This document shows, piece by piece, positions 1 to 14,426 of a stretch of DNA of 14,426 nt. The DNA lies in IMG/VR virus record IMGVR_UViG_2850796239_000001; one strand, given 5' to 3'. The stretch is from a virus (lineage: Duplodnaviria > Heunggongvirae > Uroviricota > Caudoviricetes). Within the stretch, counting starts at the first letter, position 1; the number at the start of each line of letters is the position of its first letter. Under the pieces are notes generated by a model. It was not told the origin of the DNA. It searched no databases and worked only from the letters and a program-made list of their open reading frames with translations. A program made the translations under genes and the position numbers.

Positions 1-240
1 TTATCCGTCCTGATTTTGCATCCACTCCACCACAAAATCAGCCAGCCCCCCAACATCATTAATATCCAGTAACGCGACATCAAGATTAAGTGACACATCA
101 CTGGCTACAGCAATAACATGTCTGTCTATCACTAATTCTTCCGGTCGATGTCCGGCTCCATCGCGAAACAGCACAATCTTTGCGATCTCTTCATGCTTAA
201 ACCCTTCGACCAGAATCAAATCCAGCTTTGAGGTATCCAT
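1..240 (-). CDS. mobB: MobB (molybdopterin-guanine dinucleotide biosynthesis adapter protein), C-terminal fragment; gene interrupted by prophage insertion
   Basis: Minus-strand ORF ending at TAA (rc of 1..3). Translation MDTSKLDLILVEGFKHEEIAKIVLFRDGAGHRPEELVIDRHVIAVASDV... matches the C-terminal part of enterobacterial MobB as I recall it. In-frame similarity continues upstream of the Met to ~264 (..DLHFLASR), then ends at stop codons (265..267, 271..273 on the minus frame). Confidence 0.8.
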   Translation of the reverse strand: MDTSKLDLILVEGFKHEEIAKIVLFRDGAGHRPEELVIDRHVIAVASDVSLNLDVALLDINDVGGLADFVVEWMQNQDG

Positions 241-282
241 TCGACTTGCGAGAAAATGTAGATCCTATGACTAGGTAATTTA

Positions 283-414
283 TTCAAGATAACCGGGAAG
301 AGATTAAAAAAGACGGGATTTGGTTGGATTCAATAACTTAGCTACTAGTTGTATTCAAGATAAAATGGGCAAGGGCCGTTTAGTTTGTTCAGAACAATAA
401 AACATTCAAGATAA
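283..414 (+). repeat. Three direct copies of TTCAAGATAA near the prophage left end; candidate transposase end-binding sites (attL L1-L3 analogues)
   Basis: Exact 10-mer at 283..292, 354..363 and 405..414 in AT-rich non-coding DNA between the prophage end and the repressor gene. A related GATTCAATAA lies at 327..336, and AACCGGGAAG at 291..300 resembles AACCGGGAGG in the Mu left end. Confidence 0.4.
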
Positions 415-508
415 AGCGTCTTGTTTATTTTGACCTTTTAAAGGCTTTTAAAACTAGCTTATCAGAAGTTGTAGAAATGGACCAAGTAAGTTAAGCACAG
501 CTAGCTGA

Positions 509-1015
509 TTATATGCTAACTGCCTTGTTGGTTAGTTGGATGAGATCGGCCTCAGCTTCATTTCCCGCCAAAATCTCTCTAACCTTTTGTTCTGACAGGT
601 TATTTAGGCTTAAAGCAGCTAATCTTCGAATACCCGTTAAACTAATCAACTCTTGGTTTTCTTGGCTGCAAAATTCGAGCAACTTTTCAACACCTTTTCG
701 TTTGAGCGTATGGATCACGATCTCTTTTTCTTGTTCGCTTAGAGAATCCATTATTTTCATTAACTCATTAGCTTTTGAGGCCTTGTTTGATGGTTTGGTT
801 GCTGTTTGCAACTGACCGCTAACAATTGCAGCGACGTGTTCAGGCAAGTCTTGCAATCGGTACGCAAAGGCCCTTCCTCTAACTCCGGGTGTTGTAACTG
901 AACGTTTTTCCCACCCCTCATTTCTTGCTCGCTTATGGAGTCCTGCAAGGGATGTGGGTAAACCGCCAACACCGAGGAGTTCACTAGCAGGCACCCATTC
1001 TTGATCTTGGATCAT
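509..1015 (-). CDS. Mu c-like repressor
   Basis: 168-aa ORF divergent from ner/A. Start ATG (rc of 1013..1015) is preceded by GGGAGG (rc of ~1022..1027). N-terminal motif WVPASELLGVGGLPTSLAGLHKRARNEGWEKR is shared with the transposase N-terminus (WVPMTELASFCGLPSSLAGLHKKAKKESWQTR), as in Mu where c and MuA share a DNA-binding domain. Confidence 0.75.
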   Translation of the reverse strand: MIQDQEWVPASELLGVGGLPTSLAGLHKRARNEGWEKRSVTTPGVRGRAFAYRLQDLPEHVAAIVSGQLQTATKPSNKASKANELMKIMDSLSEQEKEIVIHTLKRKGVEKLLEFCSQENQELISLTGIRRLAALSLNNLSEQKVREILAGNEAEADLIQLTNKAVSI

Positions 1016-1146
1016 ATCAACCTCCCAATGAAATTAACCAGTTGATATTTACTTAGTTAATATCTAATATTCCAACCACACACAGTTGAGTAACTCTCGT
1101 GAGTTACACGCATGAGTCATAGAGTTTGCCATAGAAAGCGCGTGGG
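1016..1146. promoter_or_regulatory. Divergent early promoter/operator region between repressor and ner
   Basis: Intergenic position matches the Mu operator region. Nested inverted repeats TTAAC(1034..1038)/GTTAA(1056..1060) and GATAT(1044..1048)/ATATC(1060..1064); dyad GTAACTC(1090..1096)-tcgt-GAGTTAC(1101..1107). No promoter assigned. Confidence 0.4.
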
Positions 1147-1401
1147 GTGTTAATCGTGATTTTAGGTGAGGATTGGGATTCCGCTGATATCAAGGCTGAG
1201 CTTGAGAAGCGTGGTACTAATTTGTCTCGCTTATCGAGAGAAAATAATTTAAGGCCAAGAACGTTAGGTAATACTTTGCGAGTCCCCTATTTAAAGGGAG
1301 AAGGGATTATTGCGCAAGCTATTGGAGTTCAACCAGAGGTTATTTGGCCAACCAGATATGAACGTCGCTCACGGAGGAAAAATGTGGGTTCCAATGACTG
1401 A
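1147..1401 (+). CDS. ner: Ner-like DNA-binding protein (Ner/Nlp family)
   Basis: Translation ..EDWDSADIKAELEKRGTNLSRLSRENNLRPRTLGNTLRVPYLKGEGIIAQAIGVQPEVIWPTRY.. aligns with Mu Ner (..RDWHRADVIAGLKKRKLSLSALSRQ..PKGEQIIANALETKPEVIWPSRY). Start is uncertain (GTG 1147 or GTG 1156). Stop TGA at 1399..1401 overlaps the transposase start. Confidence 0.85.
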   Translation: MLIVILGEDWDSADIKAELEKRGTNLSRLSRENNLRPRTLGNTLRVPYLKGEGIIAQAIGVQPEVIWPTRYERRSRRKNVGSND

Positions 1402-2056
1402 ATTAGCTTCATTTTGTGGATTACCTAGTTCACTTGCGGGTTTGCATAAGAAAGCTAAAAAAGAGTCATGGCAGACACGTCTTAAAGCTGGGGTTAAGGG
1501 ACGTGTTGTTGAGTGCGAAATAAACTCTTTACCTATTGTTATTCAAAAGGCACTGCGTGAACGCTATGTGGCACAGTTGGTGGCTACAGAGAACAATGTT
1601 TCTGAAGTGAAAGCTGTTACCAGAAAAACACGCAATCCTGATGCTGTCCAGGCAATCGAAGCATATCGCGGTTCGCCACAACTGATGGAAGAACGCCTGA
1701 ATGCGCTGACCGAAAACCAGCGTCGGGTATCTGAAGCAAGGGCTGCGCTGGTGGTGGAAGTGCTGAAGCTGGAAAGCGCCGGTAACCTCGGGCGACTGAA
1801 AGCCATTAACTTTCTTGTTGAAAAAGCCCGTAAAGGTGAGCTGCCGGAGCGCCTGCAACAGGCCGCAGTTAACGCCAATGCAAAACGTGGCGCTAATCGT
1901 ACTATCAGCCGCGATCCACTTTACCAGTGGGTTCTGAAATACAACCAGTCGCAGAACGCCGCCGAACGGCTGCTGTTACTGGCACCGGGAAAACGCGACG
2001 AAATAAAACCGGAAGAAATCAGCTGGCTGCCTGAATTTCTGGCGCAGTATCGCTAG
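1382..2056 (+). CDS. MuA-like transposase, N-terminal DNA-binding portion, ending at an in-frame TAG
   Basis: ATG at 1382 is preceded by GGAGG (1374..1378). The ORF-track start at 1310 overlaps ner and lacks an RBS. Ends at TAG 2054..2056, in the same frame as the next ORF. Confidence 0.8.
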   Translation: MWVPMTELASFCGLPSSLAGLHKKAKKESWQTRLKAGVKGRVVECEINSLPIVIQKALRERYVAQLVATENNVSEVKAVTRKTRNPDAVQAIEAYRGSPQLMEERLNALTENQRRVSEARAALVVEVLKLESAGNLGRLKAINFLVEKARKGELPERLQQAAVNANAKRGANRTISRDPLYQWVLKYNQSQNAAERLLLLAPGKRDEIKPEEISWLPEFLAQYR

Positions 2057-3466
2057 GTGAACGGCAGACCCATGTCAGAAGCCTACGAGGATTTTGTCGC
2101 AGAATGGCAGCGTCGCCATGCGGACGAACCGTACATGCTGGAGGTGATGCCTTCCTATGATGTTGTCCGGTATGCCATGAAAAAACTGCCGGAAGTGGTG
2201 AAACAAAAAGGGCGCGTTACCGGCAGTGAATACCGTCAGCTTGAAGGATTCACCCGCCGCGACTGGACAGCTATGCCGGTGAATTATGTCTGGATTGGTG
2301 ACGGTCACGGTATGAAGCTGAAATGTGCGCATCCGATCCACGGGCGTCCATTCTCACCGGAAGTCACGTTTGTGATCGATGGTGGAACACGGTTTGTTGT
2401 TGGCTGGAGTCTTGACCTTGCCGAAAACGTGTTCGCCGTTGCCGGTGCGATACAGCACGGCATTCGCAACCACGGAAAACCGTTCCTGTATTACTCGGAT
2501 AACGGTTCCGGTGAAACGGCTGACATGCTGGACAAAGAGGTCGTGGGTATTCTGCCACGCCTGGGGATTAAACACCCTACCGGTATTGCCGGTAATCCAC
2601 AGGGACGCGGCATTATTGAACGCCTGAACCGGACACTGCCGATGCGTATAGCCAGGAGGTATCGCACCTATTTTGGCAAGGGTGCTGACCGGGAATCGTT
2701 GCGTGTACTTAACCGTGATCTGCGTTCAGCGTTTAACTCCCTGCAACAGGACAAGCCTCTGAACGACCGCCAGAAAGCGGCAATGCGCGAGCTGCCATCG
2801 TGGGCGGAGCTTATTGAGGCTATTCGTGAAGGCGTGGAATGGTACAACAACCGCCCGCATTCTGAGCTGCCGATGAAACCGAACGGACGGCATTACAGCC
2901 CGGCAGAGTTCAGAAAAAAACGCCTGGCAGAAGAAGACACCGAAATTGAGTGGCTGAGTGATCTTGAGCTGCGCGACATGTTCCGCCCAATGGTGGAACG
3001 ACCGGTAAGACGCTGCGAAATTCAGTGGCTGAACAATATTTACTACGCGCCGGAGTTGCGTGACGAACACGGTCGCAAAGTGCTTATCAGTTATGACATT
3101 CATGACGCCGAGCGAATTACGGTACGTCGCAAGGACGGCAGCTTTATCTGTGAGGCGATATGGAACGGCAATAAACGCGCAGCCTTTGCTGTCAGTGCTG
3201 AATATCACAAACAACAGCAGCGTATTAAAGGAATGCGCAAACGCGCTGAGGAAAAAATTCGTGATGCTGAAGATGAAGGTATTCAGATTCTGGAACACAA
3301 ACAGGCTGAACCCTGGCTGAGTAATGTTTATCGCCCGGTTGGTAATGTGGTGGCAGTTCAGCAACCGGAATATGAAGAAGAGCATGACGAAGAATTTGAA
3401 CGCGATTTCCGGCTGGGGATGCAAAAACTTTTTGCCATGCAGGAAGAAGATGATCCGCTGGCCTGA
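2057..3466 (+). CDS. MuA-like transposase, DDE catalytic core and C-terminal portion
   Basis: Same frame as 1382..2056 (both coordinates are 2 mod 3), directly after the TAG. Contains DDE-type motifs VWIGDGHGMK, YYSDNGSGE and AGNPQGRGIIER typical of Mu/retroviral-integrase-fold transposases. Combined length is ~695 codons, close to MuA (663 aa). Confidence 0.85.
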   Translation: MNGRPMSEAYEDFVAEWQRRHADEPYMLEVMPSYDVVRYAMKKLPEVVKQKGRVTGSEYRQLEGFTRRDWTAMPVNYVWIGDGHGMKLKCAHPIHGRPFSPEVTFVIDGGTRFVVGWSLDLAENVFAVAGAIQHGIRNHGKPFLYYSDNGSGETADMLDKEVVGILPRLGIKHPTGIAGNPQGRGIIERLNRTLPMRIARRYRTYFGKGADRESLRVLNRDLRSAFNSLQQDKPLNDRQKAAMRELPSWAELIEAIREGVEWYNNRPHSELPMKPNGRHYSPAEFRKKRLAEEDTEIEWLSDLELRDMFRPMVERPVRRCEIQWLNNIYYAPELRDEHGRKVLISYDIHDAERITVRRKDGSFICEAIWNGNKRAAFAVSAEYHKQQQRIKGMRKRAEEKIRDAEDEGIQILEHKQAEPWLSNVYRPVGNVVAVQQPEYEEEHDEEFERDFRLGMQKLFAMQEEDDPLA

Positions 3467-3474
3467 ATAAAAAA

Positions 3475-3496
3475 ACAGTCCGCGGGAACGGACTGT
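3475..3496 (+). other. Stem-loop in the A-B intergenic region
   Basis: ACAGTCCG(3475..3482)-cgggaa-CGGACTGT(3489..3496), followed by TTAAATAAA rather than a U-run; not a canonical terminator. Confidence 0.25.
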
Positions 3497-3541
3497 TAAA
3501 TAAAGGAAACAAAGCTGATTTGAAATAACCGAGGAAATACT

Positions 3542-4108
3542 ATGACTGATATTGATGATGTTTTCAACACTATTAACGCTTTGATTAACGAGGGCGACAA
3601 GTCTCAGGAAGATATTGCTGATGAAGCCGGAATGTCTCCGGCAACACTCTCGGCTCTGCGTAAAGGAGAGTACAACGGTAATGTCGAAGGTATGCATGAC
3701 AAATTACAGAAATGGTATCAGGTCTGGCAGAAGGGACAGAACTTGTCAGGTACCCCTGGTGTTGTGAAGACCCAGACATTTTGTGATTTGCATGAGCTGT
3801 TTAAAACAGTGCGCTCACTCGGGATTATCAGTGTCGTTGTTGGCGTACCGGGTGTCGGAAAAACCTTTGCTGCCCGGGAATATTGTCGCAGGACAGCTAA
3901 TGCCTGGATGGTGACTCTTGCTCCGGCACATTCGAGCGTAACGGAATGCCTCCTTGAAATAGCATATGCGCTGGAAATTAATAATCCGGGAAGAAATAAG
4001 GGGAATGTAACCCGCGCCATTCGCAGAAAACTGGGTGGTGGTAAAGAAACCAGTGGCCGTGTTAACCCCCTTCTGATTATTGATGAAGCTGAGGTGTACT
4101 GGCAATAG
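3542..4108 (+). CDS. MuB-like transposition ATPase, truncated after the Walker B motif by IS insertion
   Basis: ATG 3542 with GAGGA (3531..3535). Walker A GVPGVGKT and Walker B LLIIDEA. Aligns with Mu B (..GNPGVGKTEAAREY.. LVIIDEAD..). The last codons (EVYWQ, stop) are encoded by the IS terminus starting at 4090. The ORF is 188 aa against ~312 aa for Mu B. Confidence 0.85.
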   Translation: MTDIDDVFNTINALINEGDKSQEDIADEAGMSPATLSALRKGEYNGNVEGMHDKLQKWYQVWQKGQNLSGTPGVVKTQTFCDLHELFKTVRSLGIISVVVGVPGVGKTFAAREYCRRTANAWMVTLAPAHSSVTECLLEIAYALEINNPGRNKGNVTRAIRRKLGGGKETSGRVNPLLIIDEAEVYWQ

Positions 4109-4132
4109 CGGACACTACCATTTGTTCTTTTT

Positions 4133-4819
4133 TTAAGCAGCCATCTGATGATATTTTTCCCTGAAGGCTGCCGGGGAGATATTCCCCAGACGAGAGTGAC
4201 GACGCTGACGATTGTAGAAAATCTCAATGTATTCCCGTATTACTGAGATGGCTTCATCCCGGTTATTAAAACGATAGTGGCTCAGGCTCTCATTTTTCAG
4301 CGTTCCCCAGAAGCTTTCCATCGGAGCGTTGTCGTAACAGTTACCTTTACGCGACATTGATGTTTTCAGACCAAACTGCTCCTGTATGACCCGGTAATCG
4401 TATGCGCAGTACTGTGAACCTCGATCAGAGTGGTGGATTAGCCCGGCAGGTGGGCGCTGGCTCCTGAGCGCCATAAACAGGGCTTTACCTGTCAGCTCTT
4501 TTGTCATGCGCTCTCCCATGGCGTAGCCGACAATTTCGCACGTATAAACATCTTTGATGCCAGCGAGGTACAACCATCCCTCCTGTGTGGCAACATACGT
4601 CAGGTCCGCCACCCAGACCTGATTTGGTGCTGTAGGAGCGAACGTCTGGTTCAGCAGATTTGGCGCAACTGGCAGATTGTGGTTCGGGTTCGTAGTCGCT
4701 CTGAACTTGCGTTTCTGCTTACAGCGTAGCCTTAGCTCCTTACGAAGACGTGCCAGTCGGTCACGACCAACGATGATGCCATTCTCTGCCAGCTCCGTCT
4801 GGAGCCGCCCGGGTTCCAT
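4133..4819 (-). CDS. IS3-family transposase OrfB, C-terminal catalytic part (frame-disrupted copy)
   Basis: 228-aa ORF containing the IS3-group DDE core (..WVADLTYV.., HHSDRGSQY, SMSRKGNCYDNAPMESFWGTLKNE). It is out of frame with the orfB N-terminal segment at 4761..4952. Confidence 0.85.
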   Translation of the reverse strand: MEPGRLQTELAENGIIVGRDRLARLRKELRLRCKQKRKFRATTNPNHNLPVAPNLLNQTFAPTAPNQVWVADLTYVATQEGWLYLAGIKDVYTCEIVGYAMGERMTKELTGKALFMALRSQRPPAGLIHHSDRGSQYCAYDYRVIQEQFGLKTSMSRKGNCYDNAPMESFWGTLKNESLSHYRFNNRDEAISVIREYIEIFYNRQRRHSRLGNISPAAFREKYHQMAA

Positions 4820-4952
4820 ATGTTTCGCGAGTGCGGATATGTGCCACCTTAATCTCCAGTTTTAGCCGCTCATCACTTTGTTTTCTGTCTGAGGGTTCAT
4901 GCTGTACCCAGTTGTAATAACCGCTCCTGGATACACCAAATACCTGACACAT
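4761..4952 (-). CDS. IS3-family OrfB N-terminal segment, separated from the rest of orfB by a frame change
   Basis: MCQVFGVSRSGYYNWVQHEPSDRKQSDERLKLEIKVAHIRTRETYGT then out-of-frame tail. It lies in the -1 frame relative to orfA, as expected for programmed frameshifting, but +1 relative to 4133..4819. Confidence 0.5.
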   Translation of the reverse strand: MCQVFGVSRSGYYNWVQHEPSDRKQSDERLKLEIKVAHIRTRETYGTRAAPDGAGREWHHRWS

Positions 4953-4987
4953 CGCTTCAATGGGAAATTGTTGTCGCCATTGTTCGA

Positions 4988-5250
4988 TTAACGCGTATTT
5001 TTCAGCGACTCCTGTGCAAAATACGCTGTTGCTTTTTTTAATATATCTCGCTCAAGGCGAGCTTCATTTAACGCCTTACGCAGTTGCAGAATTTCAGATT
5101 CCAGTTCAGCCACCGTGCGGGAACCAGGAGTACCGAGCCCTTTTCTGGCGGCGGTAACCCATTGTCCTAAAGTGCCTTCAGGAAGGGATAATCGGGAAGC
5201 GCCTTCACTGATCGAAAGTTGATTTTCAAGAACCGTTCTGACAGCTTCGG
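4988..5250 (-). pseudogene. IS3-family orfA, 3' portion; the 5' portion (codons 1-15) lies at 8006..8052 on the other side of the IS66-family insertion
   Basis: Manual minus-strand translation ..VRTVLENQLSISEGASRLSLPEGTLGQWVTAARKG..LERDILKKATAYFAQESLKNTR* continues the MSRKTQRYSKEFKAEA fragment. A-run slippery site (A7 at rc of ~5033..5039) lies near the orfA end. Confidence 0.75.
5243..5250. repeat. 8-bp target-site duplication (GCTTCGGC), left copy, flanking the IS66-family element
   Basis: Identical 8-mer at 5243..5250 and 8006..8013 immediately outside the element's terminal inverted repeats. Confidence 0.9.
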
Positions 5251-5283
5251 CGTAAGCGCCCCGAGAAGTACGTAGCGTAAGGA

Positions 5284-6885
5284 TTATTTTACAGACGAGA
5301 AGTTCCAGGGCAGCAGTTCATGCACTTGGTTCGACGGCCAGTCATTGAGCTTCTCGATCACTTCGCGCAACCAGTCCTCCGGCTCCACTTCGTTCTGTTT
5401 GCAGGTGACCAGCAGACTGTAGATGATCGCCGCACTTTCTCCTCCCTTGTCTGAGCCGAAAAAGAGATAATTTTTTCTTCCAACCGCCACCGATCGTAAC
5501 GCGTTTTCACCGATGTTGTTGTCTATTTCCACCCAGCCGTCACGACAGAACTCGTTCAGCGCATTCCAGTGATTCAGGATATAGTCGAACGCCTTCGCCA
5601 TCTCCGCATGTTTCGACAGCGTTTTCCTCTGCAATTGTATCCAGTCGTACAACGACTGCATCAACTGGACGCTTCTGGCTTTTCTGACTGCAAGCCGTTC
5701 CTCTGCCGGACTGCCACGTATCTCCGCTTCTATGTCGTATAACTCTGCTATCCGTCTGAGCGCTTCCTGAGTCATTTCTGTCGGACGGCGCACATCCTCG
5801 TCATGGATTTTTCGGCGGGCGTGGGCCAGGCACCCGGCTTCCTTCACCCGGCCCGTTTCGTACAGTACGTTATAACCTGCATAGGCATCAGCCTGCAGTA
5901 CGCCCTGATACTTTGCCAGGTGGAGCTGCGGATGTTCTCCTTTGCGATCTGCCGAATACGCGAACCAGACGGCTGCCGGCAGGGATGAACCCGCATTACG
6001 ATCATCCCTGACGTATACCCACAGACGACCCGTTTTCGTCTTTCCGTTCCCCGGGGCCAGTACTTTCACCGGAGTGTCATCTGCGTGCACCTTTCCTGCC
6101 TCCAGAACATAGTCATTCAGCGCTATATACAGAGGACGGAGTTTGTCTGCCATTTCTGATACCCAGCGCACCATGGTATTACGGCTCAGCTCCACGCCCT
6201 GTCGCGCGTATATTTCTGACTGGCGATATAAAGGGATATGTTCCATATATTTGCTGACCAGGATCCGTGCAAGTAACCCTGCACTGGCATAACCGCGTTC
6301 GATCGGTTTAGGGGGAAGTGGTGCCTGAACGATGACATCACACCGGCTACAGGCCAGTTTGGGACGTATGGTTTCGATAACTTTAAAGGCGGTATTAATG
6401 ATATCCAGTTGCTCTGAGATTGTTTCCCCCATTTCTTTCAGAACACCTCCACAGGCCGGGCAACTGGTTTCAGCAGGCAGAAGGCGATGTGTCTCCCGGG
6501 GAAGTTCTGCCGGCAGCGGTTTTCGTGAAGATTTTCGTCCCGGGGATTCAGGCTTACTGGCGATCGGGTTTTCTGACGGGGGACTGGTGTCAGGTGAATC
6601 TGTGACTGACGATGCATCTTCCAGAAGATTTCTGGCTGTGTTCAGCCGGTTTTCCAGTTCCGACAGTCGTTTTTCTGCCTGTCGGATCTGATTTTCAAGC
6701 TTATGACGCTTTTTCTCTGAACTCTGGCCGAACAACATACGACGCAACCTGTCGAGTTGCGCTTTCAGCCGTTCAATTTTCTGCTCATAGCCCGCGACCT
6801 GACAGGCATACTGTCGAAGCCGACTCTGTTGCTTACGCAACATGGCTTTAAGCAGCTCAATATCATCGGGGAGTTCATTGTTCAT
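5284..6885 (-). CDS. tnpC: IS66-family transposase TnpC
   Basis: 533-aa ORF with N-terminal coiled-coil/leucine-zipper-like region, a CxxC...CxxC zinc-finger region (SCPACGG ... CSRCD) and a large catalytic domain typical of IS66 Orf3. Confidence 0.9.
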
Positions 6886-6904
6886 TCCCTTGTTTTATCA
6901 CGGG

Positions 6905-7252
6905 TTATATCCGGATGCCAGGCCGTTCTGTCCGTTTGGGATGTTGCCACGCGATCCCCTCCAGTAGCATGGATAACTGAGCTGGCGTCAGGTGCACTTT
7001 CCCTTCCCGGGTCACCGGCCAGACGAAGCGGCCCCGTTCCAGGCGTTTGGCGAACAGGCATAACCCGTCACGATCGGCCCACAGTATTTTCACCATTTTG
7101 CCACTGCGGCCCCGGAAGACGAAGATATGCCCGGAGAACGGGTCATCTTTCAGCGTGTTCTGCACCTTCGAAGCCAGGCCATTGAAGCCACAACGCATAT
7201 CTGTGATGCCAGCGATGATCCAGATTTTGGTACCGGTCGGCAGCGTTATCAT
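6905..7252 (-). CDS. tnpB: IS66-family TnpB (Orf2)
   Basis: 115-aa ORF (MITLPTGTKIWIIAGITDMRCGFNGLA...) typical of IS66 Orf2; its start overlaps the tnpA stop as ATGA at 7249..7252. Confidence 0.9.
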   Translation of the reverse strand: MITLPTGTKIWIIAGITDMRCGFNGLASKVQNTLKDDPFSGHIFVFRGRSGKMVKILWADRDGLCLFAKRLERGRFVWPVTREGKVHLTPAQLSMLLEGIAWQHPKRTERPGIRI

Positions 7253-7923
7253 CGGATACCCCCTTTCATTTCGCGGATTAGCGCCCGTAACAGTTCCGGA
7301 GTGAGAGGGTCAAACAGTTTTACCACACCTGATTTAAGATGCAGCTCGCACCGTGGGACGTTTCCGGGAGCCCCCTCAGGGCGCTCATCATGCTTGTTAC
7401 GCCAGAAGGGATTTGTAACTGGTCTGGTCGGCTCCGGCGTATCAGTCAGTGCCACCGGGACAGGCATGCATTCCTGTATGTCATCATCGCTCAGTAAGCC
7501 GTCCTCGTACTGGCTTTTCCATTTAAACAGCAGGTTATTATTGATATCGTGTTCTCTGGCGATCCGGGCAACAACAGCCCCAGGCTGTAACGCCTGCTTA
7601 GCCAGACGGACCTTAAATTCACGGCTATAGCTGGTTCGCCGTTCTTTTCGCCATGAGCCTTCTCTGATTTGAGGCTCTGTTAATTCCTTCTTTCTGTTGG
7701 CATAAAGGATGGCGTCAAGTTGAGCGAATGAAACTGAATCGGGCAATGGCCATGCGATACCGGATGCAAGAAATCGCTGAAAAAGCGTATGTATTGTGGA
7801 ATGACTGAGACCCAGACGCTGAGCGATGGCCCGGATGGTCAGTTTATCTTCAAATCTTAAACGCAGGGCATCAGGCAAATAAGAACGGAAGCAGGGAATA
7901 TCTTTTGTTGTCTGGGAATTCAT
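7249..7923 (-). CDS. tnpA: IS66-family TnpA (Orf1) with N-terminal helix-turn-helix extension
   Basis: 224-aa ORF with HTH-like segment LTIRAIAQRLGLSHSTIHTLFQRF and the IS66 Orf1-like motif RRTSYSREFKVRLAKQALQPGAVVARIAREHDINNNLLFKWKSQY. Confidence 0.85.
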   Translation of the reverse strand: MNSQTTKDIPCFRSYLPDALRLRFEDKLTIRAIAQRLGLSHSTIHTLFQRFLASGIAWPLPDSVSFAQLDAILYANRKKELTEPQIREGSWRKERRTSYSREFKVRLAKQALQPGAVVARIAREHDINNNLLFKWKSQYEDGLLSDDDIQECMPVPVALTDTPEPTRPVTNPFWRNKHDERPEGAPGNVPRCELHLKSGVVKLFDPLTPELLRALIREMKGGIR

Positions 7924-8005
7924 CGTTCGTGTCCATCAATATAGATGGGCGCGATTGTTGCCAGACAGGACAATTTTCACAAGACGTCGCTGATGGGGCG
8001 CTTAC

Positions 8006-8013
8006 GCTTCGGC
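8006..8013. repeat. 8-bp target-site duplication (GCTTCGGC), right copy
   Basis: Identical to 5243..5250; it lies within IS3-family orfA codons K-A-E-A (rc GCCGAAGC). Confidence 0.9.
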
Positions 8014-8212
8014 TTTGAACTCTTTAGAGTAACGTTGGGTTTTTCTGCTCATTATTAGCTCCTTCTGATGCCATTCTATTTCAGGAAGGAGTGTCCGTTA
8101 AACTCAGGCTACCTCATCATTCCTGACCGTATTGCCTTTCTGGTGGTGTTAACCCGCCCGGACAAAACCACACTCAGAATCGAAATCACCCGTCGATGGG
8201 AGGCCACCATTA

Positions 8213-9289
8213 ATGCCGTATGAAATCCCCACGCTGGGCAAACTGATTGCCGACGGCGAAAAAGATATTGCGTATGAACTCGGCCTGCAAAAGCTGCCGC
8301 CTGTCAGTGTTGAGCAGGCGCTGAACGTGTCATTCAGCAGTCAGGTCCGGGATTTATACGACCATCAGAGCTGGATTAAGGACCAGATAATCCCGTCCAC
8401 CACGTCTGATGATGAAACCATTATCAAAACAGCAAAGTATGAAGGGGTTATCCGCAAGCAGGCCACCTTTGCCAGCGGGCGGGTGACCTTCACCAGTCAG
8501 TCCCCCCTTCCGGCAGAAACCCGGATGCAGTCCGACACGAACCAGGTGTATCAGGTACTCACGTCCGGCGAGGTGCAGGACGGCGAGGTCACCGTCATCG
8601 TGCAGGCTGAAGAAGCCGGTGTGGCGGGCAATCTTGCTGCCGGTGCCGTACTCACCCTGCTGTCCCCGCTGCCCGGAACGGCCAGCACAGGCGCGGTGGC
8701 TGAAGGTGGCATCACCGGTGGCGCAGACACTGAATCCATCGCAGCGCTGCTGGACCGTCTGCTGTATGTGCGCCGCAATCCACCGACAGGCGGCGCGTTG
8801 CATGACTACGTGATATGGGCGCGTGAAGTGCCGGGCGTCAGCCGCGCGTGGGCGTGGGATGCATGGCACGGCCCCGGCACGGTCGGGCTGGCATGGCTTT
8901 ATGATGACCGGGAAAACATCGTGCCAACCCGCGAAGACCTGAAGACAATGGAGCAGTATCTGTTCTGCCACAAACACCCGGCCACGGGCGTGATGGTGGG
9001 TAAACCGGGCGGCATTGAGGTCTGGCCGGTACAGGTCAGGCTGAAGAAAGTCAGCATATCCATCCGTCTGACACCGGACAGCCTGGCGAACAGGAGCGCC
9101 GTCCGGGCAAACCTGACCGCGTTACAGAAGACACTGGCACCCGGTCAGACGCTGCCGGTGTCCTCGCTGCGCACGGCCATCGGTATGACGTCCGGCATCA
9201 CGGATTACTTCCTTAACATCGGGGAGGACACCACCAGTGATGTGGATGAGCTTATCACCATCGGGGAGGTGACATGGCTCACAGCGTGA
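8213..9289 (+). CDS. Baseplate J-like protein (Mu gp47 family)
   Basis: 358-aa ORF; ATG 8213 preceded by GGGAGG (8198..8203) with a TAATG overlap to an upstream frame. Size, composition and position before gp48/S/U fit the Baseplate_J family; the call is from memory of the family, not an alignment. Confidence 0.8.
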   Translation: MPYEIPTLGKLIADGEKDIAYELGLQKLPPVSVEQALNVSFSSQVRDLYDHQSWIKDQIIPSTTSDDETIIKTAKYEGVIRKQATFASGRVTFTSQSPLPAETRMQSDTNQVYQVLTSGEVQDGEVTVIVQAEEAGVAGNLAAGAVLTLLSPLPGTASTGAVAEGGITGGADTESIAALLDRLLYVRRNPPTGGALHDYVIWAREVPGVSRAWAWDAWHGPGTVGLAWLYDDRENIVPTREDLKTMEQYLFCHKHPATGVMVGKPGGIEVWPVQVRLKKVSISIRLTPDSLANRSAVRANLTALQKTLAPGQTLPVSSLRTAIGMTSGITDYFLNIGEDTTSDVDELITIGEVTWLTA

Positions 9290-9858
9290 CGGAATGGCTG
9301 GCCGCACTGCAACAGGTCATGCCACGGGGTAAGGCATGGCCGCGTGATAACGACGCGGATTTAAACCGCTTTTTAAGGGCGCTTGCAGAACGTTTAAACC
9401 GCACTGAATACGACGCCTCGCGTCTGCATGTGGAGATGCGACCGGAAACCACGCTCCGGCTGCTGCCGGAGTGGGAGCAGTATCTGGCGCTGCCGGAATG
9501 CGGAATTGCCCCCACCACCAGGGAAGCCCGCCGCCGTGCCGTGGTGGAGAAATACCGTCGCAGGGGCGGGCTGGCAACCTGGCAGACTGAAGCCGCAGCA
9601 GCGGCGCTGGGCTTCACCATTAAGGTGACAGCCGTTCTGCCGCACCACTGTCTGCGCGACTGCATGTATCCGCTGCATCCGGCGCGGTATCGCTGGATGC
9701 TGAAAGTGAACGTCCCGGGTAAAGATGCCGGGCGGTTTACCTGTATTGATGGCGTCATGACACCATTAATCAGCGAACGCACCCGTGAGCTGGAATGCCT
9801 GCTGAAGCATTACCGGCTGGCGGGCACGGAATATGAATATTATTACACCGGAGAATAA
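9274..9858 (+). CDS. Mu gp48-like tail/baseplate protein (DUF2313 family)
   Basis: 194-aa ORF overlapping the J-like gene by 16 nt; its position between baseplate J and the tail fibre matches Mu gene 48. Confidence 0.7.
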   Translation: MAHSVTEWLAALQQVMPRGKAWPRDNDADLNRFLRALAERLNRTEYDASRLHVEMRPETTLRLLPEWEQYLALPECGIAPTTREARRRAVVEKYRRRGGLATWQTEAAAAALGFTIKVTAVLPHHCLRDCMYPLHPARYRWMLKVNVPGKDAGRFTCIDGVMTPLISERTRELECLLKHYRLAGTEYEYYYTGE

Positions 9859-9861
9859 TTT

Positions 9862-10959
9862 ATGTTTTATGTGGATAACCCGACGGGTGTGCCGGTAATG
9901 CCACCTGTCGCGGCTGAATTAAGCAAAACAACGCTTTATTTCACCGAAGGCGGGAACGGTATTCCGCCCACGTATCCGGGGCCGGACTGGTTTAATATTA
10001 TTCAGTCTGAATTACTGGAAATACTCCGGCAGGCAAATATCAAACCGGATAAAAACACAACCGACCAGATTATGACAGCGCTGAAAAAACTGTTTATTAC
10101 GAACAGTGGTTCAGCCGGAGCTATTGCCGGATTAACCGGTCAGAATAATATGTTCCCGTATTTTACCGGCAAAGACACAATGGCATTAACGCCGCTCAGT
10201 GCTTTTGTTCGCGGTATTCTCGGAAAAAACAGCGCCAGCGATTTTGTTAAAGACATCGGAGCAGGCCGTGCTTTCAGTGGTTCTGTAAGTATTGGTGGCG
10301 ACAGTGGAGCCTGGACGACGGCGCAGTTTATTGACTGGCTGGATTCACAGGGAGCATTTAACCATTCTTACTGGATGTGCAAAGGCTCCTGGGCTTATGC
10401 GGGCAATAAAATCATCACCGATACCGGCTGCGGCAATATTCAGTTGGCCGGTGCAGTTGTTGAGGTAATGGGCGTCAAATCAGCCATGACCATCAGGGTG
10501 ACCACACCAACAACGGCCACGAACGGCACGACAAGCTCACAGTTCACCTACATCAACCACGGAGACGCCTACTCTCCCGGATGGCGACGTGAGTACAATA
10601 CCAGAAACAAACCAACAGCATCGGACGTGGGGGCACTCCCCGCAAACGGTAATGCGGTCTCAGCAACCAGACTCCAGACTGCCCGCAGGATTAACAATGT
10701 GCTGTTTGATGGCCCCCGCGATATCACCATCAACACCACCGAGCCCGGCGCTGTGCGTAATTTCCAGTACACCAATGAGGTGTTTTACAACCCGGGCAGT
10801 ACCACAATTACCTGGAGGTTTCGCGCACCTTCTGGCTGCCAGTTGTCAGGCATTTATGTCCAGGATACGGGAAAAAATACAGCAGACAATATCGGTGGTG
10901 TGTATTACAAACAGGCTCAGATTTATATCAATGGCGCATGGCGCTCTGTATCCGGTTAA
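9862..10959 (+). CDS. Tail fibre protein (Mu S-like)
   Basis: ATG 9862 with GGAG upstream. N-terminus MFYVDNPTGVPVMPP... resembles the Mu/P2-type tail-fibre N-terminal domain as I recall it; followed directly by a Tfa/U-type assembly gene. Confidence 0.75.
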   Translation: MFYVDNPTGVPVMPPVAAELSKTTLYFTEGGNGIPPTYPGPDWFNIIQSELLEILRQANIKPDKNTTDQIMTALKKLFITNSGSAGAIAGLTGQNNMFPYFTGKDTMALTPLSAFVRGILGKNSASDFVKDIGAGRAFSGSVSIGGDSGAWTTAQFIDWLDSQGAFNHSYWMCKGSWAYAGNKIITDTGCGNIQLAGAVVEVMGVKSAMTIRVTTPTTATNGTTSSQFTYINHGDAYSPGWRREYNTRNKPTASDVGALPANGNAVSATRLQTARRINNVLFDGPRDITINTTEPGAVRNFQYTNEVFYNPGSTTITWRFRAPSGCQLSGIYVQDTGKNTADNIGGVYYKQAQIYINGAWRSVSG

Positions 10960-10973
10960 TTAAGGAGAAAATA

Positions 10974-11504
10974 ATGGAACTCAGAAATGTTACGCGTTAT
11001 TACCCTGAAGGTATGCCTTATGGTGAAGGCATTCAGTATTTCCGCAGTGAAGACGGGCAGGACTTTTATGAATCCCTGGATAAATTCACGAAGAAATACA
11101 AGCTGTGCACGCATCCTGAAACCGGCGTGATTTATTCGATGGCGGAAGACGTATCCCGTCTTTATCCCGTTGGTTTTACCATTGTGGAAGTGGATGAACT
11201 GCCGGAAGGCTTTGGCATTGAAGTCTGCTGGTATTATAAAAACGGCGAAGTTCTTCCTGTTCCTGTTGATTATTTGCGGCTGGCAGAAAAACAGCGCCAG
11301 AGCCTGCTGAATGAAGCAAGGGACATCACCTCCGACTGGAAAACCGAGCTGGAGCTGGGCACCATCAGCGACGATGACAAAGCCCGTCTTACACAGTGGA
11401 TGGCGTATATCAGGGAGGTAAAGACACTGGATTTAAGCACCGTTACTGACGAAGCCTCCTTTAATTCCATCAACTGGCCGGAGCGTCCCGATGCCGCAGC
11501 TTAA
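10974..11504 (+). CDS. Tail fibre assembly protein (Mu U / Tfa family)
   Basis: ATG 10974 with TAAGGAG (10960..10966); the ORF-track start at 10938 is upstream of the RBS. C-terminal motif ..GTISDDDKARLTQWMAYIREVKTLDLS.. matches the conserved Tfa/U motif (Mu U ..GIISDENKQKLTEWMLYAQKV..). Confidence 0.85.
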   Translation: MELRNVTRYYPEGMPYGEGIQYFRSEDGQDFYESLDKFTKKYKLCTHPETGVIYSMAEDVSRLYPVGFTIVEVDELPEGFGIEVCWYYKNGEVLPVPVDYLRLAEKQRQSLLNEARDITSDWKTELELGTISDDDKARLTQWMAYIREVKTLDLSTVTDEASFNSINWPERPDAAA

Positions 11505-12543
11505 AGGTGTGATAAAAACGCCCACGGGAGAACCGCTGGGCGGCGCAACCATTACACTGACCTCCCTGCACAATCGTGCAGGGATCCTGAAAAGTGTTTT
11601 CAGCCACGTCACCACACAGAGTGGAGAGTACGACTTCCCTGTTCTGCCGGGCGTGTACAGCGTTCGTCTGACACAGAGTGCACAGTGCCTTTCAGAAATC
11701 GGTGTCATCCGCGTTTATGAAGATTCAACGGACGGTTCGCTGAATGATTTTCTGGGCGCAACTGATATTGACCTGCGTCCGGAATCCCTGAAGAAATTCG
11801 AAGAGCTGGCGCAACAGGCGCAGCAGAGCGCCGGGGCCGCAGCCGGAAACGCACAGCAGACGGCGCAGGATGTGGCGGCAGCCGCAACGGCCCGTGATGA
11901 TGCACAACGTTTTGCGGAGAAAGCCCGACAGGATGCAACCGTCACAGCTGAGGACAGAAAGGCCACTGCGGAAGATGTGACAAGCACAGGAGCAAATGCA
12001 GCCGCAGCCGGACAGAGCGCACAGGATGCCGCAGGTTATGCCCGCGCAGCAGAACAGGCCAAAAATGACATTGATGCTGCGCTGACCGGCACTCTGAAAA
12101 TGGCTAACCATCTGTCAGAAATCGCAGCAGCAGGCGAAAAGGCACAACAGAAGTCCCGGGATAATCTGAGGCTGAAAAGTGCGGCCACGATGGAAGCACA
12201 GAGCGACATTTACGACCGGACAAAAGGCCGTCTGGCGATACCCGGCGCATTCGGCTTTGGGTGTGCTTTTCTGCCTGAAGATGTTATCCGTTTTGACACT
12301 AAGAGTGATTTCCTGGCCTGGGTAAGGAATGCGCTGCCAGGTGAATATTCCGTTGCTGGCCCCTACGGCATCATCATACCCGACACACGGTTTGAAGGGG
12401 GGCTCAGCATCCGGTGGACTGATGCACGCCCTGAGACAAGGGAACCGCGGTACAGAGCCAAATCCCTTACTTTTTACGGCATTAACGGCCCCATTTATCA
12501 CACCCGCTACTGCTACTGGCCCATATCCAGACTGACTGGGTGA
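11491..12543 (+). CDS. Side tail fibre protein (lambda Stf-like N-terminal domain with Ala/Gln-rich shaft)
   Basis: N-terminus ..KGVIKTPTGEPLGGATITLTS...GVYSVRLTQ...IRVYEDSTDGSLNDFLGA.. parallels the lambda Stf N-terminus (..SGVLKDGTGKPVQNCTIQLKA...GQYSVILQ...ITVYEDSQPGTLNDFLCA..). Followed by an AQQ/AAA-rich repeat region and the ..LSEIAAAGEKAQQKSRDNLRL.. motif common in fibres. Confidence 0.75.
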   Translation: MPQLKGVIKTPTGEPLGGATITLTSLHNRAGILKSVFSHVTTQSGEYDFPVLPGVYSVRLTQSAQCLSEIGVIRVYEDSTDGSLNDFLGATDIDLRPESLKKFEELAQQAQQSAGAAAGNAQQTAQDVAAAATARDDAQRFAEKARQDATVTAEDRKATAEDVTSTGANAAAAGQSAQDAAGYARAAEQAKNDIDAALTGTLKMANHLSEIAAAGEKAQQKSRDNLRLKSAATMEAQSDIYDRTKGRLAIPGAFGFGCAFLPEDVIRFDTKSDFLAWVRNALPGEYSVAGPYGIIIPDTRFEGGLSIRWTDARPETREPRYRAKSLTFYGINGPIYHTRYCYWPISRLTG

Positions 12544-12893
12544 AAATAAATATAGCCACAGAAGATATTATTTACAGAATCGTGGCGAGCTCTGTCCGCA
12601 ACAGATGGGGAGACCCTGACATTGGCGGGCTGATTATTGCTGCGTACCAGGGAAAAGCTGACGGTGATAAAGACATCAGACTTGTCAGGGGGCGGTCATA
12701 CAGAGGCTCACGACTGGGACCGGTGGGGATTTCAGCGCCCTGTACTCCCACCGGAACGCATATAGTATACCCACAATATTTCATTACGGGATGTTCAGAG
12801 CATTCATTACCGGGGTCATATTGCGCCCTGTCCGGGGTGCCGGATACATATGTCTCTGGCGCAATGCTTGGGCTTTTTATTCGCACATCGTGA
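12540..12893 (+). CDS. Hypothetical ORF of uncertain reality (possible fibre distal fragment or accessory gene)
   Basis: GTG-initiated 117-codon ORF overlapping the Stf stop (GTGA) and the next gene's start region. No recognisable family; the C-terminal half has atypical composition. Confidence 0.25.
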   Translation: MKINIATEDIIYRIVASSVRNRWGDPDIGGLIIAAYQGKADGDKDIRLVRGRSYRGSRLGPVGISAPCTPTGTHIVYPQYFITGCSEHSLPGSYCALSGVPDTYVSGAMLGLFIRTS

Positions 12894-12903
12894 GGAATGC
12901 ACT

Positions 12904-13470
12904 GTGGAAATTAAAAAAATCATTAATCCCCGTTATACCGAAAGTGGCGCAGTAGACTGTGACGTTTTTTTTGACGACAGGGACCAGGCAGTCCCCTACA
13001 CAGCCACCGCTGATGATGTCGCTCCGACGGGTCAGCAAATCTGGCAGGAACTGCAAAGCGGCAAATGGGGTGAGATAGCCCCATTCACTGTGACACCAGA
13101 AATGCTGGAAGCGGCCAGAGAGGCCAGACGTCAGGAAATTGAAGCATGGCGCACAGAACAGGAGGCGAAGCCGTTCACGTTTGAATGGAACGGTCGTATC
13201 TGGAATGCTGGCCCCGACTCACTGGGCCGCCTGTCCCCGGTAGTCATGCTGGCAAAATCTGTCACAGCACAAACACATATGGCGTGGAGCGATGCGGATA
13301 ATCAGCAGGTGCAGCTGACGACGCAGGAACTTGAGGAACTGGCCACAGCGATGATGCAGGCCATTGTTGAGCGCAACGATGAGATTTATCGCTGTCAGCG
13401 GGAGATGAAAGAACAACTTTCTCTGTTGCCCACACTGGACGAGGTGAGAGCGTTCAGACCAGGCGATTAA
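12904..13470 (+). CDS. Putative tail fibre assembly/chaperone protein (second, non-U type)
   Basis: ORF 12850..13470 in the track; preferred start GTG 12904 with GAGGAA (12892..12897). Position immediately after a fibre gene; the C-terminal region resembles prophage tail-fibre chaperone-like proteins, but this is a weak call from memory. Confidence 0.5.
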   Translation: MEIKKIINPRYTESGAVDCDVFFDDRDQAVPYTATADDVAPTGQQIWQELQSGKWGEIAPFTVTPEMLEAAREARRQEIEAWRTEQEAKPFTFEWNGRIWNAGPDSLGRLSPVVMLAKSVTAQTHMAWSDADNQQVQLTTQELEELATAMMQAIVERNDEIYRCQREMKEQLSLLPTLDEVRAFRPGD

Positions 13471-13492
13471 ATAATCAGTTTGTATAGTTTAT

Positions 13493-13520
13493 GACGATCG
13501 ATAGCATCATATCGATCGTC
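13493..13520. promoter_or_regulatory. Perfect palindrome with two GATC (Dam) sites upstream of com-mom; candidate methylation-sensitive repressor-binding region
   Basis: GACGATCGATA-gcatca-TATCGATCGTC (11-nt arms); GATC at 13496..13499 and 13514..13517. In Mu, a GATC cluster upstream of Pmom mediates Dam/OxyR control. Confidence 0.5.
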
Positions 13521-13545
13521 GGTTTGCATCAAGTGTGATTAAATA

Positions 13546-13589
13546 CCCCCAGCCCTCCGGGCAGCGATATCCTGTTATTACACTGGGGG
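13546..13589. promoter_or_regulatory. GC-rich dyad CCCCCAG-N30-CTGGGGG just upstream of com; candidate late-activator (Mu C-type) site or RNA structure
   Basis: CCCCCAG at 13546..13552 and its reverse complement CTGGGGG at 13583..13589; the right arm overlaps the com Shine-Dalgarno (GGGGGA, 5 nt before ATG 13595). Confidence 0.35.
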
Positions 13590-13594
13590 AAGTT

Positions 13595-13780
13595 ATGGAT
13601 TCTGTTCGTTGTAAAAATTGCAATAAATTGCTGTTTAAAGGAGGTTGTAAGCATATAGAAATCAAATGTCCTCGCTGTAAACGTTACATTGTCATATCGA
13701 GTGCCCGGGAGCATCCCACGGAGCTGTGTTGTGGGAAAAGAGAAGAAATCACACATTCTGACAAAACCCTGCGTTATTGA
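13595..13780 (+). CDS. com: Com, zinc-finger translational activator of mom
   Basis: ATG 13595 within ORF 13535..13780. Translation [61 protein letters not shown] (61 aa) is near-collinear with Mu Com ([34 protein letters not shown]...HSDETVRY), with the four-Cys zinc finger conserved. Confidence 0.9.
13714..13736 (+). promoter_or_regulatory. Predicted mRNA stem-loop sequestering the mom SD and GTG start (translation-inhibitory structure, target of Com)
   Basis: TCCCAC(13714..13719)-GGAGCTGTGTT-GTGGGA(13731..13736); the loop contains GGAG and the 3' arm contains GTG 13731. This mirrors the Com-dependent mechanism known for Mu mom. Confidence 0.45.
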
Positions 13781-14426
13781 GTATGAAGGCCGGATTGTCG
13801 GCTATGGTTCAAGGGAGCTGCGCGTTGAAACCATATCCTGCTGGCTGGCCCGCACAATCATTCAGACAAAGCATTATTCCCGCCGTTTTGTGAATAACTC
13901 CTGGTTGCATCTGGGCGTATTCAGTGGACGTGATCTGGTTGGTGTTCTTCAGTGGGGATATGCCCTTAACCCCAACTCAGGGCGTCGCGTTGTGCTTGAA
14001 ACGGATAACCGGGGCTATATGGAACTGAACCGCATGTGGCTACACGACGACATGCCCCGCAACTCTGAATCACGGGCCATCAGCTACGCGCTGAAAACCA
14101 TCAGGTTACTGTATCCGTCAGTGGAGTGGGTTCAGTCCTTTGCAGACGAACGTTGCGGGCGTGCAGGTGTTGTGTATCAGGCGTCAAATTTTGATTTTAT
14201 TGGCAGCCATGAAAGCACATTCTACGAACTGGACGGTGAGTGGTATCACGAGATAACGATGAATGCGATTAATCGTGGAGGGAAGCGCGGCGAATATTTA
14301 CGAGCGAATAAGGAGCGGGCCGTGGCGCACAAATTTAATCAATATCGTTACATCAGGTTCCTGAACAAGCGCGCAAAAAAGCGACTAAACACTAAGCTAT
14401 TCAGGATTCAGCCTTACCCGAAGTGA
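13731..14426 (+). CDS. mom: Mom DNA modification protein (adenine modification, anti-restriction)
   Basis: Long ORF (track 13689..14426) overlapping the 3' end of com as in Mu, ending at TGA 14424..14426. Preferred start GTG 13731 (GGAG 8 nt upstream, gives 231 aa). The sequence ..[51 protein letters not shown].. is Mom-like from memory and position. Confidence 0.85.

Follow-up and report, generated by a model that had tools for sequence, protein, structure and literature searches.

A decayed Mu-like prophage within mobB of the Shigella boydii ATCC 9905 lineage, with TA...TA termini and a 4-bp target duplication

Two halves of mobB and the genes between them

The stretch of DNA analysed here (the window; 14,426 nucleotides of IMG/VR record IMGVR_UViG_2850796239_000001) begins within the host gene mobB and runs through a Mu-like prophage to the stop codon of mom (Table 1). 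The minus-strand frame at 1-264, which reads DLHFLASRMDTSKLDLILVEGFKHEEIAKIVLFRDGAGHRPEELVIDRHVIAVASDVSLNLDVALLDINDVGGLADFVVEWMQNQDG in full and runs from DLHFLASRMDTSKLD to EWMQNQDG, matches the Pfam MobB family (E=1.4e-10) and aligns with residues 84-170 of the solved Escherichia coli MobB (1P9N/1NP6; E=4.5e-48). As the original prediction, made from the letters of the window, had stated, this frame then stops abruptly, at in-frame stop codons at 265-267, 271-273 and 280-282. An intact mobB that matches nucleotides 1-265 (99.6% at best) is found in 5426 of 5426 complete E. coli genomes, each with a contiguous 528-nt gene across the insertion site. In all matches listed the similarity stops at 265, placing the true breakpoint at 265/266, one base at most from the ~264/265 first proposed. 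Beyond it, intact mobB passes from ...GATCC into AGCTCTTC, whereas the window passes from ...GATCC into TATGACTAGG. In a three-way alignment, intact mobB continues from ...GTAGATCC into AGCTCTTCTTCG and the window from the same ...GTAGATCC into TATGACTAGGTAATTTATTCAAG, the latter being common to the window and a prophage that E. coli RM9088 carries at the 3' end of nrfA. The DNA from 266 on is foreign by comparison with genomes that have an intact mobB, which bears out the view that a transposable phage interrupts the gene.

The missing part of mobB lies at the other end of the element. We read the right flank from locus L003 of the source genome, CP026875.1 (GCA_002950355.1), where a window coordinate equals the L003 coordinate + 2849. 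There, 126 bp past the window, the mom-proximal prophage end adjoins the 5' half of mobB, as had been anticipated, followed by mobA, a DUF1040/yihD-like gene, an APH-family kinase/rdoA-like gene, dsbA and polA. The match to E. coli mobB picks up again at L003 11704, and the resulting fragment encodes 89 residues ending ...PDEEELD, with the closing TAA codon supplied by the phage terminus. The gene is thereby split into an 89-codon 5' part, which retains the P-loop, and an 87-codon 3' part 14.3 kb away, now lacking both promoter and start codon. Inside this 3' part, an ATG at 238-240 (minus strand) opens a 79-aa ORF that gene callers annotate. The full-length P-loop GTP-binding protein of ~170-175 aa expected downstream of mobA is no longer encoded, and mobB in the source genome is a pseudogene. 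By contrast with its operon partner, mobA, which lies upstream, is intact in CP026875.1.

An identical 79-aa MobB C-terminal ORF also occurs on contigs of other samples, in which mobB is broken in the absence of any phage, by point nonsense changes or by gaps of 1, 5, 34 or 38 nt. These lesions suggest either recurrent loss of mobB or errors of low-coverage assemblies. Phage excision was considered as their cause and rejected: none carries a +4 ATCC scar, which marks them as independent lesions.

Within the prophage, the predicted divergent module of repressor, ner and transposase genes is present, with the expected Pfam domains. By analogy with Mu, operators and the early promoter would be expected between c and ner; the one promoter-like site there (1042-1070, plus strand) is not above chance, and promoter and terminator scans of positions 1-1500 gave nothing above chance. 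Full-length frames remain for c, ner, com and mom. The second tail-fibre gene encodes 350 aa, compared with 468 aa in the intact relative of E. coli FDAARGOS_943, and the aligned region 11491-12893 differs from that relative by 4 nt in length, so that the shortening is probably a frameshift. Neither the window nor this relative holds a site-specific integrase, and neither holds a gin invertase or an inverted S'/U' segment.

Table 1. Features of the window and of the adjoining right flank, with the segments that align differently to related prophages.
Feature	Position	Strand	Remarks
3' part of mobB	1-265	-	nt 264-528 of the 528-nt gene; codons 89-175, stop at 1-3
Target-site duplication ATCC, left copy	262-265		empty versus occupied site
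Prophage left end (attL-type)	266-508	+	terminus 5'-TATGACTAGG; non-coding, 33.7% G+C
Putative transposase-binding site L1	281-292	+	core TTCAAGATAA
Putative transposase-binding site L2	352-363	+	core TTCAAGATAA
Putative transposase-binding site L3	403-414	+	core TTCAAGATAA
c-type repressor	509-1015	-	168 aa, apparently intact; Pfam HTH_Tnp_Mu_1; length as in RM9088
Divergent regulatory region, c to ner	1016-1146		from gene arrangement
ner-type regulator	1147-1401	+	84 aa; Pfam HTH_35, E=9e-27
A transposase pseudogene	1382-3466	+	694 codons; Pfam HTH_Tnp_Mu_1 and Mu-transpos_C
B, AAA+ target-capture ATPase, truncated	3542-4092	+	Pfam AAA_22; ~184/316 codons left
IS block	4093-8113	-	in place of 24.3 kb of phage genes
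5'-truncated IS3-family transposase gene	4133-4819	-	within IS block
IS66-family tnpC	5284-6885	-	within IS block
IS66-family tnpB	6905-7252	-	within IS block
IS66-family tnpA	7249-7923	-	within IS block
Surviving late genes	8114-13470	+	
Baseplate J	8213-9289	+	
gp48-like	9274-9858	+	
Tail fibre	9862-10959	+	
Tail-fibre assembly	10974-11504	+	
Second, shortened tail-fibre gene	11491-12543	+	
DUF4376 protein	12850-13470	+	
com	about 13595-13780	+	Pfam Zn_ribbon_Com
mom	13731-14426	+	Pfam Mom, E=1.3e-75; window ends at mom stop
Target-site duplication ATCC, right copy	14553-14556 (window-equivalent)		L003 11704-11707; outside window
Segment: left end	266-414		79% identical to FDAARGOS_943
Segment: immunity region	415-1545		differs from FDAARGOS_943; 94-95% identical to RM9088
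Segment: A and B	1546-4092		99.5% identical to FDAARGOS_943
Segment: IS block	4093-8113		in place of 24,289 bp of FDAARGOS_943 phage genes
Segment: late genes	8114-10246		99.2% identical to FDAARGOS_943
Segment between two late-gene matches	10247-11427		no FDAARGOS_943 match
Segment: late genes	11428-14426		97.5% identical to FDAARGOS_943

End sites, termini and target duplication

The DNA that follows the mobB fragment had been described as AT-rich, non-coding and repeat-bearing, and it is all three: the left-end stretch is far poorer in G+C than the window as a whole (51.2%), positions 266-508 hold no ORF of at least 40 aa, and three exact copies of TTCAAGATAA start at 283, 354 and 405, all on the plus strand and with no other exact copy in the window. 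These cores lie 18-27, 89-98 and 140-149 nt from the left terminus. At the right end, three inverted copies of the core (R1, TTTAAGATAG; R2 and R3, TTCAAGATAA) lie 18-27, 40-49 and 75-84 nt inside the right terminus, with L1 and R1 equidistant from their own termini. In Mu, L1 stands apart from L2 and L3, and R1, R2 and R3 are close together; the six putative end sites of the element mirror this L1-L3/R1-R3 layout. R1 (L003 11677-11686, window-equivalent 14526-14535, outside the window) reads TTTAAGATAG here and TTCAAGATAG in five other copies, the substituted position being A in this element and G in all five, including a second copy in the same genome. This is the site closest to the cleaved right end; the other five sites and both termini are intact.

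The empty site in intact mobB reads ...GTAGATCCAGCTC..., and the occupied site reads ...GATCC, then TATGAC, on the left and ...GCTTTA, then ATCCAGCTC, on the right. The 126 bp of phage DNA after mom end ...TTTTGCGCGCTTTA, after which mobB resumes as ATCCAGCTCTTCTTCG...; the right terminus, ...GCGCGCTTTA-3', falls at window-equivalent 14552, so that the element extends from 266 to that position, 14,287 bp in all. Because the empty site is known, the 4-bp duplication at mobB is unambiguous, and ATCC at 262-265 takes the place of the 5-bp repeat that had been forecast at ~263-267.

We compared this insertion with those in E. coli RM9088, FDAARGOS_943, VL40 and STEC346. All five elements run from 5'-TATGACTAGG to GCGCGCTTTA-3', with TA...TA termini, and each is flanked by its own 4-bp direct repeat: ATCC (mobB), TAAG (RM9088), GAAA (FDAARGOS_943), TTCA (VL40) and ATTC (STEC346). 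A 5-bp duplication was tried and rejected, a shift of the border by one base to either side producing a mismatch at five of five sites; under that reading, moreover, every right copy would have to begin with A, or every left copy to finish with T. The same procedure, applied as a control to the canonical Mu prophage of E. coli W, returned TG...CA termini and a 5-bp repeat, GCCGC. For an Stx1 phage with a Mu-like insert (LC727895.1), the depositors annotated a 4-bp "duplication due to insertion", AGAG, next to TG...TA ends. Elsewhere, elements of the same phage type occupy sites that include nrfA, an alanine racemase gene, a gene for a MolR-family regulator and a T6SS Vgr gene, a spread over different sites in other strains that agrees with the near-random, mutagenic integration originally proposed.

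According to a 2021 survey, duplications are 5 bp long for Mu and 6 bp for B3, and all described Mu- and B3-like elements had TG-CA ends until TA-TA prophages were found in Leptospira (PMC8705779). Instead of TG...CA with 5 bp (Mu) or 6 bp (B3), the present element has TA...TA and 4 bp in all five insertions, which sets it outside genus-level Mu while leaving it within the broader kind of transposable phages. The Leptospira prophages share the non-canonical TA dinucleotide at both ends, but they have a B3/Tn552-type transposase, 6-bp duplications and an unrelated host, in contrast to the MuA-type transposase and 4 bp found here. In the part of the literature that we searched, including papers on SfMu and on Yersinia Mu-like phages, we found no published account of a 4-bp duplication or of such ends; the same search returned no experimental evidence of transposition for this lineage, and the Yersinia phage paper gives neither ends nor duplications. 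The 4-bp/TA signature is a real, if minor, departure from the Mu paradigm.

Relation to Mu, relatives and decay of the element

By sequence, the element is only distantly related to Mu. In BLASTP comparisons, the A protein of the intact relative shares 25% identity with MuA across the catalytic and C-terminal part (E=1e-10) and its B protein 41% with MuB (E=4e-78), and the c repressor shares 26% with that of Mu; a phmmer search of the C-terminal part of A against solved structures did not reach MuA, only weak retroviral integrase cores. Like Mu, the element has a c/ner/A/B module at its left end, late genes that end in tail fibre, com and mom, and many insertion sites inside genes with a short duplication, and its three putative transposase sites per end are inverted, with L1 apart from L2-L3. 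It differs in the low identity of A, c and B, in its termini and duplication length (TG...CA and 5 bp in Mu), in the size of the intact relative (34.7 kb, compared with 36.7 kb for Mu) and in lacking the Mu-type gin invertase and inverted S'/U' segment.

Several features of a saltovirus are nevertheless present: a MuA-family DDE transposase gene beside that of a MuB-type AAA+ ATPase (both inactivated in the window copy), a repressor gene divergent from a ner-type regulator at the left end, inverted repeats at both ends that would bind transposase (3+3 putative TTCAAGATAA-type sites, identified by sequence), and, with no integrase, insertion at five unrelated sites, each with a 4-bp duplication. 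The description of this DNA as a Mu-like prophage therefore stands in so far as it denotes a transposable, Mu-like element; it does not convey that what lies in mobB is a deleted, transposition-dead remnant, distant from Mu.

The most informative comparison is with the prophage of FDAARGOS_943, in which A and B are intact and the Mu gene order is complete (c, ner, A, B, gam, mor, lysis, terminase, portal, head, tail, baseplate, tail fibres, com, mom). Saltoviruses have genomes of about 35-39 kb with Mu-type head and tail modules; at 34.7 kb, this relative shows the whole module order, and the window copy, at 14.3 kb, retains only baseplate, tail-fibre, com and mom genes from the late region. 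The four E. coli prophages have the same termini, end sites and 4-bp duplications as the window copy but are ~35-43 kb long and lie at other loci. Among isolated phages, the nearest are Yersinia phages vB_YpM_5 and vB_YpM_6, with an A gene 90% identical at the DNA level; they have been described with an invertible G segment (PMC10434027). The Mu-like inserts of Stx phages LC727895.1 and LC727881.1 have an A gene 80% identical (DNA), and the former differs in its TG...TA ends and in having other end repeats.

Alignment along the window further reveals a mosaic immunity region, made up of c, ner and the 5' end of A, that is RM9088-like and unrelated to its counterpart in FDAARGOS_943, a pattern in the aligned sequences that indicates exchange of the immunity module within the lineage. 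A second related Mu-like prophage is present in CP026875.1 (1760093-1780713), beside a type VI secretion cluster (IcmF/VasJ/PAAR); its DUF4376 protein is identical to that of the window copy and its right end near-identical, and certain late genes look shorter in it (baseplate J of 254 aa, compared with 358 aa). In E. coli STEC388 (NZ_CP041425.1), both phage ends abut fliH but lie ~0.9 Mb apart (about 1.94 Mb and 2.85 Mb), an arrangement that suggests a large chromosomal inversion between prophage copies.

Several lesions distinguish the window copy from its intact relatives. In A, a TAG at 2054-2056 replaces the CAG (Gln) present in both intact relatives and cuts the protein after 224 of 694 residues, leaving the DDE core and Mu-transpos_C downstream of the stop. 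Because a GTG directly follows the amber codon, gene callers annotate two ORFs in A, of 224 aa and 464-469 aa. The similarity of B to the intact relative ends at 4092, which is the boundary of the deletion and of the IS block; alignment to FDAARGOS_943 shows that the block replaces 24,289 bp containing the semi-essential early region and the lysis, head and most tail genes. Since a search for IS66 terminal inverted repeats gave no convincing recovery, the IS boundaries are set only by the loss of similarity to the intact phage. The element is an immobile 14.3-kb remnant, capable by itself of neither transposition nor particle formation.

Origin of the insertion and its significance

Neither mobB-phage junction occurs in the 5426 complete E. 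coli genomes. Over its first 3240 bases the window shows 100% identity to a contig of GCA_000193915.2, an assembly that a published table lists as Shigella boydii ATCC 9905, and over its first 2473 bases the same identity to a contig built from run DRR015921; on this evidence, the window belongs to the S. boydii ATCC 9905 lineage. An artefact of assembly is ruled out, since three independent assemblies agree exactly at the left junction.

The best explanation of these data, to which we assign a probability of about 0.93, is that, in an ancestor of the S. boydii ATCC 9905 lineage, a Mu-like phage inserted into mobB and then decayed in place. Judging by the footprint that remains, strand transfer by a DDE transposase would have joined the phage to codons 88/89 of mobB: its two 3' ends would have attacked target strands 4 nt apart, and repair of the gaps would have duplicated ATCC, so that the c/left end came to abut the 3' half of mobB and the mom/right end the 5' half. 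Because the 4-bp duplication and the TA...TA ends differ from the Mu paradigm, this mechanism is extrapolated from a relative that shares only 25% identity in A. The prophage later decayed in place: A gained its amber codon, a deletion associated with the IS3-family and IS66-family elements removed part of B and 24.3 kb in all, with early, lysis, head and tail genes, and R1 acquired its point change, probably in steps after the insertion.

Other accounts of the locus fare poorly. One would have mobB natively short in this strain, with positions 241-508 as ordinary downstream or intergenic DNA beside a prophage. Although the self-contained 79-aa ORF that starts at 238-240, and that gene callers accept, invites such a reading, a contiguous 528-nt gene in every complete E. 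coli genome compared, the recovery of the missing 5' half across the element with a 4-bp overlap, and the occurrence of the DNA from 266 on in prophages at unrelated sites make it so improbable as to be negligible; comparison with genomes that have an intact mobB showed no case in which 241-300 is native DNA after a shorter gene. Scarcely more credible is a junction produced by chimeric assembly or by recombination between two prophage copies rather than by primary insertion into mobB. The genome does contain another related prophage whose right end is near-identical, and the STEC388 ends beside fliH suggest that inversions of this sort occur, but the left junction is the same in three independent assemblies, and the flanks are the halves of a single gene, which point the same way and share exactly 4 bp, whereas exchange or inversion involving two copies would move the halves apart or leave mismatched duplications. 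Matching duplications and collinear halves of mobB therefore argue for one simple insertion, notwithstanding possible recombination with the second copy.

That the element might still be functional, either as a live prophage or as a natural mini-Mu that the second copy's transposase could move in trans, with c, ner, com and mom kept for the benefit of the host (immunity, DNA modification), is unlikely, if less so than the two preceding accounts. The termini are both intact, as are five of the six end sites, the four genes have full-length frames, and a related copy resides in the same genome; yet the element's own A is interrupted by an amber codon and its B truncated, the R1 core carries a substitution absent from five other copies, and some late genes of the second prophage also look shortened. 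Insertion of a Mu-like phage followed by decay in place thus remains the preferred reading.

The consequence for the host is probably small. In E. coli, mobB is dispensable for the synthesis of molybdopterin guanine dinucleotide. Because mobB mutants still make this cofactor, loss of mobB is probably near-neutral, with a mild phenotype at most, and because mobA is intact as well, the insertion as a whole is likely to matter little to the cell. The phage-free breaks of mobB on contigs of other samples fit this view, although assembly errors could account for part of them. It does explain why mobB is annotated as two fragments, and it identifies 14.3 kb of this genome as a dead, IS-riddled transposable prophage, typical of Shigella genome decay. 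The junction, absent from the complete E. coli genomes and identical in S. boydii ATCC 9905, serves as a marker of the lineage.

Disruption of a gene by a transposable phage is an ordinary, routine event, and the wider interest of this locus lies only in the 4-bp/TA footprint. We think it likely that the lineage constitutes a natural MuA-family system with a 4-nt rather than a 5-nt target stagger and with 3'-TA termini in place of the near-universal 3'-CA. If so, it would allow a direct comparison with Mu on what sets the stagger and the terminal-dinucleotide specificity in DDE transposases, and tools that seek 5- or 6-bp scars and TG/CA ends would misplace the borders of such prophages.

What the first reader, a model, noticed from the sequence alone, without database searches (positions are those of the whole stretch)
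2054..2056. Single in-frame amber codon splits the MuA-like transposase
ORFs 1382..2056 and 2057..3466 are in the same frame, separated only by TAG at 2054..2056. Read through, they give one ~695-codon protein with N-terminal DNA-binding domains and a DDE core, close to the MuA length. This is most simply a nonsense mutation inactivating transposition, consistent with other decay in this prophage. It would, however, be suppressed in an amber-suppressor host, and a sequencing error is also possible.
Basis: seen in the sequence. Interest (0 to 1): 0.55.

Follow-up and report, generated by a model that had tools for sequence, protein, structure and literature searches.

The report
Amber-killed transposase in dead Mu-like prophage
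A single C-to-T change has turned a glutamine codon into a stop codon in the transposase gene of an already gutted Mu-like prophage of Shigella boydii; it is a real but ordinary pseudogene mutation.

Summary
TAG at 2054-2056 is the only interruption of a 694-codon frame (1382-3466). That frame encodes a Mu-type DDE transposase, shown by Pfam domains, a profile match and a fold match to the Mu transpososome 4FCY.

The window is 100% identical to the Shigella boydii ATCC 35964 chromosome (CP026875.1). The same TAG is present in at least three independent short-read assemblies, and its product is deposited for S. boydii ATCC 9905. It is therefore not a sequencing error.

All intact relatives carry one uninterrupted 693-698 aa gene with CAG (Gln) at this codon: 120 of 120 cluster representatives and 13 of 13 fetched CAG loci. 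No complete E. coli genome has the TAG allele.

The ancestral context CGC-CAG-GTG contains a Dcm site (CCAGG), and the window has CTAGG. This is the classical 5-methylcytosine deamination amber signature. Only 3 of 266 possible nonsense substitutions in the gene lie at such positions.

The stop falls inside a folded end-binding subdomain, equivalent to about MuA R194. It separates the N-terminal DNA-binding part from the catalytic core.

The prophage is otherwise dead. B is truncated by IS600 with a nested ISSfl3, and about 24 kb is deleted. A sister S. boydii lineage keeps CAG but has a 75-bp deletion in A.

Verdict: ordinary prophage decay, low interest.

The parts
1..265 (-). 3' half of host gene mobB (C-terminal 79 codons plus upstream codons running to the junction), disrupted by the prophage insertion
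   Evidence: PF03205 MobB on the 79-aa ORF. The other mobB half lies just beyond mom on the same chromosome (L020 11701-11970). ATCC is duplicated at the two junctions.
266..508 (+). Left end of the Mu-like prophage, with three direct copies of TTCAAGATAA (283-292, 354-363, 405-414); these are putative transposase-binding sites
   Evidence: Homology to an independently inserted relative (E. coli RM9088, L001) starts at 266. Three inverted copies are present at the right end.
509..1015 (-). Repressor-c-like gene (168 aa)
   Evidence: PF02316 HTH_Tnp_Mu_1, E 5.6e-9. Annotated as a DNA-binding protein in relatives.
1147..1401 (+). ner-like gene (84 aa)
   Evidence: PF13693 HTH_35, E 9e-27.
1382..2053 (+). 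N-terminal 224 codons of transposase A: the I-alpha winged-helix domain, the I-beta-equivalent region and the first helix of the I-gamma-equivalent subdomain
   Evidence: PF02316 at residues 7-129. PDB 1TNS (MuA I-alpha) E 4e-9. Profile alignment to 4FCY. AF2 model.
2054..2056 (+). Amber codon TAG, derived from CAG (Gln) by a C>T change at the inner C of a Dcm site (CCAGG -> CTAGG)
   Evidence: CAG in 13 related loci, TAG only in this lineage; Q in 120/120; one of only 3 Dcm-type nonsense sites among 266.
2057..3466 (+). C-terminal 469 codons of transposase A (first ATG at 2072 gives a 464-aa ORF): the rest of I-gamma, the DDE core (D307, D373, E413 in read-through numbering), the Mu-transpos_C barrel and the C-terminal tail
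   Evidence: PF09299 E 1.4e-18. Invariant D/D/E. Foldseek top hit 4FCY. The 464-aa product is deposited as EFW56592.1.
3542..4108 (+). Truncated MuB-like ATPase gene: 182 native codons fused to 6 IS-encoded codons (intact relatives have 316 aa)
   Evidence: Homology to intact B ends at 4092. AAA_22 is found only in the 188-aa product. The intact 316-aa B with Phage-MuB_C is present in the sister lineage.
4089..8113 (-). IS600 (4089-5251 and 8006-8113) split by a nested ISSfl3 (5252-8005, 8-bp target duplication GCTTCGGC); it replaces about 24 kb of phage DNA
   Evidence: In E. coli FDAARGOS_943 the corresponding points lie about 24.3 kb apart.
8114..14426 (+). Retained late region of the prophage: baseplate J, gp48, tail-fibre and assembly genes, DUF4376 and mom (13731-14426)
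   Evidence: Pfam annotations. 98% identical to the FDAARGOS_943 prophage.

Best explanation
TAG 2054-2056 is a lineage-specific nonsense (amber) mutation, CAG(Gln225)->TAG, in the transposase A gene of a Mu-like prophage. The prophage is inserted in mobB of Shigella boydii (ATCC 35964 / ATCC 9905 lineage).

The mutation most likely arose by spontaneous deamination of the 5-methylcytosine that Dcm places on the inner C of CCAGG, giving CTAGG, which then escaped very-short-patch repair.

The stop falls inside the folded I-gamma-equivalent end-binding subdomain (about MuA R194). Translation therefore yields at most a 224-aa N-terminal DNA-binding fragment. Any product re-initiated at ATG 2072 would have the catalytic core but lack the N-terminal DNA-binding region (I-alpha, the I-beta-equivalent and the first helix of I-gamma). 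Neither fragment should be able to assemble a transpososome.

The element is independently dead: B is truncated by IS600/ISSfl3 and about 24 kb is deleted. The mutation is thus one step of neutral prophage decay.

Shown: the stop, its reality, the ancestral codon, the Dcm context, the domain position and the other lesions. Inferred: the deamination mechanism, the loss of activity and the neutrality.
For: - Sequence and frame.
- The window is identical to CP026875.1, and the TAG is identical in three other assemblies (at least 8 samples).
- Intact single-ORF orthologues have CAG: L001-L003, L008-L017, and Q in 120/120 cluster representatives of at least 76% identity.
- None of 5,426 complete E. 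coli genomes carries the TAG allele; the best match is 60/61.
- The ancestral CCAGG is present in 12 of 13 related loci. Only 3 of 266 nonsense-generating substitutions, or 3 of 62 transitions, lie at Dcm 5mC positions, and the observed change is one of them.
- CCAGG amber hotspots and VSP repair are documented in PMC12606429 and PMC2715241.
- Domain mapping: the profile aligns the motif Y-R-Q-P.KPS to MuA Y-L-R-PEKPAF in 4FCY, E 1e-25. In the AF2 model (pLDDT 88.8) the residue lies in a well-ordered loop between helices 220-227 and 235-249. Foldseek's top hit is 4FCY.
- Other decay.
- Independent decay of the same, orthologously inserted prophage in a sister S. boydii lineage: CAG is kept, A has a 75-bp in-frame deletion, and the IS content differs.
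Against: - No read data, expression data or transposition assay were available.
- Dcm activity in this strain was not checked.
- One site cannot prove a mutational mechanism; by chance, 1-5% of nonsense changes would fall on a Dcm site.
- The TAG lies inside a 1779-2101 patch in which this lineage and its sister differ at about 30 sites (a gene-conversion tract). The order of events therefore cannot be resolved: TAG before or after the patch, before or after the IS-mediated deletion.
- A host amber suppressor was not excluded.
Confidence: 0.9

Rival explanations
1. Sequencing or assembly error: the true base at 2054 is C and the gene is intact.
For: A single-base difference from relatives is the kind of change an error could produce. 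I could not inspect reads.
Against: The same TAG, in a 100% identical context, appears in a finished chromosome and in independently assembled runs: SRR1811688 (contig seen in 5 samples), SRR3793777 and DRR015921. The 464-aa downstream ORF was also deposited from the separate ATCC 9905 draft genome.
Confidence: 0.02
2. The gene is still functional through read-through: a host amber-suppressor tRNA, or programmed or leaky read-through of UAG-G, yields full-length transposase. A Gln insertion would restore the wild type.
For: The ancestral residue is Gln, which is what supE-type suppressors and near-cognate tRNA-Gln insert (own knowledge). Both open reading frames and the DDE triad downstream are otherwise intact; only one other private substitution exists, at 2738.
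Against: The stop is not conserved in any relative (0/120; CAG in 13 of 13 fetched loci outside this lineage), so it is not a programmed feature. No tRNA gene is in the window, and no suppressor is in the 20 kb around it. Suppressor alleles are rare in natural isolates (own knowledge). With B truncated and about 24 kb missing, restored A would have no phage to replicate.
Confidence: 0.03
3. The split is functional. The 224-aa N-terminal DNA-binding fragment (I-alpha plus I-beta-like) is retained as a repressor-like or dominant-negative inhibitor of co-resident or incoming Mu-like phages.
For: The fragment keeps its start codon, its Shine-Dalgarno sequence and the upstream ner-early region. It keeps the enhancer/operator-binding domain shared with the repressor. 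The same genome holds a second Mu-like prophage (L021). The allele is fixed in several isolates.
Against: There is no sign of selection. The sister lineage destroys A in a different way, with a 75-bp deletion, and keeps CAG. The stop cuts inside a folded subdomain rather than at a domain boundary. The apparent 228-aa and 464-aa 'split' products in other Shigella turned out to be contig-edge artefacts.
Confidence: 0.04
4. A natural two-gene arrangement: a DNA-binding subunit and a catalytic subunit encoded separately in this phage group.
For: Gene callers report two ORFs, and databases contain 224-228-aa and 464-aa entries.
Against: All intact relatives encode one 693-698-aa protein. The database fragments from other strains start or end at contig edges; L019 begins exactly at the CAG codon. 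The stop lies within a folded domain.
Confidence: 0.01

Closest known systems
Bacteriophage Mu transposase MuA (PDB 4FCY, 1BCO, 1TNS)
   Same: Same architecture. The N-terminal winged-helix I-alpha domain is shared with the repressor. End-binding helical subdomains, the RNase-H-like DDE core, a beta-barrel (Mu-transpos_C) and a C-terminal tail follow. Best PDB hit by profile (E 1e-25) and by fold (E 6e-18). Same gene order c - ner - A - B, and repeated binding sites at both ends.
   Different: Sequence identity to MuA is only about 15-17% outside I-alpha. A single-sequence search misses the MuA core. The core has a DD(40)E spacing. In this window the gene is interrupted by an amber codon.
Transposases of SuMu / D3112-B3-like / Yersinia vB_YpM_5 transposable phages, and Mu-like prophages of E. 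coli, Shigella and Salmonella
   Same: True sequence family: 81% amino-acid identity to Yersinia phage vB_YpM_5, 76% to Mu-like inserts in Stx phages, 42% to Haemophilus SuMu and about 30% to Pseudomonas JBD/MP38 phages. 95-99.5% nucleotide identity to prophage genes in E. coli RM9088, VL40 and FDAARGOS_943.
   Different: All of those relatives that were fetched or aligned here have an uninterrupted gene with Gln at this codon.
lacI amber hotspots at Dcm sites (Coulondre, Miller, Farabaugh & Gilbert 1978)
   Same: The same base change in the same pentanucleotide: C>T at the second C of CCAGG converts CAG (Gln) to TAG.
   Different: This is a single natural occurrence, not a measured hotspot. 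Recurrence at this site could not be demonstrated.
Laboratory Mu A-amber mutants
   Same: An amber codon in the transposase that would be conditionally suppressed in sup+ hosts (own knowledge).
   Different: This one is natural, fixed in a clinical Shigella lineage, and sits in a prophage that is otherwise deleted.
Cryptic, IS-eroded prophages of Shigella (SfMu remnants, cryptic Mu-like prophage of S. boydii)
   Same: PMC4406740 reports remnants of Mu-like prophages as common in S. flexneri and mentions a cryptic Mu-like prophage in S. boydii. The pattern here is IS600/ISSfl3-mediated erosion.
   Different: The transposase here gave no megablast match to any Shigella phage record in the phage collection. 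The element should therefore not be called SfMu.

Membership tests
Mu-type (MuA/TnsB-like) DDE transposase | N-terminal Mu-type winged-helix DNA-binding domain (I-alpha) related to the phage repressor | tested here: met
   PF02316 E 6e-12. PDB 1TNS MuA I-alpha E 4e-9 and Mu repressor 1G4D E 1e-5.
Mu-type (MuA/TnsB-like) DDE transposase | RNase-H-like catalytic core with an invariant D, D, E triad | tested here: met
   D311/D377/E417 (P0048 numbering; D307/D373/E413 in the window) are invariant in 112 representatives of at most 50% mutual identity. Core hits to 1BCO/1BCM and to retroviral integrases.
Mu-type (MuA/TnsB-like) DDE transposase | Mu-transposase C-terminal beta-barrel domain | tested here: met
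   PF09299 E 1.4e-18, above the gathering score.
Mu-type (MuA/TnsB-like) DDE transposase | Overall fold matches the Mu transpososome subunit | tested here: met
   AF2 model with pLDDT 88.8. Foldseek top hits are 4FCY_B and 4FCY_A (E 6e-18 and 1e-17), followed by TnsB.
Mu-type (MuA/TnsB-like) DDE transposase | Genomic context of a transposable phage: repressor, ner, A, MuB-like ATPase, terminal repeated binding sites, short target duplication | tested here: met
   c-like, ner-like and B genes. Three TTCAAGATAA repeats at the left end and three inverted copies at the right end. The duplicated ATCC at the mobB junctions is 4 bp certain; the fifth base differs (G/A), so a 5-bp duplication is only approximately met.
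Mu-type (MuA/TnsB-like) DDE transposase | Transposition activity | not testable with these tools
   No assay was possible. Activity is predicted to be lost because of the stop.
Nonsense-mutation pseudogene | An in-frame stop at a codon that is a sense codon in orthologues, with collinear, same-frame homology on both sides | tested here: met
Nonsense-mutation pseudogene | The allele is real (independent sequence data) | tested here: met
Nonsense-mutation pseudogene | No compensating suppressor tRNA in the host | not testable with these tools
   Only the window and a 20-kb flank could be scanned. They hold no tRNA in the window, and only tRNA-Ile and tRNA-Ala of rrnA in the flank.
Dcm 5-methylcytosine deamination mutation | C>T (or G>A) at the inner C of CCWGG | tested here: met
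   The ancestral GCCAGGT is found in 12 related loci and GCTAGGT here. This is one of 3 such nonsense sites among 266.
Dcm 5-methylcytosine deamination mutation | The host encodes an active Dcm methylase | not tested
Dcm is usual in E. coli and Shigella (own knowledge).
Dcm 5-methylcytosine deamination mutation | Recurrent independent hits at the same site (hotspot behaviour) | tested here: inconclusive
   Exact 228-aa and 464-aa fragments exist on a S. flexneri background. However, the one contig I could read starts exactly at an intact CAG codon. Control truncations at non-Dcm codons were also 'found' in 3 of 7 cases, mostly flagged partial.
Programmed stop-codon read-through / recoding | The stop codon is conserved at the site among relatives | tested here: not met
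   0 of 120 representatives, and 0 of 13 related loci outside this lineage, have a stop.

The most novel reading that the evidence does not exclude
The amber allele is not neutral. The 224-aa N-terminal fragment (enhancer/operator-binding plus I-beta-like end-binding domains), still served by the early promoter region, would act as a truncated-transposase inhibitor or immunity factor. It would do so against the second Mu-like prophage in the same genome or against incoming Mu-like phages. Meanwhile the remnant, which keeps both ends, could be mobilised in trans as a natural mini-Mu.
Probability: 0.04. Interest if true: 0.45.

Novelty: already known. Interest (0 to 1): 0.1.

Why it matters
It matters little beyond correct annotation. 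The two ORFs should be annotated as one transposase pseudogene with an internal stop, in a cryptic, IS-eroded Mu-like prophage inserted in mobB of S. boydii.

It is a clean natural example of the textbook CCAGG->CTAGG amber signature, and of parallel, independent decay of one prophage in sister Shigella lineages.

There is one practical caution. Database 'proteins' of 228 aa and 464 aa from other Shigella assemblies mimic this split but are contig-edge artefacts.

Tried and rejected
1. Recurrence of the same amber in S. flexneri. An exact 228-aa N-fragment (P0165) and a 464-aa C-fragment (P0018, P0017) exist in the protein collection. After a second homology search, the cluster representative P0017 could be read. 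Its contig L019 begins exactly at an intact CAG codon, so these entries are contig-boundary artefacts. The lead was dropped.

2. Hotspot versus control look-ups of hypothetical truncation products. Dcm sites gave 2 of 3 found and non-Dcm controls 3 of 7 found, mostly 'partial'. The test is inconclusive because of contig ends.

3. Exact-pattern scans for the TAG allele in IMG/VR and JGI metagenome contigs returned nothing.

4. The first AF2 model, built on a shallow alignment of close relatives, was unusable (pLDDT 47). It was replaced by a model from a deep alignment.

5. A single-sequence and a shallow-profile PDB search did not align the region around the stop to MuA. The deep profile did.

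6. The consensus promoter and terminator scan around the gene gave nothing above shuffled expectation.

7. I considered calling the close relatives 'SfMu-type'. I rejected this because no Shigella phage record matches this A gene in the phage collection.

8. A suppressor tRNA search was possible only in the window and 20 kb around it, and found none.

Full report
**Observation**

The bases at 2054-2056 are T-A-G in the context CAG TAT CGC TAG GTG AAC GGC. ORF 1382..2056 has an ATG preceded by GGAGG. It lies in the same frame as ORF 2057..3466. Translating 1382-3466 gives 695 codons, with one internal stop at codon 225 and the terminal TGA. Read through, the protein would be 694 aa.

**Source and reality of the allele**

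The 224-aa N-terminal product is encoded on NCBI CP026875.1 (assembly GCA_002950355.1, 5.16 Mb). The first 12,056 bases of the window, which is as far as the fetched locus reaches, are 100% identical to that record.

The neighbouring accession CP026876.1 is the plasmid of Shigella boydii strain ATCC 35964.

The same TAG, in a 100% identical context, is found in three Logan short-read assemblies: SRR1811688 (a contig seen in 5 samples), SRR3793777 and DRR015921.

The 464-aa downstream ORF is deposited as EFW56592.1, 'Phage transposase [Shigella boydii ATCC 9905]'.

A sequencing error is therefore excluded for practical purposes. None of 5,426 complete E. coli genomes has the allele; the best 61-mer match has one mismatch. 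Scans of IMG/VR and JGI metagenome contigs found nothing.

**What the gene is**

- The N-terminal piece matches PF02316 (Mu DNA-binding domain). The C-terminal piece matches PF09299 (Mu transposase C-terminal) and has a sub-threshold rve_3 hit.
- A single-sequence PDB search finds only MuA domain I-alpha (1TNS), the Mu repressor and retroviral integrase cores.
- A search of 1.84 billion representatives gave 1,556 family members.
- An alignment of 112 of them has D311, D377 and E417 invariant in P0048 numbering. These are D307, D373 and E413 in the window.
- A profile built from that alignment hits the Mu transpososome chain 4FCY at E 1e-25, and then TnsB.
- An AlphaFold2 model from the alignment has mean pLDDT 88.8. 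Its best Foldseek matches in the PDB are 4FCY_B and 4FCY_A (E 6e-18 and 1e-17), followed by TnsB of Tn7 and CAST elements.

By sequence, the protein belongs with the transposases of Yersinia phage vB_YpM_5 (81%), Mu-like inserts in Stx phages (76%), Haemophilus SuMu (42%) and Pseudomonas D3112-like phages (about 30%). It is not close to Mu itself.

**Ancestral state**

The closest intact relatives have one annotated gene of 694-698 aa. They are E. coli RM9088 (95%), VL40 (99.5%) and FDAARGOS_943 (99.4%).

The codon aligned with TAG is CAG in all 13 related loci fetched outside this lineage. The residue is Gln in 120 of 120 cluster representatives of at least 76% identity. It sits inside the invariant motif FLAQYRQ.NGRP. 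In the wide family the position is polar and variable (R 33, Q 18, K 17 of 112), within the conserved motif W..FL..Y..P.KPS.

**Mutational mechanism (inferred)**

The ancestral sequence CGC-CAG-GTG contains CCAGG, a Dcm site. The window has CTAGG.

C>T at the second C of CCAGG, converting CAG to TAG, is the classical 5-methylcytosine deamination hotspot found in lacI. Very-short-patch repair normally reverses it (PMC12606429, PMC2715241).

In the reconstructed ancestral gene, 266 single substitutions would create a stop, and 62 of them are transitions. Only 3 of these lie at Dcm 5mC positions, and the observed change is one of the three. CTAGG occurs only twice in the whole window.

This fits deamination well. 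It remains a single event, and I could not check dcm in the host.

**Where the stop falls in the protein**

The profile alignment places Y227-R228-Q229-V230 (P0048 numbering) on MuA Y-L-R-P of DAWQFLIADYLRPEKPAF, at chain index 118 of 4FCY.

If the 529-residue chain starts at MuA residue 77 (own knowledge of the construct), this is about R194. That position is early in the I-gamma end-binding subdomain.

In the model, the residue lies in a well-ordered loop (pLDDT above 90) between helices 220-227 and 235-249. It is not in a linker; the only long low-confidence stretches of the model (pLDDT below 50) are 76-89 and 637-671.

The stop therefore cuts through a folded domain. It separates I-alpha, I-beta and one helix of I-gamma from the rest of I-gamma, the DDE core and the C-terminal domains. 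A re-initiated product from ATG 2072 would lack the N-terminal DNA-binding region. Loss of transposase activity is inferred, not measured.

**Surroundings**

- The prophage is inserted in mobB. One half of mobB is at window 1-265. The other half lies just after mom on the same chromosome.
- Homology to an independently inserted relative starts at 266.
- The left end carries three TTCAAGATAA repeats, and the right end carries three inverted copies. ATCC is duplicated at the junctions.
- B is cut after 182 native codons, against 316 aa when intact. The cut is made by an IS600 that itself carries a nested ISSfl3 with an 8-bp duplication.
- The baseplate J gene follows directly. The two break points are about 24.3 kb apart in the FDAARGOS_943 prophage.

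**A sister lineage decays differently**

Other S. boydii genomes carry the same prophage at the same mobB site. They are CP119446, CP049278, CP026846 and others (loci L010-L017). An ISSfl3 has been inserted there between window positions 199 and 192.

In these genomes A keeps CAG but has lost 75 bp in frame, between 15/17-bp direct repeats at 2942-2958 and 3017-3033. B is full length, and the IS-mediated rearrangements differ.

The window and this lineage are nearly identical in the A-B region outside a 1779-2101 patch. Within the patch, about 30 sites switch: the window matches the FDAARGOS_943 type and the sister matches the RM9088 type. The TAG lies inside this patch. I therefore cannot say whether it arose before or after the conversion, or before or after the big deletion.

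Two different lesions in one orthologous gene are what relaxed selection predicts.

**A lead that failed**

The collection holds an exact 228-aa fragment ending ...AQYR on a S. flexneri background. It also holds 464-aa ORFs starting at the first ATG after the site. This looked like independent recurrence of the amber.

After a further homology search, the cluster representative P0017 could be read. Its contig starts exactly at an intact CAG codon. These entries are contig-edge artefacts.

The assemblies probably break here because co-resident Mu-like prophages become near-identical from about this point. That explanation is my inference.

Control look-ups were inconclusive. One product may be a genuine second Dcm-type amber. 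It is 518 aa long, lies on a 4.49-Mb S. flexneri contig, and ends just before a CAG in CCAGG. I could not read the DNA.

**Rivals**

- Sequencing error: excluded as described above.
- A natural two-gene arrangement: excluded by the orthologues.
- Programmed read-through: not supported, because the stop is unique to this lineage.
- Suppression by a host tRNA: cannot be excluded, but only 20 kb of host DNA could be scanned. It would also rescue a gene in a prophage that has lost most of its genome.
- A functional truncated DNA-binding fragment: not excluded, but nothing supports it.

**Verdict**

This is a real, lineage-specific CAG>TAG nonsense mutation in the transposase of a cryptic, IS-eroded Mu-like prophage of Shigella boydii. 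It carries the sequence signature of Dcm-site deamination. It is ordinary prophage decay of a known kind, and of low interest.

Noticed in passing
window 2942-3033; L010-L017 (e.g. L010 about 11560-11576): Sister S. boydii lineages carry the same prophage with CAG intact. They have a 75-bp in-frame deletion of A (25 aa inside the Mu-transpos_C region), bounded by 15/17-bp direct repeats GAAATTGAGTGGCTGAG / GAAATTCAGTGGCTGAA. This looks like a slippage-type deletion.
   Followed up: yes
window 1779-2101: A roughly 320-bp patch with about 30 differences between this lineage and the sister S. boydii lineage. The window matches the E. coli VL40/FDAARGOS_943 type and the sister matches the RM9088 type. 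Flanks on both sides in the A-B region are nearly identical. This is a gene-conversion tract between Mu-like prophages, and it contains the TAG.
   Followed up: partly
window 4089-8113: IS600 is split by a nested ISSfl3 (5252-8005) with an 8-bp target duplication GCTTCGGC. This composite sits exactly where about 24 kb of phage DNA (from the B 3' end to upstream of baseplate J) is missing.
   Followed up: yes
window 266-420 and L020 11600-11700: Both prophage ends survive. There are three TTCAAGATAA repeats at the left end (283, 354, 405) and three inverted copies at the right end. The remnant is flanked by the two halves of mobB with ATCC duplicated. Structurally it is a natural mini-Mu of roughly 14 kb, which a helper transposase might mobilise.
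   Followed up: partly
L021 (CP026875.1 1,760,093-1,780,713): The same chromosome holds a second Mu-like prophage next to a type VI secretion cluster. It encodes an identical 206-aa DUF4376 protein and Mom. Its baseplate J gene is shorter (254 aa against 358 aa). Whether it has an intact transposase is unknown.
   Followed up: no
L019 1-18; proteins P0017, P0018, P0030, P0165: Public 'proteins' of 464, 465 and 228 aa from other Shigella assemblies begin or end at exactly this codon because contigs break there. L019 starts with CAGGCGAATGGCAGACCCATG. They mimic the split gene but are artefacts.
   Followed up: yes
protein P0181 (S. flexneri, contig of 4,490,253 bp): A 518-aa product ends just before codon 519. 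On the S. flexneri background that codon is CAG inside a CCAGG created by a Leu>Gln variant. This may be a second Dcm-type amber in this gene family. The DNA could not be fetched.
   Followed up: partly
proteins P0002 and P0006 (E. coli): An E. coli lineage has the same A gene ending ...WLPEFLGNRLI, diverging 5 codons upstream of the TAG site. Several partial entries stop at ...PEFL. This is probably an IS insertion or rearrangement at that point.
   Followed up: no
L010 6018-8727, relative to window 192-199: In the sister lineage an ISSfl3 is inserted in the mobB remnant just outside the prophage left end, with an 8-bp duplication of window 192-199.
   Followed up: partly
window 271 and 2053: CTAGG occurs only twice in 14.4 kb, against 33 CCWGG sites. 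One occurrence is the amber site and the other is in the prophage terminal sequence. This is consistent with the known depletion of CTAG by VSP repair.
   Followed up: no

Follow-up and report, generated by a model that had tools for sequence, protein, structure and literature searches.

A Mu-like prophage of Shigella boydii with a 24-kb internal deletion bounded by IS600

The 14,426-bp stretch of DNA analysed here (hereafter the window) is included at 100% identity in CP026875.1 (Shigella boydii) and carries a Mu-like prophage that lacks its central 24.2 kb. The end points of the deletion lie exactly at the two termini of an IS600 element, which has no target-site duplication and is itself interrupted by a complete ISSfl3. 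The loss is a derived state of the window lineage, and homologous recombination between two IS600 copies probably produced it.

The prophage arms and the missing region

The prophage interrupts the host gene mobB, and its two arms are annotated as follows.

1..265, minus strand: host mobB, 3' part, 99.6% identical to mobB, across all 5,426 E. coli genomes searched
266..4089, plus strand: Mu-like prophage left arm, with Pfam matches to HTH_Tnp_Mu_1, Mu-transpos_C and AAA_22
509-1015, minus strand: repressor c
1147-1401, left arm (plus strand): ner
about 1382-3466, left arm (plus strand): transposase A, with an amber codon at 2054-2056
3542-4089, left arm (plus strand): B', 548 of 951 nt kept, followed by the IS600 terminus
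8117..8223, plus strand: phage gene 46 (baseplate gene), last 107 nt, the first 346 nt being gone
8213..9289, plus strand: gene 47 (baseplate J-like), intact, Baseplate_J 4.7e-60

Uninterrupted mobB reads ...tgtagATCCAgctc..., and in the source genome a second mobB fragment and mobA lie directly right of the prophage. The arms are collinear and both ends of the prophage are still within mobB. When the mobB flanks were tested for a 5-bp host duplication, ATCC was common to both sides and the fifth base was T on the left versus A on the right. Related prophages occupy various chromosomal sites, namely cusS/vgrG, molR, zraS and mobB. The Mu-like assignment is based on the Pfam matches, com/mom identity and synteny with annotated intact relatives; the window has a c-ner-A-B early region, a Mu-type transposase, a MuB-type AAA+ ATPase and a late com/mom end.

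The initial annotation described a MuB-like ORF that stays intact through the IIDEA motif and then runs into an IS terminus at 4090, and both the translation and the alignment to IS600 bear this out. The ORF (3542-4108) encodes 183 native residues up to ...NPLLIIDEA, followed by EVYWQ and a stop codon from the IS, so that the reading frame ends 5 codons inside the element. The intact B of the relatives has 316 aa and reads on as ...IIDEADHLSV. The truncated protein still contains the Walker A (GVPGVGKT) and Walker B (LLIIDEA) motifs. Residues 184-316 are gone, Phage-MuB_C (PF09077) among them, and the product thus does not have the full AAA+ module and C-terminal DNA-binding domain (PF09077) of a functional MuB. 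The only close B fragment found with the full-length B as query (P0005, 177 aa) was rejected as a related truncation; it is a plain frameshift within an otherwise intact prophage.

On the other side of the insert, phage sequence restarts at 8117, 96 bp upstream of the baseplate J-like gene, at the coordinates first proposed, and DNA alignment to the intact prophages picks up again at 8114/8117. The suggestion that 8117-8212 might match the 3' end of a gene-46 homologue proved correct, the match to the C-terminus of VL40 GP46 being exact. The remnant translates as IPDRIAFLVVLTRPDKTTLRIEITRRWEATINAV followed by a stop codon, which is residues 117-150 of VL40 GP46 (150 aa; 34 codons identical), placing the break point at codon 116 of 150. 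Gene 47 is the first whole gene of the right arm, and its exact protein is found 3' of intact gp46 in many genomes. Downstream of Baseplate_J there is a Pfam match to Phage_Mu_Gp48, a tail-fibre gene is frameshifted, and the arm extends to com/mom at the window end.

For comparison we chose the prophages of E. coli VL40 (NZ_CM177011.1) and FDAARGOS_943 (NZ_CP065615.1), which are intact and closer than Mu, D108 and SfMu. By DNA, Mu, D108 and SfMu match com/mom only (87-88% identity), and some Yersinia phages match part of A. The two E. coli prophages share the gene order of the window (c, ner, A, B ... 46, 47, 48, fibres, com, mom) and are 99-99.6% identical to it over 1546-4089 and 8117-10246 (99.5-99.6% over 1546-4092). 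Since these alignments are near-identical, chance is not an issue. The window differs from them in the immunity region (1-1545), in the fibre segment (10247-11427), in the amber codon in A (CAG to TAG) and in the absence of the central 24.2 kb. From breakpoint to breakpoint, the intact relatives carry 24,198 bp in VL40, at 3665179-3689376, and about 24.3 kb in FDAARGOS_943, confirming the earlier proposal that the region between B and gene 47 of Mu-type phages is missing here. This DNA holds 39 CDS with early, lysis, head and tail functions, including kil, gam, gemA, mor, lysis genes, terminase, portal, head, sheath, tube, tape measure and most of the baseplate. In addition, B is 316 aa or 276 aa long and extends past the breakpoint in six genomes that share exactly this mobB-prophage junction, so the loss is derived in the window lineage.

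IS600 and the nested ISSfl3

The 4,027-bp block between the arms had been taken for one IS3-family insertion. IS600, an IS3-family element, does form both termini; the block as a whole is not a single element, because the IS600 is interrupted by ISSfl3, of the IS66 family.

4090..5251, minus strand: IS600, right-hand 1,162 bp including the right inverted repeat and orfB, 99.2-99.98% identical to annotated copies
5244..5251, no strand: left copy of the 8-bp target duplication gcttcggc made by ISSfl3 in IS600, read from the sequence
5252..8005, minus strand: ISSfl3, complete, 2,754 bp, Pfam DDE_Tnp_IS66 2.5e-101 and TnpB_IS66 5.4e-39
5284-6885, minus strand: tnpC, full length, 533 aa
6905-7252, minus strand: tnpB, full length, 115 aa
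7249-7923, minus strand: tnpA, full length, 224 aa
8006-8013: second copy of the ISSfl3 target duplication gcttcggc, read from the sequence
8006..8116, minus strand: IS600, left-hand 111 bp with the left inverted repeat and the first ~15 orfA codons, 100% identical to IS600 nt 1-111

The ends of IS600 at 4090 and 8116 were set by alignment to two independent 1,264-bp copies. Without ISSfl3, the element is 1,265 bp long, begins TGAGGTAGCC..., ends ...GTACACCTCA and aligns end to end with both copies, and its length, imperfect terminal inverted repeats and 5'-TG...CA-3' ends are those of an IS600 (~1.26 kb). Annotated copies from Shigella and enteroinvasive E. coli share this 1,264-bp unit, with TGAGGT...ACCTCA ends, orfA/orfB and 99.2-100% identity, and IS600 has multiplied in every Shigella species (PMC7373316). 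The gene content is that expected of the IS3 family, in which a programmed -1 frameshift joins orfA (HTH) to orfB (DDE, rve); both ORFs are disrupted in the window copy. The orfA gene (100 aa) becomes readable after removal of ISSfl3. The orfB product matches rve (2.5e-26) and NCBIfam transpos_IS3 (281.8 bits), and an extra G near 4810 shifts its frame by +1, leaving an ORF of 228 aa versus 272 aa. With orfA interrupted and orfB frameshifted, the window IS600 is therefore unable to make its own transposase.

Aligned to an uninterrupted IS600, the two parts of the element share 8 bp, which are the target duplication of ISSfl3. The terminal repeats of ISSfl3 begin GTAAGCGCCCC, with termini gtaagcgcccc and ggggcgcttac, and NCBIfam matches to transpos_IS66, IS66_TnpB and IS66_access_TnpA accompany the tnpA, tnpB and tnpC genes. 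RefSeq names the matching copies ISSfl3. Nothing notable distinguishes the window copy from annotated ISSfl3, which has the same tnpA-tnpB-tnpC order, GTAAGCG... termini and 8-bp duplication at 99.6-99.8% identity. Six related genomes carry an identical 2,754-bp unit in mobB, with its own 8-bp duplication. We rejected the idea that IS600::ISSfl3 moves as a recurrent composite unit, for which there was no supporting evidence. The best E. coli matches to the composite (pINV plasmids and the FDAARGOS_943 chromosome) are built differently: either IS600 lies within ISSfl3, or ISSfl3 is bordered by a truncated IS600; on the pINV plasmids the nesting is thus the reverse of that in the window.

Relative to IS600 elsewhere, the window copy stands out by the nested ISSfl3 in orfA, the +1 frameshift in orfB and the absence of a 3-bp duplication. 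Its left flank (agc, 4087-4089) agrees with the right flank (tca, 8117-8119) at none of the three positions, and the initial reading of AGC versus TCA as flanks without target duplication stands after the boundaries were corrected against reference IS600. Other IS600 copies have clean 3-bp duplications (CCG in L002, GGC in L008), which makes the missing duplication here meaningful. Most IS600 copies in related loci have no matching flanks, and one locus (L029) has swapped flanks (CCG) typical of IS600-IS600 exchange. The absent duplication indicates a secondary rearrangement and is no argument against the identity of the element as IS600.

Origin of the deletion

Overall, the best explanation, and in our judgment the probable one, is that two IS600 copies in the same orientation, one in B and one in gene 46, recombined homologously and excised 24.2 kb. 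In the order of events that we infer, a ~34.5-kb Mu-like prophage would have inserted into mobB in an ancestor of the S. boydii-type strain group. In the window lineage, IS600 would then have entered gene B and gene 46, each time with a 3-bp target duplication. Recombination between the copies would have removed the DNA between them together with one IS copy, leaving a single hybrid IS600 with the AGC flank of the B insertion and the TCA flank of the gene-46 insertion; variants in the present IS600 are too few to show a hybrid origin. ISSfl3 would also, before or after the deletion, have inserted into orfA with its 8-bp duplication. The outcome would be a dead prophage remnant with both ends in mobB and 39 genes gone.

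The initial annotation had expected unmatched flanks either from an adjacent deletion mediated by the IS or from recombination between two IS copies. Both routes fit, and the final product by itself does not settle the choice; given the biology of the IS3 family and experiments in Shigella, we favour the two-copy route. IS3-family elements transpose by a copy-out-paste-in pathway through a circle, which by itself deletes no flanking DNA. For IS150, another member of the family, the demonstrated route to adjacent deletions starts with a new insertion and ends with recombination between two copies, and the resulting rbs deletions in E. coli B retain one IS3-family copy with unmatched flanks (PMC4173774). 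Deletion between two IS600 copies has been seen experimentally on the Shigella virulence plasmid, where loss of the pINV pathogenicity island likewise removed a large segment and left one IS copy with unmatched flanks (PMC5629016). In contrast to these cases, the deletion in the window struck a Mu-like prophage and is deduced by comparison rather than observed. We scanned for the intermediates expected from recombination, namely IS600 in B with an AGC duplication and IS600 in gene 46 with a TCA duplication, by exact matching to the predicted junctions (the IS600 end followed by AGC and the remainder of B; gene 46 followed by TCA and the IS600 end). There were zero matches in metagenome and species-representative genome collections, which hold few Shigella isolates.

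A single IS600 in B or gene 46 might instead have lost the 24.2 kb in one step, its transposase joining one end to a distant site with no second copy ever present. We regard this as possible but unlikely. Its product would be what is observed, one IS with both termini intact and no target duplication, and at each junction three bases of the deleted phage DNA, TGA in B and TCA in gene 46, are the same as the IS terminus, which could reflect use of pseudo-ends. The right-hand match, however, falls within a (CAT)3 run, where it is expected, and the left match alone is a 1-in-64 coincidence. No TGA/TCA pattern that would point to an IS600 target preference was seen in the two clean insertions, a small sample. 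Adjacent deletions by IS1, IS26 and Tn3 come from a cointegrate-type reaction, unlike the copy-out-paste-in pathway of the IS3 family. Moreover, orfA and orfB of this IS600 are now disrupted, and the reaction would need to precede these lesions or to use transposase supplied in trans. The more specific idea that the 3-bp identities are the trace of one-step joining to a distant pseudo-end is quite improbable; if true, a copy-out-paste-in element of the IS3 family would directly make large adjacent deletions in Shigella genome reduction.

Another way to join B' to '46 would be a series of rearrangements (inversions or translocations) involving at least three IS600 copies, with the 24 kb surviving elsewhere in the chromosome. 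Relatives with the same mobB prophage do contain rearrangements bounded by IS600/ISSfl3 that link B to distant chromosomal genes (yihN region), and in the draft contig AERN01000031.1 of S. boydii ATCC 9905 (L004) the same B::IS600 junction adjoins a lambdoid terminase gene. The IS600 of that contig, however, has neither ISSfl3 nor the extra G, like a many-copy consensus, and the contig may be a repeat-collapse artefact. We also dropped it as proof that the B junction predates the one in gene 46, since a draft assembly may be chimeric where it crosses a multicopy IS. The arms in the window are collinear, in the same orientation and bracketed by the mobB halves, which a single inversion cannot give, and the exact gp47 protein is reported at one place only in CP026875.1. 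These points make relocation very improbable. Hardly credible at all is an IS-independent deletion with IS600 arriving later exactly at the scar, or a natural adjacency of B and the baseplate genes, for which nothing speaks beyond the bare architecture. Simple insertion at a scar would give a 3-bp duplication, at odds with flanks that differ throughout. Both versions are refuted by the cuts in B (mid-domain, before Phage-MuB_C) and in gene 46, and by near-identical intact prophages with the full gene set, which at 99-99.6% flank identity do not join B to baseplate genes.

Prophage decay in Shigella

Recombination between two IS600 copies remains our preferred reading. The window is a case of ordinary insertion-sequence-driven prophage decay; no new element or mechanism is revealed. 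Annotators should mark B, gene 46 and A as pseudogenes and the insert as IS600::ISSfl3, and the junction could act as a lineage marker. The remnant carries five lesions, namely the 24-kb IS-bounded deletion, the nested IS, the amber codon in the transposase gene, the frameshift in the fibre gene and the frameshift in the IS. It thus offers a clean, fully resolved case of insertion sequences dismantling a prophage in the course of Shigella genome reduction.

The deletion breakpoints and the nested insert

The IS-bounded loss in the prophage centre was confirmed, and its breakpoints lie in B and gene 46. Annotated features of the window are as follows.

1-265: 3' part of host mobB
~266: start of the Mu-like prophage
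3542-4108: truncated B ORF, MuB-like AAA+, 183 native residues
4090-8116: insert, IS600 with nested ISSfl3
Within the nested element, minus strand: tnpA, 224 aa, intact
Within the nested element, minus strand: tnpB, 115 aa, intact
Within the nested element, minus strand: tnpC, 533 aa, intact (DDE_Tnp_IS66, 2.5e-101)
8117-8223: gene 46 3' end, the final 34 of 150 GP46 residues
8213: start of gene 47 (Baseplate_J)
Window end: mom; the right end of the prophage lies ~125 bp further on

B retains Walker A (GVPGVGKT) and Walker B (LLIIDEA) and, as the initial annotation had described, is intact through the latter before meeting the IS terminus at 4090. Its five-residue tail, EVYWQ, and stop codon are encoded by foreign DNA; the full-length B of relatives (316 aa) reads on ...IIDEADHLSV.... 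On the far side, the suggested match to a gene-46 3' end is borne out, with zero changes in GP46 from 8117 onward. End-to-end alignment of segments 4090-5251 and 8006-8116 to annotated IS600 copies (1,264 bp; 99.2-100% identity) fixes the IS600 ends: the terminus at 4090 reads TGAGGTGTACTGGC... and the opposite one, ending at 8116, reads ...CAGGCTACCTCA. Beside them stand the trinucleotides agc (4087-4089) and tca (8117-8119), which agree at none of their three positions; the proposed lack of a target duplication thus holds, and all the coordinates first assigned were correct. At each junction (4090-4092, 8114-8116) the IS600 terminus and the phage DNA that was lost are identical over 3 bp, so BLAST alignments extend 3 bp beyond either breakpoint.

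The block had been read as a single IS3-family element. IS600 does supply both termini, but the element is not single, as ISSfl3, of the IS66 family, is nested within it. Aligned to an uninterrupted IS600, its two segments have 8 bp in common, the octamer gcttcggc, which occurs at 5244-5251 and 8006-8013. The octamers enclose an element of 2,754 bp (termini GTAAGCGCCCC.../...GGGGCGCTTAC), and RefSeq gives the name ISSfl3 to copies that match it. The identical unit lies in mobB of six related genomes with its own, different 8-bp duplication, which confirms its limits. In these relatives the complete ISSfl3 (~10825-13578 in their own locus coordinates) sits in the mobB fragment and duplicates window 192-199. 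A complete element between 8-bp repeats indicates that ISSfl3 transposed into IS600 orfA at about codon 15. Relative to two other IS600 copies, orfB carries an extra G in a G-run near 4810, and the resulting frameshift shortens it from 272 to 228 aa; the extra base may be a real mutation or an error in sequencing a homopolymer.

Extent of the loss

Intact prophages of the same type reside in two E. coli chromosomes, VL40 (NZ_CM177011.1, between cusS and a vgrG gene) and FDAARGOS_943 (NZ_CP065615.1, molR region). They match the window at 99.5-99.6% identity over 1546-4092 and at 99.0-99.2% over 8114-10246. In neither is B naturally adjacent to the baseplate genes, the breakpoints being 24,198 bp apart in VL40 and ~24.3 kb apart in FDAARGOS_943. 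The region between B and gene 47 is therefore missing here, as first claimed. In VL40 the interval takes in 403 nt at the 3' end of B, then 39 annotated CDS and finally 346 nt at the 5' end of gene 46, with the genes arranged as in Mu. The 39 CDS include the following.

Early genes: kil-like, gam, gp16/GemA, Mor-family activator
Lysis gene: GH108 endolysin
Head genes: terminase, portal, head protease, major head protein
Tail and baseplate genes: sheath, tube, tape measure, DNA-circularisation protein, gp44, gp45

With the missing DNA put back and the IS block taken out, the prophage would measure ~34.5 kb. Two segments, the immunity region (c, ner, 5' A; 1-1545) and a tail-fibre segment (10247-11427), are unrelated or weakly similar to the VL40 and FDAARGOS_943 versions; a prophage of E. 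coli RM9088 matches the immunity region at 95% identity. Compared with relatives that are otherwise 99% identical, the prophage is thus a mosaic. The second tail-fibre gene has a 4-bp deletion relative to VL40 at ~12529, and the frameshift splits a 468-aa protein into 350 and 117 aa (11491-12543, 12540-12893).

Origin of the deletion

IS600 insertion leaves a 3-bp duplication, seen cleanly at two other copies (CCG at locus L002, GGC on a pINV plasmid, L008). Since the flanks here differ at 3/3 positions, simple insertion into a pre-existing deletion scar is ruled out. The initial proposal of an adjacent deletion or recombination of two IS copies is supported, the two routes giving the same final structure. 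IS3-family elements transpose by copy-out-paste-in via a circle, and flanking DNA is not removed. We consider it fairly probable that two copies recombined, and favour this over a one-step event: one IS600 copy in B and a second in gene 46, directly repeated, would have recombined and looped out the intervening DNA. For IS150, adjacent deletions were shown to arise by new insertion followed by recombination of the two copies (PMC4173774), and an IS600 x IS600 deletion was directly observed on the Shigella virulence plasmid (PMC5629016). IS600 belongs to the five IS that have expanded in every Shigella species (PMC7373316). Most IS600 copies in related loci lack matching flanks, and one locus, L029, has two inverted copies with swapped CCG flanks, which indicates that IS600-IS600 exchange is frequent in these genomes.

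Removal of adjacent DNA in one step by a single IS600 copy is less likely, given that the copy-out-paste-in reaction leaves flanking DNA in place. It is kept in play by the B junction, where the first three bases of the deleted phage DNA, TGA, are also those of the IS, a 1-in-64 coincidence; the TCA at the end of the deleted DNA, at the gene-46 junction, is unsurprising because a CATCATCAT run lies there. The 3-bp identities at both junctions are probably due to chance. Exact-junction scans of metagenome and species-representative genome collections (few Shigella isolates), together with a B-fragment search, found no intermediate with a simple IS600 insertion in B or gene 46. A draft contig from S. 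boydii ATCC 9905 (L004, AERN01000031.1, 4600-6971) shows another join: the same B::IS600 junction is followed by the whole of an uninterrupted IS600 and then, with flank GCC, by a lambdoid small-terminase gene. It could be a real alternative IS600-mediated rearrangement or a repeat-collapse/chimeric artefact, and was left out of the supporting evidence.

Lineage and repeated decay of the prophage

CP026875.1 (assembly GCA_002950355.1) matches the window at 100% identity over 14,108 aligned bases, and the truncated B protein is on record as WP_000129605.1 / EFW56591.1 from Shigella boydii, strain ATCC 9905 among the sources. In the source genome, the other mobB part, mobA, yihD and dsbA follow to the right of the prophage, up to polA; with mobB parts on both sides, the prophage lies inside mobB with both ends in place. 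The flanks (window 261-270; ~14690 in locus L021) share ATCC and differ at a fifth base, T left and A right. The prophage termini are TA...TA, versus TG...CA in Mu.

The exact repressor protein was found in eight complete genomes. Six of these align without a break over the mobB-prophage junction (window 192-1052), so the mobB insertion is ancestral. In all six, A has 669-694 codons and B extends past position 4092 (316 aa in four, L024, L026, L029 and L030; 276 aa in L023 and L027). The B truncation and an amber codon in A therefore arose later, in the window lineage. This TAG (2054-2056; CAG in intact relatives), also present in L003-L006, splits A into calls of 224 and 464 aa and constitutes an independent second lesion that inactivates the prophage. 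The B::IS600 junction and the amber codon are shared with several other assemblies and read sets (L004-L007), which makes them a lineage feature and rules out assembly error.

IS600, ISSfl3 and Mu-like prophages are known, routinely annotated components, and IS-bounded prophage deletions are well documented in the genome reduction of Shigella. The six relatives carry ISSfl3 ~70 bp past B, with IS600 inside it, followed by distant chromosomal genes; the connection of their B to the yihN region via ISSfl3/IS600 suggests inversions mediated by IS elements. A sister prophage in CP026877.1 (L028, 1904-10750) has the same repressor and sits at the zraP/zraS site, with host flanks lacking a simple-insertion match and an IS600/ISSfl3-bounded loss from just past B to window-equivalent 12796, larger than that in the window and independent of it. 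This varied decay indicates that both elements have hit this prophage family repeatedly.

Follow-up and report, generated by a model that had tools for sequence, protein, structure and literature searches.

A full-length ISSfl3 interrupts orfA of a resident IS600 copy in a defective Mu-like prophage of a Shigella-type chromosome

The locus described here raises the question of how one insertion sequence came to lie inside another, and whether the inner element arrived by a single direct transposition, was brought there by recombination between separate IS copies, or only appears to lie there through an error of assembly. The window, i.e. the whole stretch of 14,426 nucleotides that was analysed, is 100% identical over 14,108 bases to the complete chromosome CP026875.1, which is closed and has a size of 5.16 Mb. 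The host locus, on a Shigella-type chromosome, is a Mu-like prophage that has decayed and become defective; a nonsense codon lies in its Mu-type A gene. No RNA family was found when the whole window was scanned against Rfam at gathering thresholds. It is almost certain that a full-length ISSfl3 inserted itself by transposition into an IS600 copy that was already resident in this prophage, at codon 16 of the IS600 orfA.

The ISSfl3 copy is complete, with a length of 2754 bp (5252..8005, minus strand), and its genes are co-oriented with the genes of IS600. The terminal inverted repeats consist of 11 perfect nucleotides at each end and begin with GTAAGCG; the tnpC-distal end is GTAAGCGCCCC (5252..5262), the tnpA-proximal end is the reverse complement of it (7995..8005), and only sporadic matches between the two arms occur further in. 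The repeat search gave a perfect inverted repeat of 13 nt (5250..5262 and 7995..8007), in which the 2 nt beyond the element, GC, belong to the inner edge of each target-site duplication. The boundary of the element was set inside this 13-nt repeat because other ISSfl3 copies begin at GTAAGCG. Directly outside the ends lies the octamer GCTTCGGC, on the left at 5244..5251, where it covers codons 14-16 of IS600 orfA on the minus strand, and on the right at 8006..8013; these are the only two occurrences on the plus strand of the whole window. The initial annotation had described an 8-bp duplication around inverted ends, and both are present, although it placed the left copy one base too low (5243..5250); its right coordinates were correct. 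The left edge also agrees with many E. coli records, in which the IS600 homology ends precisely at 5251 (query 1..152). The termini of 15 other ISSfl3 copies examined are identical to the ends of 5252..8005, and perfect 8-bp duplications of unrelated sequence flank six of them (GCATTATC, GACTTCCC, AATGAATT, GAAACAGC, CCTCATTC and CATACATC). ISSfl3 copies occupy many different sites, several of them with fresh duplications. A target-site duplication of 8 bp, as found around 5252..8005, is characteristic of the IS66 family, and functional members of this family that were captured experimentally are multi-ORF elements of 2.7-2.8 kb with 8-bp duplications (PMC3281130).

The coding content of the element leads to the same family. 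The tnpA-tnpB-tnpC set had been proposed to be intact with an ATGA overlap, and this is borne out by three full-length ORFs on the minus strand. The tnpA gene (7249..7923) encodes an accessory protein of 224 aa with two helix-turn-helix regions (PF01527, 2.1e-23; PF13384, 7.7e-10), which reaches 283.9 bits against NF038385 (IS66_access_TnpA; cut-off 150). The tnpB gene (6905..7252) encodes an IS66 accessory protein of 115 aa that is identical to the consensus and matches PF05717 (5.4e-39) and NF033819 (125.6 bits; cut-off 50). The tnpC gene (5284..6885) encodes a DDE transposase of 533 aa with leucine-zipper, zinc-finger, DDE and C-terminal domains (PF03050, PF13005, PF13007 and PF13817); it matches PF03050 with 2.5e-101 over profile positions 2-283 of 284, and NF033517 (transpos_IS66) with 467 bits (cut-off 180). 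The IS66-family similarity of the three ORFs, which the initial annotation had left to be checked, is thus far above the curated Pfam and NCBIfam cut-offs in every case. The tnpA/tnpB overlap is ATGA at 7249..7252, the gap between tnpB and tnpC is 19 nt, and the two accessory genes precede tnpC in the same orientation, as is the layout of the IS66 family. According to Han et al. 2001, IS679 and other three-ORF elements of the family (ISEc8, ISCro1) reportedly have the order tnpA-tnpB-tnpC with a tnpA/tnpB overlap, measure about 2.5-2.8 kb and duplicate 8 bp of target, and their DDE TnpC contains a zinc finger and a leucine zipper. The features of the IS66 family, as in IS679-type three-ORF elements, are confirmed in PMC3281130.

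At the sequence level, the three-ORF IS66-family elements IS679, ISEc8 and ISCro1 are different elements from the copy in the window, and other E. coli relatives of the family have at most 93% identity to 5252..8005. The 2754-bp ISSfl3 copies of Shigella and enteroinvasive E. coli match this interval with 99.7-99.9% nucleotide identity at 100% coverage; NCBI's pipeline labels these copies 'IS66-like element ISSfl3 family', and the pCP301 record calls them 'ISSfl4'. As judged from these alignments, 5252..8005 is the catalogued ISSfl3. It shares with the ISSfl3 of Shigella flexneri ('ISSfl4 ORF1-3', pCP301 AF386526) the 2754-bp length, the termini GTAAGCGCCCC...GGGGCGCTTAC and the tnpA, tnpB and tnpC products of 224, 115 and 533 aa, and it differs from the consensus of eight ISSfl3 copies by three substitutions.

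The enclosing element is an IS600 in two parts, both on the minus strand. The first part (4090..5251) contains the last 84 codons of orfA together with the whole orfB, and was identified by alignment to canonical IS600, by the Pfam families rve, rve_2 and rve_3, and by NF033516 (transpos_IS3). The second part (8014..8116) contains the right inverted repeat, the region upstream of orfA and the first 13 codons of that gene, whose start codon is 8052..8050. The inverted repeats of IS600 (4090-4116 and 8090-8116) are imperfect, with TGAGG...CCTCA. The insertion had been noted as splitting an IS3-family orfA after about codon 15; the break is located within codon 16, and the remaining stump is MSRKTQRYSKEFKAEA followed by TAA, a stop codon that comes from the GTAA of the ISSfl3 end at 7995..8005. 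The in-silico removal of 5252..8013, suggested as a check of this reading, gives back a continuous IS600 of 1265 bp with a 100-aa orfA, and at the junction its alignment to canonical IS600 continues unbroken. The comparator, a canonical 1264-bp copy annotated as 'IS3-like element IS600 family transposase, programmed frameshift', has the same 100-aa orfA, the same orfB in the -1 frame and the same terminal repeats, and the excised IS600 differs from it in only 2 of 1264 positions, neither of them within 400 bp of the junction. One is a substitution (A>G at 4687), and the other is an extra C within a C-run at about 4806-4808, which results in a +1 frameshift in orfB. In addition to these two changes, the window copy departs from canonical IS600 in the cut at codon 16 and in the absence of a 3-bp duplication. 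After excision, the element is about 1.26 kb long, has TG...CA ends, and carries orfA in frame 0, orfB in frame -1 and an rve DDE domain, which are the features of the IS3 family. The reverse nesting, IS600 into ISSfl3, was ruled out because ISSfl3 is contiguous and complete and IS600 is the split element.

The IS600 copy itself has no 3-bp target-site duplication, since its flanks are AGC (4087..4089) and TCA (8117..8119). One side adjoins a truncated B gene and the other a gp46-family gene at its 3' end; strain VL40 has an intact prophage, 99% identical, in which the two flanks are 24,198 bp apart. The missing duplication, together with this distance, points to deletion or recombination after the insertion and is not an argument against membership in the IS3 family. 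IS600 apparently marks a 24.2-kb deletion of the prophage. The initial annotation had placed the IS3-family element into B, which holds for the side with truncated B but is incomplete for the side with the gp46-family gene. It had also placed the phage into mobB, and here the support covers the left junction and does not extend to the right one. Its order of events, prophage, then IS600, then ISSfl3, stands, but it left out the deletion at IS600.

The left junction recurs in another genome. A contig of S. boydii ATCC 9905 (L004; GCA_000193915) contains the same mobB/prophage/B'::IS600 left junction with an uninterrupted IS600, in which the target octamer occurs once (5753..5760 of the contig), and its right flank is different from that in the window. 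It probably represents the same IS600 copy without ISSfl3. As a draft contig running across a multi-copy IS, L004 could be a chimeric assembly, but the rare G at 4687, which the two IS600 copies share, argues against this. The nested IS600/ISSfl3 junction was found in one assembly only and in none of the 5,426 complete E. coli genomes searched, and an exact-pattern scan with a 38-mer of the left junction gave no match in a contig collection with one genome per species. The only two-part match, FDAARGOS_943, was rejected because its arrangement differs, with ISSfl3 located within another IS66-family element beside a truncated IS600.

Could the nested structure have been formed other than by one direct transposition? 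That separate copies of IS600 or ISSfl3 underwent homologous recombination, with ISSfl3 ending up, for example, between two different partial IS600s, is extremely improbable, although the insertion sequences of Shigella recombine often, the other nine of the 15 ISSfl3 copies examined have no matching duplications, and the flanks of the enclosing IS600 are non-contiguous and, on the right, not those of the same IS600 in S. boydii. Put together, the two IS600 halves nevertheless make up one exact IS600, and the octamer stands on both sides of the insert, which would otherwise have to be a coincidence, the chance probability of an 8-bp match at fixed positions being 1.5e-5. It is just as hard to believe that the repeats were mis-joined during assembly and that the cell has no such nested structure. 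Mis-assembly does not yield a precise 8-bp duplication around complete inverted repeats, and the source chromosome is closed. These two points weigh against the facts that both elements are multi-copy repeats, that the junction comes from a single assembly, that short-read contigs of related samples end at the left end of IS600, and that the extra C of orfB lies in a C-run, as is typical of long-read indel errors.

For the direct transposition of ISSfl3 into the resident IS600, we hypothesize that the DDE transposase TnpC integrated the element via staggered cuts 8 bp apart, and that repair of these cuts would have left the octamer duplicated. TnpC of the IS66 family depends on TnpA and TnpB as accessory proteins, and this would presumably apply to the present copy as well. 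The insertion reduces OrfA of IS600 to a stump of 16 residues and abolishes the OrfAB transposase, so that this IS600 copy is unable to move on its own.

The ISSfl3 copy is potentially autonomous because it has kept both ends and all three reading frames, and it may be active at present. Its three differences from the 8-copy consensus are a synonymous change in tnpC (5635), TnpC E36K (6780) and TnpA D129N (7539). In the gene-position index, the exact TnpC sequence occurs at no second locus, and therefore the copy in the window has no detectable progeny. Its exact TnpB and TnpA sequences each recur at ten or more loci, and the ten listed for each belong to other genomes. We consider it rather unlikely, but well worth weighing, that the copy is structurally complete and yet functionally dead or non-autonomous, a fossil instead of a recent and still active element. 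The two missense changes would fit this, E36K being private to the window copy, as would the lack of its TnpC at other loci and the many clearly defective relatives, e.g. those in CP026836.1 with a 5-bp duplication that splits tnpC at at least seven sites. On the other hand, the ORFs are all full-length, both ends are the same as in other copies, E36K lies within the N-terminal coiled-coil region and outside the Pfam DDE domain (residues 198-483), and D129N is common to ISSfl3 copies at many sites. The tnpC-defective derivatives, with a length of 2759 bp and the 5-bp duplication ACTGC, are spread over at least seven chromosomal sites of a related genome. As a speculation with little probability behind it, the window copy may be among the few autonomous sources of ISSfl3 in its lineage and could hypothetically provide TnpC in trans to 2759-bp derivatives such as those known from the related genome, and read-through from the promoter of the co-oriented IS600 orfA might boost its expression.

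In Shigella-type genomes, IS copies number in the hundreds, and it is normal for one to be inserted in another (PMC7373316). The nesting of ISSfl3 in IS600 is an already known kind of feature, ordinary in Shigella genomes. When the Shigella virulence plasmid loses its type III secretion island, a pair of ISSfl3/ISSfl4 copies is the most frequent cause (PMC5629016). Copies of ISSfl3/ISSfl4 are thus of practical importance as recombination substrates; the window copy is chromosomal, and no phenotype is assigned to it. The value of the present locus is mainly in annotation, as one further IS-in-IS insertion in a Shigella-type genome. It identifies one structurally complete copy of ISSfl3 and allows the steps in the decay of one Mu-like prophage to be put in a clean relative order.

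The insertion sequence ISSfl3 (window 5252..8005) carries three genes on the minus strand, namely tnpA (7923..7249, 224 aa, with two helix-turn-helix regions), tnpB (7252..6905, 115 aa, matching PF05717), which forms an ATGA overlap with tnpA, and tnpC (6885..5284, 533 aa), which starts 19 nt past tnpB. Their assignment to the IS66 family in the initial annotation was confirmed by Pfam matches and by the NCBIfam equivalog cut-offs for IS66 TnpA, TnpB, and TnpC, which were exceeded by all three proteins. The IS66 DDE domain of Pfam was spanned over its full length in the TnpC match (2.5e-101), and the IS66 zinc-finger, leucine-zipper, and C-terminal domains were also identified in TnpC. End-to-end alignment of the 2754-bp element gave 99.7-99.9% DNA identity to copies from enteroinvasive E. 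coli (chromosomes and plasmids) and from the virulence plasmids of Shigella flexneri and S. boydii. These copies are labelled 'IS66-like element ISSfl3 family' by NCBI's pipeline, whereas the original record of pCP301 designates the same 2754-bp element as 'ISSfl4 ORF1-3', and usage of the two names is therefore not consistent. In its multi-ORF layout, length, and 8-bp duplication, ISSfl3 is similar to the experimentally captured IS66-family elements, which are 2.7-2.8 kb long, contain multiple ORFs, and have an 8-bp duplication (PMC3281130).

Two copies of the octamer GCTTCGGC are present on the plus strand of the window, one at 5244..5251 and the other at 8006..8013. The inverted end GTAAGCGCCCC is located just inside the left octamer (5252..5262) and its reverse complement just inside the right one (7995..8005). 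The 8-bp duplication proposed earlier was therefore found in both copies with the right coordinates unchanged, while the left coordinates had been placed one base too low; comparison with other copies showed GTAAGCG to be the true start of ISSfl3. A repeat search of the window scored the terminal inverted repeat as a 13-nt perfect match, because the octamer starts and finishes with GC. The termini were identical in all seven other ISSfl3 copies compared, three of which lie between perfect 8-bp duplications whose sequences are unrelated (GCATTATC, GACTTCCC, and AATGAATT), and three further perfect 8-bp duplications were found among the ISSfl3 copies of a related chromosome. Thus, the 8-bp duplication is a signature of ISSfl3, and the duplications compared had no obvious consensus. 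By deleting 5252..8013 from the window, a 1265-bp element with imperfect terminal repeats was obtained (4090..8116), which differed from the canonical 1264-bp IS600 of E. coli CFSAN029787 (annotated as 'IS3-like element IS600 family transposase, programmed frameshift') only in A>G at window 4687 and an extra C at about 4806-4808. The junction was seamless against canonical IS600, and orfA, which in the interrupted state has 16 codons followed by a TAA contributed by the ISSfl3 end, returned to a continuous 100 aa with the N-terminus MSRKTQRYSKEFKAEAVRTVLENQ. Since excision restored both IS600 and its orfA, the nested-insertion reading withstood the attempt at refutation and is correct. OrfA and OrfAB have been lost from this IS600 copy but its ends are intact, so it could be mobilised only in trans.

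The Mu-type B protein is truncated a few codons into IS600; as a marker unique to this locus, it was used to find a natural empty site. An exact look-up of this protein retrieved the complete 5.16-Mb chromosome CP026875.1, with 100% identity to the window across 14,108 bases, and several draft contigs, including AERN01000031 of Shigella boydii ATCC 9905 (PMC6397287). This contig matches window 1..5251 with no mismatches and one 1-base gap, and 8006..8116 at 100%. The two matches share exactly 8 bp, and therefore the contig has the same mobB/prophage/B'::IS600 junction (B' being the truncated B gene), together with the G at 4687. It contains the octamer once and lacks both ISSfl3 and the extra C. 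This puts the insertion of ISSfl3 later than that of IS600, in the source strain's own lineage, and suggests that the extra C, if real, is also late. The extra C lies within a C-run of orfB, frameshifts the IS600 transposase, and is also missing from canonical IS600; it could be either a genuine mutation or a homopolymer error of a long-read assembly. To the right of IS600 (5864..6971), the contig carries the terminase small-subunit gene of another prophage and not the Mu-like baseplate genes, owing either to a rearrangement mediated by IS600 in ATCC 9905 or to a chimeric draft contig. A chimeric join retains some small probability, as the sequence is of draft quality, passes through a multi-copy IS, and differs in its right flank.

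The window begins with the 3' part of mobB (1..262, Pfam MobB), matched in all 5,426 of 5,426 E. coli genomes searched. The mobB fragment stops at the left end of the prophage (about 263-266), and the remainder of mobB, like the right end of the prophage, is outside the window. The Mu-like prophage, a remnant that starts at about 263, contains repressor-like and Ner-like genes followed by A and B, and the baseplate J/gp47, gp48, tail-fibre, com, and mom genes are located to the right of IS600. In the gene of the Mu-type transposase A, an in-frame TAG nonsense codon (2054..2056) replaces the CAG present in the prophages of VL40 and RM9088, leaving two ORFs of 248 and 469 aa. The tail-fibre region (9862..13470) is unlike that of phage Mu in that neither a gin invertase nor an invertible G segment separates the tail-fibre genes from com/mom, and DNA similarity to Mu, D108, and SfMu was found only at the com-mom end (87-88%). 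An Rfam scan of the whole window gave nothing further. By comparison with the complete, 99% identical prophage of enteroinvasive E. coli VL40, the window lacks 24,198 bp (4679..28877 of the VL40 record), from B codon 183 (4089) to the last ~35 codons of a gp46-family gene (8117). IS600 is situated exactly at the deletion junction (4089/4090 and 8116/8117), and its flanks, AGC and TCA, are not a 3-bp duplication. The initial annotation placed the IS3-family element as an insertion into B; IS600 does adjoin truncated B, but with 24,198 bp missing and no 3-bp duplication it was not simply inserted there. Two thirds of the prophage were removed by an IS600-associated deletion or by recombination between two IS600 copies. 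The relative order proposed earlier stands, and it is secure that the prophage entered mobB, then IS600 the prophage, and then ISSfl3 IS600.

In line with established knowledge of DDE transposases and the IS66 family, TnpC would cut at the GTAAGCG termini and join the ISSfl3 ends to a target whose strands are cleaved 8 bp apart, and repair would then generate the 8-bp duplication. The accessory proteins TnpA and TnpB are reportedly required in IS679. The genes of ISSfl3 run in the same direction as those of IS600, so transcription from the IS600 promoter might read through into tnpA. Compared with the consensus of eight copies, the window ISSfl3 has three substitutions: a synonymous one at 5635, TnpC E36K (6780), which falls in the coiled-coil part at the N-terminus and not in the DDE domain (residues 198-483), and TnpA D129N (7539), which is also present in other copies. 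The exact TnpC sequence was found at this single locus among indexed gene positions, and the TnpA and TnpB sequences in thousands of assemblies. The copy is structurally intact and little diverged, but it has at least one missense change of its own, and no daughters were detected among indexed gene positions. It may still be active, as proposed earlier, but this is a guess, if a reasonable one.

A 2759-bp variant of ISSfl3 has a tandem 5-bp duplication, ACTGC, at the equivalent of window 5899, just before the TnpC LQADAY motif, which splits tnpC into ORFs of 348 and 187 aa. It occupies at least seven different sites in the chromosome CP026836.1, with perfect 8-bp duplications at three, and was also found on an invasion plasmid of enteroinvasive E. 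coli (CP119444.1). A derivative with a defective tnpC thus seems to have proliferated, with intact copies like the one in the window presumably mobilising it in trans. ISSfl3 is often nested, as in E. coli FDAARGOS_943, where it lies inside tnpC of another IS66-family element and inside tnpA of another element, and its insertions into other IS66-family elements have perfect 8-bp duplications. Conversely, ISSfl3 copies on invasion plasmids are broken by IS600 or ISEc11. Shigella chromosomes contain 229-348 IS copies (PMC7373316). Both ISSfl3 and IS600 are catalogued elements, and their nesting is an ordinary feature of an already known kind.

What the first reader, a model, noticed from the sequence alone, without database searches (positions are those of the whole stretch)
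9862..13470. Two tandem, same-strand tail-fibre cassettes of different ancestry, with no invertase
A Mu S/U-type fibre plus assembly pair (9862..11504) is followed directly by a second pair: a fibre with a lambda Stf-like N-terminal domain (11491..12543) and a different putative chaperone (12904..13470). Both are on the plus strand. I found no gin/pin-like recombinase gene and no gix-like inverted repeats, so unlike the Mu G segment this region does not look invertible. This suggests either simultaneous dual-fibre expression or a fossil of fibre-module exchange.
Basis: partly seen in the sequence, partly recalled or inferred. Interest (0 to 1): 0.5.

Follow-up and report, generated by a model that had tools for sequence, protein, structure and literature searches.

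The report
Decayed two-fibre module of Mu-like prophage
This stretch is a broken copy, inside a dead Mu-like prophage, of a four-gene block that gives a group of E. coli/Shigella contractile-tailed phages two different tail fibres at once, where phage Mu itself flips a DNA segment to switch between two fibres.

Summary
Genes run gp47, gp48, S-like fibre (9862-10959), Tfa (10974-11504), a fibre with a lambda-Stf-type N-terminal domain (from 11491), a DUF4376 protein (12904-13470), then com and mom. All are on the + strand. There is no invertase and no gix-like repeats.

Two corrections:
- The second fibre gene is broken. A 4-bp loss in a (GACT)3 repeat at 12530-12537 stops it at 12543. Intact relatives read on to the position of 12893 (468 aa).
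- The whole prophage is a ~14-kb remnant: transposase with an in-frame stop, B cut by IS600, and the gene block between B and gp46 (intact in VL40) replaced by insertion sequences.

This is neither a relic of one module exchange nor a degenerate G segment. The same ordered block sits on three contractile-tail chassis: Mu-like prophages, phiP27 and Rac-SA53. It appears in 77 of 80 viral contigs retrieved with the second fibre's N-terminal domain, never with Gin. The second fibre's anchor domain is under strong purifying selection (dN/dS 0.06-0.12). The two fibres swap distal parts independently.

The fibres carry different anchors: a Mu-S N-terminus, which in Mu docks on gp48, and a "collar" domain, found at the neck in both solved myoviruses. 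So both can probably sit on one virion. Where the second fibre docks is inferred, not shown.

The parts
8213..9289 (+). Mu gp47-type baseplate wedge protein (Baseplate_J). It is the first complete gene to the right of the IS block.
   Evidence: PF04865, E 4.7e-60. 94-99% nucleotide identity to relatives.
9274..9858 (+). Mu gp48-type wedge protein. In Mu this protein carries the docking loop for the S fibre.
   Evidence: PF10076 Phage_Mu_Gp48, E 3.4e-30. The docking role comes from the Mu cryo-EM paper PMC11915804.
9862..10959 (+). Fibre 1, S-like, 365 aa. Residues 1-~128 form the baseplate anchor, 128-257 a Mu S'v-like domain, and ~258-365 a distal part.
   Evidence: phrog_1833 tail fibre, E 6e-94. 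The anchor is conserved in all Mu-like relatives while the middle part is swapped.
10974..11504 (+). Tail fibre assembly protein of the Mu U / lambda Tfa family, 176 aa. The ORF opens at 10938; the likely start is ATG 10974 behind AAGGAG.
   Evidence: PF02413, E 5.5e-20. phrog_136, E 4.9e-55. 30% identity to Mu U' and 24% to U. Sequence read.
11491..12543 (+). Fibre 2, 5' part of a frameshifted gene (350 codons). It starts 14 nt inside the Tfa gene. In the structure model, residues 1-~90 are the collar domain, 91-100 a linker, and ~98-199 the start of a long helix.
   Evidence: PF08400, E 5.9e-29. PDB 9e7m E 2e-9 and 7kjk E 6e-8. AF2 model and Foldseek search. Alignment to intact relatives.
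12530..12543 (+). Frameshift site. (GACT)2 stands where in-frame relatives have (GACT)3 or GACTGACTGGCT. The new stop TGA (12541-12543) overlaps a GTG (12540-12542).
12540..12893 (+). Out-of-frame 3' end of fibre 2 (117 codons). It corresponds to residues 349-468 of the intact 468-aa protein, which is the distal tip.
   Evidence: tblastn: 89% identity to VL40 fibre residues 349-468. Alignment.
12904..13470 (+). DUF4376 partner of fibre 2, 188 aa. Probably its assembly chaperone.
   Evidence: PF14301, E 7.5e-17. phrog_1141, E 2.4e-85. Homologues sit directly after a fibre gene in unrelated phages. Experimental work on this family is in PMC7289586 and PMC7882524. AF2 model pLDDT 93.
13595..13780 (+). 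com, the first gene of the right-end com-mom pair. It follows the fibre block after a 124-nt spacer.
   Evidence: PF10122 Zn_ribbon_Com. 87-88% nucleotide identity to Mu, D108 and SfMu com-mom.
13731..14426 (+). mom, the last prophage gene. No invertase lies between the fibre block and com-mom.
   Evidence: PF25680 Mom, E 1.3e-75. Gene call in L034.
4089..8116 (.). IS600 fragment plus ISSfl3 (IS66 family). They replace the gene block that lies between B and gp46 in the intact VL40 prophage.
   Evidence: Comparison with the intact VL40 prophage.

Best explanation
Window 9862-13470 is a decayed copy of a conserved, non-invertible module that encodes two tail fibres. The module is found in temperate contractile-tailed phages of Escherichia, Shigella and Yersinia.

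In intact relatives the four genes directly follow the baseplate wedge genes gp47 and gp48. They are closely spaced or overlapping on one strand, so they are probably made from one late transcript. The four products are:
1. An S-like fibre. Its N-terminus is homologous to the part of Mu S that docks on gp48.
2. Its Tfa chaperone.
3. A second fibre. Its N-terminus is a small beta-sandwich collar domain, followed by a flexible linker and a long helix predicted to be coiled coil. This is the lambda Stf plan.
4. The second fibre's own DUF4376 chaperone.

The two fibres have unrelated anchor domains, so they need not compete for the single gp48 site on each wedge. A virion could then carry both and recognise two receptors without a switch. 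That would explain why this lineage has no gin and no crossover sites. The second fibre most likely clamps onto a ring of the virion, with the neck as the leading candidate.

What is shown: gene order, protein families, absence of inversion machinery, conservation, purifying selection, independent swapping of the distal parts, and the frameshift. What is inferred: co-transcription, presence of both fibres on one particle, and the docking site.

In this window the module cannot work. The second fibre gene is frameshifted, and the prophage has lost all head genes and most tail genes.
For: Order and families.

No inversion machinery.

Conservation of the block:
- The order gp47-gp48-S-Tfa-collar fibre-DUF4376 is the same in six E. 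coli Mu-like prophages, phiP27, Rac-SA53, vB_Apl-pPE4, Yersinia similis and S. flexneri.
- The Tfa-to-collar junction is present in 47 of 5426 complete E. coli genomes.
- Among 80 IMG/VR loci retrieved with the collar alignment, Tfa is followed by the collar fibre in 77, S-Tfa-collar fibre occurs in 68, and Gin in none.
- VL40 carries an apparently complete 34-kb Mu-like prophage with this block and no gin.

Signs of function in relatives:
- dN/dS is 0.06-0.12 for the collar, 0.12-0.16 for the S anchor, 0.10-0.24 for Tfa and 0.11-0.14 for DUF4376 against the more distant relatives.
- The second fibre ORF is uninterrupted and abuts the DUF4376 gene in 40 of 52 assessable loci. Its length ranges from 421 to 1047 aa.
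- The distal parts swap independently. VL40 shares cassette 2 with the window but not the cassette 1 distal part and Tfa. STEC346-type relatives show the reverse.

Different anchors:
- The Mu S N-terminus docks on gp48 loop 133-155, one fibre per wedge (PMC11915804).
- The collar model (beta-sandwich 1-75, low-confidence linker 91-100, helix 98-199) best matches the Ur-lambda Stf collar (9e7m, E 1e-7, TM 0.82), the neck collar spike of myovirus XM1 (7kjk, E 7e-7) and a chain of the myophage A-1(L) gp5-neck fibre entry (8keg, E 8e-4) (papers).

Operon-like layout: overlaps or gaps of 3-16 nt between genes, and no + strand promoter or terminator signal above chance.

Decay in the window.
Against: - No virion proteomics, microscopy or host-range data were found for any phage with this block. 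That both fibres sit on one particle is therefore an inference.
- The collar domains of phiP27 and Rac-SA53 are 96% identical over 100 aa. Yet no head, neck, sheath, tube or baseplate protein of the two phages gives a BLASTP hit at E<=1e-3. A sequence-specific contact with a chassis ring would be expected to co-vary with the chassis, as the S anchor does. This weakens the neck model. It fits better with either a sequence-tolerant ring clamp or docking on a partner encoded inside the block.
- In the two solved siphoviruses the domain sits at the tail tip, not the neck.
- Some relatives carry broken second-fibre genes.
- The viral-contig survey was seeded with this collar subtype. It measures how constant the context of that subtype is, not how common the block is among all such phages.
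Confidence: 0.7

Rival explanations
1. The second fibre does not dock on the virion body. Instead it docks on a partner encoded inside the mobile block, either the shaft of fibre 1 or the Tfa that stays on its tip. The result would be a branched or extended composite fibre.
For: - phiP27 and Rac-SA53 share only the four block genes. Their collars are 96% identical, DUF4376 91% and S distal part 74%. Every other virion protein lacks detectable similarity, and the S anchors cannot be aligned.
- The P-type collar occurs on both the Rac-type chassis (31 loci) and the P27-type chassis (7 loci).
- The Tfa-collar junction is the most constant junction of the block.
Against: - In the top four solved-structure matches, this domain or its structural look-alikes bind a ring of tube, tail-tip or neck proteins, never another fibre.
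- Within the Mu-like lineage the same collar coexists with two different S distal parts, and with Tfa proteins only 32% identical. A docking site on those proteins would have to lie in their conserved portions.
- Conservation of the junction can be explained by linkage alone.
Confidence: 0.15
2. The second pair is a non-functional leftover of a past module exchange with a lambdoid phage, carried along passively.
For: - In this window the second fibre gene is frameshifted and the prophage is defective.
- Several relatives also have broken copies.
- The N-terminal domain is shared with lambdoid side tail fibres.
Against: - Collar dN/dS is 0.06-0.12, lower than for the baseplate genes.
- 40 of 52 assessable loci have an intact gene abutting its partner gene.
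- The block is conserved on three chassis types and in 77 of 80 viral contigs.
- The distal part is actively reshuffled, including replacement by an SGNH hydrolase module.
Confidence: 0.05
3. The two cassettes are used alternately, as in Mu, but through a hidden switch. One possibility is inversion or deletion by an invertase encoded elsewhere in the genome. Another is on/off slippage at the (GACT)n repeat in the second fibre gene.
For: - The same 4-bp loss occurs on two distinct flanking haplotypes, whose nearest neighbours carry in-frame alleles.
- Three allelic states exist at this site.
- The frameshift leaves a GTGA stop-start overlap, which could allow the tip to be made as a separate protein.
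Against: - Both cassettes lie on the same strand, and each has its own start and anchor.
- There are no inverted repeats or gix-like sites, and no Gin in 80 related loci.
- A repeat of only 2-3 units is a weak slippage tract.
- The frameshifted allele is absent from 5426 complete E. coli genomes, where the (GACT)3 allele was found at 21 places. The identifiable carriers of the frameshifted allele are IS-rich genomes. One is labelled S. flexneri and another is a Shigella-like strain labelled E. coli, where prophage decay is expected.
- Slippage would switch only fibre 2, not alternate between the two fibres.
Confidence: 0.07
4. The second pair is not a virion component. It would be a cargo gene pair expressed by the lysogen, for example a surface or exclusion factor.
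For: - It lies at the far end of the late region next to com-mom, a typical place for accessory genes.
- The collar is independent of chassis type.
Against: - Its start overlaps the Tfa stop by 14 nt, and no separate promoter signal was found.
- Its architecture is that of a trimeric fibre: anchor, linker, then a long helix.
- Its distal part is homologous to tail fibres of lytic phages such as Av-05 and Goslar.
- The DUF4376 partner family acts as a fibre chaperone where it has been tested.
Confidence: 0.03

Closest known systems
Phage Mu G segment (S/U, S'/U', gin), also in D108 and SfMu
   Same: - Same genomic place, between gp48 and com-mom.
- Fibre 1 has a Mu-S-type N-terminal anchor and a domain 72% identical to S'v.
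- The Tfa belongs to the U/U' family.
- Both arrangements provide two receptor specificities.
   Different: - Mu has one constant anchor exon and two alternative distal cassettes in opposite orientation. They are flanked by gix sites and flipped by Gin, so a particle carries one fibre type.
- Here there are two complete genes on one strand, with two unrelated anchors, two unrelated chaperone families, no gin and no gix.
phiP27 L54-L57 and Rac-SA53 tail1-tail4 (public phage records)
   Same: Identical four-gene order after Baseplate_J and a gp48-like gene. The families are the same in all four positions.
   Different: - Different chassis (integrase-type phages, not transposable).
- The collar subtype is only about 39% identical to the window's.
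- Those copies are intact.
- I found no functional study of the second fibre in either phage in the searched library.
Ur-lambda side tail fibre Stf with Tfa
   Same: An N-terminal collar domain (PF08400) followed by a linker and then a coiled coil. The model superposes on 9e7m with TM 0.82 and 38% identity (PMC12617516).
   Different: - Lambda is a siphovirus. There, twelve collar domains wrap the gpV/gpM junction at the tail tip.
- Lambda Stf is served by a PF02413 Tfa, not by DUF4376.
- Only the first ~106 residues of the intact relative of this fibre match lambdoid Stf proteins.
Neck fibres of myoviruses: Vibrio phage XM1 gp40 (collar spike) and cyanophage A-1(L) gp82
   Same: - A contractile-tailed virion that carries baseplate receptor-binding proteins plus a second fibre. 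That fibre is anchored by a similar small N-terminal beta domain followed by a helix.
- XM1 gp40 matches at sequence level over residues 3-185 (E 6e-8). Both match at fold level.
   Different: - Those fibres are encoded away from the baseplate fibre genes.
- The A-1(L) neck fibre did not bind the host in that study.
- Attachment at the neck is not shown for any phage carrying the block described here.
DUF4376 fibre chaperones (Alteromonas phage V22 gp27; Campylobacter CJIE1 H-fibre partner)
   Same: A PF14301 domain in a protein encoded immediately downstream of a fibre gene. These partners are required for fibre function in those systems.
   Different: - The relationship is distant in sequence.
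- No experiment exists for the enterobacterial members.

Membership tests
Mu G-segment-type invertible host-range switch | A serine invertase (Gin/Pin/Cin/Hin) gene next to the fibre genes | tested here: not met
   No tblastn hit to Mu Gin in the window at E<=1e-3. Only a 124-nt spacer separates the DUF4376 gene from com. No Gin in 80 related viral loci.
Mu G-segment-type invertible host-range switch | Inverted crossover sites (gix) flanking the variable cassettes | tested here: not met
   No match to the gix sequence with up to 3 mismatches (the sequence was recalled from memory). The longest inverted repeats are 22-29 nt at 71-78% complementarity and none brackets a cassette.
Mu G-segment-type invertible host-range switch | Two distal cassettes in opposite orientation that share one constant N-terminal exon | tested here: not met
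   Both fibre genes are on the + strand. Each has its own start codon and its own anchor domain.
Mu S / U (P2 H / G) fibre plus Tfa pair | A fibre N-terminus homologous to the gp48-docking part of Mu S | tested here: met
   Residues 1-82 against 5yvq/9ki1, E 1.7e-20. 38% identity over residues 1-127.
Mu S / U (P2 H / G) fibre plus Tfa pair | A downstream PF02413 tail fibre assembly protein | tested here: met
   PF02413, E 5.5e-20. PDB 5yvq_B (Mu U), E 2.8e-13.
Lambda Stf-type side tail fibre | An N-terminal PF08400 collar domain followed by a linker and a coiled coil | tested here: met
   PF08400, E 5.9e-29. 9e7m, E 2e-9. Model and Foldseek search.
Lambda Stf-type side tail fibre | Attachment around the tail tube at the tip of a non-contractile tail, in the gene context J - stf - tfa | tested here: not met
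   The context here is gp47-gp48-S-Tfa on a Mu-type contractile-tail module. The partner is DUF4376, not Tfa. The physical attachment site itself cannot be tested with these tools.
DUF4376 intermolecular fibre chaperones | A PF14301 domain in a protein encoded immediately 3' of the fibre gene | tested here: met
   PF14301, E 7.5e-17. A 10-nt gap follows the position of the intact fibre's stop codon. Same position in Rac-SA53, phiP27, Av-05, SerU-LTIIb and the P-Eib phages.
DUF4376 intermolecular fibre chaperones | Required for folding or function of the upstream fibre | not testable with these tools
   Shown only for distant members (PMC7289586, PMC7882524).
Neck (collar) fibres of myoviruses | An N-terminal domain bound to neck proteins in the virion | not testable with these tools
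   Only homology and fold similarity to XM1 gp40 and to an A-1(L) neck-fibre chain. The collar is 96% identical on two chassis with unrelated neck proteins, which argues against a sequence-specific contact.
Slipped-strand phase-variable (contingency) gene | A repeat tract in the coding region whose unit number varies between close relatives and toggles the reading frame | tested here: inconclusive
   Alleles (GACT)3, (GACT)2 and GACTGACTGGCT all occur. The frameshifted allele sits on two flank haplotype groups. However the tract has only 2-3 units, and the frameshifted allele was absent from complete E. coli genomes.

The most novel reading that the evidence does not exclude
The four genes form a portable host-range unit that moves between unrelated contractile-tail chassis. 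The unit consists of the S distal part, Tfa, the collar fibre and DUF4376. Only the S N-terminus needs to be adapted to each chassis. The collar domain would act as a sequence-tolerant clamp, at the neck or on a partner inside the unit, that adds a second receptor-binding fibre to any such virion. This would be an invertase-free alternative to Mu's G inversion. The recurrent 4-bp slippage at the (GACT)n site might in addition switch or split the second fibre.
Probability: 0.3. Interest if true: 0.6.

Novelty: new member of a known kind. Interest (0 to 1): 0.38.

Why it matters
For this window, little: it is a dead copy in a decaying prophage.

For the lineage, it shows that some Mu-like and other temperate myoviruses of E. 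coli and Shigella gain dual receptor specificity by carrying two differently anchored fibres rather than by DNA inversion. The second fibre's anchor domain is nearly identical on virions that share no other detectable protein similarity.

If the docking site were identified, that anchor could be a general handle for adding a second receptor-binding protein to engineered phages or tailocins.

The result also warns annotators that "prophage tail fiber N-terminal domain" proteins are not confined to lambdoid siphoviruses.

Tried and rejected
- A survey seeded with a gp48 alignment failed because no stretch was conserved enough. I seeded with the collar domain instead, which biases the survey towards this collar subtype.
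- hhalign between the DUF4376 and Tfa alignments gave nothing. The alignments are shallow, so distant homology is not excluded.
- A possible third chassis type, with P-type collars but no gp47/gp48 hit, turned out to be IS-ridden Shigella-like loci. I do not count it.
- Collar-bearing loci in Serratia and Pseudomonas follow a ~1050-1126-aa ORF, the size of a lambda J-type central fibre. I did not confirm that identity. They lack gp47, gp48 and Tfa hits, so I read them as ordinary siphovirus side-fibre contexts.
- A Gin-like gene 2.5 kb downstream of the block in an S. flexneri locus has no inverted repeats around the block. It is separated from it by a 608-aa ORF on the opposite strand. I judged it unrelated.
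- Literature searches for dual fibres or neck fibres in Mu-like or phiP27-like phages, and for PF08400, found no paper on this arrangement. The library is incomplete, so this does not prove that none exists.
- Antisense ORFs in the region have no Pfam match. The window has no Rfam match.

Full report
**What the window is**

The window is a Mu-like prophage remnant inserted in mobB. MobB fragments lie on both sides of it in its source record CP026875.1.

From left to right it holds:
- a repressor-like gene (509-1015, minus strand) and a ner-like gene (1147-1401);
- a MuA-like transposase gene with an in-frame stop at 2054-2056;
- a B gene cut off after 188 codons;
- an IS600 fragment and an IS66-family ISSfl3 (4089-8116);
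- the right end of the prophage, from the last 110 nt of gp46 through to mom.

E. coli VL40 carries an apparently complete 34-kb relative with every head and tail gene. In the window the gene block between B and gp46 has therefore been replaced by insertion sequences.

**Checking the observation**

Pfam, PHROGs and PDB sequence searches confirm the four genes.
- Fibre 1 is 9862-10959. Residues 1-82 match the Mu S N-terminus (E 1.7e-20). Residues 126-258 match the Mu G(-) fibre chain 8ju3 (E 1e-82). BLASTP gives 38% identity to Mu S over residues 1-127 and 72% to S'v over 128-257.
- The Tfa is 10974-11504 (PF02413; 30% identical to U', 24% to U). Its ATG lies 7 nt after AAGGAG.
- Fibre 2 starts at 11491, 14 nt inside the Tfa gene, and carries PF08400 (E 5.9e-29).
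- 12904-13470 is a DUF4376 protein. It starts at a GTG behind GAGGA.

No Gin-like sequence exists in the window. No gix-like site was found. No inverted repeat exceeds chance-level quality.

**Two corrections**

First, the second fibre gene is broken. Intact relatives encode 468 aa. The window lacks one 4-bp unit of a (GACT)3 repeat at 12530-12537. This puts TGA 12541-12543 in frame and leaves the last 117 codons out of frame as ORF 12540-12893.

Second, because of the deletions described above, no virion can be made from this prophage.

**Is the arrangement an accident?**

No. Several lines of evidence agree.
- The order gp47, gp48, S-like fibre, Tfa, collar fibre, DUF4376 protein, all on one strand, recurs in six E. 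coli Mu-like prophages. There it is followed directly by com-mom.
- It also recurs in the Stx2e phage phiP27 (L52-L57), in the LT-II prophage Rac-SA53 (rac63, rac64, tail1-4), in vB_Apl-pPE4, in Yersinia similis, and in several S. flexneri prophages.
- The Tfa-to-collar junction is present in 47 of 5426 complete E. coli genomes.
- Of 80 IMG/VR contigs retrieved with the collar alignment, 77 have Tfa immediately followed by the collar fibre. 68 show S-Tfa-collar fibre, 57 also show gp48 upstream, 18 have mom downstream, and none has Gin. This survey is biased towards this collar subtype.
- Mu, D108 and SfMu have the classical invertible G segment with gin. They share only com-mom with the window at the DNA level.

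**Is the second cassette functional in the lineage?**

The evidence says yes.
- Against the more distant Mu-like relatives, dN/dS for the collar domain is 0.06-0.12. That is lower than gp47 (0.13-0.17) and gp48 (0.20-0.28). The S anchor gives 0.12-0.16, Tfa 0.10-0.24 and DUF4376 0.11-0.14.
- In 40 of 52 loci where it could be judged, the second fibre ORF is uninterrupted and ends within -10 to +23 nt of the DUF4376 gene. Fibre lengths range from 421 to 1047 aa.
- Pairwise DNA comparison shows a mosaic. The backbone 8114-~10246 (gp47, gp48, S residues 1-128) is conserved in all relatives.
- VL40 and FDAARGOS_943 share the window's cassette 2 (96-97.5% identity) but have a different S distal part and Tfa.
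- The STEC346-type relatives share the S C-terminus, Tfa and collar (85-94%) but have different fibre-2 shafts and tips.
- In STEC719 the second slot holds a collar ORF followed by an SGNH/GDSL hydrolase.

Constant anchors with independently swapped distal parts are what one expects of two working receptor-binding proteins.

**How can two fibres coexist?**

In Mu, the S N-terminus docks on a loop of gp48, one trimer per wedge (PMC11915804). Fibre 1 keeps that N-terminus. Fibre 2 does not.

The AF2 model of fibre 2 residues 1-200 has mean pLDDT 77. It shows a beta-sandwich (1-75), a short helix, a low-confidence linker (91-100) and one long helix (98-199). This is the plan described for Ur-lambda Stf: collar domain 1-91, linker 92-101, then coiled coil (PMC12617516).

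The best Foldseek matches in the PDB are:
- the Ur-lambda Stf collar (9e7m, E 1e-7, TM 0.82);
- the neck collar spike gp40 of Vibrio myovirus XM1 (7kjk, E 7e-7; also a sequence-level match over residues 3-185);
- a 125-residue chain of the A-1(L) gp5-neck fibre entry (8keg, E 8e-4), whose length equals the neck-fibre domain gp82N;
- Bxb1 tail-tip chains.

In the two siphoviruses the domain sits around the tail tip. In the two myoviruses it sits at the neck. With unrelated anchors the two fibres need not compete, so no switch is needed. The neck is the leading candidate for the docking site.

**A caution about the docking site**

phiP27 and Rac-SA53 both have contractile tails. For Rac-SA53 this rests on sheath, hub and Baseplate_J assignments. 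None of their head, neck, sheath, tube or baseplate proteins gives a BLASTP hit to the other phage at E<=1e-3. Yet their collar domains are 96% identical over 100 aa, their DUF4376 proteins 91%, and their S distal parts 74%. Their S anchors cannot be aligned.

Across the loci in hand, the window-type collar occurs only on the Mu-like chassis (20 of 20). The phiP27-type collar occurs on both the Rac-type chassis (31 loci) and the P27-type chassis (7 loci).

So the collar does not track the chassis in the way the S anchor does. Either it is a sequence-tolerant ring clamp, or its partner lies within the mobile block (fibre 1 or Tfa). I cannot decide between these, and I give the second reading 0.15.

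**The chaperones**

The DUF4376 protein always follows a fibre gene with a related C-terminus, in unrelated phages: Rac-SA53, phiP27, the rV5-like phage Av-05, SerU-LTIIb and the P-Eib phages. In STEC719, where the fibre tip is replaced, only a C-terminal remnant of it is left.

Distant DUF4376 proteins are required for fibre function in Alteromonas phage V22 and in a Campylobacter prophage.

**Expression**

The genes overlap or lie 3-16 nt apart. No + strand promoter or terminator signal above chance lies inside the block. A 124-nt spacer precedes com. Co-transcription with the baseplate genes is inferred, not shown.

**The frameshift site**

Among the loci in hand that carry this fibre tip, (GACT)2 (out of frame) occurs in 13 entries. 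(GACT)3 occurs in 4 and GACTGACTGGCT in 6.

The out-of-frame allele lies on two flanking haplotype groups about 19-20 substitutions apart in 780 nt. One group contains the window and L057. The other contains L021, L089, L098 and L099. In each group the nearest neighbours carry in-frame alleles. Either in-frame allele can give the same product by losing one 4-nt unit (GACT or CTGG). That pattern suggests recurrent slippage or short-tract gene conversion.

The out-of-frame allele has no exact match in 5426 complete E. coli genomes. (GACT)3 occurs at 21 places in six IS-rich, EIEC-like genomes (the EIEC label is my reading).

The new stop overlaps a GTG (GTGA). Whether the tip is re-initiated as a separate protein is unknown. 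The simplest reading is repeated pseudogenisation in decaying Shigella prophages.

**Verdict**

The "no invertase" reading is correct. The "different ancestry" reading is correct.

The arrangement is a standing architecture that already appears in public phage records (phiP27, Rac-SA53), though I found no study of its second fibre. The local copy is defunct.

The finding is a new, decayed member of a known kind. Its interest lies in the lineage-level inference: an invertase-free dual-fibre module with a portable collar anchor, which is testable by virion proteomics and cryo-EM.

Noticed in passing
window 12530-12543; also L021 8881, L057 8911, L089, L094, L097-L100: The same 4-bp loss in a GACT/CTGG repeat breaks the second fibre gene in the window and in other prophages. 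It lies on two different flanking haplotypes whose nearest neighbours are in frame. The new TGA overlaps a GTG that opens the 117-codon tip ORF. The allele has no exact match in complete E. coli genomes.
   Followed up: partly
window 1382-4108: The MuA-like transposase gene has an in-frame stop at 2054-2056. The B gene ends after 188 codons at the IS600 fragment. The prophage is therefore immobile as well as unable to make virions.
   Followed up: partly
window 1-240 and L034 14689-14958: MobB fragments lie on both sides of the prophage, so the element inserted into mobB. I did not look for a target-site duplication.
   Followed up: no
L011 (E. coli STEC719) 3590-6316: In this Mu-like relative the second fibre slot holds four ORFs: a 301-aa collar ORF, a 100-aa ORF, a 456-aa SGNH/GDSL hydrolase, and a 50-aa remnant of the DUF4376 C-terminus. 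An enzymatic receptor-binding module has replaced the fibre tip and its chaperone.
   Followed up: no
L004 (Actinobacillus phage vB_Apl-pPE4) 2067-8555: Its gp47-like and gp48-like proteins are 98.8-99% identical to those of the E. coli prophage Rac-SA53. The gene layout, including an antirepressor inserted among the baseplate genes, is the same. The host assignment of that record looks doubtful.
   Followed up: no
E. coli genomes VL40, FDAARGOS_943/944, CFSAN029787, RMDEC364, VL46: The exact 45-nt stretch around the intact (GACT)3 site of this fibre tip occurs at 2-7 places per genome. Several resident prophages of these IS-rich strains therefore share the same second-fibre tip.
   Followed up: no
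[not shown]
   Followed up: partly
window 13471-13594: The spacer before com holds a near-palindromic stretch, GACGATCGATAGCATCATATCGATCGTC, with GATC sites. It sits where Mu has the Dam/OxyR-controlled mom promoter (the function is recalled from knowledge of Mu and was not tested).
   Followed up: no

What the first reader, a model, noticed from the sequence alone, without database searches (positions are those of the whole stretch)
13471..14426. com-mom DNA-modification module retained intact with its regulatory elements
Com and Mom are full-length while transposition, head and lysis functions are broken or deleted. Three regulatory elements are visible upstream and inside: a perfect palindrome with two GATC sites (13493..13520), a GC-rich dyad (13546..13589) overlapping the com RBS, and a hairpin that occludes the mom SD and GTG (13714..13736). 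In Mu, mom needs the late activator C, which is not in this window and would have sat in the deleted region. Either the module is silent here, or it is driven by another activator or prophage.
Basis: partly seen in the sequence, partly recalled or inferred. Interest (0 to 1): 0.6.

Follow-up and report, generated by a model that had tools for sequence, protein, structure and literature searches.

The report
Intact com-mom genes in decayed prophage
This is a complete copy of the well-known phage Mu "com-mom" DNA-modification operon, with its usual control sequences, at the right end of a broken Mu-like prophage in Shigella boydii; it is intact because it is young, not because it shows signs of being kept, so it is an ordinary finding.

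Summary
Window 13471..14426 holds a complete Mu-type com-mom operon. Com is 61 aa, with its zinc-ribbon cysteines present. Mom is 231 aa, 95% identical to Mu Mom and to the solved structure 8bv8, with both catalytic residues kept. The window matches the Shigella boydii chromosome CP026875.1. The prophage sits in mobB and is degraded: the transposase has an amber codon, MuB is cut by IS600, about 24 kb is deleted, and a tail-fibre gene is frameshifted.

- The 11-bp inverted repeat with two GATC sites corresponds to Mu's Dam/OxyR region.
- The hairpin over the mom SD and GTG, with a Com-target hairpin beside it, has the same shape as in Mu.
- The GC-rich dyad is at chance level and is not conserved.

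No Mor/C-family activator is in the window. Intact relatives carry a single one, of the Mor type rather than the C type, inside the deleted segment.

The 956-bp module is 100% identical to copies at another insertion site, so its intactness is not evidence of selection. The most likely state is a silent operon that could be activated in trans. This is a new member of a known kind and of low interest.

The parts
13478..13522 (+). Upstream control region homologous to the Dam/OxyR region of the Mu mom promoter (ATAG at 13485-88 plus the GATC-bearing inverted repeat)
   Evidence: It aligns with Mu ATATAGAAAACGACGATCGAATCAATTAAATCGATCGG. Conserved in 13 relatives. OxyR binding itself was not tested.
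13493..13503 (.). Left arm of the inverted repeat, GACGATCGATA, with GATC at 13496-13499
   Evidence: I1. 1 of 11 columns is variable among relatives.
13510..13520 (.). Right arm of the inverted repeat, TATCGATCGTC, with GATC at 13514-13517
   Evidence: 0 of 11 columns are variable. The 18-bp spacing between the two GATC sites is the same in Mu, L025 and L026.
13534..13561 (+). C-box-like promoter block (TGATTAAATACCCCCAGCCCTCCGGGC); ATAC starts at 13543
   Evidence: ATA(A/C) starts exactly 26 nt after the second GATC in the window, Mu, L025 and L026. It resembles the Mu late-promoter boxes CATAACCCCAG and CATAACCCCGG. 5 of 28 columns are variable, which is not below the neutral rate.
13574..13584 (+). 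Conserved GTTATTACAC block; candidate -10 / transcription start region (not mapped)
   Evidence: 2 of 11 columns are variable, next to a hypervariable stretch at 13562-13573 with 9 of 12 variable. No sigma-70 consensus promoter was found.
13585..13590 (+). com Shine-Dalgarno run (GGGGGA)
   Evidence: It lies 5 nt upstream of the ATG at 13595. The G run is present in nearly all relatives.
13595..13780 (+). com: zinc-ribbon translational activator, 61 aa
   Evidence: 69% identical to Mu Com. Pfam PF10122 at 28.2 bits against a cut-off of 22.9. Cys6, 9, 25 and 28 are present. It carries a Cys at residue 18 where relatives and Mu have Phe.
13701..13714 (+). Com-target hairpin (GUGC-CCGGGA-GCAU)
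   Evidence: Same 4-bp stem and 6-nt loop as in Mu. The stem is kept in 6 lineages while the loop varies; the only stem change is A-U to G.U.
13715..13735 (+). Hairpin over the mom translation start (CCCACGG-AGCUGUG-UUGUGGG), holding SD GGAG at 13720-23 and the GTG at 13731-33
   Evidence: (I13) and 57: two-hairpin fold of -11.3 kcal/mol here against -10.7 in Mu. All 7 pairs are invariant in 6 lineages. The RBS and start positions match the Mu annotation.
13731..14426 (+). mom: tRNA(Gly)-dependent adenine N6 aminoacyltransferase, 231 aa
   Evidence: 95% identical to Mu Mom. E = 7e-152 to PDB 8bv8 over the full length. R101 and S114 are present; these are R111 and S124 in the numbering of PMC13219725.
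3542..4092 (+). Truncated MuB gene: left edge of the internal deletion
4081..8116 (-). IS600 with an IS66-family element (ISSfl3-like) nested at about 5252-8005. It replaces about 24.3 kb of prophage, including the Mor-type activator gene.

Best explanation
WHAT IT IS
The region is a complete, orthodox Mu-type com-mom operon at the right end of a Mu-like prophage. The prophage is inserted in mobB of Shigella boydii and was gutted by an IS600-associated internal deletion.

HOW THE MODULE WORKS (by homology with Mu)
1. A weak promoter with no sigma-70 consensus lies between 13534 and 13594.
2. Upstream of it is a pair of Dam sites, 18 bp apart, inside an inverted repeat. In Mu, OxyR binds there when the sites are not fully methylated and blocks transcription.
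3. Next comes an activator box, then a short leader, then com.
4. Com binds the hairpin at 13701-13714. This opens the adjacent hairpin at 13715-13735, which hides the mom SD and GTG start, so that Mom is translated.
5. Mom transfers glycine from Gly-tRNA(Gly) to N6 of adenine in double-stranded DNA. This yields N6-carbamoylmethyl-adenine, which blocks many restriction enzymes.

STATE IN THIS REMNANT
- The only Mor/C-family activator gene of the lineage has been deleted, and no consensus promoter reads into the operon. It is most likely transcriptionally silent unless an activator is supplied in trans.
- It is intact because the copy is young and lies beyond the deletion, not because it has been selected.

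SHOWN VERSUS INFERRED
- Shown: gene integrity, homology of each element, loss of the activator, and identity to other copies.
- Inferred: OxyR/Dam control, activator dependence, and silence.
For: GENES
- Intact, with catalytic residues kept (PMC13219725).
- The exact protein is recorded as 'Protein Mom [Shigella boydii ATCC 9905]'.
- Window 3731..14426 is identical to CP026875.1.

REGULATORY HOMOLOGY
- The GATC-N14-GATC pair and an ATA(A/C) box starting 26 nt after the second GATC are shared by Mu, the window lineage, a Scandinavium locus and an Enterobacteriaceae locus.
- The inverted-repeat arms are conserved while the spacer varies.
- The two-hairpin RNA fold is the same as in Mu and 100% paired in 6 lineages.
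- The mom RBS and GTG positions match the Mu annotation.

KNOWN BIOLOGY OF MU
- Dam/OxyR control, C dependence, the Com requirement and Mom toxicity are described in PMC3378877, PMC4461284 and PMC2909390.

ACTIVATOR AND PROMOTERS
- No Mor/C homologue in the window.
- Relatives have one Mor-type gene inside the deleted segment.
- No plus-strand consensus promoter lies between 7900 and 13800.

YOUTH OF THE COPY
- The module is 100% identical in 7 contigs at two insertion sites.
- Neighbouring tail genes are intact.
Against: - The transcription start is not mapped. No convincing -10 hexamer lies at the Mu-equivalent distance from the box, and the stretch 13562-13573 is hypervariable.
- The lineage's own activator is Mor-type, and no Mor box lies upstream of com. 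Activator dependence of this promoter is therefore inferred from Mu rather than shown.
- By my own count, the OxyR consensus match is only 12 of 20 defined positions. The experimentally bound Mu site scores the same 12 of 20 and shares 11 of those 12 matched positions.
- This allele has Com F18C and Mom R8H relative to Mu and the relatives. Their effect on function is unknown.
- The rest of the source genome could not be searched for another activator.
Confidence: 0.72

Rival explanations
1. Domestication. The host keeps com-mom under selection, for example to modify its own or incoming DNA, while the rest of the prophage decays.
For: Both genes and every recognisable control element are intact while the transposase, MuB and a tail-fibre gene are damaged.
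Against: - The module has no substitutions relative to copies at another insertion site.
- Five adjacent tail genes are equally intact.
- About 85% of the time an 0.83-kb operon would stay intact by chance at the observed lesion density (my calculation).
- Mom expression is cytotoxic in E. coli (PMC3378877).
- The activator is gone.
Confidence: 0.06
2. The operon is expressed here without its own activator. This could happen by read-through from upstream DNA (tail genes or the IS600 end), or because this promoter variant is constitutive once Dam-methylated.
For: - No plus-strand terminator lies between the DUF4376 gene and com.
- The 124-bp spacer follows a continuous run of plus-strand genes starting at 8213.
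- No Mor box lies at this promoter in a Mor-only lineage.
Against: - No plus-strand consensus promoter lies between 7900 and 13800.
- The IS transposase genes point the other way.
- The promoter has no recognisable sigma-70 hexamers, like the activator-dependent Mu Pmom (PMC3378877).
- Unregulated Mom is toxic (PMC3378877).
Confidence: 0.12
3. The 13493-13520 inverted repeat is not a Dam/OxyR operator. It would instead be an RNA hairpin ending the tail operon, or the site of another protein.
For: An 11-bp stem sits 23 nt after a stop codon. The match to the OxyR consensus is weak (12 of 20 positions, my count).
Against: - It is followed by GGTTTGCAT, with no T run, and the terminator scan does not call it.
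- The same GATC-N14-GATC pair at the same distance from the activator box occurs in Mu, where it is the Dam/OxyR region. It also occurs in two further lineages whose arms are only partly palindromic (PMC3378877 notes two PvuI sites 18 bp apart in Pmom).
Confidence: 0.1

Closest known systems
com-mom operon of Escherichia phage Mu (also D108, SfMu)
   Same: - Same gene order and the same 50-nt com/mom overlap.
- Mom 95% and Com 69% identical.
- Same Com-target hairpin and translation-start hairpin.
- Same GATC-N14-GATC pair, with an ATA(A/C) box 26 nt after it.
- Same position at the right end of the phage.
   Different: - DNA similarity to Mu starts only at window 13605, so the promoter region has diverged.
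- Two GATC sites rather than three.
- Arms form a perfect 11-bp inverted repeat.
- No T6 run in the promoter spacer.
- The distance from the first GATC to the com ATG is 10 nt shorter (99 against 109 nt).
- No gin or G segment upstream; a DUF4376 tail gene sits there instead.
- The lineage has no C gene.
Dam/OxyR-gated promoters (Mu mom, E. coli agn43, Salmonella/P22 gtr)
   Same: Paired GATC sites sit inside a dyad upstream of a weak promoter. OxyR binding is blocked by methylation in all three (PMC2909390).
   Different: GATC spacing is 18 bp here against 13 bp in gtr (PMC2909390). OxyR binding and phase variation are untested here, and the consensus match is weak.
Mor-dependent middle promoter Pm of Mu
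   Same: Intact relatives carry exact GCCGGTAAATCCGGC+T7 boxes, like Mu Pm, upstream of the lysis and protease genes. Their activator is 61-63% identical to Mor.
   Different: No such box lies upstream of com. The window has lost both the activator and those promoters.
Cryptic Mu-like prophage remnants of Shigella
   Same: An IS-ridden partial Mu-like prophage in a Shigella chromosome. Remnants of this kind, including one in S. boydii, are mentioned in PMC4406740.
   Different: This one belongs to a mosaic lineage distinct from SfMu/Mu: GH108 lysin, a single Mor-type activator and no G segment.

Membership tests
Mom family (PF25680), tRNA(Gly)-dependent adenine aminoacyltransferase | Full-length match to the family profile above the curated cut-off | tested here: met
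   254.2 bits against a cut-off of 27.1; profile positions 1-202 of 202.
Mom family (PF25680), tRNA(Gly)-dependent adenine aminoacyltransferase | Catalytic R111 and S124 (241-aa numbering; R101 and S114 here), shown essential in PMC13219725 | tested here: met
   The ungapped alignment to Mu Mom and 8bv8 shows R in ELNRMW. It shows S where the S124A crystal construct has A.
Mom family (PF25680), tRNA(Gly)-dependent adenine aminoacyltransferase | HTH-like insertion (about residues 175-209 in 241-aa numbering), required for activity | tested here: met
   No gaps across the whole 231 aa. The region is conserved apart from a few conservative changes.
Mom family (PF25680), tRNA(Gly)-dependent adenine aminoacyltransferase | Forms N6-carbamoylmethyl-adenine in DNA | not testable with these tools
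   Needs LC-MS or a restriction-protection assay.
Com zinc-ribbon translational activator (PF10122) | Profile match and four zinc-binding cysteines | tested here: met
   28.2 bits against a cut-off of 22.9. Cys6, 9, 25 and 28 align with Mu Cys6, 9, 26 and 29. An extra Cys18 replaces a conserved Phe.
Com zinc-ribbon translational activator (PF10122) | The gene overlaps the mom start, with a target hairpin directly 5' of a hairpin that sequesters the mom SD and start codon | tested here: met
   The stems show no covariation because they are invariant; the support is conservation, not compensatory change.
Com zinc-ribbon translational activator (PF10122) | Binds the RNA and activates mom translation | not testable with these tools
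   Needs RNA-binding and translational-fusion assays.
Mu-type mom promoter (Pmom) architecture | GATC cluster upstream of the activator site | tested here: met
   Two GATC sites 18 bp apart, as for GATC1 and GATC2 of Mu. The third Mu GATC is absent.
Mu-type mom promoter (Pmom) architecture | OxyR binding site over the GATC sites | tested here: inconclusive
   12 of 20 consensus positions (my count against ATAGxTxxxAxCTAT-N7-repeat; the half-site is quoted in PMC2909390). The Mu site scores the same 12 of 20, and 11 of the 12 matched positions are shared. No binding data.
Mu-type mom promoter (Pmom) architecture | Activator box at a fixed distance, with weak non-consensus -35 and -10 hexamers | tested here: met
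   ATA(A/C) at +26 from the second GATC in four lineages. No consensus promoter found.
Mu-type mom promoter (Pmom) architecture | Cognate C activator encoded by the same phage | tested here: not met
   Intact relatives encode only a Mor-type protein, 32% identical to C. The window encodes none.
Functional (inducible) Mu-like prophage | Intact transposase, MuB, activator, lysis, head and tail genes | tested here: not met
   Amber codon in A, truncated B, 24.3 kb deleted, and a frameshifted tail-fibre gene.

The most novel reading that the evidence does not exclude
In this Mu-like lineage the mom promoter keeps a C-type activator box at exactly the Mu geometry. Yet the phage encodes only a Mor-type activator, whose perfect boxes sit at other late promoters. 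The com-mom operon, including orphan copies such as this one, might therefore be switched on by something other than the phage's own activator. Candidates are the C protein of a different co-infecting Mu-type phage, or an unidentified factor. That would make it a cross-phage, trans-activated anti-restriction cassette.
Probability: 0.1. Interest if true: 0.5.

Novelty: new member of a known kind. Interest (0 to 1): 0.22.

Why it matters
- The finding adds a natural sequence variant of the intensively studied Mu mom control region. Comparing four lineages shows which parts are held fixed: the 18-bp GATC spacing, the distance from the GATC pair to the activator box, and the stems of both RNA hairpins. 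It also shows which parts are free to vary.
- It records that a widespread E. coli/Shigella Mu-like lineage runs on a single Mor-type activator. This leaves open how mom is activated in that lineage.
- For the host, a silent but complete gene for a toxic DNA-hypermodifying enzyme is a latent function that a superinfecting relative could awaken.
- None of this changes current understanding of com-mom.

Tried and rejected
1. A second 'AATACCCCCRGCCC' box inside gene N of the intact relatives looked like a tail-operon counterpart of the com box. It lies in codons for a conserved NTPGPG motif and not at the position of Mu PP, so I treat it as coincidence.
2. I tested the GC-rich dyad as an RNA structure over the com RBS. 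The fold z-score is -0.49 and the arms do not co-vary. Rejected.
3. The sigma-70 scan gave no promoter for com and no plus-strand promoter upstream. I could not place a -10 hexamer or a transcription start.
4. Rfam and NCBIfam gave no matches.
5. The genome-contig scan with Mom returned only 3 loci. That was enough to compare geometry but too few for covariation statistics.
6. I looked for another Mor/C activator in the source genome through a protein search and cluster listings. A Mor-type protein of this lineage exists in some S. boydii and S. sonnei genomes, but I could not tie any to CP026875.1. Inconclusive.
7. The original OxyR/mom papers (PMC401183, PMC147061) are not held.
8. The reverse complement of the right end did not locate the left end. 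I found the left end at about window 266 by comparison with a relative instead.

Full report
WHERE THE WINDOW COMES FROM

Window 3731..14426 is identical, base for base, to a 5.16-Mb chromosome, CP026875.1. The exact Mom protein is recorded as 'Protein Mom [Shigella boydii ATCC 9905]', with a longest carrying contig of 5,164,076 bp. The source is therefore a Shigella boydii chromosome.

The window holds a Mu-like prophage inserted in mobB. Window 1..240 (minus strand) encodes the C-terminal part of MobB, and the N-terminal part follows the prophage right end in L005. The phage left end is at about 266.

STATE OF THE PROPHAGE

From left to right:
- a c-type repressor gene, 509..1015 (minus strand);
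- a ner-like gene, 1147..1401;
- the transposase, split by a single in-frame CAG->TAG change at 2054;
- MuB, cut at about 4092.

Next comes IS600 (4081..5251 and 8006..8116), with an IS66-family element nested inside it. Phage DNA resumes at 8114, just upstream of the baseplate J gene.

Compared with an intact relative, E. coli FDAARGOS_943, about 24.3 kb is missing. The missing segment held the semi-early genes, the activator, the lysis genes, the head genes and most tail genes.

In the surviving right arm:
- baseplate J, gp48, one tail-fibre gene, its assembly protein and the DUF4376 gene are open;
- a second tail-fibre gene has a 4-bp deletion at 12536.

THE TWO GENES

com is 13595..13780 (61 aa).
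- It is 69% identical to Mu Com and matches Pfam Zn_ribbon_Com.
- Cys6, 9, 25 and 28 are present.

mom starts at the GTG at 13731 and ends at 14426, the last base of the window (231 aa).
- It is 95% identical to Mu Mom with no gaps.
- It scores 254 bits to Pfam PF25680 and E = 7e-152 to the solved Mom structure 8bv8.

PMC13219725 shows that Mom transfers glycine from Gly-tRNA(Gly) to N6 of adenine in double-stranded DNA and that R111 and S124 are essential. That paper numbers from a start 10 codons upstream and reports that removing those 10 residues is tolerated. The two residues correspond to R101 and S114 here, and both are present.

This allele has two substitutions relative to Mu and the relatives, Com F18C and Mom R8H. 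Both occur in every contig that carries this exact Mom protein, so they belong to the phage allele and are not decay within this remnant.

REGULATORY ELEMENT 1: THE INVERTED REPEAT

13493..13520 consists of perfect 11-bp arms around a 6-bp non-palindromic spacer. GATC lies at 13496 and 13514.

blastn similarity to Mu begins only at 13605, yet the architecture upstream is clearly homologous. Mu, the window lineage, a Scandinavium locus (L025) and an Enterobacteriaceae locus (L026) share two features:
- a pair of GATC sites exactly 18 bp apart;
- an ATA(A/C) box starting exactly 26 nt after the second GATC.

[quoted passage not shown] PMC3378877 mentions two PvuI sites 18 bp apart in Pmom.

Conservation within the window lineage:

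| Region | Variable columns among 13 sequences |
|---|---|
| Inverted-repeat arms | 1 of 22 |
| Spacer | 3 of 6 |
| Fourfold-degenerate sites | 24.5% |

My binomial estimate for the arms is p of about 0.02. The lineage is found in 49 of 5426 E. coli genomes.

By my own count the match to the OxyR consensus is weak, at 12 of 20 positions. The bound Mu site also scores 12 of 20, and 11 of the 12 matched positions are shared. OxyR binding here is an inference.

REGULATORY ELEMENT 2: THE GC-RICH DYAD

The arms exist, but the pairing does not stand up.
- As RNA it is no more stable than shuffled sequence (z = -0.49).
- A 7-bp repeat at that spacing is expected by chance about 0.3 times in the spacer (my estimate).
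- Most relatives read CAGGGGG on the right with no compensating change on the left.

The left arm is the C run of the activator-box-like block. That block, ATACCCCCAG, resembles Mu PI CATAACCCCAG and Mu PP CATAACCCCGG. The right arm is the com Shine-Dalgarno run.

REGULATORY ELEMENT 3: THE RNA SWITCH

Folding 13697..13742 gives two adjacent hairpins:
- a 4-bp stem with a 6-nt loop at 13701-13714;
- a 7-bp stem at 13715-13735, with the SD GGAG at 13720-23 and the GTG at 13731-33 in the 3' arm.

The energy is -11.3 kcal/mol. Mu gives the same shape at -10.7 kcal/mol. The SD and start positions agree with the Mu annotation.

Across six lineages every pair is kept and the loops vary. The only stem change, A-U to G.U, preserves pairing. 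There is no compensatory covariation, because the stems are invariant and also lie in overlapping coding sequence.

That Com binds the first hairpin and opens the second comes from established Mu work (Wulczyn and Kahmann; Hattman), which I cite from my own knowledge. PMC3378877 states that Com is essential for mom translation.

THE ACTIVATOR

No Mor/C-family sequence is in the window.

The intact relatives FDAARGOS_943 and ETEC1732 have exactly one such gene. It lies just before the lysis genes, within the segment deleted here.
- It is 61-63% identical to Mu Mor and 32% identical to Mu C.
- Its C-terminal segment (TVYKAI[K/R]RMRRL) is almost identical to that of Mor. In Mor/C-family proteins this is the DNA-binding helix-turn-helix (my knowledge).

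Exact Mor-type boxes (GCCGGTAAATCCGGC followed by T7) lie upstream of the lysin and the protease genes. None lies upstream of com.

However, it is not C, and what activates mom in this lineage is open.

No consensus sigma-70 promoter is found upstream of com, or on the plus strand from 7900 onward. This fits an activator-dependent promoter and argues against simple read-through.

WHY THE MODULE IS INTACT

- The 956 bp of 13471..14426 are identical in seven contigs. These cover two insertion sites: mobB (L005, L008) and a site next to type VI secretion genes (L006, L007). No substitution has occurred since the common phage ancestor.
- The module lies beyond the IS-associated deletion, and its tail-gene neighbours are mostly intact.
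- With two point lesions in about 10.1 kb of surviving phage DNA, an 832-bp operon escapes about 85% of the time (my calculation).

Intactness is therefore expected and says nothing about selection.

VERDICT

This is a genuine, complete, probably functional but probably silent Mu-type com-mom operon in a cryptic S. boydii prophage. Two of the three proposed control elements are real and homologous to known Mu elements; one is not supported.

It is a new member of a well-known kind. The modest point of novelty is that this Mor-only lineage keeps a C-type box geometry at the mom promoter.

I could not test whether another activator exists elsewhere in the genome.

Noticed in passing
window 1..265 and L005 10697..11089: The prophage is inserted inside mobB. 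The MobB C-terminal part is encoded at 1..240 (minus strand). An 89-aa N-terminal part follows the right end. Both phage ends are still in place, so the damage is an internal deletion.
   Followed up: partly
window 2054..2056: The transposase is inactivated by a single in-frame CAG->TAG change, not a frameshift. The adjacent base 2053 also differs from the relative.
   Followed up: yes
window 4081..8116: IS600 is itself interrupted by an IS66-family (ISSfl3-like) element at about 5252..8005. The two IS600 pieces overlap by 8 bp in the reference copy, consistent with a target duplication. This composite replaces about 24.3 kb of phage DNA.
   Followed up: partly
window 12536: A 4-bp deletion splits the 468-aa 'prophage tail fibre N-terminal domain' gene into 350-aa and 117-aa ORFs.
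   Followed up: yes
window 10247..11427: The distal part of the first tail-fibre gene and its assembly-protein gene are unrelated at DNA level to the otherwise 98-99% identical relatives. This looks like a swapped host-range cassette.
   Followed up: partly
window 266..1545: The immunity and left-end region (repressor, ner, transposase N-terminus) does not match the relative whose remaining DNA is 99.5% identical. This is mosaicism at the immunity module. A third relative (L024) has a true Mu-type left end and a MerR-type repressor.
   Followed up: no
L001 466..475 (+) and 570..579 (-): In intact relatives, AAATACCCC(T/C), the core of the com-upstream box, occurs twice in inverted orientation in the spacer before the protease gene. 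One copy lies 26 nt upstream of the Mor box. Unexplained.
   Followed up: no
window 10126..10140 (minus strand): ACCGGTTAATCCGGC, two mismatches from the Mor box, lies inside a tail-fibre gene and is conserved in relatives. No T run follows it. A nearby minus-strand promoter-like match is at chance level. Probably coincidence.
   Followed up: partly
L006 and L007, downstream of mom: The identical com-mom module and right end abut type VI secretion genes in other S. boydii-type assemblies. This phage allele therefore transposed into at least two chromosomal sites.
   Followed up: partly
window 13562..13573 and 13531..13533: Two short stretches of the com upstream spacer vary more among relatives (9 of 12 and 3 of 3 columns) than fourfold-degenerate sites (24.5%). 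They sit next to conserved blocks. In the window allele the first reads TATCCT, the -10 hexamer of Mu Pm and PP.
   Followed up: no
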